Below are positions 1-64,000 of a stretch of 64,000 bases of DNA, piece by piece. Under the pieces are notes generated by a model. The model made no database searches. It saw nothing but the letters and a program-made list of their open reading frames with translations, and was not told the DNA's origin. How positions within the stretch are numbered: the first letter of the stretch is position 1; each line of letters begins with the position of its first letter. The DNA is from Haliotis cracherodii (lineage: Eukaryota), in contig NW_027266341.1 of NCBI RefSeq assembly GCF_022045235.1, forward strand, positions 7,626,001-7,690,000. Direction: 5' to 3'. The position numbers and the translations under genes are program-made.

Positions 1-13200: not shown

Positions 13201-13469
13201 TTTTGTTTGTTTGTTTGTTATTTTACGTCGCACTCAACAATATTCCAGCTATATGACGGCGGTCTGTACATAATCGAATCTGGACCAGACAATCCAGTGA
13301 TTGACATCAGGAGCATCGATCCACGCAATTGGGATACAATGACTTGCATCAACCAAGCCAGTGAGCCTGACAACCCGATCCCGTTAGTCGCCTTTTACGA
13401 CAAGCATAGTCGCTTTTTACGGCAAGCATGGGTCGCTGAAGACCTATTCTACCCCGGATCTTCGCGGGT
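13201..13469 (-). mobile_element. SINE family B, full length
   Basis: Imperfect TSD tcagga[c/t]ta[a/t]tg; duplicated gtcgtaaaaggcgacta motif. Confidence 0.88.
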
Positions 13470-14577
13470 TCAGGATTATTGTGTGTTTTCTGGCTATATA
13501 AGGATAAGTCGATCGCATTGATGGCTCTCCTTGTAAACTGCCGGACAAAAGAAATGATACACACATGTTTTATGATGGCTAGATTTGAGATAAAATAAGC
13601 ATGACGTGGATATTCGATGGCCACGTATTTGATACGGGTACCATGCATGAGACCATAAGTATTTGATAATAGTCGATTTTTTTCAATTTTCAAGTGTATT
13701 TTTTCGCCCCCTCATTTTAGTGTGATAAATGGGATGGACAAAATCGACAGCATTGGGTCTACAGGCTAGTTGACTATGTGTCAGTTTGCCTCGATAGCGT
13801 AGATCGTTGCTAATATTCTCACGCACTCTTTTGCCTGGTCCAGACTCGACCATACGCCATGATACCTATCGCCGCGATATCCGGAATTTTCTGAATGTGG
13901 AGTTAAACAGCATTCCCTCACTCGTTATATTTCCTATTGTCACCTTTTCTTTCTTCTAATTACGAACATAGAATAAAGTAATACATATTTATTTAAGAAA
14001 AAGAAGTAGAAACCATCATAATAACAACATCCTTGACCTGGCAACGATGGAAAAATGTTACCCGAAATGGAATGATAGCTAAAATCAAAACAAACGTCTT
14101 TAAGTAAATGTCAAGCAAGCGACGTGGCAGTGATCAACTTCTTCATGGAAAAAAAGCAAGCTCTACCACCACATCACGATCTGGGCACGGTCAGCATGGT
14201 CAAGGCCGCATTACGTACATTGTAGGTCGACACATGTTTCCATTCAAGTTATATGTAATAGCAGGCAAACATTTATCAGCTGTCCTCATTAACATACATA
14301 TTGATTTCGTTCACTCTCTGTGAATGAGCACGTAGATGTACACTCAGGAATATCATTCTTGAACTTTCCTCAAAGAATACGTTGATTGCTCAAGCGTTAT
14401 TGGGATAGTTTTCCCCTTTTTGGTACTTGCCGTTTGGCAAGGAGGTAAATGGTTTAGACTTTTCTGTTTTGATAAGTGATTTTTGTGTATATTCGGGTGC
14501 ATATATGTTCTGTGCGTTCGACTTGCAGTTGCCCTCATGTTTCTGTTCCGTGTGTGTGTGTGTGTGTGTGTTTGCGT

Positions 14578-14895
14578 GTAGAGGATAGAGTGTCTGCCGG
14601 CGAGCGGAAGGTCGGTATTCGATTCCCTGACCAAAAGATTCAAACCAAAAGATGGTACTTGTTGTTACCCTGCCCGGTGTCGGCATGAAGGGGATACAAC
14701 AAGGACTGGTCGCCTCGGAATCAGTATTATGTGTTTGAGTGAGGTATCGATGTTAAAATGATCCATGCTATCTGAGTGGCATTATATATAGAGCTCTAAA
14801 TGCCGAATATAAGTCCAGATTAGTTCAACCAGCTCCACACGTACGTACGTTGCAATAAGCTTGAACGCGGCGTTAAACCCAAATTCACCTCACCC
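14578..14895 (+). mobile_element. SINE family C (V-domain-like)
   Basis: Homologous to 1-306; preceded by (TG)n. Confidence 0.75.
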
Positions 14896-15699
14896 TAGAT
14901 CTATTGCTTAGTTTGACCATTACAAATATTTCTTCGAGGTATTCAAAACGGCCCAATGATGTTAATTTTCAGCATTCTGTCGGAAATATAGCTTGCCTCA
15001 TTGATGTTGGCAGATAATATTTGTTCCTAACGGACGAGGTAGGAGAAGACGCTGTTGGTATCTTTGGAAAGAGTTTCAAATCTTGATGCGGATATTATCA
15101 GCTCACATGGCTTCCAACCGGCTCTTTTCGTTCTTACACGTGTGACAGAACATTATAAAATCTAAATATCATGGCATGCATGTTGAGATGGCCTTTATCA
15201 AATATGTGTACAAGGATTACTTGTCCCAAACTTGATTGAATTAACCCCCCCCCCCCAAGCTGGCTACGGCACTGTAGTCGCGCATGCAGAAAGCGTGATT
15301 GTTGTCGGTTATTCAATCAAATGCAGTTACCCCTCGTCAGATTCCATAAAAAAACATGATAATAATAGAGACAAAAGGTGTATGAATACAAAATTATAAA
15401 AAGTGAACTTGTTGCCAACTTATATCTCAAAATTATTTGTTTCTGTGATTTAATTTATAAAAAAGTGTGTCAAATGGATAACTGACGGTCTGTAAAAGTT
15501 AATAAACTACAGTCGAGACCGTGAGACCAATGTAAGCACGGGGACTCTTTGTTTTACAAACATTTGGCTTGGCCATGTCCTCTCGAACATTCAAATACTC
15601 AAAGTAGACACAATCTATTGATAACATCTTCTTTAATTACTGCAATTAGAGAAGTTGTTATCCATATATTGTGCCTACTTTGTCATTCGTAAGTAATGC

Positions 15700-15927
15700 G
15701 GGGCACGGGTGGCCCAGTCGTCTAAGGCGCCGCGATTCACTGTGCAGAGTTGCGTCCCTTGGGCACGCCAGAAACCTATATTACCCGTGCTTGTGAGTTT
15801 CACCGAAGTGGTAAACGTCTGAGACCTGCATCACTTCCGGCTTTCCTCCCACATTAATCTGACACGCCGTGATATAACTGGAATATTGTTAAAAGTGGCG
15901 TTACACTCAACTCACTCACTCACTCAC
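15700..15927 (+). mobile_element. SINE family D (tRNA-Leu/Ser-like head)
   Basis: ggtggcccagtcgtctaaggcg head; shared tail gatataactggaatattgttaaaagtggcgtta(cact)n; flanking aagtaat repeats. Confidence 0.8.
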
Positions 15928-18360
15928 AAGTAATTCCGATCAAACAATTCAGGCAAATACTCATACTATAATATCACAACTGTCCTCAAACCAACAACAA
16001 TAATCATATATATACCACTGATCAAGCCATGACATCACAAATTCGAAAAAAGGAAATGGGCACGACAATAATTTCTCTTGATAAATATTGATCGAAATGG
16101 ATTTTCTTCAACATCCTGCCAACCCGGTGATTTCAGCATGTTCCGTCAGCAATGTTATCACGACTTGTAAACATATGTTTCTCCCCTTAATCATATTCGT
16201 ATAGTTGTGCTTCTATTTAAAAAAAATAAAATGTTTCAAAGGTTCAGATTCTTTATTAACCCAAACTGACGTGACACAGAAATACATCTTTTCATATCTT
16301 TGACAATTTGACTTTCAGTTTATCACAGCTTCATATCGGCGATATATTGACTTACATTACCTGCCGTTATTTAAGAGCTCACCGACGTACGGCAGATAGA
16401 GAGGTGCAGTGAACACAGAAACCACCTGGAGTGCTTACCACGCGTATTTCTGATAAGACCCAGTGAAGTATACTATTTGCGACACTGAGTGAACACATTT
16501 TAGCCCATATCAAGTTATACAATCGTGTAAGTGTCCATGTTGAATGTAGTTATTAAAGGTGAAATATTTGCAGTAATTGGGCATAAAATCGTTCAGTGGA
16601 ACACACGCCAATGAAATAAATCTTCTATGTGCAAAAACATGTATAAAGTACAGTTGACATACGTTGTGTATAATGTTTCTCTTCATGTAAACAAGAAACG
16701 CTTACACAGCTAAGCAGTGCCCTACTGAATCAACGCAATGAGAGTCGTTACACGATACTCCATTGATAATGTGTGTCTATCTGGGATCCCTGAACCCACT
16801 GTCACGATTCATTCATTACTCCAGATAACCCACTTACGCTTCAACTGCCCCCAGAGTCATGTTCATACGGTCATGTTTCATGTTTCCATTTGCAAATCAT
16901 TCTGCTTATATTGATGCAGACATGAATAGCCACGTGTGTAGCAACCAGAACTGGGATAGGACCAGAACTGGGATAAACAGTCCACAATTTCGTAAAACCC
17001 CATTTACTGCGGTATGCTTTCGGTTAGCTCTAAAACGCATGGCGATATATATGCGGAATAAGATTCAGTTTTGGGGAACCACACTGAATATGATCTTTTG
17101 TATATTTCCATGTTCCATTCCAAATAAGTAACCCACATTACATTCTTCACTTTCAATTGGAAACTTCTTCAGTTATAAATATTCACATATTCACACGCCT
17201 TTCTGTGCGGCAATTCACATTTATGGATAAATGTCACTGTGTCTGTACGATATTTTCACTAATTATGTTGTTAAATATATAGGACCTCTTCACTCGGTGT
17301 GCGTTCTCTGAATGGCAGGCAGTTAGAGGCCGTAGACTAAGATTTCAGTATCGATGGTCATGTAATACTATGAACGAAACGGTCTGGGTGTACAAACATA
17401 CACGTGGAAAAATGCAAAGCACCTGGTGTCATATTTTTTCAATTGTGATTCATAAACACATGTTCCTGATAGAGTCGGAATCAATGGACTTTTACCAGAG
17501 ATTTCTTATGATTATGGAAAATGTTTTGTATGTGTTCTTTCCTAATATTTTGATATAAAATATTATGTTTTTGAAAACGGATCATGTATTCATGTTCAAA
17601 CTAAATACATTATTGTTTTTGCGTATAAAGTGAATTACTCATATTTAAATACAAAAACCTGAATCAATAATGTAATGCCATGTTATGTAACTGGTAGTGT
17701 TACTTGACTTCTCTTACATTGCCTCCCCGCTGCTTGTCGTGTGATGCGGCTTTGTGTTTGTGGCCATCTGATAAAACATACAGTGTACAACGTAGACACA
17801 ATTTTGTGGATAGCCCTTCTTTATTTTACTGCAATAGCGACGTTCGGTAAACATCCTTGTGCCGTTGTCAAGCATGCTTGTTGTTGTCCTTGTTTGACAA
17901 CGGTACAAGGATCTATACCGATGCGTCGCTGAGGCAGTACAATAACAGTTATCCATATCCTGTGTCAACTTTGTCATCAGTCAACTTCTAAGAAATGCAA
18001 AGCAAACAGAACATACAATGTTCTTGTTCTACTTTTTCTGTAGGTATCGGTGGTGTTTTACCCATTACATATATTTCCATGACATAAGTTCCACATGTAA
18101 ATATGGCTGTAACATACATGGAAATTCGGTATATAGTGACTTGACGTGTTAGGGGTAAGATGTCTAAGTAGTGTCTCGAGTCTTACTCTTGTTAATTTCT
18201 GCATGCCTTCATGTCGATCAGTGTGGTTTTCCCCAGCGTCGTAATTAGTGTTTTGTTAATCTCTTGTCAGTCTCTTGTTAATCCCTAATAAGTTTCTTGT
18301 TAATCTCTTGTAAGTTTCCCGTTGATATCTTATAAGTTTCTTGTGAATCTCTTGTCAGTC

Positions 18361-18525
18361 GGGGCGGTCGGGTAGCCTTGTGGTTAAAGCGTTCGCTCGT
18401 CACGCCGAAAACCCAGGTTCGATTCCTGACAAGGGCACAATGTGTGATGCCCTTTTCTGGTGTCCCCCGCCGTGATATTGATGGAATATTGCTAAAAGCG
18501 GCGTAAAATCAAAAACTCACTCACG
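18361..18525 (+). mobile_element. SINE family A inside a degenerate 11-bp (ttaatctcttg) array
   Basis: TSD cttgtcagtc. Confidence 0.9.
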
Positions 18526-18648
18526 CTTGTCAGTCTATTGTTAATCTCTTATAAGTTTCTTGTTAATATCTTGTCAATCACTTGGTCGGTTTAATATTAG
18601 TCTCTTGCTCGTAGCATTCAGGTCTCACGGTTGATCCGGCCTCAGCCC

Positions 18649-19010
18649 CGTGGGGACCCGGGTTAGAATGTATGCCCAGCACCCTATTGCTTGAAGTAAA
18701 AGGAGGCTAAATTGAGAACTCGTGGGGACTCCGGGTTAGAATGTATGCCCAGCACCCTATTGCTTGAAGGAAGAGGAGGCTAAATTGAGAACTCGTGGGG
18801 ACTCCGGGTTAGAATGTATGCCCAGCACCCTATTGCTTGAAGGAAGAGGAGGCTAAATTGAGAACTCGTGGGGACTCCGGGTTAGAATTGGTCCCGAGCA
18901 ACCTATACTGATTGTAAGAGGCGAATAATGGATGGAGTGGTCAGGCTCGGTGAATGGCGGATTGCATGTCAAACCCGACGGAGTGGATAGTTGCTGATAA
19001 TATCAATCAT
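18649..19010 (+). mobile_element. SINE B-related element with three tandem 72-73-bp head monomers
   Basis: Monomers start at 18649, 18721, 18794 and 18867; the last continues into a degenerate SINE B body. Confidence 0.75.
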
Positions 19011-20439
19011 TTAAGTGTTTGGTTCAACCTAGTAGTTAAAGGGTTCGCTCTTCACGACATGTTATTAATGTGAAACCCTTTTCTGATGTTCTAAGACGTG
19101 ATATTGTTGGAATATTGCCAAAAAGGGCTCACTCACTACTCTAGAACGTTAAACTGAGTCACAAAGATCACATGCCTGTTCGGAGTTTGTAAATATTTTT
19201 TTATTTTTGTTGTTGTCTAAGTACCATATTTCCCAAATTATGACATCAGCTGCAAAACTGGGGCTACACTTGCGAAGATGATGAAAACTCAGTTTTAATT
19301 AACTGTAGACAGATAAAGAATATGATTTTAGTACACGTTTATGTGCTTATTTCCGAACAGCTTGGTATGGTTTCACAGATTAGAAGGATTTGAATGAATG
19401 GTGGTTTACAACCCAGTCAGCAATATTTTGAACATACGTGCCCAGGTGTTGACTGAATGCAGTTGATAGGAAAAGCTGTTATACAAATGATGATGGAGAT
19501 TGCCGTGGCAGGGTACACATACAGTTGAACAGGGGATTTCTTTAATTTGTTAACTTTGGTAACAGTAAGAAAATATCTCAGCATCGTCATCAAGATTCAG
19601 GACCCATGGAGGATGGGTTGTGACACTTGTGAATATCCCATATAGGGATCCGTGCTCCATGTTGTAGGCTCGACATGTACGGATCCGTGGTATTGTCCGG
19701 GACGTACAATGGGGACTCTAATATAATAGCTGGAACCCATTGTGTCCAGGAAACCCTGAGGTGAGATGTGCATGGAGTCCTAAAGACAACAGGAAACCAA
19801 ATGTGGAAACCAAATGTGGAATCCAAATGGGGAGACAAGAGTAACCTTTTGCTGGGGACCCTTTTCTGTCCTGAAATCCTCATTGGGAGACAAGTCAGGA
19901 GACCTATTCTGCCCCACAAATCCGAAAAGGAAGAAATTTGTGTTCAGTCACACAGTTCCAAAATAAAAACAAAAAAAGGGTACCTGGTGTGTCCCATGTG
20001 GCCAGACACTGGCACTCAGATATAAATTTCGATTTATTTGACACCCTTTATACAGATTTAGACGGAAGCAAGTTCTAATCATTTATCACCTTTCCTTGTT
20101 TGTAACAGTGCGTGAACACATCTGATCCAAGCTTTTCACAGTCTTTAAAATTCATATTTCTGTGGAACGATCACTACAAAATAACGTTTCTGAGCGATTA
20201 GGTACACGTGTTTTGTCTCCATCCAAGTGTGGGCACATGCCACCTGTCACTGTACATGGAACACAGAGTGTCTTTCAGTTTCCGATTGTGACACATGAAC
20301 CCTGTTATCATAGGTTTAAATAAAACACATTACCTGTACCGCAATGGTTTGACACATACCACATGTGTTAACGCACGACTATCATATATTTGTGGACACA
20401 GAGGTAATGTTAACGTTTAAATGCACGATACATACCATT

Positions 20440-21480
20440 AATTTATTTAGGATTCATGACTTCATTACTTGTAGATACACGATATATGCCATTGTTCAAT
20501 TTTGGACATGTGACACCTGTCTTTTATTACTTGTAGATAAATGACACATATCATTGTTCAATTTTGGTCATGTGACACCTGTCTTTTAATACTTGTAGAT
20601 AAATGACACATATCATTGTTCAATTTTGGTCATGTGACACCTGTCTTTTAATACTTGTAGATAAATGACACATATCATTGTTCAATTTTGGACATGTGAC
20701 ACCTGTCTTTTATTACTTGTAGATAAATGACACGTGTCATTGTTCAATTTTGGTCATGTGACACCTGTCTTTTATTACTTGTAGATAAATGACACATATC
20801 ATTGTTCAATTTTGGTCATGTGACACCTATCATATATTACTTGTAGATACACGATACATGCCATTGTTCAATTTTGGACATGTGACACCTGTCTTTTATT
20901 ACTTGTAGATATATGACACATATCATTGTTCAATTTTGGTCATGTGACACCTGTCCTTTATTACTTGTAGATATATGACACATGTCATTGTTCAATTTTG
21001 GACAAGTGAAACCTGTCCTTTATTACTTGTAGATACATGATACATGCCAATGTTCAATTTTGGACATGTGACACCTATCAATATTTAGTTGTAGATACAT
21101 GATACATGCCATTGTTCAATGTAAGACTTTAATCACCAGTCAATGGTGAATATGAGACACAAGATACCTCAGGCTGTTAGTATTCAATTTTAGACACCTG
21201 TCATTTATTACTTGTAGATATATGACACATTTCATTGTTCAATTTTGGACATGTGACGCCCGAAAGATTTTTACTTGTAGATACATAATACATTTCTTTG
21301 TTCAATTTTGGACAAGTGAAACCTGTCTTTTATTACTTGTAGATACATGATACATGCCATTGTTCAATGTAAGACACAAATCACCAGTCAATAGTGAATA
21401 TAAGACACAGGATACCTCATGCTGTTAGTTTTCAATTTTGGACACGTGATGCCCGTCATTGATAAATTGTAGACACATGG
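20440..21480. repeat. 62-bp minisatellite (two ~31-bp subunits) in the gene A 3' region
   Basis: acttgtagat recurs at 20529, 20591, 20653... Confidence 0.93.
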
Positions 21481-21522
21481 TATCGGTCAATTTTGAAGAC
21501 ATGGTCCTAGTCAGTGATCCTA

Positions 21523-22055
21523 TCATTGTTCATTTTTGTTCAAATGTATAACAATCGCTTCTGGTCTCACATGCAGAATGTGCTTCCGACTGACACTCGT
21601 GTCTCGTGATGCTGTTTCACGGTGACGCGTCTTGTCTTTGACAGAAGCTAGCCATCTTGAAATGACCGCCGACAAGTCCACCAGAAATATACTCCCAAAA
21701 ACCAAAGTTAGAAACGCACCACCGATGTACCCAATACCTGCCGCGGACAGACGAGTGTCTTGAATACTCACAAACTTTCTTTTGGATTTCGACGTCATGA
21801 TCGGGTCCACTGTAAGCTGCTTCTTAATCTCTTTTGCCTTTTCTTCCACTTCTTCAATTGTGATGTTCTTGCAAGTACATTGACACGCATTTGATTTACT
21901 TGTGACCTTCACCGTTGAGGTGACTTTTACCTTGACTGGTACGTCGCGAACCGTTGTTGCCCAGTCTTCTCTTGTGACCCGTGGGTCAGTAGTGACGTCA
22001 TCATTTACAGACGCTGTAGTTTCTGCAGCTAATGTCGGGGTGACGGTTGTAACGT
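21523..22055 (-). CDS. Gene A last exon: Thr-rich stalk, CxCxC juxtamembrane module, TM helix, cytoplasmic tail
   Basis: Within ORF 21523-22167; tttcaag|AC GTT; CQCTC...[36 protein letters not shown]. Confidence 0.85.
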
Positions 22056-22317
22056 CTTGAAACAAATAAAAATTAAATAGATCAAGAAATATATCTACTC
22101 TTCCTGAACACATGTTTACAGCATTCTTATATGTCTTACTACATACTATTTCATGATGAATATTCAATTTTTAATTTTGTATTCCATTACATGTAGGAGA
22201 CATTCATATTTTGTGTTTTACATTTGACAAGAAATGTAAAGTTGGCAGAGGTGAGGTGAAGTGAAATGGGGTTTAACGTCGCGTCCAAGATTATAGAACC
22301 AATATAGCGACGTGCAT

Positions 22318-22358
<41 letters not shown>

Positions 22359-25300
22359 AGTCCGGACTGATGCCGATTTATTGTGCAAGCCCACTTAGAT
22401 ACCATGCCGCAGTAGTACCATCTTTTAACGTCTTTTGGTATGGCGGAGCTGGGGATCGAACCCAAGACCTTCTGCTCACTGGGCAGATGGTCTACCACTA
22501 GACCACGGAGGTGGTGATAAAGTTGGCAGAAACAACATGGAGGCAAGTGCACGCATCAACAAAATAATGTTGTGGTACTCCGTAATAAGTCATACCAAGG
22601 CGTGCTTGACATAACCATAACCGCGCTGTATTACTATTACATACATCGAAGGGACCTTCGAAGAAGGCGGGTAAGTTTGCCGATAACCTCTTGTTTTCGC
22701 TCAAGTTTTCTTCCCGCTTTTCCTTTTTCCGAACACCTACACTTTTAGCCATTGCGTTAGGGTAGTGAAGTTGGTGAGCTGGCATCAAACATGGTGTCGT
22801 ACAGTAATTTTAGTTAAATTTCTCTGGAGGTCTACCACAAACAGTAGACACTACCATGATCGTTCGTCATTATGATTATGTGTTAAATAAATGTCAGCTG
22901 AAGTTCACACAAAGCACACGAGTTTCACATAAATGGATCGCCAGAACGGAAACCGTTTTAAAGATAAATATTAGGCCTCATTTTGTCGAGTTGACACGTG
23001 CATTCATTATGATGTCTGGAAATGGATTATGTCATCACGCATAAAGGGAAGCCTGAATCTTGTAAACAAAGGTGTGTGGTATTGTATTTGAAAAGAACAA
23101 ACAGACAATGGCAGGTACAGAGCAACGCGTTATCGATTTATCGATTTCCGATTTCCTTTCAGCACCAGCAACGTCTGTAGTCTTAAATAAATAGTACAAA
23201 TGACTGCGACCTCTACTCGGATCACATTGGGTGATGACCATTGACACGTCTTTTTTAAGTTGTCATTCGACCTATGTGTATATACTTTATATAAAATAGT
23301 ATCAAGTTGTACAATAATCCAACAATGACGAGGAGAATTACTGAGTCGAAGTGTCAGTCAGCACGACTCAAGACATAACAGGTAGATAAATCACACTACG
23401 CAAGACAACAGGTAGATAAATCACACTACACAAGACAACAGGTAGACAAATCACACTATACCAGACAACAGGTAGACAAATCGCACTACACAAGACAACA
23501 GGTAGACAAATCACACTACACCAGACAACAGGTAGACAAATCAAACTATACCAGACAACAGGTAGACAAATCGCACTACACAAGACAACAGGTAGACAAA
23601 TCACACTACACCAGACAACAGGTAGACAAATCACACTATACCAGACAACAGGTAGACAAATCGCACTACACCAGACAACAGGTAGACAAATCACACTACA
23701 CCAGACAACAGGTAGACAAATCGCACTACACCAGACAACAGGTAGACAAATCGCACTACACCAGACAACAGGTAGACAAATCGCACTACACCAGACAACA
23801 GGTAGACAAATCACACTACACCAGACAACAGGTAGACAAATCGCACTACACCAGGCAACAGGTAGACGAATCGCACTACACCAGACAACAGGTAGACACA
23901 TCACACTTCAACAGAAATCAAGTAGACAAAACACGCTACACCACATAACAGGTAGACAAATTACACAAGCCCTCACAATATGTATATTGGCCACCACGCG
24001 CCTGTGGTCAGGTATGTGAAGCTGGCCAAAATTATTTTTTTATACCTAATAATACTAACATTACATTAACATGTATATTTCCCTGATGCATATTTCTGCT
24101 TTGATTCAATAGTGATCTTTTCTACGCATCTGTTGTCTACATCGGTGAGCATGACTGTTCCTGTGTCCCAATATGCTGGGAACGTACATGTTAAACAATA
24201 GTTTCGGACTGACTCAGTTGTCAGTCCCTGACAGATGTAAGTCAATCTAACCCGACGTTGTCTTGGAGAGACGCTGACAGTTACCGATTGTCCTAACTAG
24301 ACCATGACAAAGACAGTTTCTTGACTGGAAGTGGTGGAGCAAAGTTGATTCAGTCCTCGATAATAATTATATATCCATTCTGTTATGATAGATATCCTGG
24401 AAGAATTTGCCAGTTTGCTTTCTTTAAGAATTGACCTCACCATCGCCATATCAACATTCTCTAACTTAGCAATTATTTCTATCGCTCGTAATGGAAATTT
24501 GATTTAACAGTTAACTTTAACTTCGTGCCTTATTAATCGGGCGGGAACCATGGTGGCAAATAGATACAGGGTTTTATAATAGAATGGAGAAATGATACAC
24601 TGCATAACCGAGGATGAGTTCTTGTTTAAAACAATCATTTAGCACATAAACTTCGTCAAGGAGGCGATGGTAACTGTAAGTGCACAGAGACTAAACTGTT
24701 AGATACAATGTACAAAAGAACTGTTGAGGGAAGGGATGATCTTACCCACGAAACATCTTTCTCCTGTGAAACGAGGTGGACAGATGCAGGTGTAGTTACC
24801 GACGAGGTCTTGACACGTGCCTCCATTTCCACAAGGTTCGCTCACGCAGTCGTTGACCTCGTCTAGGACAGATTATCGGGTTACTGTTATGCTTAACAGT
24901 ACTTCACAGTATGAAATCAAATTAAAGCACTACACTGTACGTTCAATGTTATTTATGTTGTGTTATTCATGTTGAGCGCCGCCGTCAGTGTCCATCTGTT
25001 TCACGGCGGGCTGCCTATTAGAGAGTCTTGGCCGGACAGACCAGTGGTTTATTCACGGATTCACGACAAGCATGGGGTACTAAATATTTATCCTGATCCC
25101 GAATTCCAAAGGGTGTTATGATGTTAAAGTTTATTTCCAAAAAAAATAATTAAGTGAGTGCGTGAATGTTTTGTTTTGGCAAATCAACCATATTCCAGCC
25201 GTACCGCAACAACGTTCATATATACGATATTGGGTAGCAGTGGTTGATATTTGATCCGTGACACAGATCTTAAAGGTATTCTTAACTAATTTGATTATTA

Positions 25301-28300
25301 ATAAGGAGTGTGGGGGGTGGTGTGTAGCCTCATTTGGAATATGACAAGATGGCAAATTATTATTGTGATCCAGAGAATCCGCAGTTATACCCAAGTGAGC
25401 ACCAAATAATACCAATATCCAATTTTCCAAATGGACATTTACACATTAGTTTCTCACCGTTTTCACAAAGTAGGCCGTTGAACCCTGCAGGACAGTAACA
25501 GCGATAGGAATCCCCAGATTCGTAGCAAGCTCCACTGTTTTCACAGGGAGCAGAGTTGCAGGCATTCCTCCCTGCAAGATAAGTCCAGTACTGCATGAGC
25601 GTTTGTTATCCATAACACAATAGGGAGATTGATTCACATGCGTCTTATAACTGAAATCACAGGCGGTTAATCTTCCAAAATTTTCGATCTAAAATATGTT
25701 AATTTTTAGAACATGTCCAGGGCAAAGCCCGAACCAGATAGTAAATATATTACCTGAAAAGTTGTCAAGAATAATTCCAGCCAGATACCCATAAGCTTTG
25801 AAGGTTATGAGGCCGTGTACCGTGGCTCCGAATCCTTTCCCGTTACGATGCGCTAAGGTGAGTTCCCCTTGTTCAACAGATTTGGAAGCAGTTGTCATGT
25901 CACACCCAGGGATGTCATGGAAGGAAGACTGTGGCATGAACTCCAAACCAGAGCTGTCATTTTTGGCCACAAATACTGACACATAAGGAACCAGGACATA
26001 CCCAGGGGTACTGGAAGATGTGATCAGATCCAGGACGTACCTGGACGCGTATCTTTCAACCGGGGGCATGATGGCCATGAAAGGATCTCCTTCTAACGCA
26101 GATCCATCAGCAACCTGCCCCTTTGCAAACTGCACCACCATGACTGGCTTGTTGCTTGTGATACATCTGTAATCCGTCTGGGTAAAATCCAAATCCTTAA
26201 AGGTCCTTGCGGACAAGATGTGTCTGGTACCGTCTGATTCGAAGACCACAGTGTCATGCTTTTCAGCAACAATCCGATACACAACACCGCACTGGCGACC
26301 AGCGATGGGGCCCAATGCATACTTCTTCCCGAATGCATACGTGGGGATTAGCATTTCAACGAGATTGTCTGGGAACTCCACCTTCTTTGGAACTTGGGTG
26401 AGAGGATTCCCAGAGAGGACAGCAACTGGTTTAGTTGCCTTGATTAGAGTACCAGTGATGTCTCGATCACAATACACACGCACTATATCCATCATCTGCA
26501 GCCGGAACGTGAGGATCGCTCCCTGCACCAGGCGCGTGCTGTTGCAGCTTGCTGTGGTGCTCAGTGTCACGTTGACAACGGTGTCGTTTTCTGTTGCAGC
26601 GATTATTACATGGCCTGAAAGTAAATGAATATTTTTCACGTCAAAGTTTCAAAGTAAACTATGTAAACTCATTCTCAGGTTTCGTCATGTGGTTTTATAT
26701 CTGTGATATCACTGTAAGTTCTTTTTATATTTGAAACAACAAGAGACAAAATTGATTGCCAAGTGTTCATTTCACTGTTCTGAGAAAGGCATTGTTTATG
26801 TGCCATGAAACAGCATATTGTTCTCACTGGCAGCCTGTGATTCTCCTGTATCACTACCAATGCCCTTGGAAGGCCTAACCAGCACACACTCAGGGTGTTG
26901 CATGGTCACTTCCGTGTTCACACATTACCAAGGCTTTATATTCATGTGCCAATAGAGGAACATTTAGATTATTAAAGAATGGCATGACATGTGGTTAGTG
27001 AAATGTGCAATACACAAAAATAATCAAAACCATACCCAAGGTAAAACGTTTAACTATTCATTGCTTGACATACTAACTATTACCAATGGGGCCTGCATGC
27101 TCCCATCCAGATGTATAACACAGTAGGTTTATCTCCATTCTACCATGACGGCAACAACGCTTTGAAAACTGCGCTCTCTTGTGCACAGGTCCGCAATCTT
27201 AGAACTTTCCGAAAAGTGGTCACAGGTAGTTAAATATGTAACAACTATTACTAAAGTTCAAGATTAAAAACACCATAGTCGTGAGTAAGTCATAATACGT
27301 GTTCAAATAATAAATTGTACACTGTGGACTGACTGTCGTTTTTCGGAATTTTGCGCATTTCTTGGAAATCGAACATGCCATCATTTCTATTGTAGGGGTG
27401 ACGGGTAATAGAAAAAGGTTTTAAAATGCTAAACGAATATAATTCTACAGCAAACTTTATGAATTAACATTCTATTATACATTAAACATGTGTAAGTGTT
27501 ATTAGTTAGTTAGCAATTTCCCCCAGTAAACAATGATAAAATCAAAATAAATGCCTCGATAAATGCCACCCCGAACTTCGAAGTGGCAGAACTTGACCTA
27601 CATCACGGTTACTCACACCTCAAAGCTGTCAATGGCTGACAATCTTGTGTTTATATTCTCCGTAAGGAGTTATAGAATGAAGCAAGATGACAACCCCGAT
27701 CTATGATGTGGTTCAACATTAACAGGTAGATTATCTGGGATTGATCGAGCCTGCTGGTACATCTATATGATTACTGAGTATGACTGAACAGCCGCTTTAA
27801 AGGCTTCAAACGAGCCGGATATTTTGAAACGAGGAATCTGCATGGTGTGACCTATTAATTTCAAGATTTCACGGATCCAAAGCCAAATAGTGAGAGAACT
27901 TAAGACATTTGTGTCCCAGAAATAGTGGATCGTGTATGATTTTCTTAATTGTGCGTGTTCTGAAATGAATTTCATCAAGTTTGATAAGCTGTTACTTCAG
28001 TTGGGACATTGTTTTCGTGGACTTTCGAAGGGGAGTGTTTTCTGATGGACTTTCAAATCCCCTCCTGCCAAATTCTAACGGTGGTGGTTGACGGAGATGG
28101 TAATGGATATCGATCAGAAAAAGAAAAAAACATGTTGTCATGAATAAAGTTTTTTCAAACAATTTTTAGAATGTTATATTTTACTTTCATTGTCGGTTGT
28201 TTCAATGAGGAAATAGTTTAAATTGTTCCGATTCTGGTCACCATAGAACATTTCTCTTACAATTTCATAAACATTTCATTTGTATGCAAAGGATATGCCT

Positions 28301-29971
28301 TCGTTAAATCTTTTAATGTCATAATCGAAGCAGTCAGGGTTGCGGCCTAGAACGCCCCAAACATCCGATATCAAAAAACCGTATTTCCTTTATTTGACGC
28401 TACACCATCTATTAATTTCGCGAGAGCCCTTGATTCGGCGTGTATTAGAGACCTGGCTGGTATTAGAGGAAATAAAGATTAATTTTACAGTTTATATGGG
28501 GGCGATCGATCGGCAGCCATTTTTTATAAATCAATATGTAGGCTTTCTATGTATTCATGCGCACATTTTTTTGTGAAAAGGCTTAATATACATGTATTTG
28601 AAAGGGGTTTCCGTAGCAAAAAGGAAACCTCTTTTTAACCAATCAGAATCAAGCATTCATCAATGTCATGGTAGAATATACAATATAAAACGACTACGAA
28701 CGGTAATGCTAAAAAGGATGTTCACATAAGAACTTCATCGCTTTCCTCCAAGGGAAATAAGGTACACCTGAGGTTAAATAGTAAGTTCGAATAATCCGTG
28801 TTTGGAATTCGTAAGTTCGAATAATCCGTGTTTGGAATTCGTGCCATGTGCCACGCAAATGTGTGTTGTCCCTATTAGGATGCGGCTTAAATAATGTTTA
28901 TAAGCGACATCAAAAAGTCATTCAATCATGCTCACCTCCTGCACCTGCGTGACTGTAATAGGTTACTGCAATGTATTCGTCCGACAGCGTATTTACAGGT
29001 AGAGCCAGAAATCCATCCATTGCATTGTACTGATTCACGTAGCCGTACACTGACACCTTGTTTGATGCTAAGATGTGGATAGCCTTTCTCTCCACCGCCA
29101 TGTTCGAAAACACCGTGGTCTGATAAGGGAAGTAAATATGTCGAGAACTTCCGGCAGAAAGGAAATGTTCAGTGTCATTTTCCCCGTCCATCATAACGTA
29201 GACTTTGACGTCCGTCTCTGACGTGATTACCAGGAGATTGACGTTGTCATTTGTACCGCTGTCGGGAAATGCTACGATGAAATTAGTTCCTTTCTGGTCT
29301 ATTTGTACACCACAAATACCTGAAATATATGCAAAACATATTCATGCACACGCGCGATAGTATTCAGTTAGCATACAATGCAAAGTATGAACAGTATTCC
29401 AGTTATATCATGGCATGTCAGCTTGATACGGGAGTACCTCTCGAAGTGATTCATGCCTCAGACGTTTACCACTTCGGTGAAAACCACGAGCAAGGGTATG
29501 GTACATAAAAACCAAGAAATATAATCAATGTGGTAATTTGCATCACAGTATACAAAATCATTTAGTTATAATGACAAATTGTCACCTCACACGAGGGGAA
29601 ATTAATAAAATTTAATATATTCTGCATTGAATATTAATGTATACAAATTTGTTGAATGATTTGACCCATTACTGAATGACATTCACTTTTTAACAGTACC
29701 AAATGCACCAAAAGCACGAAGGGCTACTCCATGTCATCCGAACTGTGAGTACATGGAGCTATACACCTACCTCGGATAATAGCTTGAAGAACCGACGTAG
29801 CCACAACCATTTGTACCTAAAATATAATTCTAAAAATCAATTTACAAATTGTAAACATATGATAAATTATTGTGAAGAACTAACCAGATATATTAAAACA
29901 GTTATATGAAATGCGTATCAACAGCTTGAAAATTGACACAGACAGAATTCCTAACTTACCAAATAGAACAT
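21523..29971 (-). CDS. Gene A: IgGFc-binding (FCGBP N-terminal-like) domain + 2 EGF + TM type-I membrane protein, ~688 aa, 7 coding exons
   Basis: Exons 29960-29971, 29771-29816, 28936-29319, 25754-26614, 25458-25571, 24746-24862, 21523-22055. All introns are GT-AG, phases are compatible, total 2067 nt = 689 codons. Starts [20 protein letters not shown] (signal-like), then [44 protein letters not shown] (IgGFc_binding motifs). Confidence 0.85.
22250..22517 (-). mobile_element. SINE family C with internal deletion and (CA)n
   Basis: TSD taaagttggcaga. Confidence 0.85.
23370..23960. repeat. 30-bp minisatellite (~19 copies) in gene A last intron
   Basis: ccagacaacaggtagacaaatc[a/g]cactaca. Confidence 0.97.
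24746..24862 (-). CDS. Gene A exon 6, calcium-binding-type EGF domain
   Basis: [38 protein letters not shown] read directly (too short for the ORF track); ctag|AC...G|gtaag. Confidence 0.9.
25458..25571 (-). CDS. Gene A exon 5, EGF domain
   Basis: [36 protein letters not shown]; phase 1-1, 114 nt. Confidence 0.9.
25754..26614 (-). CDS. Gene A exon 4, IgGFc-binding domain core
   Basis: Within ORF 25689-26639; [11 protein letters not shown]...[18 protein letters not shown]...[10 protein letters not shown]...GDPFM...AYGYLAG; canonical splice sites. Confidence 0.92.
28936..29319 (-). CDS. Gene A exon 3, N-terminal part of IgGFc-binding region
   Basis: ttcag|GT ATT TGT...; [13 protein letters not shown]...[15 protein letters not shown]...[15 protein letters not shown]; ends G|gtgag. 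Confidence 0.85.
29771..29971 (-). CDS. Gene A exons 1-2 (29960-29971 MFYL; 29771-29816 [16 protein letters not shown]), signal peptide
   Basis: ATG TTC TAT TTG|gtaagt; tttag|GTA...CGA G|gtaggt. The 46-nt phase 0->1 exon has the same size as gene B exon 2. Confidence 0.65.
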
Positions 29972-31330
29972 TTTGCCGTGTTGTCTAAAGCGCCAATCCG
30001 AGAAGTGTGTTTGTTGCACATTTCATCCTACTTTTGTTCATTACGTGGTCTTTCATCAGTCAAGTGATGCTGGTGTAAATATGTACATATGCCATTTTAT
30101 GATAAATATTGCAATTACCAGAAAAGCTACAGCGAAATACGCTTCCATGTGTGTGTAGTTGTCTGTCAATGTCAGGAGTTGATTACGTCCCCCGAGCACT
30201 GTGTGTTTGTTTTATTGTTGTGGAATCTATATCAAGCTGACATGCAACCGTCATGTGCTGTCATGATTAATGATGCACTGTTATTGATGAAATAATAATA
30301 GCAATATGTACCATTATTGAATTATAACTATAAGCCACTGTACGAATTTCTGTACTGTATTTTGAAATACACCATGAAAATACACTGTTTATCTCAGTGA
30401 AGTGCTCCATATAATGTACATCCATTATAGTCTTCTTAGCGTATTGAATGTGGCTGCGAATTTTTATGAATTTTACACACTAAAACTGATATTATGAAAC
30501 CAATACAACTACCACAATCCAACAACGCTTTCTACACCTGCTACGGCCACAACCCCGCTACTCACCATTTGTCTAAGGCACCACGATTCGCTGTACAGAA
30601 TTGCGTCCCTTAGATATTAGGACCTAAGACATACTTCGCACTTTCCTTCCACATCAAGCTGATACGCCGTGAGATAACTGAAATACTGACCAAAGCGGCG
30701 TTAACCCTAAGTTAACACTCACTCACTCACTCACACATGTGGAATTGATATAGAGTAAATCATACTGATATCCCTTGCCATTTGAATGTGTCTTCACAAG
30801 AAAAACACACAACCCTAACTGATACATGCATGTAAATTAAAACGCAGTAAAATATACATGAACCACATCTGTGTTTATGACACAACAAAATAAACGTCAT
30901 GGAAATCAACTATTGTCATTTAATTTATTTCATGTGCATATAAAATGGCCAGACCTCAATTATTTCCAGAGAAATATGATATTGATCTATACTCATTGAA
31001 ATGAAGAACCATATTGATAACAGGAACAACACTCAACACATCTCTCGGCGTTCGTCCGGCCAGCGTGCCATTGGCGCTTTTTAGATGTGTACATTGCACA
31101 TTGCATGTCAGTTTGTCATTAGCAACTGGCAATATTCCGACGTACTCGGGCAGCTGACAAATTTATGTATTTACCTTTTTGAAGGGAATGGGAGATATAT
31201 TTGCAGAAATTAACACCAGAAAACGATTTTAGGCAATGAGTTCAAATAAATACATTGATAGCCTATCATGCAGAGAGGGGTCCAACACTGAACAATATTC
31301 CTCAGATGAGGGAAGAGACATTTCTCAAAG
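29972..31330. promoter_or_regulatory. Putative bidirectional promoter/5'UTR region between divergent genes A and B
   Basis: 1359 bp between the two inferred ATGs; TATAAAA at 30939; ATAAAATGGC on opposite strands at 30091-30100 and 30940-30949. Confidence 0.5.
30570..30735 (+). mobile_element. SINE family D, internally deleted, in the A/B intergenic region
   Basis: gtctaaggcaccacgattcgctgt...gagataactgaaatactg...(actc)n. Confidence 0.7.
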
Positions 31331-31779
31331 ATGTCTCTTGTTGTTCATCACAGTGTAAGTATACTAGCCATTATTATTAGAGATGCCCATATTTCATATT
31401 TCACAACTGTGTCTTGAATTCAAATTTCGATGTGCTTCTATACTGCATTGATAGATGCTGTTATGAGACGTGCATATTCTTCTGTTATTCAGATTACTTT
31501 TACAAAAATGTATGTTTAACGTCGTATTTATTAAGTTTTATATACTAGGGGCGTATGGCCCCTATGGAGTTCTTGAAATAAATAATAAACTTTGACTGCC
31601 AACTTTCAAATTTCGTGATATTGTGGACAAGAAATGTGCTTGGTGGACCATTTTTACTGTCCCTTATGCCAAACTTTACATTGTTCACAAACATTTTGTT
31701 CCATTTCTTAAACATACCATATTATCTTTGCAGGCAACAATTCTTCTACTGATGTCTTTAATGTTGGAACTTGGAAATG
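31331..31779 (+). CDS. Gene B exons 1-2 (31331-31354 MSLVVHHS; 31734-31779 ATILLLMSLMLELGNG), signal peptide
   Basis: ATG...AGT|gtaagt; ttgcag|GCA...AAT G|gtaagt; hydrophobic leader. Confidence 0.7.
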
Positions 31780-34700
31780 GTAAGTTACATTTGTTTTAGT
31801 ACATAAACAGTGAAATAAATTGTTGCGCCGAATGTAATTGCTTCGTGTATTACGTATTACGTTTGTTAGGCGTTTGCAAACGCCATAATTATTTTCTTCA
31901 TTACATATGTTTCAAATTAAATTACAGGTGGTTTAAACAACAACGGCAAAGAGTTTGTCCTGACCTTCATGGATAGTCTACGCTACAATTATGACCTTGA
32001 ACTTTTCATTGCCACGTCAGAGGAGACGGAGGTCAATGTGAACGTCACGGCCCCAAAATGGCCATTGGCCAATCTAGATCAATCGTTTACAATAAGATCC
32101 GGGGAGGTAAAGCAATTGTTTATATCAAATTCATTGCGAAATATTGGTACAGCTATCTCAGGTAAAGGCATATACGTGTCTGCTGATAATAATATAGTGG
32201 TGTACGGTGTCAATAAAGAGGACTATTCCAACGATGCTTTCCTAGGCTTACCAACTGATGTCCTAGGGAACCGTCACTTCACTGTCAGCTATTCACCGGC
32301 CTTCAGAAAATGTGAAGTTGTCATTGCAGCAGTTGAGGATGACACAAGTATTCGAATCAAGCTCCCTGTATCCGACCCAGCCGTCAGTGTCAACTACCAA
32401 GGACTGCTTTATGGAAATGGGGGCGTGATTAACATTGTCCTGGATCGGTTCAGTACCTTCCAATTTCAAAGTGTAGGCGACTTGACAGGATCTCGAATAG
32501 ACTCAGATAAACCCGTGTCCGTCTTCAGTGGGAACATGAAAACCAATATCGGGACAGGAAGTACCCAAGACCACCTAGTTGAGCAGATACCACCAGTTGA
32601 GGCTTGGGGTAAGCGGTTCGCAACAGTTCCAACCCCTTATAGAACTACAGGGGATTACTTCCGGTTCATAGCCAGCGAGGATGACACTGTTGTGAACGTT
32701 ACAAGACATGGAACCCACAGCTTAGCTAACGCAGGGCAATATCTTCAACTCCTCATACCATCGAATGAATTCAATCTCGTCTCCAGCAACAAGGCTATAC
32801 TGGTAGTGATGTTTGTCCTCAGTCAGTTGACCCAATTTGACGAAGAAGAAGCTGATCCGTCCATGATTCTGATCCCTCCTATACAGCAATGGGCGTCTGA
32901 CTACACATTCGCAACACCTAAGTTTTCATTAGGGTCATATGAGAACTTCTTCATGTTGGCCATCGACTCTGTGGAGACTTCTGGGCTGATGCTGAACGGC
33001 AGGCCAATGGTTCCTGAAGGCAACTGGACGTCAATTCCCGGAACCAATCTTGTAGGCGCCTTCGTGTCTCTTCCAGAGGGGGTACACAGGGTCCGACACA
33101 TCTCCCCTATTGTCTTATTTGCTGGCTACCTGTATGGAAAAGCCTTATCAGAAACTTATGGATTCCCCACAGGGATGAGACTAGCACCAATAAATGCGGT
33201 AAGCACTGAATTGCTTTACAGTAATTTATTCATTTTCACTTTTTCACTATTGTTTTGGGTTTTAGCCCCGGCAGAAAATTGAGACGTTATATATTTATAA
33301 GAGATCCTAGAGATTTCGATGAGTCACAAATTCAAACAAAATTTAGATTTAAGTATTTCAAATCAAATTTACTTCAATGAGCTTAAGAACAGTTGTCGCA
33401 CAAAAATGGAATCATGACGTAAGTTAACCCTGATGCAATCTCGATTTAAAAAACTGATCTCAGTTATATACTTATCATCTTAATTCAGTGACCATTGCGT
33501 GTGATTTCAATGTAACAGTCTTGAACCAGTCCACAGCATTTCAGGACTTACATCAAATATTTTTAAAAATCTGGACTTATTTCGACTCATCGTTATATTT
33601 GAATGCTAACATGATAATTCTTCAACATCAGTTTTGTTAATTATCCATGAGCAAAGGAGCTTACGGACCTAACAATATCTCGGTATAACCGAAAGGCACA
33701 TATCTCGTGTCAGACACATCTGGATTTGTCATCAGTGCGCATGGAATAGGACGACGTATCACTTTAACCGATGTCGTTATATACGGACTTGACTGACTTA
33801 GTTCTGATTACCAGTATTATTTAAAAATATATACTATTTCTTTCCTTTTTGTTTATTGATCCCTATTTGGATATAAAATCACGTTAATATTTTGGACATA
33901 ATATCAGATTCTTATATGTTCTCCTTAACTCCTTGTTCAAAACCATGAAATAATTTTATGTATTGATATAATACTTGGTCTTGGTAATGCTAATTGCTCC
34001 TTCCTATGTTTGGCGTTCTCTGTTTACCAATCCCTATGGAGAAACACAACACAGATATAATATATGATTCATGGTTATGTAAATAAATAATCCTTACTAT
34101 TACAATTTTACCGCAGTTGTGTACGGCAACTTCATCTACGGACGGAGACGGGGTTGACAACGACTGTGATGGTTTCATAGACGAGGAGCTGTGTTTACCG
34201 GGGGATGATGGTAGGAACTTTTGTAAACATACAACTTAGGTAAACAAGTATAGACATATTGAGTGGTATACAGTCAAACCTCGTTGTTACGAACTCGTGG
34301 GGACCTGGAAAAAATCGACTTATCCGGGCTTTCGAGAGGTTAGCAGAATTTTATGCTTAATTCAGATACTTTTGACTCCCAAATGAGTTCGAGACAACCG
34401 TGTATTCGACACATCCAAGTTCAACACAACGAGGTTCGACTGTGGTGCCAATATCTTATATATGAGAATGAGTCAGTGAGTGGTGTTTTACGCCAATTTC
34501 AGCAATATTCCCGCAATATTACAGCGGGGAACACCAGGGATAGGATTCATACACTGTATCCATAGTCGGGAATCGAACACGGTTTTCAGTGAAACGAGCG
34601 AACGCTTTAACCACTAGGCTTCTCCACCGCCAAAGTAATTCAAAACCTACTTTATTTGTCTGTAAACTCAAAGGTAATGAATTAGATCAATCTAGCAGTT

Positions 34701-37700
34701 GATGATTGCCCTAATTGTGTCAATTTGACTAATTTCAATGCCTAGACTCTACTGAAATTTGGTAACAGATCAAGGCGATAGCTCATTTTCAATCCAATTC
34801 GACATATTAACAATAAATAGTCAATCCTAAACAATAAAAGTTAGACCAACGCTGAATTCTGTGTGTGATACGGAACCCTGATAACAATAATCGAGTTTGT
34901 CTTTATTAAACACACAGTTCATTTTGTTGTCATAAAGTACGGGTTCTCAATATTTTCAATATTTCTGTTATCCGGTTATCATAGAAATGCTATTAATGTC
35001 ACGTATATACAATTCTTAGTTTCAAACGTTTCCAATAACGTCATATTACCTCTGACTGTGCGGTGTGAGCGAGTGATATAGTAACAGTTTTTCAGTTAAA
35101 TCACGACGTGGCACCTTACTGGTGGAGGGAAGTCTGCGCGAGGTTCATGTAGGCCGTTGACCATTAAACAACCTAAACAATAGACAGCTACGCCTTTGTA
35201 GACAAGTAAAGTAAAGGGGGACATCCTTGCTTCATGCTGACAGCATGGATAGCATGATGTGCCATCGACCATGACTCACTTGCTTGAGAGCATTGCATGG
35301 ACACAGGAGAACCAATGTCTCTGTCCTTGCTGTATACGAAACTGTTCTGTTATGAAGATAAAACGGAAACACCGATATACTGATATGGTAATGATCTATT
35401 GAAGGTAATTCTACTCCTCGGAAGGGGCGGTCGGGTGGCCTAGTGGTTAAAGCGTTCGCTCATCACGCCGAAGACCCGGGTTCGATTCCCGACATAGGTA
35501 CAATATGTGAAGCCCATTTCTTGTGTCCCCCGCCGTGATATTGCTGGAATATTGCTAAAAACGGCGTAAAATCATACTCACCCACTCTACTCCTCGGTGG
35601 TCATAATCCATTATCTTTGTGTGGATAGCGACTTTGGCCTATACCGAAGTTATATAAATGATATTGTGGATTCATTATAACCGGAACTAATCTTCATATG
35701 AAATAGATGATGACGACATGGATGGTTACCTGGATGAGGACTGCGCCAAAACTATTCCAGGTAAATGTTTTCAAATGTTAAAATGACTTCAAGCCGATTT
35801 CTCCAAATGAAAGGTATAAGGACCCGTTTCAGTCAGCAAGATGTCAAATTGCATAATTTAAGAATGAGCAAAAGTGCAGAAATTTTACATCGCGAATTCG
35901 AATAAGAAGAATGGGATATAACAACAATGTTCAACATTTGCAAATTTTGGACATTCAACAACATGAAATGTCGAGGTAAGGATGAAATATAAAATACTAT
36001 AATTAAAAAGGACAAATAAGCTTATTTTAGGGGTATTATTAGATTCTTACTTGTGTAGATTTTAGAATTTCTCTCGATGAGATATCGTCTCTTTTAACTC
36101 ATTTAAGCCATTTCTTGTGTCAGTCATTTGAACATGCTCAATAAACGTCATAACAAAGGTTCTCTTAATTTTGAAGTTTGACATTTCCAGCATGCCAAAA
36201 CGGGCCCGTATCACATCCTATGTTCCTGGAGGCCTAAAGACGCCGCCTGTGACCTGTGGGAATATTTTGACATTGATAAAAGGGTCGAATACTTTGAGAC
36301 GTGCGCCAATTGAATTGTAGTATTTATACACTCCGGTTCGTTAATGGTTTATAATGTAAAAAAAATCCATATTCTGATTTTGACATTGGTCAATGTTTTA
36401 TTTGTTTTGTAAAAGTTGAACAGAATTCAGATTTTAATGTTTTACCTTTCACCGTGCGAAGATATCGGTTATGAATAATTTCAAGTACATTCACATTGTG
36501 TAGTCTTAAACATAATCATATCAATAAATGAACCGATTTATGGACTACATTAGCATAGAGCTCTCACAAAGAGGTCATTGGAGGTAAGAAAATAATTATG
36601 TGTGCGGTGAGGGTGGATGCGTTCAGTGTGTGAAAAAAGCACCCTAAACATTATTTTCAGTATATTTACCATGTATTTTAATGTCGCGTTGTCGCGCTTT
36701 AAAAAAATGAAGCAAGTGTTAGTTTTTGCTCCTTAATGTGGAACGAAAAATAATTTCACAATTCACAATCGATATACAATTTGAACGTAAAAACTAGATT
36801 TCACAGATTCTCACACACAAATACAGGATACCAGGCAATCCTTTATCCATCCATCCATTTTAATCTCCGAATTTTTGCCATCAATGTCAAATTACCTTTA
36901 CAAGCGGTGACAAATGGTGCACGTTTGTGTGCCGTTGTTTTAAAACTGTGATGCTTCGACTTTTTCTATGGGCCTAACGGATTCGACAATCTGTCCTTGC
37001 TTCCACACAGTTGACGGTTTCTGGTCTGACTGGGGTGCGTGGGGAGACTGCAGCCAAGACTGTGGGGAGGGGATGCAGACCCGTACAAGATCGTGTGACG
37101 CTCCCGCCCCAGCCTTCGATGGTCAACCGTGTGCAGGAGACAATAACGACACTCAACTATGTGTAATCTCTTCCCCGTGTTACAATTCGGCATTAGGTAA
37201 TATAACCTGCGTTTAAACACTAACTTTATTGCACCGTTTTTCAGTGAAACCCTAATCGTCAGGACTAACACATGCCAGCATTAACGAATCGTTAGTTAGT
37301 CCCCTCAGTAAATACATAATACCTCCTAACAACATACTGATTTTTCCACATAAATATAAACCGACCTAACGGGATTTCTATGCATGTTAAGTACATATAA
37401 GTCATTAATTTTGGACTGGTATGATACCAGGTTTGACGTTTGGAGATAAATGACATCGTTCAGTATTTACCATATCTGCTTTTTCTGGACACCATCATAT
37501 CTTTTGTGATATACATTACTCTAAAGAAGTACAAGAACATCTGATTCCTTCATATGACGATACTTAATCAGTCATGGATTATACATAGGAAAATGAAAAG
37601 ATCGGGCATAACAGATTAACTATTATATTGATAGAATCCGGTGTTCTTTAACTTCTTTGAGTAGAAAACCATAACCTGCAACGAAACTTACCAGCTTTAC

Positions 37701-40178
37701 ATTCTTGTCCTCACATGTGTGTGGTAAATGTTGCAAATCGGTCATTCAGATCATAACTCCCTAACACCGTGGATCTGTATTCATCATGAGGAAAATGTAT
37801 CCCTTCCTTATCATCACGCTTGGTGAAAATTACTCTTGTATTCCCAACATATATGTGGTAAGCGTCTGCATATAACCTTACACTTCCAGGTACCTTTTAC
37901 AGATCTTTACAAGACCAGGCGGTTTCGTCCCTTCCAGAACCTCCTTTTGCTTCAGTGCCTGAGTTGTTTGGAAACAGTGATGTCATTTCGACAACCGACA
38001 GAGATACAAAGTATAACACTGAGATGCGCACGCATGTATTTGAGACTGGGGAGTCTCAATCCTGGGCAGTTGCAGAATCTGGACAAAGCGAGCTCATGAC
38101 TTCAGTTGGTTGGGATGGATATTACCCCACGTCAGTGTCGACACAGAACACTGGGTCGTATAGGTCTGAACGTTCATTCCCTAGCCAAACGGGAATCATC
38201 TCATCTCTCAGTGGAGACGCTTATCATGACGCGGATATATTGATACATCCAGAAACAGACAGGACCATCGTTGGGAACGTGCTTCAGACAGTAACTGTGT
38301 ACTCTTTATCTGCGTCGCATCAAAGTAGTCTGAGATCAAACGGTATAGAATCACTAGATGCGTACCCTTCCCCAAATACGATGAGTAGATCGGTCAGTTC
38401 GATGAAATCACCCCATGATCTTAGAACGGACGCCTTTGGAGAACTTTCGTTACATACTGGAGATGTTCGCAGAAATACACACTGGGAAATGTCATTTGGT
38501 GAAGTTTCATTCTCGGGTACATCTGTAACATATTTCACATATAGCGACAGGTATGCCACTACTAGACTCGATGGTCACAGTACTGTTGAGGTAAACGAAC
38601 TGTATCCTACCCCCGTTGCTGAAACTTTATCAAACAGTTTTGGAGTGGAAGAAACAGACATCTTGAAACCAATCTCCAGTGGGCTTGTTGATGTGTCTCA
38701 GTCCATCGCTCAGATTACAGAAACTCCCGCTGCTGTCATCAGTGCTGAAAGTGCTCATATTGTCACATCTGGTCCTTGCACTGTCAGCCATGGTGCAGAA
38801 GCACCATCCCCATCTTCATCGTTGGTAAGGGTTCCACTTTGTTTGTTTTCACGCACTGTGATGTGACCAGTGTGAAGTAGGATTTTCGCCGTTGAAAGCA
38901 ATACGACAGCAGTGTGATAGCAAATACAACCTTAGATGACATAGACTGGTACTTGGCAGAAGTACTCCTGTACGGCGTCAGACCATAAACAGTTACTTTT
39001 TAAGAAAAGAGGTGGGTGCATCCTGTAGGAAAGGTCATGCCTATCCTTTTCGGGAACATCTGGTGTCATCACTGATTTTCAGTAACCAACTCATACACCG
39101 CTATTTTTCTTTTTACGCCCAGTAGAACTTGTTTCGGCAGATAATCGAGCCTGGTTATTATCTGACATTGACGTTTGTTATTTACCACAAGTAACACCAA
39201 AAATAAAGCGACTAATAAATCTGACATATTGTAATTTTTACAACTCTGACACCAAATATTCCCAATAAAAAGTGAATCGTATCCCACGCGAAGCAGCCTT
39301 TCTGACACATTTTAGCGTTACCCTTTTTCCAAAGTTTAATATATGAATATAATCATTTTTTCACTTCTAATTTCCTTCGTCATCGATTCTTATGAATGTA
39401 TACTCCTCCATACAATGAACGCGAATGCATTGTATTGTGGCATTTGTTGGATTCATTGAATGGATCAACGGAAAGCAGCTGAATTATCACCTGTGACACA
39501 CGATGCCACCGTATACACCAGCTGCTGGTGTGGACATGATATGTCAAAGGCCAAAGCCATCTGCAATTAGTCGACTTCATGTATACAGTTCAATGCTCAT
39601 ACACTTAACACTTTCCATCTCCACGATGGAGGCGTGACAGGCCTTTGGCTCAAAATCCTGCCTCACACATGCGGGTCCTCGCCGCCTTGGCTGAAATCCT
39701 ACGCATATCTGGTATGGCGGATGTTCAAGAGGCTGTCGTGGTGGTCTGTACGTAACGAGCCATTGTTATTGGCTCTGGTGGTCTCCGTATGTGGGAAAGT
39801 CATTTGTTGTCCGATGGTGTTGACCTAATCCTCTTACTTCTTCTCCAGCAAGCAAAGTCTCCTGTGCGGCGTCTGTTATCCTCAAGCTGTATATGTCCGT
39901 GCTCCAAGATCACCAATCTGAACAAGGATGAACTGGATGAAGTGACAAGGAGAATTGGGCAGAGGCTTGCTTTGGATAAAGCCAACCTGTCCGCTACTAT
40001 CAGGAAGCACATCAGTGTCTGGGACGCAAGAAGTTCCTCCCGGACAATAGGAGTAGTTGGGGTCAGTCTCATCATTGGGGTCATCTCCGGGGTCATCCTG
40101 CTGGACGTTGGAGCACTGTTCAGAGACTTCAAAACTCTCTACAGAGACGTGAGGACCTTGTGTGCTTCTAAGGTTTGA
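31331..40178 (+). CDS. Gene B: IgGFc-binding domain + acidic DNDCDG repeats + TSP1 + Ser/Thr stalk + TM type-I membrane protein, ~979 aa, 8 coding exons
   Basis: Exons 31331-31354, 31734-31779, 31928-33198, 34117-34210, 35707-35760, 37011-37196, 37890-38824, 39849-40178. All GT-AG, phases compatible, 2940 nt = 980 codons. Confidence 0.85.
31928..33198 (+). CDS. Gene B exon 3, IgGFc-binding (FCGBP N-terminal-like) domain
   Basis: NNGKEFVLTFM...SNDAFLGLPTDVLG...DLTGSRIDSDKPVSVFSGN...DHLVEQIPPVEAWG...ADPSMILIPP...TYGFPTGMRL; ends GCG|gtaagc. Confidence 0.93.
34117..34210 (+). CDS. Gene B exon 4, DGxDNDCDGxxDE (MopE-like putative metal-binding) motif
   Basis: ccgcag|TTG TGT; LCTATSSTDGDGVDNDCDGFIDEELCLPGDD; G|gtagg. 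Confidence 0.85.
34271..34442. mobile_element. pogo/Tigger-like MITE
   Basis: TA|cagtcaaacctcgttgt ... acaacgaggttcgactg inverted termini; related remnants at ~43350-43436 and ~44830-44916. Confidence 0.7.
34470..34632 (-). mobile_element. SINE family A, diverged
   Basis: Homology to consensus. Confidence 0.75.
35422..35585 (+). mobile_element. SINE family A
   Basis: TSD tctactcctcgg. Confidence 0.92.
35707..35760 (+). CDS. Gene B exon 5, second acidic DxDGxxDEDC motif
   Basis: aatag|AT GAT; DDDDMDGYLDEDCAKTIP; G|gtaaat. Confidence 0.8.
37011..37196 (+). CDS. Gene B exon 6, thrombospondin type-1 (TSP1) repeat
   Basis: VDGFWSDWGAWGDCSQDCGEGMQTRTRSCDAPAPAFDGQPCAG (WxxWxxW, CSxxCG, RxRxC). 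Confidence 0.92.
37890..38824 (+). CDS. Gene B exon 7, Ser/Thr-rich low-complexity stalk
   Basis: 935-nt open frame bounded by ttccag|GT and TTG|gtaagg; phase 1->0 joins the TSP1 exon to the last exon in frame. Confidence 0.7.
39849..40178 (+). CDS. Gene B last exon: CxCxC juxtamembrane module, TM helix, short tail
   Basis: ctccag|CAA GCA; CICPC...IRKHISVWDARSSSRTIGVVGVSLIIGVISGVILLD. Confidence 0.87.
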   Translation, partial: QAKSPVRRLLSSSCICPCSKITNLNKDELDEVTRRIGQRLALDKANLSATIRKHISVWDARSSSRTIGVVGVSLIIGVISGVILLDVGALFRDFKTLYRDVRTLCASKV

Positions 40179-40539
40179 TTGATCCCGTGATAGCGATGTG
40201 GTATCGTGGTTTCTGGTTGAACATGTACATATAACCATAATGGGCAGAACATCCTTATGTCTATGAATCGATCAAGAAACAAATGTTCCTTGCATAATAA
40301 TTGTTGCATTTTGCATTGCTTGTAAATTGATGTATTATTATTATCAATAATCGTTTGGCCAATTCTTCTCGTCGTCCCGTCATATTTTCTTTTACTACCA
40401 GTGGTTCAAGCTGATAAGATTTCATAATATGTCGTGAAAGATGTTAATTAAGACAAATCCACACAATAAATCAGAGACTTTCTTTCTTAAAATCGTGCGA
40501 TTAAATATCCCTGCGTTCCATGCAATGTATCAATACTGA

Positions 40540-40704
40540 GTTAGTGAGTGAGTATGGTCTTACGCCGATTTTAGCAATATTCCAGCAATATCACGGCAGG
40601 GGCACACCAGAAATAGGCTTCACACATTGTACCCATGTCGGGAATAACCCGGGTCTTCGGCGTGACGAGTAGACGCTTTAACCACTAGACTATCCGACCG
40701 ACCC
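40540..40704 (-). mobile_element. SINE family A
   Basis: TSD gtatcaa[t/a]actga. Confidence 0.9.
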
Positions 40705-40848
40705 GTATCAAAACTGAAAATAATGACTTTGTCCATTCCTTTAGTGGATGGTACAAAAGTGGTGGTTAAAGCGTTCTTGACACTGTCATTTCAGTCCAAT
40801 AAAGGAACCATATGTGATGGGCGACATATGATGTACACATGTACGCTA

Positions 40849-40991
40849 CGAGGGGAGTTCAATAAGTTTTGCAACTTCAATATAAAGGACCAAGTGAGGT
40901 GAATGAAGATTATATTGAAAAATAAAAGGGCAAAAGATATTTTGCATTTTTGTCTTATGTTGAAGTTGCAAAACTTATTGAACACCCCTCG
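40849..40991. mobile_element. mariner-type MITE (143 bp)
   Basis: TIR cgagggg[a/t]gttcaataagttttgcaacttcaa, preceded by TA. Confidence 0.85.
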
Positions 40992-41027
40992 CATGATAAT
41001 GCTCTACGTGTAATCCTCGCAATTATG

Positions 41028-41189
41028 CGTGAATGAGTTTAATTTTACGCCGCTTTTGGCATTATTCCAGCAATCTCACGGCGGGGGACACCAGAAATAG
41101 GCTTCACAAATTGTACCCATGTCGGGAATCGAACCCGGTTCTTCGGCGTGACGAGCGAACGCTTTAACCACTAGACTACCCGACCGCCC
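41028..41189 (-). mobile_element. SINE family A
   Basis: TSD ctcgcaa[t/a]tatg. Confidence 0.9.
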
Positions 41190-41559
41190 TCGCAAATATG
41201 AAAAGAAACAAGCGTTTCAACTTGTACAATAAGGTACATAATTTATTACTGCAAGATATCTATACCAAAAGCTCCAAGTACAAAAGAGTATGACAGAATA
41301 CGTTTCTGCAAAATGAAAACGTGAATATTGGCATCATGTTATGATTTTCTTGTTGCGTTTTAACCCTGTACAGTTACGAACACATATGACCTTCCTATTC
41401 ATAATACCGGGAGATACGTGTACCCATGTGGAGCATTAAAGTTAACAAAATGGTCGCCATGATAGTTTAGCTGAGGGTTGATCGATGACATCTGCATGCA
41501 AATAGTTGGTCCTAGAAGCAATGGTGTGGGAGAGAGATATATCTGACCCTTTACCAAAA

Positions 41560-42430
41560 ACAACTTGTCATAAATTTGATTTCTTAAGGCCAAAATGGTT
41601 GTTCAAATTACTGGGATGAACAGGTTTACCTTTTGTTAACTTATTAAGAGATGTTCAAAAGGAGAAAACCATCCGAGAGGTGGGAGAAGAAAAAAATCAA
41701 CACATAGAGACACCCGGTCATTGTTGAAACTTGTAAGTGTAAAAGAAGGAAGTCTTTACATGATAGTTCCTCACTACTTAACCCGTCATCACAAGTGACT
41801 CCATCAAAGTGGACAATACAAAGGCTTTTACATGGAAATGGTTACCGGAGACGGGTAGTCAAAAAGAAAACATCTCCTCTCAAAATCGGTTCAAGCGGAG
41901 GGCCTTTCGCTAGATCCCATCTACACTGGACTGTCAAACAACATTTTTCCGAAGTTATATTTGCAGGAGAAACTCGGGTTGCAGTAGGTGAAGATCAGAA
42001 AGTTCAGGTTTGGAGAACTAATGAAAAACAGTGGAAGCCGAGATGCCTTGGTGTGAACAAAGAACTGAGTGACATGTTTTGGGGCTGCGTTTGTTTTAAA
42101 AGGTGTTGGTACCACTGTGGATGGTCATCAAAAGCCATCATATGGCCAGTTATTGCCAAAGTTCCAACTGACAAAGGATGTCTTTTTCAAGAGGATAATT
42201 GCCCTGTAGAGAAGCAACTCAGTGGAAACACGACAATTATATTCAGACTATGATATCGCCCCGAGTCCCCAGACTGTAATATCATAGAAGATGTGTGGAG
42301 AACTCCGAAGATTAGGCTGACGAGACAGTTACATGAAATCAAAACCAAACAGGACCTCATTGACCAGGTTATTGACATCTGGACGTCATTGACTACAGAG
42401 TACTTAAAGCCACTATATGCCAAAGAGAAT
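41560..42430 (+). mobile_element. Decayed Tc1-like transposase
   Basis: TIQRLLHGNGYRRRVVKKK, HLHWT, VIFAGETRV, MFWGC, FQEDNCP, PESPDCNIIEDVW. Confidence 0.8.
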
Positions 42431-44241
42431 GTGACAGGTACTCTTGGCAAATGTCTGCATTTACTAATAACTTCATTTTCACGTAACGTAATAATCTGTG
42501 ATCACAATCAAAGCAGTTTTACGGCGGCCATTGTGTGAACTTAATATGGCACCTGAGTGCTCCAATGATTACAAGAGTGTGAACATTGTCTGGTTATTGT
42601 GACCATATGGCTGCATACAATTCTTTTATCTAATAATGTAGCATATACTGTTTGAAATCAAGCAAGGAATAAAAACATTTGTTGTTTGACATCGTGTATA
42701 TTCCCTCAAGAATCACCAGCTACCATCATTTTACATACGACCTACACGAAACGACACTATTAATGATAACACCTCAAGTATGAAAACACATTTCGTCAAT
42801 GTTAATACAACAGATTACCGGTATTTGGCCGGAACGTACAACACCACGGCATGCCATGACGCCATGGCGCAGTGGATGACGTCACAGGTGTCCACGACAT
42901 TTGAACCGATGGAAATAGGAATGCAGAGAAATCCACTAAGTGTTCACACGTTTTTGTACGTTAGAATACTACGCTAGATATTCTTATAACGGAGTAGACA
43001 CCAATTCGTTCTACGAACTGTTTTCGGCCCTGTAAGCAATTTGGAACAGACCAACCAGTGATTGATATTATGAGCAACGTCTCACGACGTCGGAGTAGGA
43101 TGGCACACAATCTACCAAGCCATCAAGCCCAGTAACCCGAGCAATTTAGTCGCCATTTACAAGCAGAGATAACCATCATACCTATCCTCTGAGATAACAT
43201 CTCGTTCGTGACATATTGTGTATATATTCCCGCCAGTAACCATATACATGCGCTGAAACAACGCTACCATACCTGTCATAATATATGGCCTTAATAAGAT
43301 AATACACAATTCTGGTAGGTAATTCGTAATGAGCATATATACAGCATGTATACAGTAAATGGCCGGGACTAAAAAACATTTCGTTATATCCGGCAGGTGG
43401 TTATAAGCGTGTTCGTTATGAACGTAGTTTACTGTATATAGTTAAGGTGATGGCAAAATAACTCGTCGGTCTCATTTTGGAGAATCTAAGAAGAGTGAAC
43501 AAACCTACACGACTGATATACATATCGATAAAATTGAAAACAATATGATCTCAGAGTATGTAAGAAAACAGGAGGAATTAAACAGAGCATCATCAAATGG
43601 TTCATAGTGTCATGGTTGAATGGAATATAACATCCATTTAGCGGTGCCAACTTTTAACGGTTCTATTAATTTGATAGCTTACGCTGACACACTCAAATTT
43701 AAAGAAAGTTTCCATAACTGAGGAACCAACCAGAAGAGTATTTTGCATGTAGCTTTTCAATCCCTTCCTGAATATTGTACACAGTCATCTCGGACATAAA
43801 GAAATTCACTTTGAACACAAAGTAATGGCCACATTCCGAGCATCACAGTGGTTTATATTTCTATTAAGATAGATCTTTCCGTGCTGCATCCAATGTAAGG
43901 TGTATACGACACATTTCTTTCGTTTTCAACACAGTTTAATAATCAACTCATAACCTTTTTTTCAAATTCTGTGCTGAAAGGCGAAAAAGTGTTTTCCTGA
44001 TTTTTGCGTATACCGACAAAATATAATTCATAATCTGATACAAATTTGGTTGTACATGAATAGTGATGTTTTAATGTGTTTTTAAACTTGTGTACTAAGT
44101 TTTACATCTACGCTTTTGAATACATAAAATATACAAAAATATATTGTGCTAAGATCACTTTCAGAATTCAGAATAAAATACAAGGTTTTAAAAAGTCAAT
44201 ATTTTCTAAATGTCACCAGTTCTTCACTAAAATGTCCAAAT

Positions 44242-44432
44242 CTATCCATAATATCCATATAAAAATGAAAACACACAAAGAAGTATTACAGCATTGATAT
44301 CTAAGAAGAGATTTATATTTTGTGGTATTCTAAGACTGAATTTTTCTTGTATTAGGTCAACCATGGTCCTCTCGTCAACGCCGTCTTCTACCTTGACGTC
44401 AAGCGTCTTCGTTGTGTCGGCATCATCATCAA
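44242..44432 (-). CDS. SLC5A last coding exon with terminal TM helix
   Basis: ...[23 protein letters not shown], typical SGLT C-terminal helix. Confidence 0.85.
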
Positions 44433-47400
44433 CTGTAATGAAACAAAAGTAACTGTATTAACATGTCCGCTTATGGATCCTACTCGTTAGACATTTCAAA
44501 AGCCCTGTTCAAAGAATAGGCTCATTTTTATTTAGTTATTCATTTTGTTGGCAGTCGATAGAAGCGAATATGACTAGCCCCAAATCACTGACCTTTCACA
44601 CTACAGTGATTAGGATATAGCCTTAGAAGTATTATACTTTCTGTCTATAACAAGCAATGACTAGAATGAGGAAATTGACAGATTTTAACATAATAGATTT
44701 GTAACATGTATTTACCTATGCTGTGTATTGTATGCCATTAGGTGATTAATAAACATAATACATATACACAGCACACATTTGTTATTTGTCTAGTAACATG
44801 AGGTCCTGTGACTTGATCCAAGATGTCCGACAGTCAAAAATACTTAAAACGAACTACGGTCATAACGAACTGAAATTAGTGGTCCCTTTGAGTTTGTTAT
44901 AAACGTAGTTTACTGTAATTAAATGGTAAGGGGGTGCACCACTGGAATATTGCTGAGTGCGGCGTTAAACAACAAACGAAACAGAAATAAACAAAGGAAG
45001 GTATTAACTTTTCATACGCTCGTATGTACATCGATCCATACATCAATGTCTATTTTTCTTTCCATCGAGAAAAGAAACATTAGGAACTAAAGGGAATTAA
45101 CTTTTTGATTTTTCATATAATACACATGCCATTTCTTTGCACGAACGACAATTGATATTCATGTATGAGAATAATGAAAACAAAAATTACAGGAGAGCGC
45201 CTATTTGTCCGTTCCAACCGACCTTACGGTTTTCTAAAATAAATCCGTCAACTGTGAATGACGAGTCCTTACTCTGTTTGCTGGTCTTGTTGGTTTGCTC
45301 TTGTTCCTTCATTCTGTATGTTGCGTTATCCCGGGTGATCTTTTTACGAATACTCCAGTATGTTAATCCCTCCGTCTGTAAACAGCGAAAGTAGTCAATT
45401 ATTACCATCGGCCTCGGTCATCAAGGGTATTACGCCTTCATTTTAGTCAATCTCATTAAAATCAGACCTTAGTTCTCGCTACCGCTAAACAAAGATCTCA
45501 GGACATCCCATTACGGGTCACGTCAGACCGACCTTGTGCGAACTTTGACCGACCAATCGAATGACCAATCAGAAGGCAGCTTTCTCGTGCTTTACGGCAC
45601 TAATTCAAAATTGGCGACTACGCTTCGAAACATATTTTGACAAATTCTCGACTACAAATTTGAAACCTAAACAAAAAACATTTTGGAATGGCTAATAGAT
45701 GGTTTAGATTGTATGGATTCAGTCGTTAAACCTGTAACTATCGTTCGGAATACCCCGTGTAGGTTGTATGATTAGAAATCACATTCCGACTGTCACTTTC
45801 ATGATCTGGTAAGCGACGTTCTCATTGGTCGGATGAAAGGTCGGTCTGACGTGACCCGTAATGGGATGTCTTCAGATCTTTGATTAGCGGTAGCGAGAAC
45901 TAAGGTCTGATTTTAATGAGATTGTCATTTTAGTGTAACAATTATGAATGCCCTTGACCCCTGCACTACGGTTCATTCGCCTACCGAAAAGAACTGTAAA
46001 AAAGAAGTACTACATTTTTAATAATAACTTCCGCGGTAATACGACCATCGAATCAGCTGTTTCAATCAGAAAAGACTTTTGCGGTTTGACCAGTCAGAAT
46101 AAGTACATGGTTTAATTTGTCCTTACGAATACCACGAATATGAACTGCTGCAGTTTCGAATAAGGAAGTGTGTACAAGCAGTCCATAATGTCGATGGACG
46201 TGAAAATATAAATTCCTGTCATTTTAAACATAATTTGAATACAACGAACTGATATTCAATTCAAGAAAAGATCGACCTCAGTAGACATTACAGAGGTCTA
46301 TCTGCGCCCATGATATCATTAAATAAACATACCACATCGATTATTTAGCGATTCATTGAAACGAGGTAACACAAATTGCACACATTGTTCTCCTTAGCAT
46401 TCAATCACGTTAACCCAATTTCGTTATAGTAAGTGAACACCCTTTATTTAAAACTCCCACAGAAACAAAGAAAGATCTAACTAAAAATACCATCGGGTAA
46501 TTACGACTAATTCCAAAATTCTCAGTTTTAAGGAATACTCTACTTTACTTTATAGTATACATATACAGCCGAAAACCAACTTTTTAAGCTTTTATTTTAT
46601 TATTGTTATGTACCAATGAAATTTAAAAAATGCAGCAAAGAGGGTTTGGGTAATCCTGGCACAGTCAGGGTCAACATCAGCTCAGGGCCCTTGCCAGCAG
46701 CCCAGGCACCGAATGGGACTTCTCCCAGGAAGCGCTGCCTAGTCGAACACACCCAGAACTTTTCGGAGAAAGTGACGACTCCCCATGCTGCACAAGGGGA
46801 TCATCAGACAAAGATAAGTGTGCAAAAGTGCACTAAACAATTCTATCATGAGGAGCCTCTAAGTTAAACAAACCACTCCCTCCCATTATAACTGGGAAAT
46901 ATAAGCACTTGAGGGAAGAGAGAGGGTCGTGGGATCAATTGTCTGACATGATTCTTCGTATGAGGTGTCAATACTGAGAAGTTCCTGTTTCGTCCGATCA
47001 GAAACACCAAAAGAATTGGAAAGGACGTATAGGCGTGATCTTCCACGAGATGGTCAACAACTATTCCCCCAAGTGAACTGACTGATCCCCCCTCTTCTAC
47101 CTTGCCACGTATCAGATGAAGCATGTTGCATTTGTAGAGCCCAAAGGACATGCCAATATCATTAGAAAATGGCTCGACAAGAAAAATCTGAGTATTTTTA
47201 GTGGACCTCCTTTGGCAAGAATGTCAAGGTCATCCATGTAAAGGAGTAGTAAGGGGTGATCTCTACTGAGGAGATCAAGGATGATAGTATTCCTCTTTGC
47301 TGAGCAAAAAAGCTTAAAGGATTCGTTGACAAACAGAAAAGCAAAGGACTTTAAGAATGCCACTGAAATATTCTTCCTCTAATAGAAGTTCCGAAGTTAC

Positions 47401-50400
47401 CACCTGCCCCTGCGAATACAACTCAAGTTGAGTTGACATGCGAAGTGAGTGACTGAATGATGTATGACGCTGCAGTCAACAATGTTCTAATTTTACCACA
47501 GTGGTCTGTAAGCGACTGGACCAGGGCAACCAGTGGTTGATAGCATGAATACGCTGACACACTTCCAGGTTACACATCCCAATCTCCCTCTGACAGCAAG
47601 CATTGAATACTGAGGACCATTTATTCTCAGTATCAGTTGGGACTTCTATGTACATGCAATAACAATAGTTTGCTGACATCAACCAGTTTGAAAACGTTTA
47701 GTCCGCTATTCAACATACATCGAGTTATGGGAACCGTCTCCCCTTACAAAGGGAGATAATCGGTGAAACGGTACGGTTCAGGATTGACTACTTACAAGTT
47801 CCTTGTCCGGCTTTTCCGTCATGAGGCTCACGGCAAAGGCAATAATGGTGGTCACGCAGAGGACAATCCCCGAGAAATAAGTGAAATGCACCTTAGACAC
47901 CACAGTGGGCCTGTCGTCCACGTTGCCGCATCCAGGGGAGGGGTACACGAAGTCCAGGACGAGGCGACAGACCCCAACAACTTGTCCTACTGCCACGCCC
48001 CAAAACGCACCCTATTATGTACAAAACACATACATTATCCCAATTTGCTTTATCGAGGTAAATCCCCAAGAATTCTGACTTTTTTAACATATTCAAAACT
48101 TTGAGTTGACAAGGCTTCACTTAACTGAATATCACAACATTAATAAAAGTAGGGATGATATAAGCTTATGATGACGAGGAATGTAGTACTGAGGACAATT
48201 ACAAACAAAATATGAATATACCAACGGAAAAACGTAACTGTGCTTCATTATACTGCAGTTTCTGAAACTAAATAATGCATCTTTCAATACATATTCATGC
48301 AGACATCGGTCGTGATTCCGGTCGTGATTCACGATTTGCACGTGCATGTTTGCGGCGTACAATTTGGATGTTTGCGTGTTTGATTGGGAGCATGATACTC
48401 ACACACGTGGTTGTTTAATGTGAACAGCACACAATTACTGCTCATAAAAATACTCTTTGGTTTTGGTGCTTCACTCCGCGGACACTTGAATGTTCATCGA
48501 AACACAACATCATCTCTTTGGAAACGTTATCTACAGCAGGGCAACATTCATGACTTGCCACGCAAACAAGGCAACCCTTTTCGGTTGATGCATTTACGGA
48601 ATCGATATCAAACTGCCACATTAACAGCTCGGACAATTCCTGGGTTTAGTCCAATTATCGGCAGACCCGTACACAACCGATTGAAGGAGCACAACATCGG
48701 ACCCCGACGTCCAGCGACTCGCCCAATGTTCCTTTCACTTCACCTTTAGGGTCGCCTAGCTTGGTGTAGACAGCGTCTGAGGTTAAGAATAGAAGGTTCA
48801 GAATACAAGACTGGGTCATATATTGTTCACTGATGAGTCCAGGCCTCTTCAGGACAGTTCTGATGATCGTGCAAAGGTCTACAGACTTCCAGGAGAACGT
48901 TTTAGCGACGTTTGCGTTACTCAACGTCGTCGTCAGTTTAGGGGTGGAAGTGTTACGGTAAGGGGTGGCATCACCACTCATGGATAAACACAACTCATTG
49001 TTAATGGCAATGTGTGTGGCGTACGCTACCGGGACGACATCTTTCGCGATCAGGTTCTACCTCTTGTGCAATGCAGGGACGTAACGTCACGTAGCAGCAG
49101 GATAATGCCCGCCCACGTTTTGCACGTGTTGTGCATATATTTTGAGGCAGCACAACATTGCTGTTGTGCCATGCTCGCTGTTTCTCTGGGATGAGATAGC
49201 CGACGCCTACGACAAGACCAGAACCATTTGACATTTGGAACAACATCACCCAGGATATTTTCCACCCTCTGATATCTTCAAAGCGCTGCGGCTGCCTCGC
49301 CTGTATCAACGCAGATGGTGTTCACACCCGATTGTAATTGAGTTGTTCATACCCCTCTTTTAAGGCGTGTCGTTCTGTCTCCTATCACCAGGTATTGTTT
49401 TTCTGAGCGTTGTTATTTTTCTATGACATGACATTTCCAAACTTTATATGTATCACGGTTTACTATTTTCCTTTTGAATAAAACAAAATTATTTGTATCA
49501 TCCAAAACTTGCTTCGATATCACTTTAAAGTAACTACATCACAATGCTTTGCAGACCATTGTGATGTCATCACAATCAAAGGGCATCACTGATATTTCTG
49601 CCACTGAAGTTGGTTATATACTCAAGACACTAGTTATTACTGTTTTGAAATGAAAAAACTCTTAGAATAATGAGTTTGGAAATGTTTCAGTTGAATCTCA
49701 CCCTCGTATCTTTTGACATCAGATATATACTCACCGACAAAAGAAACTCGAATACCATATATGTCGGTTAATATATGAAGAATTACTCATATTCGAGGGG
49801 TATAATTAGATTGGTTTGATGTACACACGAACATACTGGTTTGTTGTGTGAACCGACGCTGATGAACGCATCACATGTGACGTTATTGATCCATGACTCG
49901 GGATACACCATTTGTCTTTTGTAGGATTAGCCTGTTAAGTCCGGAAATCACGAGCAGCAAAGTGTAATACAAATAAAGTCACGCTGTGGTAACGTTAAAA
50001 CTTGCCTGAATATTTGGTACTCATTGGAAACATATATGTTTAACGTACACACCTCTATGTATGTGTCTATGGTTAGAATTCTTTTGGCGGTGAGTACATT
50101 ATCACTTCTCGACGAGCTTCAGCGTTTTAACTTTTATCGAATCGTGTTGATATATTTGATATCAAAGACACTCGGGCAGAGTTTCCCAATACAACTCCAC
50201 AAGAATCGATGTTAATAGCACACCAAGGTCGAGATACATTACTTTGTAAACATTCTATAATTACATATTCACAAAATAGTATTGATAATGTACTGGCCTT
50301 TTCATTAATTCTGGGTACAAATATAGCGAGGATGAAGAGGGCGCAGATAGGTGGCGCAATGTAGCCATTGACAGCCTGGATGTAGAGGAAGAGTTGCCCT

Positions 50401-53400
50401 TCCTGGGAAGACATAATCAGTGGAATCCAGGCCAGACTCACAGCAACAAGCACCAAAATAAATGCCCTGCAATAGTGAAGATGTTGTAAGTGAGTAAGTG
50501 AAGTGAGTTGGGTTTTACGCCTTTCTAAGAAATAATGACTTCAAATCCACAATCATGCATTGCAGCTAAGGTGACAACCGACTTGTGTACAGATGCGTTG
50601 TTCTCGTTACCCAACACCTTTGGTGAGCTGTATGCTCACACAGGTGCAATAGGTCATGCTCAACAGGTCAACTCATGCTTGCCATGAAAGGCGATTATGA
50701 TTGTCGTAAGAGGCGACCAACGGGGTCGGGTGGTCAGGCTCGTTGACTCGGCGTATGCATGTCATCGTATCCCAGTTGAGTGGATCGATCACGGGATTCT
50801 CTGGTCCAGACTCGATTATTCACAGACCGCCGTCATAGAGCTGGAATATTGTTGAGTGCGGCGTTAAACAACAAGCAGTGAAAGTGAAATTAGAATTTGT
50901 GAAATCAATTATGTGATATGACTAATTATTTACCGATTTCAAAATAAAATTTTCTTGATCTCTATTAATCATTTATTACAATGGTACACTGTATTTTGAT
51001 ATTGTTATCTTAAGATCATCTTCTCGAGGCAAGGGGGTTAACTGACTGTAAAAGTCCAGTTTCCACCCTTGTCGAACTAGGCTGGAATTTCTGGGCTCGA
51101 CCGTAGCGCCAACAGTGTATATTACCGAGTCAAGTCCCTTCTATTGACCAATCAGATTCCACCTCTCATATCACTTTCATTTGCTTCAAATAAAATGGCG
51201 GCGCCCAGTCAAGACGATCTGATCGATAATCAAGATATTTATTGTAATAAAATGGGTCTTATTTCGCAGAGTGCATCATATCACGTGAGCACCTTGATTT
51301 CGTTACGCGATTTTGACTGGACTATGCATAGACTCGTTAGTCCTGCCAAACTATAACTTCAATTTCAGCCTAGTTCGGCAAGGGTGGAAACTGGACTTTT
51401 AAAGACAGTTAACTCCCTTGCCTCGGGAAGATGTCTAAAGACATACAGGAAGGTGCAAAGATATATCATATAAAACAACGTCCATTCACTGGTCGGTAAG
51501 TCGAATATTAATTTAAATTTTATTTTTCATTTCCCAACCACAATTTACCTCAATTCTCAGTAAAACAAAATGAAAACAATAGAAGGAAATGGAGATAATA
51601 TTTATGAGGCATCTAAGAAATGAATCATTTTTCTCAAGGTACGATCAGGAACGGCATTGCTGCTCGTCCGGGATATGTAAAAAGTACAACTGCGTTGTGG
51701 AAAAGTGCTGAAGAAATACGGAACAGAAACCACATCTAGCAGGTAGAAAAATATTAAAATGCAAAAAGAAAAGTCAGCGTTGGGCCGATGGCCTACGATC
51801 CATCAATGGAAACACGAGATCTTTCCACATGACTTTGGGTCGGTTGGGTAGCCTTGTAGTTAAAGCGTTCGCTCGTCACGCCAAAGACCCGGGTTCGATT
51901 CCCGACATGGGTACAATGTATGAAGCCCATTTCTGGTGTCCCTCGCCGTGATATTGCTGGAATATTGCTAAAAGCGGCGTAAAAGCAAACTCACTCACTC
52001 ACTCTACATGGCCTTACCTGCCGACGATGAGAAGCTCCCGTTCTGTAGCGGCTGGCCTCGCTTTTCTCCATAGATCCATGGTGAACACTGTGCCTGCGCT
52101 GTTGAACACCGACGTCAGCGAACTCATCAACGCCGCTAACATCACCGCCATCATCAAGCCACGGAGTCCTGCAGTAAACACACCCTTTTTAAACCATCTA
52201 CTTTTACAGTTATAAACGGTAGTGCCATGCTGATTGGCTCTAGGGGTGGCCTATCCCAAAAGTCAAACTTACTCAAATCATACTGTAAATTTGAGATATT
52301 ACTTGTTACAATGAAAGGTTGACGAAGACGAATCGTGCAAGTGCAGAAATAGTTACACTATTCGGTTGATTAGGACAACCGTACTATTTTCTGAATATTT
52401 TTGTAATATATCTGTATATTCAGTAAATATATATCGAAGATCAAAGAAGGTGAAGCCCTGGAAATAAATACCCTCCGTCTTTAGTTGGAAAGAATACGAA
52501 ACAACAACGTTACCTGTTTATCATCAGCTTTTTTGGCTGAAACATAACTGATAGAACTTACGTGGTTAGATCCTGTAGAGGTAAGCATGTTTGCCAAAAG
52601 ATAACCCGCACTCTCTGTGAAATATTGATTTTTACCCATCCAGTATTCAGGAATACTGAATAAGGGGCCAACCGTTGGATATTCTTATAAAAAATAAACA
52701 AAAATATTGATAATACACTGAACATGCTGGATGTTAAAAGATATGGCGTTCTGGCTCCTTCTTCAAAGAAAATTGAATGTATTGAAACACTGACATATTC
52801 TTTCAAAGGTCGAAGCCCCAATCTCCACAAGAATATGGCCGGTGCCTAAACTGTCTGGGAAGCTCACCAATGGGTGCCAGGGTGAGGATGAGCTTGGGGT
52901 AGGCGATGTTGGAGCATCCCGCCTCGTTGCCACACACCTCTAAACACGTGGCGGGGTCCGAGCAGGCCACTTCAGCTGAAAGCGTCAAATCATAGAAAGT
53001 GAGTGAGTGAGTGAGTGAGTGAGTGAGTATGGTTTTACGCCGCTTTTAGCAATATTCCAGCAATATCACGGCGGGGGACACCAGAAATGGGCTTCACAAT
53101 CGAACCCGGGTCTTCGGCGTGACGAGCGAACGCTTTAACCACTAGGCTACCCGACCGCCCCAAATCATAGAAAGAGTTATACTTAAACGAATGTTTTATT
53201 GCATCAATAATAGTACATGGCGTTGTAGGTCACATTACTGTCAATCAGCGTAAGACAAACCGCGGTTTATAATGTCTTTTATACCCGGTCTGTCACGGCT
53301 TAGAGTGCTATGATCCCATACCATGCACCAAGACGTGTGCAAGACGTCTGAATTGTGTATTTGTACTGAACTGTCTAAACCATCAGCTCTATGCTCCTAA

Positions 53401-56400
53401 CGATACCGACCTCTCTTCGGGCTGATCGCGAATCTCTGTGCGCTGTAAGCGGTATTAACGACCTATTCTGAAGCACCTACACCTACCTATACTAGCTTCT
53501 GATTGGTTAAGGAGCAGGCAATTCTTTTCTATGTAACTCGCTCATGTACCCAGCTCATATATCCGGCTGAGAATACAATCGAAACACACCTTAGGTAACT
53601 TGATTATCTCGCTGAAAAGAAACGATGATTATCCGAATGCATTGAGTAAAGGGAAGTAATTCAATTTGCGTCGTCTGGTAGCTGTCAAAATGGCTGAATC
53701 AAAGCGTTTTTCTCGGTGAAATTTCGGACATGTATTCTGTTTCTGGAAGAATGAATGTCGGTGAGGTACTTATGATCCATTGGGGCATATATTGTGATGT
53801 ACCTAGTGTGTGAGCCTGACCGCTCGGGGTACATAGGCTCACCCACAGGATACACCACACTATATAGCCGTCGAAATCGGTTGACAACTTATATTGTACC
53901 CAAGTGGGGAATCGAACCGTGCTTTTCGGCGTGACGCATGAACGCTTTAACAGCTACCCGACCGCCCCTGTTGCAGAGGACTACCTGACTGAATATGGTT
54001 TTACGCCGCTTTTAGCAATATTCCAGCAATATCACGGCGGGGGACACCAGAAATGGGCTTGGCACATGGTACCCATGTCGGAATCGAACCCGGGTCTTCG
54101 GCGTGACGAGCGAACGCTTTAACCACAAGGCTACCCAACCGCCCCTGTAGCGGAGGAGGAGAACACGGACGCTTACATGTATAGAGGACCCTGCTGATCA
54201 TGCCAGGGAGGATGATCAGGAACAGTGGTAGGATCTTGAGGTACCCAGCCAACACTGTGGCGCCCTTGGCGTGAGCCATATTTTTGGCAGCAAGGGCTCT
54301 CTGGACTAAAACCTGAAAAAGATAACAGCTTAATAAANNNNNNNNNNNNNNNNNNNNNNNNNNNNNNNNNNNNNNNNNNNNNNNNNNNNNNNNNNNNNNN
54401 NNNNNNNNNNNNNNNNNNNNNNNNNNNNNNNNNNNNNNNNNNNNNNNNNNNNNNNNNNNNNNNNNNNNNNNNNNNNNNNNNNNNNNNNNNNNNNNNNNNN
54501 NNNACACATTTGTGCTGAATCTCGCCACAAAATGGATGTTTATATGTATATGTCTTTCATTCACAAGTATGTTTTTGCCAACAACATTTTCAGGATTGCA
54601 GAAACAATATAGTGTTCATAATATAATGCATATAAGCATGATATAAGAATACAAACATGTATTAATTCAAAGGCAGACAACTATATATGTAAGGAGGTGA
54701 AATTCTCACCTGGTCAGCACACCACGCCCACAGCGACGCCACAGTGGACCTGATGATGATCCCTGGCCAGGGCAGGTCGGCGGTGACGGGATCGCGGAAG
54801 ATGTGAAAGGCGTCATGGCGAGGCATCCCGCATGTGTTGTTCCTCGTCACATTGGTCTCAGGTATGGCAAAGAAGTATTTGGTGTAGAGTCCGTCCATCC
54901 CTCCCACTTGGACGAAAGCTGAAATTCAGTATTTTGAACAGGATGTAAGAATGCCTACGACAATGTTCAGAGCCTACACAAACGTGTGGAACAAACAGTG
55001 ACGTTGTTTAACGCCGCACTCTGCAATATTGAAGCAATATGAAAATATATCTGTTAATAATCGAGTCTGGACCAGACAAACCATTGACTGACACCATGAG
55101 CATCGATCCACGCAATTGCGATACGATGACATGCATCAACAAAGTCAGCAAGCCTGACCACCCGATCCCGTTAGCCACCACCTACTACAAGCATAGTTGC
55201 CTTTTACGGCAAGCGTGGGTTGCTGAAGACCTATTTACCCCGGATCTTCACGGGTCTAACCAAACAAGTATAAACAAGACATATATAAAGCGATGATTAG
55301 GATGAGGGATATTATAAATGGTTAAAGCTGAATGGCCAACACAATGGGTTTAATGGTATTAAATAAATAATGGCATATCAACTATCAACATTAAATACAA
55401 CATCAACAGTGAATGTATGTTGACAACGGCTCTTCTATATCCACTTGTATGATATAGATATTCTTTGTTATATTATTTTTATATTTATTGTTCTGTTTTT
55501 AAGTCACCTACATACATACAGTGAGAGTCTAACCCCGTTATCGCGAACCTATTCTCAGGTCCCGGTAGCCCCACAATATAAATACATCACATTTGCTCGC
55601 TTACATCGAATTCGAGATACCAATTCATAGGTAAACTCGAATATTGGATTTTGTACCTTCATCTCGAAATTGGCATTTGCCACATTAACAGAGAAGCACC
55701 ATGAGAGAATCATCTCACGCAGCGCTGAGCAATTCTAGAAACATCTTGCACCTTTCTTCACACATCTTACATCGCTGTAAAAAAGTACAGTGCAATTTGA
55801 ACCAATTGTTCCAAAACATGCTGATCAAAGTCGGATCAAGTCTCGTGACACATGACACATGCCTTTCTATGGTGGCCGTGATAAAGTTATACCACGAGAC
55901 GAGAAAGCTATAACACCATACGAGAAAGATATCACACAGCCATAACACGAGACGAAAAAGTTATAACTTGAGACGAGAAAGCTATAACAAACCTATAACA
56001 GGAGACGAGAAAGCTATAACACGATACGAGAAAGATATAACAAAGCTATAACATGAGACGAGAAAGCTATAACACGAGACGAGAAAGCTATAACACGATA
56101 CGAGAAAGATATAACAAAGCTATAACATGAGACGAGAAAGCTATAACACGATACGAGAAAGATGTAACAAAGCCATAACATGAGACGAGAAAGCTATAAC
56201 TCGAGACAAGAAAGCTATAACATGAGACGAGAAAGCTATAACAAAGTTATAACACCAGACGAAAAAGCGGTGTCGCGTTCTCGTCTCGTGCTATCGCCTT
56301 TATGTCTGCTCTTATCGCTTTCCGGTCTCGTGTTATCTCTTTCCCGTGGCAGTTACTGAAGTCCCGGATAGCTGCACAGTTGAGCAGAACACTCACCCAT

Positions 56401-59400
56401 GATCGCCAGTGTCACGGCTCCCACAAGCATCACGATAGTCTGAAGGGTGTCCGTGAACACGACCGCTGCAAGACCCCCTGAAACACATTGTTAACATATT
56501 GGATGGTGGTATTCATGCATAACCATTCAGACATTATCAAGTTGTTATCCAAGGTGTTATAGTAATAATTATAAGTTTGCGTATCATAACACGTGCCCTA
56601 AACTTCGGATGAATCAAGTAAAAAAGGCAAATGACATTCTCTGTTTTCCCTACCAACAAAAAAATAAAAATAATTCCCAAAACATTCTCACAGGAAAAAC
56701 ATCCGCCCCTATAAAAGCCAACCTACATGCAGAGAACTGCTTTTGAACTATTTGCTTCGTTATAAGCGATGTTTGCAACGTCGAACTTAATTTATCCAAA
56801 TTTTACTACAAAGAAACAACGAATCTATTTCAGAAGCGAATGAAAAAGTGGTGTGCTGCAAACAGCGATTAATATGTGATATTTTTCTGGTGCTTCAACG
56901 ACTACTGAAGATGTTGACTGAGACAGTATGGTTGTACGCCGTTTTAACAGCATTTCAGGGGTGTCAGGGTAGGGAGTTGGGTGGGGGCACCAGAAAAAGG
57001 CTCCACACATTGCACTAATGTGAGGAATCGAACCCGGGTCTTCCGCGTAACTAGACAAACGCTTTCACCATTTAACCACACTGCTTCCCCGCTGCCCTAC
57101 TACCGAACGTGATCAATAGACACGTTGTATAAACTGCTATAACGCACCAGCAGTCTCAACAACATCATCAACGTAGCAGCATCCGAATCATATAGGGGTT
57201 ATGGGTATGTTCTGAGCCTCACATAGAAATAATTAACCTAAATACATTAAAATGATTTATTTTTCACCATCACCCACTTCTACACTGATACACTATTGCC
57301 AACGATGTTGGGACCATTTTTATACCAGCTTCGTAGAAGTCCTTCTTTTGGCAGTCCAAGAAGTTCTCCACAGTTGCTAAGATATCATCGTTCGTGTCGA
57401 AATGGATTCTGGCTAAAGCGTTCTTCATGCTTGGGAACAGATGCAATTTTTGCGTAGCTTGATCAAGCAATGAAGGTGGGTGCTGAAGGGGTCCAAATCC
57501 ACACTCGAATACTGACTCATTGCCCTGATGGAAGAGCACACCTTTTCTCAGCTTCATCTTATTTTATTCACGTAGTTACCTAAAGAATGCAGGGGAAGAC
57601 GCATGTTTGTTTGGCCTCTTGGAAGAGAGTCCAACGTGATGACATCATCGACATCATCCCAGAACATGGATGCCAGTCAAGCTTTTGGGACTGCCTTTGT
57701 CTTCTTGGTGGTGGTGATGTTAAATGCTTCCATTGTCTTGATTGTTGTTTGTACTCAGCTGTCATCCTTATTCACAAACCGATGCAAGAACCTTTCTGTT
57801 TCAGCTCCAGACAGAGCTAGATTATCCTGGTGTGTTTTTATCAGATGTCCGAAGCTTTGAAGGTGAGGTGAGTTGAGGGGAGGTGAGGTGAGGTGAAATG
57901 GGGTTGAACATCGCGTTCCAGATTATTGCACTTGTAAAGTGCATTTACGGATGTGTGTGTCTGATTGTACATGTCTGGAACAGCCCATTGATCATGAGGT
58001 ACCTTATCGCAGTTTAACATGAATACTGACTCCGAGCCGACCACTCCTTGTTTTAGTTCCCTAATGCCAAGCGCCAGACAGTGTAGCAACAAGTACCATC
58101 TTTTAACGCCTTTTGGTATGAAGCGACCGGGGATCGAAGCCCCGACCTTCCGCTCTCCATGCGGACGCTCTACAACTGGATCACGGAGGTGTCCAGAAGC
58201 TTTGGAACCCAACGAGTTTCTTCACCGTCAACGTTTCTGTGATAACGGAATGTACTCTCTCCGGGTCATTACGCCGGTCGATCCTTACCATAGCATGGAT
58301 TATCTGGATCATTCCTGGTGTTGCTGACGTGGAGGCCGCCCAGGACGGGGTCGTCTTCATGGCTCTCCCTGACACACTTAAACTCTACTGCCCATCTACG
58401 GTGGCATAGGAAGTCCTTCCCAAATGTTTTACGCATATCTTCAGGGATGGTTATTGGTGTTTAGCCCCTTTGATGCAAATTCCTTATTTTATTGCATTTA
58501 TCATAGGCCTCAATAGGTCTCAAACCTATTTAAGCTGACGCAGAGAAACAATGATTCCGCAAATGACTCAAGTTTTTTTCTGCCCATTCCTCTATGGAAT
58601 CGTGTGATGTCCACAGCAATACATTTCATTATTGCTCAATTCCTTCTACATGTATGTGAGTCTCAGAACCTATCAACTTAAAAAACAAGCAACGGACCGC
58701 CCTGTGGACAAGCAGTCACGCAGTCTCAATACATATTTACAGGGACAGGTCCTACCAGGAGTATCTACGCTGTCAGATAAGTCACAGTTGTAATTCTCTT
58801 TATCCAGAAGTGACATACCTTTTCTTACAATATAGAGCAAGCATAGCCATTTCAAATCACATTTATGCTAAGGAGTAAACTACTTTTAACGCGTCTTGTG
58901 ACGTGATACTATGACGTCTCACTGATTAAATGAATGAGGTCACCCACTGATAAACCAATAGACGGACGCATTCTTTATCACAGTTAGCGAAGTTAAGTTG
59001 TTTTGATTAATCCCACTCAAATATTGATCTCGTACAATACAATCCTACAATGTTCAATACTGTTTAATTAAAAGACTCATTGAATTTTCCCCTGTTAAGC
59101 ATAGATTTACTAATTGTTCCGTGAACAGCATACCGACAACTGTGTAGAGAGCGGTCACGGCCAGCAGTGGTACAATGGACAGATAGATGTTCCATCCTGC
59201 TGCTTGTTGAATGAATACAGCCCCGGCGTAGATGTCTACCTGTAGACAGAGGCATAGCGTGAAACGTCATCGTCCTATCATGTCATAATGACGTTGTACC
59301 AAGGGGAGCAGAATATTTAATTCATTATTTTATAATGTTAAAACCTTAATCATCATAGTAGACCTACCTGATAAAATGTCGTCTTTAGCTTTATAACAAG

Positions 59401-62400
59401 GGTAGAAAAAATTGATTTGAACATCTTTGTCCCCTAAAAAAATTGTCAAGTCTTCTTACGATCGACCGACTGTCCAATTTTGTACACCTGTCTACCATCT
59501 GTCTTCCTATTTAGCCTACCTGTCTACCGATAAGCCGTCCTTCTATCTCTATTCCTATTTAATCTACCATCCACAAAGCCGTCTTCCTATTTAGTCAATC
59601 CGTCTATCGATCTACCGTCCAGCAATATGTCTGCCTATTTAGTCCACCTGTCTATCGATCTACCTTCCCTCCATCTGTCTTCCTATTTAGTCCATCTGTC
59701 TATCGATCTACCGTCCATCAATCTGTCTTCCTATTTAGTCCATCTGTCTATCGATCTACCGTCCATCCATCTGTCTTCCTATTTAGTCCATCTGTCTATC
59801 GATCTACCGTCCATCCATCTGTCTTCCTATTTAGTCCACCTGTCTATCGATCTACCGTCCATCAACCTGTCTTCCTATTTAGTCCATCTGTCTATCGATC
59901 TACCGTCCATCCATCTGTCTTCCTATTTAGTCCATCTGTCTATCGATCTACCGTCCATCCATCTGTCTTCCTATTTAGTCCACCTGTCTATCGATCTACC
60001 TTCCCTCCATCTGTCTTCCTATTTAGTCCATCTGTCTATCGATCTACCGTCCATCAACCTGTCTTCCTATTTATTCCATCTGTCTATCGATCTACCGTCC
60101 ATCCATCTGTCTTCCTATTTAGTCCATCTGTCTACCGATCTACCATCCCTCCATCTGTCTTAATATTTAGTCCATCCGTCTATTGATCTACCATCCACAC
60201 GCCAGTCTTCCTATTAGTCAATCTGTCTACCATCTGGCTTCCTATTTAGTCCAACTGTCTACCACCTGTCTTCCTATTTCGTTCATCTGTCTATCAATCT
60301 ACCGTCCATCCACCTGTGCTTACAGATTAAAAAGAAAATGGCCTCATCATCAGCTCAGAGACCTTGCCCCGTCTACGCTTCTGGTGAATGTGAAGACTCT
60401 CAAACACTGCAGCCATCTGCATTACACAGATTGTCAGAAAGGCTGTATTCCTGGCAGCAAACCCGGGTACTCTCCCAATGTCAGTCAACAGAGGTACCAC
60501 ACTTGAGGCACTAAGAACAATGGGGAGTCGGACATCCTGGTACTTCGGATGCAAGCATGATATTTCGTAAGCAAGGTCCGCACATTTGCCATGTTTTTCC
60601 TGAATCTTGTAAATCACATAAGTGTCAAAAGGGACAGAAAATTCAATGATCTAAATGGAGAAGATCAGGTTTGTTGGCCTAGATAGCTCTAAGGCTTGGG
60701 CGGGCCTATTCCAAAGAATTATGTATTTATCATTTTCTATGACACCCTTAACATATTCTGGTTCGTACCATGGATGGACCTCTGTGTCAAAACCACAAGC
60801 ATGGCGAAGATGGTAATAAAGGGATCGAGCCTCTCCATCATGTCGCTTTAGATACTGTGTCTGTGCCAGAGCTGGGCATCCAGTGACAATGTGTTGGATA
60901 GGTCCCATTAAATTCATTTCATAATCTACATTTCATAGTATTTCACACATTGACGGTTTCGAGTGAAAACTGACTGATCCTGAGCAGCAAACAGAAAGCC
61001 TTCTGTATATCTTTTCAGGTCAGCCGACTTCATCGATGCAATGGACTCTGCGGGGTTACTGATCCTCTCAACACACTACACGTAAACTCGATGCAGCGGT
61101 CGTTCAGAAAAACTGAAGTCCGTGACGATTTGATATGGTACTTCGTTTGGTTGACACTCTTTTCTGCACCGTCCAGCAGTACAAAACCATCAACAAAATC
61201 CACACTGACCTTGGCTCGTTTTAGAAAACTGTGGAATGCCTTGTTTTCATCATGAGTCTTGACATGCTTCACAAGAGGATCATCAGACAAATAAATGTGT
61301 GCAAAAGTGCATAATACAATTCTATCATGAAGAGTCTCCAAGTTAATCAAACCACGTCCTCCCATCATAACTGGGAAATATAAGCGATTGAGGGAAGAGC
61401 GAGGGTGATGGGATCTATTGTCTGACATGATTCTTCGTGTGAGGGTGTCAATGCCCTGAATTTCTTGTTTCGTCCAATCAGCAACACCATAAGAATACGA
61501 AAGGACGGCTACAGCATAAATATTTGTGGTTCTGACTTTATTGTTCTTAACTCAGATTTTCTTAAGTCTACATTTGTATTCTGCCCGAAGTTTGTCTTTG
61601 ATATGGGCATTATCGAGTTTGTCTCTAACCTGCATTCTTAAGTACCTATGTCAAACAAATTAACATCATCCTTTCTACTTATCTCGTTGATGCATTGTCT
61701 ATAAATTAATAATCCCAATGCCACTGTGCCCTGATTGTATGCCACTGTTGTTCACTAGGTGCTGTCTCTGTTAACGTTGGAAGCACAGCACTGACAAGGC
61801 AATTAACGTTTCTCTGGAGTTGACCCCTATCACACACACATTGTACGTGACCTCCTTGTCATTGCTCTCAACACAGGTACTCGTCTGTTATACAACCTAC
61901 ATAATGCCCGACCTAGAGTAGGCCACGACCATAGAAAAGCAGGCCACTTCAGCACAACGTATCTGATCATCATGCTTATCGGTCAACACTGCCGAATAAT
62001 ATAAATAATTGTTTTTCGCACAAATTGCACATACTGTTTTTGTGAGTCATCGTTTCCCGTCTACGTGACCATATGTCTCCTTGTTTTTAACACCTCGTAT
62101 CATCACTATTTGATAGTGATTCATAAACACATGCTCATTGGCAGATATTTGTATGACTATGGAAAGGACTTGTCGCTCTTGTTATTAATATACTGTTTTT
62201 TGTAGTGTATCTTGCTCAGACTTCATTATTAACAGGCCGCTGTTATACACGTATTACTTGAATATTGATGCGTGACGCGTTAATAGAGCACAACAGCCTG
62301 TTGTCGTCGTTGTATTCACAGCAAATGAGTACCGGTATACAATATTGGTATAGCTAAGTTAGTTTGTCTTAAAAGATATCCCGAAGAAGAAAGAAATGCA

Positions 62401-64000
62401 GATTTGTTTCCTTTTTTTGCACTTTAGATTACCCAAATCAAGATATATAGTCTATAGTGATAAAGTTATTTACTTTACAGATGTAGTGTTGGGTAAATAC
62501 ATTCCAAAATGTTCATTGTTCATTATATATTAAGGTTGTGGGTCATGTTCTCCAGAGTATGCTATATTTTCATTCATCTACGGAGGCCTGAACGTATTTG
62601 GCGGCCATATTGCATATTTTTGGGGCGGCCCCAATATCCAGCAATATTTAGAAAGGCATTACATACAACTATACCAAGTTCATGTTTTTATCACAAATTG
62701 CACATTTGACCCTAGCTATATCTGTCTCGAAACGGATGCACTATCTGGTGTGGACTGACCATGACCATTTCTGATGATCCAGCTTGTGTCTACATCTACT
62801 TTAGTATGCAATGTTTAACTTTCAGCTGAGTCAGTATCCAGGTGTCATGCATGCGTCACGTCTCTCTATTTCAATCAGCAAACATGTTTACACATGGCGA
62901 AAAGGGGCGCTTCTATTCGTGAAAAAGAATTCTCATTTGATTTCGACAGCGTGCATACATATTCAAAGTTGCATTGATTGCCCTGTGATAACTTGTCCTA
63001 ACATTTCTAAAAAGTGTTGCTCATTTCTTAAATTATGCAGAGCGTTGGTCAATTATGGCCCTTTTAATATTTTGTCCTTCGGGTACTTGGATATTAAAAG
63101 AGTAACTATTAAACTTGTCCGCGAGCGGTAAAGCCAGTCTCATCTGAATGAAACAATCACACTGTTCAATTAATTTGACAAAAGATTAATTAGTTGAAGT
63201 TCAATCAGGAATCTATAATTAATACAAAAATATCGTGTATATATTCCGTGGTACTATCTGGCTATAGATGGTTATCCTCACAAATACCAAAACATATTTG
63301 ATCTTTAATAAAAAGCGACAAATCCCGGTCCATAATCATAAGAAATATTTGCTCAAAGCAGAATCCATGGTACGATCATGACTCGATCATTAGAATGTGT
63401 TTATGAGCCACTATCAGGTGATTCAAGGTGTTTGCGAAAAGGTGAGGGTATCCTGTCTCCCTGGTGGCTCTTGTCTCAAACACACGTAAAGACAAACCCT
63501 AATTTTATACGTACATTTTACATTTGTTTTTTGTTTAACGCCGCACTTAGCAATATTCCAGCTAAACGACGGCAGTCTGTAAATAATTGTCTCTTGACCT
63601 GACAATCCAGTGATTATTGGGATACATGCACCAACCAAGTCAGCGAACCTGACCAACCTATCCCGTTAGTCGCTTCTTACGACAAGCATGGACCAGTTCT
63701 AGCCCTGATCCTCACGGGTCCCAAATTTAACATCACATCCTGCCATATAAACAGTAAAGGCTAAATGTGAGTGAGTGGGCAGAAATACGCTTCTCGGATT
63801 GTACCCATGATGAGAATCAAACGTGGTCTTAAGTGTGACGAGCGAACGTTTTAACCATTGGGTTACTCCACAGGGAATCTATGGAATGCAAGGTTTGATG
63901 GTTATCCTGCTTATTATCAACAAGATGCAGGATTTCATTGACGGAAGCTGACTTACCGAACACTTGGTTATGACATACAGAATCAGCGCTAAGACGCTCA
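44242..64000 (-). CDS. SLC5A-family sodium:solute (SGLT/SMIT-like) cotransporter, 5'-partial (11 exons, ~518 aa in window)
   Basis: Exons 63957->64000, 59134-59239, 56397-56477, 54710-54918, 54177-54312, 52868-52975, 52018-52168, 50298-50466, 47796-48011, 45228-45375, 44242-44432. Motifs [96 protein letters not shown]. Confidence 0.93.
45228..45375 (-). CDS. SLC5A penultimate exon
   Basis: [12 protein letters not shown]... hydrophilic loop; ttacag| and C|gtaagg. Confidence 0.8.
45448..45924. mobile_element. Non-autonomous TIR element, AcademH-like (10-bp TSD)
   Basis: ~87-bp TIRs caatctcattaaaatcagaccttagttctcgctaccgc...; TSD tcattttagt at 45438-45447 and 45925-45934. Confidence 0.85.
46865..47385 (-). 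mobile_element. R4/Dong-like (RLE) non-LTR RT fragment
   Basis: [27 protein letters not shown]; 3' part homologous to 61350-61510. Confidence 0.75.
47796..48011 (-). CDS. SLC5A exon
   Basis: [35 protein letters not shown]...VHFTYFS. Confidence 0.9.
48400..49330 (+). mobile_element. Decayed Tc1 transposase related to the 11.6-13.2 kb element
   Basis: [44 protein letters not shown]. Confidence 0.8.
50298..50466 (-). CDS. SLC5A exon (probable GC donor)
   Basis: [15 protein letters not shown]...[17 protein letters not shown]...PRINEK|gccagt. Confidence 0.88.
50670..50875 (+). mobile_element. SINE family B
   Basis: Homology to 2890-3138. Confidence 0.8.
51017..51433. mobile_element. Non-autonomous TIR element (CA..TG termini, ~9-bp TSD; AcademH/MULE-like)
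   Basis: ~62-bp TIRs catcttc.cgaggcaaggg.gttaactg...; flanks tcttaagat / tctaaagac. Confidence 0.8.
51836..52003 (+). mobile_element. SINE family A
   Basis: Consensus match, ends ~14 bp from an SLC5A donor site. Confidence 0.9.
52018..52168 (-). CDS. SLC5A exon
   Basis: [51 protein letters not shown]. Confidence 0.92.
52868..52975 (-). CDS. SLC5A exon
   Basis: [35 protein letters not shown]. Confidence 0.92.
53000..53160 (-). mobile_element. SINE family A (internal deletion, long (actc)n tail)
   Basis: TSD caaatcatagaaag. Confidence 0.9.
53893..54145 (-). mobile_element. Two adjacent SINE A copies (partial 53893-53969 and full 53986-54145)
   Basis: Consensus match. Confidence 0.85.
54177..54312 (-). 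CDS. SLC5A exon
   Basis: [44 protein letters not shown]. Confidence 0.92.
54338..54503. other. Assembly gap (N run)
   Basis: 166 N inside an SLC5A intron. Confidence 1.
54710..54918 (-). CDS. SLC5A exon
   Basis: [14 protein letters not shown]...[18 protein letters not shown]...WAWCADQ. Confidence 0.92.
55003..55256 (-). mobile_element. SINE family B
   Basis: Homology to 13201-13469. Confidence 0.85.
55885..56345. repeat. gagacgagaaagctataaca 20/30-bp tandem array with inverted degenerate copies at the right end
   Basis: Direct units 55885-56270; inverted units tctcgtctcgtg/ttatcgctttc at 56270-56345. Confidence 0.85.
56397..56477 (-). CDS. SLC5A exon
   Basis: [26 protein letters not shown]. 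Confidence 0.9.
57240..58540 (-). mobile_element. Decayed mariner (DD34D-type) transposon interrupted by SINE C
   Basis: [32 protein letters not shown]...[24 protein letters not shown]. Confidence 0.8.
57862..58189 (-). mobile_element. SINE family C nested in mariner
   Basis: Imperfect TSD tgtcc(a)gaagctttg(g)aa. Confidence 0.8.
59134..59239 (-). CDS. SLC5A exon
   Basis: [36 protein letters not shown]. Confidence 0.9.
59480..60320. repeat. 48-bp minisatellite in SLC5A intron
   Basis: tcttcctatttagtccatctgtctatcgatctaccgtccatccatctg. Confidence 0.95.
60325..61690 (-). mobile_element. R4/Dong-like RLE non-LTR retrotransposon 3' fragment
   Basis: [73 protein letters not shown]; frameshifted. 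Confidence 0.85.
63522..63722 (-). mobile_element. SINE family B, diverged
   Basis: Homology to 13201-13469. Confidence 0.75.
63957..64000 (-). CDS. SLC5A exon (partial, window edge)
   Basis: [14 protein letters not shown]|gtaagt matches SGLT-type SVLSLLLYIFTKIS. Confidence 0.8.

What the first reader, a model, noticed from the sequence alone, without database searches (positions are those of the whole stretch)
21523..40178. Head-to-head pair of paralogous IgGFc-binding-domain membrane proteins with swapped middle modules
Seen: genes A (minus) and B (plus) diverge from a 1.36-kb spacer. Both encode signal peptide + IgGFc-binding/FCGBP-N domain + ... + the same juxtamembrane module + TM. The middle cassettes are unrelated: A has EGF + cbEGF + Thr-rich stalk; B has two acidic DxDCDG motifs + TSP1 + a 311-aa Ser/Thr stalk. 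The EGF and TSP1 modules sit in phase 1-1 exons. Known: vertebrate FCGBP is a secreted mucus protein built on VWD/TIL repeats, and none are visible here. Inference: an inverted duplication followed by exon shuffling gave a co-regulated pair of membrane-anchored mucosal or immune receptors or adhesins, perhaps acting as a heterodimer. I know of no description of this paired system.
Basis: partly seen in the sequence, partly recalled or inferred. Interest (0 to 1): 0.75.

Follow-up and report, generated by a model that had tools for sequence, protein, structure and literature searches.

The report
Abalone IgGFc-domain surface proteins, unnamed anchor
Two real, back-to-back abalone genes encode predicted cell-surface proteins with a head domain known from a gut-mucus protein; they belong to two old, separate subfamilies rather than being one duplicated gene with swapped middles, and both end in an unnamed membrane anchor found in thousands of other proteins, mostly molluscan as far as checked.

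Summary
Both gene models hold. A (688 aa) and B (979 aa) have open frames and GT-AG introns and match RefSeq abalone proteins. Spliced contigs from public runs join exons of each, and the H. rufescens orthologs carry consecutive gene ids. The proposed origin fails its own test. The IgGFc domains are only 26-28% identical and fall in different clades: A with gastropod IgGFc+EGF proteins (Littorina, other Haliotis genes), B with bivalve and brachiopod domains (about 50% to bivalves). AU tests reject A+B as sisters (p=0.031) and A's clade plus B (p=0.0004). The shared juxtamembrane module is not pair-specific: it matches 2,553 protein clusters carrying lectin, kringle, F5/8, WSC, Ig or IgGFc heads, and A's copy is closer to a Littorina protein (50%) than to B's (30%). 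Both architectures exist in other molluscs. Best reading: two old members of a molluscan family of single-pass IgGFc proteins, left adjacent in a gene cluster, likely tethering mucus, matrix or microbes at epithelial surfaces. Co-regulation and heterodimer are untested. The under-described part is the anchor: no Pfam, PDB or literature match was found.

The parts
29960..29971 (-). Gene A coding exon 1 (4 codons)
   Evidence: orthologs P0114 and P0075 also have 4 residues before exon 2
29771..29816 (-). Gene A exon 2, 46 nt, phase 0-1, predicted signal-peptide core
28936..29319 (-). Gene A exon 3, first part of the IgGFc/FCGBP_N head
   Evidence: joined to exon 4 in contigs of X1 and X2
25754..26614 (-). 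Gene A exon 4, IgGFc_binding PF17517
   Evidence: E 3.5e-43
25458..25571 (-). Gene A exon 5, EGF domain, phase 1-1
24746..24862 (-). Gene A exon 6, EGF domain with calcium-binding consensus (consensus recalled), phase 1-1
   Evidence: (EGF E 2e-10; EGF_CA below cut-off)
21523..22055 (-). Gene A last exon: 54-aa Thr-rich stalk, unnamed anchor module (aa 566-646) with predicted TM helix (aa 625-643), tail of about 50 aa
29972..31330 (.). Spacer between the modelled start codons (1,359 bp), holding an interspersed repeat at about 30565-30740
   Evidence: high depth
31331..31354 (+). Gene B coding exon 1, predicted only
   Evidence: best of 38 candidates; not part of the RefSeq proteins P0001 and P0068
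31734..31779 (+). Gene B exon 2, 46 nt, phase 0-1, predicted signal-peptide core
31928..33198 (+). Gene B exon 3, IgGFc/FCGBP_N head in one exon
   Evidence: E 7e-66
34117..34210 (+). Gene B exon 4, acidic DNDCDG motif (weak PF11617 match, below cut-off)
35707..35760 (+). Gene B exon 5, second acidic motif (DDDMDG), phase 1-1
37011..37196 (+). Gene B exon 6, TSP1 domain, phase 1-1
   Evidence: E 1.5e-14; joined to exon 7 in X2
37890..38824 (+). Gene B exon 7, 312-aa Ser/Thr-rich stalk
39849..40178 (+). Gene B last exon: unnamed anchor module (aa 881-964) with predicted TM helix (aa 937-955), tail of about 23 aa

Best explanation
A and B are two spliced abalone genes from two anciently separated subfamilies of molluscan IgGFc-domain (FCGBP_N) proteins, likely left head-to-head in an old gene cluster, and each is predicted to be a single-pass surface glycoprotein that likely holds its head above the epithelium to tether mucus, matrix or microbes. 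Shown: gene structure, domains, subfamily placement, and wide use of the same anchor under many different heads. Inferred mechanism: the signal peptide routes the protein to the surface; the FCGBP_N head binds (ligand unknown; IgG binding is disputed even for human FCGBP); EGF or acidic-motif/TSP1 units and a probably O-glycosylated stalk act as spacers; the anchor (CxCxC, short helix with hydrophobic heptad-like spacing, conserved polar linker, TM helix ending in an invariant Asp) probably bundles copies or docks a membrane partner. The tails (about 50 and 23 aa) have no recognised domain, so any signalling would go through a partner. The middle modules are inherited subfamily traits, not products of a swap between these two genes.
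For: IgGFc identity A-B is 26% in the trimmed alignment, while B is 44-53% identical to most bivalve domains. Careful tree of 31 rows: A groups with Haliotis EGF-array paralogs and Littorina P0204 (100/99); B groups with bivalves and Lingula (100/100); A+B is one clade in 0 of 200 bootstrap trees (also 0 of 200). AU p=0.031 and p=0.0004. Anchor identity A-B is 29.6%, rank 148 of 154 carriers for A, against 50% to Littorina P0204, which has A's architecture. Scallop proteins P0043, P0045 and P0140 have B's architecture. The acidic motif follows the head in 48 of 65 animal proteins scored, including Lingula and Watersipora repeats (set mostly found with B). The anchor profile hits 2,553 clusters at E<=0.001; heads among 84 longer hits: 14 C-type lectin, 13 IgGFc, 3 kringle, 3 F5/8, 1 each WSC, Ig, TSP1 and ephrin-receptor-like. 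Tandem FCGBP_N repeats of Lingula and Watersipora lack the anchor. Published: invertebrate FCGBP_N occurs in varied architectures, mostly without VWD (PMC4948705).
Against: No function was tested; the adhesin role rests on anatomy and on mucus and adhesive associations in the literature. A sits on a long branch (1.49-1.68 changes per column), one search warned of long branches meeting, and the AU test shares that weakness. Taxon sampling was capped and biased to B's relatives. A and B share a short first exon plus a 46-nt phase 0-1 second exon, consistent with common ancestry of the whole 5' end. No third family member lies in the 64-kb window, so the cluster is inferred from ids and contig lengths, not from coordinates.
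Confidence: 0.65

Rival explanations
1. Functional pair despite different ancestry: a shared bidirectional promoter co-expresses A and B, and their anchors join them in a hetero-oligomer that shows two different heads.
For: Start codons 1,359 bp apart. Orthologs have consecutive ids in H. rufescens. Pieces of both genes are present in 4 of 4 runs laid (the runs were picked with a stretch holding both genes, so this is not a co-expression test). The anchor has conserved cysteines and a predicted helix.
Against: H. rufescens is 94-98% identical, so adjacency there shows little depth. The spacer holds an interspersed repeat. The two anchors are among the least alike in the sample. B's first exon is unconfirmed.
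Confidence: 0.2
2. One reading: one inverted duplication produced A and B, exon shuffling then replaced the middle, and A evolved fast enough to hide the sister relation.
For: Same overall layout; identical exon-2 length and phase; phase 1-1 EGF and TSP1 exons; A has a long branch.
Against: AU p=0.031 and p=0.0004; 0 of 200 bootstrap trees; both ends of A point to Littorina P0204 rather than to B; intron positions in the head and before the anchor differ; no DNA similarity.
Confidence: 0.07
3. Chance neighbours brought together by rearrangement in the abalone lineage, with no cluster history and no functional link.
For: Distant clades; flanking sequence in the window holds an unrelated SSF transporter gene and a transposase remnant; no third member in the window.
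Against: Two IgGFc+anchor genes within 1.4 kb, and further members on the same chromosome or scaffold in H. asinina and H. rubra, fit an old cluster better.
Confidence: 0.08

Closest known systems
Invertebrate FCGBP_N / Pfam PF17517 IgGFc_binding proteins (Lang et al. 2016, PMC4948705; results section read, supplementary Fig. S5 seen as text rows only)
   Same: N-terminal FCGBP_N behind a signal peptide, no VWD, varied partner domains; Fig. S5 lists many Crassostrea, Aplysia and Lottia proteins, some labelled TSP_1, Ldl_recept_a, GCC2_GCC3 or CBM_14.
   Different: The section read treats them as secreted and mentions no membrane anchor or genomic arrangement; A and B have a predicted TM anchor.
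Vertebrate FCGBP (PMC11796319, passages read)
   Same: FCGBP_N domain at the N-terminus.
   Different: Secreted, built on VWD assemblies with GDPH cleavage and a C-terminal disulfide dimer; none of this is in A or B. That paper says IgG binding was not reproduced, the N-domain's role is unclear, and the human N1-N2 fragment runs as a monomer on non-reducing gels.
Uncharacterised molluscan IgGFc+anchor proteins: scallop XP_033759663.1, XP_069103857.1, XP_060074080.1 (B type); Littorina XP_070196633.1 and Haliotis 'fibropellin-1-like' XP_067663983.1, XP_046555995.1 (A type)
   Same: Same head, same middle class, stalk in several, same anchor.
   Different: Number of TSP1 or EGF repeats and stalk length; orientation of their neighbours was not seen.
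Biomphalaria GRC and PTC2 clusters of single-pass transmembrane genes (PMC7494358, passages read)
   Same: Clustered single-pass surface proteins in a gastropod; an analogy for an immune role.
   Different: Those are hyper-polymorphic, and the term IgGFc does not occur in that paper's main text; A and B are 85-98% conserved across abalone species. Whether they carry the anchor was not tested.

Membership tests
FCGBP_N / PF17517 domain proteins | PF17517 match above the curated cut-off | tested here: met
   148.4 and 222.9 bits against a cut-off of 25.6
FCGBP_N / PF17517 domain proteins | N-terminal position behind a signal peptide | tested here: inconclusive
   Position met; hydrophobic N-termini by hydropathy only; B's exon 1 is predicted and RefSeq starts at Met15
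Vertebrate/chordate FCGBP | Multiple VWD-C8-TIL units | tested here: not met
   No VWD, C8 or TIL match in the 10 exon frames scanned; the models leave no room for them
Vertebrate/chordate FCGBP | Secreted, no TM helix | tested here: not met
   Hydrophobic helix near the C-terminus in both; prediction only
Vertebrate/chordate FCGBP | IgG or mucin binding | not testable with these tools
   Needs a binding assay; disputed for human FCGBP (PMC11796319)
Pair born of one inverted duplication | A and B are each other's closest paralogs in the head domain | tested here: not met
Pair born of one inverted duplication | A and B are each other's closest paralogs in the anchor | tested here: not met
   29.6% identity; rank 148 and 142 of 154
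Bidirectional, co-regulated gene pair | Divergent orientation with close starts | tested here: met
   1,359 bp between the modelled ATGs; transcription starts unknown
Bidirectional, co-regulated gene pair | Arrangement conserved in relatives | tested here: inconclusive
   Consecutive ids in H. rufescens only; orientation and distant species not seen
Bidirectional, co-regulated gene pair | Correlated expression | not testable with these tools
   Contigs give presence, not level or tissue
Unnamed molluscan anchor module | CxCxC, helix, conserved S/R/S/D/R/S linker, GxxG, TM, terminal Asp | tested here: met
   Both score E<=1e-27 with a profile from the family; no other copy in the window; column conservation

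The most novel reading that the evidence does not exclude
The unnamed CxCxC-helix-TM anchor is an undescribed mollusc-wide oligomerising or adaptor-binding platform onto which lectin, kringle, F5/8, WSC, Ig and FCGBP_N heads have been shuffled thousands of times, building a combinatorial surface-receptor repertoire. The head-to-head A/B genes would be a co-expressed pair that assemble through it, giving a natural test case.
Probability: 0.12. Interest if true: 0.72.

Novelty: new variant of a known kind. Interest (0 to 1): 0.32.

Why it matters
The pair itself is an ordinary case of old paralogs sitting together, and it does not document a fresh duplication-and-swap. What deserves attention is the anchor: about 85 residues, several near-invariant positions, 2,553 sequence clusters, and no Pfam family, PDB relative or paper found in my searches. 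It links many lectin-type and IgGFc-type predicted surface proteins of molluscs. If it oligomerises or recruits one common partner, it would explain how short-tailed mollusc surface proteins act. Membrane-bound FCGBP_N proteins also offer a simple system for finding that domain's ligand, which is unknown even in humans.

Tried and rejected
No whole genome is held for this window, so family size and synteny could not be counted directly. Complex prediction of A's anchor with B's anchor: no answer (score 0.02, mark 0.34, alignments not used); it is no evidence either way, and only the anchors were tried, not the heads. Structure searches: no match for the anchor model in PDB by Foldseek (pTM 0.41, mostly helices); no significant PDB sequence match for the anchor profile (best E 0.16) or for B's head. 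A first anchor model from 6 sequences was poor (pLDDT 66.9). ESM Atlas: only unnamed, mostly molluscan clusters (0.92-0.94) and no usable named hit. The run search listed no holder on record as RNA; three runs of the 'same species label' held next to none of the words, which is no evidence on expression. Joints for A exons 1-2 and 6-7 and for B exons 1-5 and 7-8 were not visible in the cut tables, and A's last exon lay outside the stretch laid. No H. asinina ortholog of B, no H. rubra ortholog of A and no H. cracherodii record of A turned up in three capped searches; this is not evidence of absence. The profile search was crowded by EGF proteins. Literature: 10 searches found no description of this pair or of the anchor; searches returned 0 papers; subscription journals are largely missing. 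Oyster and limpet 'IgGFc-binding' adhesive proteins (PMC6337334, PMC7333891; passages read) are described with VWD/EGF domains and may not carry FCGBP_N, so I did not count them as relatives. Earlier-findings look-ups by sequence, place and first word set were empty.
Full report
Observation. I rebuilt both genes from the sequence. A lies on the minus strand in 7 coding exons (29971-21523, 688 aa) and B on the plus strand in 8 (31331-40178, 979 aa). All 13 introns are GT-AG, both frames are open, and the start codons are 1,359 bp apart. Pfam confirms IgGFc_binding in both, two EGF domains in A and TSP1 in B, and finds no family for B's anchor frame and only a sub-cut-off chance match for A's last exon. 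The EGF and TSP1 exons are phase 1-1. Small corrections: only one of B's two acidic motifs has the Cys (DNDCDG, then DDDMDG), and B's stalk is 28% Ser+Thr.

The genes are real. B is identical over 965 aa to XP_071088487.1 of Haliotis cracherodii, 94% to H. rufescens and 88% to a shorter H. rubra protein. A is 98% identical without gaps to H. rufescens XP_046359812.2 and 85% to H. asinina. In four public runs guessed to be RNA (4 of 21 listed), single contigs carry A exons 3 and 4 side by side in X1 and X2 and B exons 6 and 7 in X2, and pieces of both genes appear in all four. These runs were found with a stretch holding both genes and contigs give no levels, so this shows transcription in relatives, not co-regulation. 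B's first exon is only the best of 38 candidates; both full-length RefSeq models start at Met15, so B's signal peptide and the exact spacer need read support.

Arrangement. Saccostrea has two such genes with consecutive ids. The window itself holds no third member; downstream of B lies a sodium:solute symporter gene.

Test of the proposed origin. The heads of A and B are 26-28% identical. B is about 50% identical to many bivalve proteins. I built three trees from domains I chose, dropping partial and redundant ones: 59 rows from the 125 domain hits, a 27-row subset of these, and 31 rows that add IgGFc+anchor proteins. In one search, A groups with Haliotis EGF-array proteins, Littorina P0204 and P0210 (100/99), and B with bivalve and Lingula domains (100/100). 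A+B forms a clade in 0 of 200 bootstrap trees in both careful runs. The AU test rejects A+B (p=0.031) and also A's whole clade joined to B (p=0.0004; this group was named after seeing the tree). Caveat: A has a long branch, and one search warned of long branches meeting; with Littorina added, the warning no longer named A. The other end of the protein agrees independently: A's anchor is 29.6% identical to B's, rank 148 of 154 carriers, but 50% to Littorina P0204, which has A's layout of head, EGFs, Thr-rich stalk and anchor. Scallop proteins P0043, P0045 and P0140 have B's layout. The acidic motif follows the head in 48 of 65 animal proteins scored, 8 more lacking a complete domain end (set biased to B's relatives), including Lingula and Watersipora, so it is an old appendage of the domain. 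The middles are therefore subfamily traits that appear older than the split of vetigastropods from caenogastropods (A type) and of gastropods from bivalves (B type). Shuffling did occur in the family: several close bivalve relatives of B end in an LDL-receptor-type repeat and a hydrophobic tail instead of the anchor.

The anchor. A profile from 6 sequences hits 2,553 of 1.84 billion cluster representatives at E<=0.001 and 1,019 at 1e-10. Of the best 150, I scanned the 84 of 200 aa or more, leaving out B's own record: 14 C-type lectin, 13 IgGFc, 3 kringle, 3 F5/8, 1 each WSC, Ig, TSP1 alone and ephrin-receptor-like alone, 1 sub-cut-off DUF7283, and 46 with no family. No curated family covers the anchor. 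All 10 looked up are molluscan, and the Atlas clusters shown are unnamed and mostly Mollusca where known; the full range is untested. Across 156 aligned stretches, C4 and C6 are 97% conserved, R51, G58 and the Asp after the TM 100%, and D49, R42, S53, S46 and L30 94-98%. AlphaFold2 with 57 sequences gives helices at 16-30, 38-44 and 52-97 (pLDDT 87.5, pTM 0.41). There is no PDB match by sequence or fold. Such conserved polar residues beside and within a TM segment suggest a binding surface; that is inference.

Mechanism. Most likely each protein is a type I surface glycoprotein whose FCGBP_N head is lifted on spacers and a glycosylated stalk (8 and 5 N-glycosylation sequons) and tethers mucus, matrix or microbes; the anchor probably bundles copies or docks a partner, since the tails of about 50 and 23 aa have no recognised domain. 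Structure and kinship are shown; location, ligand, oligomer state and tissue are inferred.

Comparison with what is known. Lang et al. 2016 (PMC4948705; results section and passages read) report 176 invertebrate FCGBP_N proteins in varied architectures, mostly without VWD. Their Fig. S5, seen as text rows only (the drawings and one supplementary file were not visible), lists many oyster, Aplysia and Lottia proteins, some with TSP_1 or Ldl_recept_a. PMC11796319 (passages) says IgG binding by FCGBP was not reproduced and the N-domain's role is unclear. Clusters of single-pass genes with immune roles are known in Biomphalaria (PMC7494358, passages), an analogy only. Ten searches found no account of this pair or of the anchor, within a library that lacks most subscription papers. 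Earlier notes of this scan on membrane-bound or tandem FCGBP_N proteins in other organisms were not checked and are leads only.

Verdict. The duplication-and-swap story is not supported, and co-regulation and heterodimer are open. A and B are members of the FCGBP_N domain family, not FCGBP orthologs, in a membrane-anchored variant that is common in molluscs but apparently undescribed. Interest 0.32, mostly for the unnamed anchor.

Noticed in passing
window 39879-40136 (+) and 21649-21894 (-); proteins P0116-P0264: The unnamed CxCxC-helix-TM anchor matches 2,553 clusters with diverse heads and no Pfam, PDB or literature match; it merits its own family definition.
   Followed up: partly
window about 47781-59266 (-): Multi-exon sodium:solute symporter (SSF) gene pointing towards B's 3' end; 4 exon frames match PF00474.
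   Followed up: partly
window 11861-12774 (-): Broken Tc1/Tc3-like transposase remnant (HTH_Tnp_Tc3_2); similar-looking pieces at 41708-42535 and 48396-49321 had no Pfam match or were not scanned.
   Followed up: partly
window 20464-21368 and 23377-23966: Tandem arrays: 62 bp x 14.6 just past A's stop codon and 30 bp x 19.7 in A's last intron; another low-complexity array near 59534-60183 seen in frames only.
   Followed up: no
window 30565-30740, 34470-34640, 35423-35590: Copies of a very abundant interspersed repeat, one inside the A-B spacer; they dominate depth in the laid runs.
   Followed up: no
P0013, P0010, P0014, P0039, P0044 (C-termini): Bivalve relatives of B end in an LDL-receptor-type repeat and a short hydrophobic tail that looks like a GPI signal (by eye), a second way of tethering the same head.
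   Followed up: no
P0162, P0248, P0221: Proteins with IgGFc head, ephrin-receptor-like repeats and the anchor; P0162 and P0248 (Saccostrea echinata) have consecutive gene ids.
   Followed up: no
window 61033-61551 (-) and 7562-7807 (-): Frames that look like retroelement remnants by eye; no Pfam match at E 0.001.
   Followed up: partly

What the first reader, a model, noticed from the sequence alone, without database searches (positions are those of the whole stretch)
21640..21895. Unnamed conserved juxtamembrane domain CxCxC...RKxxSxxDxRxS...IGxxG-TM-D shared by both genes
Seen: A = [56 protein letters not shown] (39888-40110) = CICPC..DELDEVTRRIGQRLALDKANLSATIRKHISVWDARSSSRTIGVVGV..ILLD. The spacing of CxCxC, the amphipathic helix, (V/L)D, S, RK, S, D-x-R-x-S, IG-x-x-G and the post-TM Asp is kept while the flanking stalks are unalignable. 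I cannot assign it to a named Pfam domain. Inference: a lineage-restricted anchor module encoded on one terminal exon. It could mediate disulfide oligomerisation (CxCxC plus coiled helix), convertase/sheddase cleavage (RK..R|S) or small-xxx-small TM dimerisation.
Basis: partly seen in the sequence, partly recalled or inferred. Interest (0 to 1): 0.72.

Follow-up and report, generated by a model that had tools for sequence, protein, structure and literature searches.

The report
Shared membrane anchor of mollusc receptors
Two neighbouring abalone cell-surface genes end in the same unnamed, roughly 75-residue membrane-spanning piece, which recurs in about 1,500 protein clusters (every named one we looked up is from a snail or bivalve) under many different lectin-like heads, and which likely holds copies of each receptor together in the membrane.

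Summary
Two head-to-head abalone paralogues (A: IgGFc_binding-EGF-EGF; B: IgGFc_binding-TSP1) end in the same module: three Cys, amphipathic helix, LxV..S..RK..SxxDxRxS(A/S), TM helix, invariant Asp, short amphipathic tail. A two-sequence profile finds 1,501 clusters at 50% identity. In the best 149, heads include IgGFc, C-type lectin, PAN, WSC, TSP1, kringle and Ig; all 26 named of 30 looked-up clusters are gastropod or bivalve. No match in Pfam, NCBIfam, PHROGs, PDB sequences or folds, or ten literature searches. R53, G60 and D78 are invariant at 38% median identity, spacing is nearly fixed across the membrane, and conserved TM residues lie on one helix face (p=0.0002-0.002). Best reading (0.5): a receptor-assembly module (disulfide-locked helical neck plus TM packing stripe) that clusters binding heads. 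Main rival (0.3): a docking site for one shared membrane partner. Convertase cleavage is poorly supported: furin motif in 2 of 156, Pro after the Arg in 80 of 153. 'One terminal exon' is not general: a phase-0 intron splits the module in another animal. Oligomerisation and function are inferred, not shown; range outside molluscs is untested.

The parts
21676..21885 (-). Module copy A: CQCTC, N-glycan sequon, amphipathic helix, L32-V34, S40, R44-K45, S48, D51-x-R53-x-S55, TM helix (21735-21679) and invariant Asp
21523..22055 (-). Gene A terminal exon (phase-1 start): Thr/Val-rich stalk, module, 50-aa tail, stop
   Evidence: splice signals; H. asinina model P0005; not covered by the reads laid
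24746..25571 (-). Gene A two EGF exons (25571-25458, 24862-24746)
25754..29319 (-). Gene A IgGFc_binding head (PF17517) in two exons (29319-28936, 26614-25754)
   Evidence: Pfam; contigs of two runs join the exons
29771..29816 (-). Gene A 46-nt signal-peptide exon (phase 0 to 1); the start-codon exon was not located
   Evidence: matches P0005 N-terminus
31734..31779 (+). Gene B 46-nt signal-peptide-like exon (phase 0 to 1); the start-codon exon was not located
31928..33198 (+). Gene B IgGFc_binding head (PF17517), one exon
34117..35760 (+). Gene B Asp-rich four-Cys repeat in two small exons (34117-34210 and about 35705-35760)
   Evidence: tblastn of P0004; splice signals
37011..37196 (+). Gene B TSP1 exon
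37890..38824 (+). Gene B Ser/Thr-rich stalk exon
   Evidence: covered by contigs
39849..40178 (+). Gene B terminal exon (phase-0 start): module, 23-aa tail, stop
   Evidence: one contig (run X2, record 19) joins 38823 to 39848
39888..40106 (+). Module copy B: CICPC, helix, L32, S40, R44-K45, S48, D51-x-R53-x-S55, TM helix (40047-40103), invariant Asp

Best explanation
The stretch is a conserved membrane-anchor domain shared by a large family of mollusc single-pass surface proteins, and it likely works as a receptor-assembly module that holds two or three chains in register. Shown: the order head - Ser/Thr stalk - three Cys - amphipathic helix - polar motif - one TM helix - invariant Asp - short tail, with near-fixed spacing from L32 to D78 and many different heads. 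Predicted: three helices without a compact monomer fold. Inferred: the Cys cluster forms interchain disulfides, the heptad helix zips into a parallel neck, the S/R/D motif forms a polar collar at the outer membrane face, and the A56-G60-G63-(L67)-I74-D78 stripe packs helix against helix, so that low-affinity lectin-like heads are displayed in clusters above the glycocalyx.
For: Family size and mixed heads. Invariant R53, G60, D78 and 91-98% S40, L32, R44, S48, D51, S55 at a median pairwise identity of 38%, while other A=B columns are only 9-63% kept. L32-R53 spacing 21 in 156 of 156; R53-D78 spacing 25 in 152 of 156. Conservation moment in the TM peaks at 96-98 degrees, p=0.002 and 0.0002 in 20,000 shuffles; positions 53, 56, 60, 63, 67, 71, 74, 78, 82 lie within a 100-degree arc. 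Small residues at 56/60/63 in 150, 153, 153 of 153, at 64 in only 21. Helix 18-32 amphipathic (peak 99 degrees, p=0.0003), hydrophobic at the 4-3-4 positions 21/25/28/32 in 128 of 149, 125 of 152, 148 of 153, 153 of 153. Three or more Cys in 124 of 136 untruncated rows, exactly three in 80 of 103 strict CxCxC rows and in 21 of the 33 others. AF2: pLDDT 88.5 but pTM 0.46; extracellular part 78.1 and 0.38. Analogy: in matrilins, cysteines just before a coiled coil link the chains covalently (PMC2427018, passages).
Against: No experiment. A one-face TM stripe and a low-pTM monomer fit a foreign partner equally well. Invariance of polar residues over so many paralogues is easier to explain by one common partner than by self-packing. 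Cysteine parity of whole ectodomains is mixed (9 odd, 12 even of 21), so an unpaired Cys is not shown. 12 of 136 rows have fewer than three Cys, 2 have none. Coevolution gave only local pairs. The a/d residues do not point to one oligomer number. Only the best 150 of 1,501 clusters were seen, which favours close matches to A and B.
Confidence: 0.5

Rival explanations
1. The module is a plug for one shared trans-acting membrane protein (a signalling adaptor, multi-pass partner or processing/sorting enzyme): the invariant S/R/D collar, the Gly stripe and D78 are read by that partner, giving many short-tailed heads one output. This can coexist with self-assembly.
For: Absolute invariance of R53, G60, D78 (never E, N, S or T at 78) and fixed trans-membrane spacing. 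Tails are short (median 22 aa; 118 of 154 at most 40 aa) and share no Tyr motif (YxxPhi in 33 of 132), so any signal needs a partner. Precedent: immune receptors assemble with DAP12/FcR-gamma through one ionizable TM residue (PMC1440944, abstract).
Against: No partner is known or was found. The charged residues sit at the two membrane faces, not inside the hydrophobic stretch as in KIR or FcalphaRI, and the flanking TM face is conserved, which those receptors do not need. It does not by itself explain the Cys cluster and heptad helix.
Confidence: 0.3
2. The RK..S..D.R.S stretch is a conserved cleavage site (convertase, sheddase, rhomboid or self-cleavage at S48) that releases a disulfide-linked ectodomain into mucus or haemolymph.
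For: A dibasic pair in 138 of 156; the stretch is a loop between helices right above the membrane; S48 is replaced only by Cys (6) or Thr (1) in 153 rows; the TM starts with a Gly-rich segment.
Against: Furin motif R-x-K/R-R in 2 of 156, RxxR in 11, site-1-protease-like R-x-hydrophobic in 64. Pro follows R53 in 80 of 153, which blocks trypsin-like cutting (recalled). RK lies in a predicted helix. Cleavage does not explain D78 or the TM stripe. No strained domain for self-cleavage is present.
Confidence: 0.1
3. The conserved residues serve membrane geometry or trafficking only: basic collar binding lipid head groups, D78 capping a surface-lying amphipathic tail helix, or a dileucine-type sorting signal.
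For: Tail helix is amphipathic (peak 103 degrees, p=0.00015); Pro/Ser/Thr/Gly are common two residues after D78.
Against: DxxxL[LI] in only 23 of 154 and flush with the membrane. Capping or lipid binding normally tolerates substitutions that are never seen at R53 or D78.
Confidence: 0.08
4. The likeness is only a relic of the duplication that made genes A and B, or a chance TM match.
For: A and B are paralogues with alignable heads and matching 46-nt signal exons.
Against: 1,501 clusters, unrelated heads, two mollusc classes, invariant positions at 38% identity.
Confidence: 0.02

Closest known systems
Matrilin C-terminal coiled coil with preceding cysteines (PMC2427018, passages; Pfam Matrilin_ccoil recalled)
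   Same: Cys cluster directly before a heptad helix, joined to varied extracellular heads
   Different: Matrilins are secreted, have two Cys and a longer coiled coil, and no polar collar, TM or Asp; no sequence or fold match came up
Immune receptors that assemble with DAP12 / FcR-gamma (PMC1440944, abstract)
   Same: Many divergent heads, short tails, an invariant ionizable residue associated with the TM
   Different: Here Arg and Asp lie at the outer and inner membrane faces 25 residues apart, the TM face is conserved, and no adaptor is known
Small-xxx-small TM association motifs and lectin neck regions (glycophorin A, DC-SIGN, collectins; recalled)
   Same: A/S-xxx-G present in 150 of 153; helical neck that would cluster lectin heads
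   Different: Third small residue at i+7, not i+8 (no glycine zipper); type I topology with the neck next to the membrane; no homology found
IgGFc-binding protein (FCGBP) N-terminal domain proteins, PF17517
   Same: Heads of genes A and B are clear members
   Different: The module is separate from this domain and occurs without it; A and B have no vWD/C8/TIL repeats and are membrane-anchored
Biomphalaria single-pass receptor clusters GRC, PTC2, LG5R (PMC7494358, PMC13712769, passages)
   Same: Clustered, short-tailed snail TM1 genes with lectin-like or unknown heads
   Different: The passages read describe no shared juxtamembrane module; PTC2 genes are said to lack homologues outside gastropods; their sequences were not compared here

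Membership tests
Any Pfam family (module itself) | Profile hit above the gathering score on the module | tested here: not met
   No hit for A or B at E<=10 on the module; no family shared by more than 5 of 101 members at E<=1, none significant on the module; none in 149 relatives
NCBIfam / PHROGs families | Profile hit above cut-off | tested here: not met
   7 module proteins: none for A or B, only weak unrelated hits for others
PANTHER, CDD, SMART, InterPro, HHpred databases | Profile or profile-profile hit | not testable with these tools
   Not held; source names of 26 clusters mention no such domain
Matrilin-type disulfide-locked coiled coil | Cys cluster directly before an amphipathic heptad helix | tested here: met
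Matrilin-type disulfide-locked coiled coil | Sequence homology | tested here: not met
   Not among Pfam or PDB-sequence hits
Matrilin-type disulfide-locked coiled coil | Fold match | tested here: inconclusive
   Not listed in fold searches; only generic helices
Matrilin-type disulfide-locked coiled coil | Interchain disulfides and defined oligomer | not testable with these tools
   Needs biochemistry
Furin / proprotein convertase substrates | R-x-K/R-R (or RxxR) conserved at the site | tested here: not met
   2 of 156 and 11 of 156
Small-xxx-small TM dimers | Small residues at i and i+4 on a conserved helix face | tested here: met
   150 of 153 and 153 of 153; conservation moment p=0.0002
Small-xxx-small TM dimers | Measured self-association | not testable with these tools
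   Needs TOXCAT/GALLEX or FRET
DAP12/FcR-gamma-associated receptors | Basic residue inside the hydrophobic TM stretch | tested here: not met
   Columns 59-77 are hydrophobic or small; R53 lies six residues outside
DAP12/FcR-gamma-associated receptors | Associated ITAM adaptor | not testable with these tools
   No genome held for the window; no partner data
GPI-anchor signal | Hydrophobic C-terminus without a cytoplasmic tail | tested here: not met
   TM is followed by Asp and a basic tail of median 22 aa
IgGFc_binding (PF17517) head of genes A and B | Pfam hit above cut-off | tested here: met
   219 bits (P0004) and 174 bits (P0005) against cut-off 25.6; window exons

The most novel reading that the evidence does not exclude
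The module is the common plug of an undescribed mollusc receptor system: hundreds of lectin-, PAN-, WSC-, IgGFc-, TSP1-, kringle- and Ig-headed surface proteins dock, through an invariant Arg-Gly-Asp stripe that spans the bilayer, on one shared membrane adaptor or processing enzyme, a mollusc counterpart of the DAP12/FcR-gamma logic built from unrelated parts.
Probability: 0.25. Interest if true: 0.82.

Novelty: new variant of a known kind. Interest (0 to 1): 0.57.

Why it matters
Mollusc genomes hold very many 'uncharacterized' short-tailed single-pass proteins, and how they cluster or signal is open. This module ties at least 1,501 sequence clusters with unrelated heads into one superfamily that a single profile can find, and it hands over exact residues (three Cys, R53, G60, G63, D78) for mutation and pull-down. 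If it only oligomerises, it is a useful new domain family for oyster, scallop, abalone and Biomphalaria annotation. If it docks on a shared partner, it exposes a receptor-signalling route for aquaculture species and schistosome-vector snails.

Tried and rejected
Complex prediction of three copies: no verdict (score 0.02, mark 0.32; alignment not used); this is no evidence either way. Fold searches: Foldseek PDB and viral, no match at E<=0.001; VIA wide, best Z 5.2 (rmsd 6.5, 65 aligned, generic long helices) for the whole module and 2.8 for the extracellular part; absence shows no new fold. PDB sequence search: 0 hits, and 4 chance hits at E 2.7-9.4. Word-index protein searches found only the two Haliotis models or nothing. 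ESM Atlas: three unnamed eukaryote clusters, commonest Mollusca, scores 0.92-0.95; no named cluster. Run search: no RNA holder listed on record; kinds are guesses. Coevolution (Neff 137): only local pairs such as 40-44, 6-8-10, 56-63. Cys parity: 9 odd, 12 even of 21, inconclusive. Tree of 46 labelled modules (86 columns; P0092 and unlabelled rows left out): labels cluster (10 changes against 19.5 shuffled), but one IgGFc clade is not rejected (p-AU 0.744), so repeated shuffling is not shown. Strict motif pattern: 0 viral matches, 1 prokaryote match and 4 of 15 metagenome loci are chance hits without Cys, helix or TM; the pattern fits only a small part of the family, so viral absence is weak. 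A per-genome copy count stays open because no genome is held for this window. Literature searches that found no description of the module: (77, 80, 92 were for analogies). Earlier scan findings: none bear. Rejected: GPI signal, furin site, dileucine signal, glycine zipper, paralogue relic.

Full report
Observation. They align at 30% over 80 residues, E 7e-13. The local score is 113 against a maximum of 55 in 5,000 shuffles, and 78 against 49 without the TM. No third copy lies in the window. Numbering below counts from window position 39873 (first Cys of B = 6).

The genes. The window is abalone DNA: an NCBI model labelled Haliotis cracherodii (P0004, 965 aa) matches the large exons of gene B at 99-100%, and a Haliotis asinina model (P0005, 685 aa) matches the exons of gene A at 69-91%. 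Gene A (minus) is signal exon, IgGFc_binding (PF17517, two exons), two EGF, stalk, module. Gene B (plus) is signal-like exon, IgGFc_binding, an Asp-rich Cys repeat, TSP1, a 310-aa Ser/Thr stalk, module. They sit head to head, 1.9 kb apart, their heads align at 26.5%, and both have a 46-nt phase 0-to-1 signal exon, so they are old paralogues. Contigs from runs guessed to be RNA of related abalones bridge introns: one contig joins 38823 to 39848 (stalk exon to module exon of B), and contigs of two of the four runs join the two IgGFc exons of A. The module exon of A lay outside the stretch laid, so its splicing rests on splice signals and the P0005 model.

The family. A profile of A and B alone finds 1,501 clusters (50% identity) at E<=0.001 and 154 at E<=1e-10 among 1.84 billion representatives. 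Only the best 150 were returned; all counts below come from these: 153 module copies in 149 proteins, plus A, B and the A orthologue (156 rows). Pfam finds a head domain in 44 of the 149 (many others are short fragments): IgGFc_binding 17, C-type lectin 16, PAN 8 (4 with a C-type lectin), EGF 3, WSC 2, TSP1 2, kringle 1, Ig 1, ephrin-receptor-like 1; no family covers the module. Of 30 clusters looked up, 26 have a named member: 12 gastropod (Lottia, Haliotis, Littorina, Pomacea, Babylonia, Batillaria, Lymnaea, Physella, Biomphalaria) and 14 bivalve (oysters, scallops, Mytilus, Mya, Dreissena, Potamilus). The ESM Atlas gave three unnamed eukaryote clusters, commonest Mollusca, and no named one. 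The range outside these two classes was not tested. A crude hydrophobicity scan marks a signal-like N-terminus in 24 of 61 Met-start proteins of 280 aa or more, with the module near the C-terminus, in line with type I topology.

Anatomy. Consensus: Ser/Thr stalk (median 40% in the 40 residues upstream), CxCxC, a linker of variable length that often carries an N-glycan sequon (101 of 156), an amphipathic helix, L32-x-V34, S40-xxx-R44-K45-xx-S48-xx-D51-x-R53-x-S55-(A/S)56-xx-I59-G60-xx-(G/A)63, a 19-residue hydrophobic stretch, D78, an amphipathic tail of median 22 aa. R53, G60 and D78 are invariant wherever the column is filled; D51 98%, S55 96%, S48 95%, R44 and L32 93%, S40 91%, at a median pairwise identity of 38%. 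Other columns where A and B agree are kept at only 9-63%, so the search bias does not make this pattern. Spacing is 21 from L32 to R53 in 156 of 156 and 25 from R53 to D78 in 152 of 156, but loose from the Cys to L32. Strict CxCxC occurs in 103 of 136 untruncated rows; 21 more keep three Cys in another spacing; 12 have fewer. AlphaFold2 with 101 sequences gives helices 18-32, 40-46 and 54-99, pLDDT 88.5, pTM 0.46; the extracellular part alone gives pLDDT 78.1, pTM 0.38. So the secondary structure is confident and no compact monomer is predicted.

Mechanism. Conserved TM positions fall on one helix face: the conservation moment peaks at 96-98 degrees (p=0.002 and 0.0002), and 53, 56, 60, 63, 67, 71, 74, 78 and 82 lie within 100 degrees. 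Small residues occupy 56, 60 and 63 (150, 153, 153 of 153) but not 64 (21), a small-xxx-small plus i+7 pattern. The outer helix has a 4-3-4 hydrophobic repeat (p=0.0003 for amphipathicity). Together with three Cys just ahead of that helix, as in matrilins where such cysteines link the chains (PMC2427018, passages), the simplest reading is a self-assembly module that clusters the heads (0.5). Every step from these patterns to an oligomer is inference. Against it: whole-ectodomain Cys parity is mixed (9 odd, 12 even of 21), coevolution shows only local pairs, and invariant polar residues in so many paralogues suit a single common partner at least as well. That rival (0.3) gains from short tails without a shared Tyr motif (YxxPhi in 33 of 132) and from the precedent of receptors that assemble with DAP12 or FcR-gamma through one ionizable residue (PMC1440944, abstract only), but here the charges lie at the membrane faces and no partner is known. 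Cleavage (0.1) fares poorly: furin motif 2 of 156, RxxR 11, site-1-like 64, Pro after R53 in 80 of 153; that Pro blocks trypsin-like enzymes is recalled. The Ser-to-Cys/Thr-only exchange at 48 (7 of 153) keeps it alive.

Exon claim. In A and B the module is uninterrupted, but the terminal exons start in phase 1 (with the stalk) and phase 0 (module only). In nine metagenome loci of one other animal assembly (L002-L006, L009, L012, L013, L016) an AG acceptor stands just before residue 43 in 9 of 9, and an in-frame GT donor after residue 42 in 8 of 9 (L009 is frameshifted), with introns of about 250-680 bases. L010/L011 hold uninterrupted copies. So 'one terminal exon' is not a family rule. The module tree (46 labelled rows, weakly resolved) shows heads clustering but cannot reject a single IgGFc clade (p-AU 0.744): head exchange happened at least five times by count of head types, more is not shown.

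Comparison with what is known. No Pfam, NCBIfam, PHROGs, PDB-sequence or fold assignment was found; PANTHER, CDD and HHpred could not be run. Searches of the open literature returned no description. I read passages of PMC6003135, PMC10140915, PMC12842671, PMC7494358, PMC13712769, PMC13619432 and PMC7333891: they describe expanded bivalve lectins, uncharacterised lectin-domain proteins and snail single-pass clusters with small tails, but no shared juxtamembrane module in the passages seen. Whole texts, supplements and subscription journals were not seen and could hold a mention. Glycophorin A, DC-SIGN and collectin comparisons are recalled.

Verdict. A real, large, apparently unnamed mollusc membrane-anchor domain. 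It works like known neck-plus-TM assembly modules by inference and is a member of none tested. New variant of a known kind; interest 0.57; the shared-partner reading (0.25) would deserve about 0.82.

Noticed in passing
window 29771-29816 (-) and 31734-31779 (+): Genes A and B are head to head 1.9 kb apart and both have a 46-nt phase 0-to-1 signal-peptide exon; the NCBI model of B starts inside it and so lacks a full signal peptide. A shared promoter is possible.
   Followed up: partly
window 34117-35760 (+); P0036, P0038, P0078, P0080, P0089, P0154: Asp-rich four-Cys repeat after the IgGFc head; relatives hit PF11617 (Cu-binding_MopE, putative metal-binding motif), two of six above cut-off. 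Possibly Ca-binding.
   Followed up: no
P0018, P0092, P0106, P0110, P0132: A clade near gene A swaps S40 to His and R44 to Thr/Ile together; strongest covariation signal.
   Followed up: partly
P0006, P0008, P0009, P0049: Four database proteins carry two modules; likely fused models of tandem genes.
   Followed up: no
L002-L006, L009, L012, L013, L016: Nine close paralogous loci in one animal assembly with a phase-0 intron inside the module and a four-Cys variant; L012 has further degenerate TM-exon copies downstream.
   Followed up: partly
L010/L011 253-302 and 1472-1521: Two identical uninterrupted module copies 1.2 kb apart on one contig (recent duplication or assembly artefact).
   Followed up: no
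window about 47781-59266 (-): Multi-exon sodium:solute symporter (SSF/SLC5) gene.
   Followed up: partly
window about 11860-12774 (-): Broken Tc1/mariner-type transposase (HTH_Tnp_Tc3_2 hit); similar remnants near 41700-42500 and 48400-49300 by eye.
   Followed up: partly
window 23377-23966; about 20500-21368: 30-bp tandem repeat (19.7 copies) in the last intron of gene A and a 62-bp satellite just downstream of its stop.
   Followed up: no
window 35423-35587, 29388-29502: Very high-copy short interspersed elements in introns (depth far above the rest in all four runs).
   Followed up: no
window about 60650-61550 (-): Looks like a non-LTR retroelement remnant (resemblance recalled; no Pfam hit for 61033-61551).
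   Followed up: no
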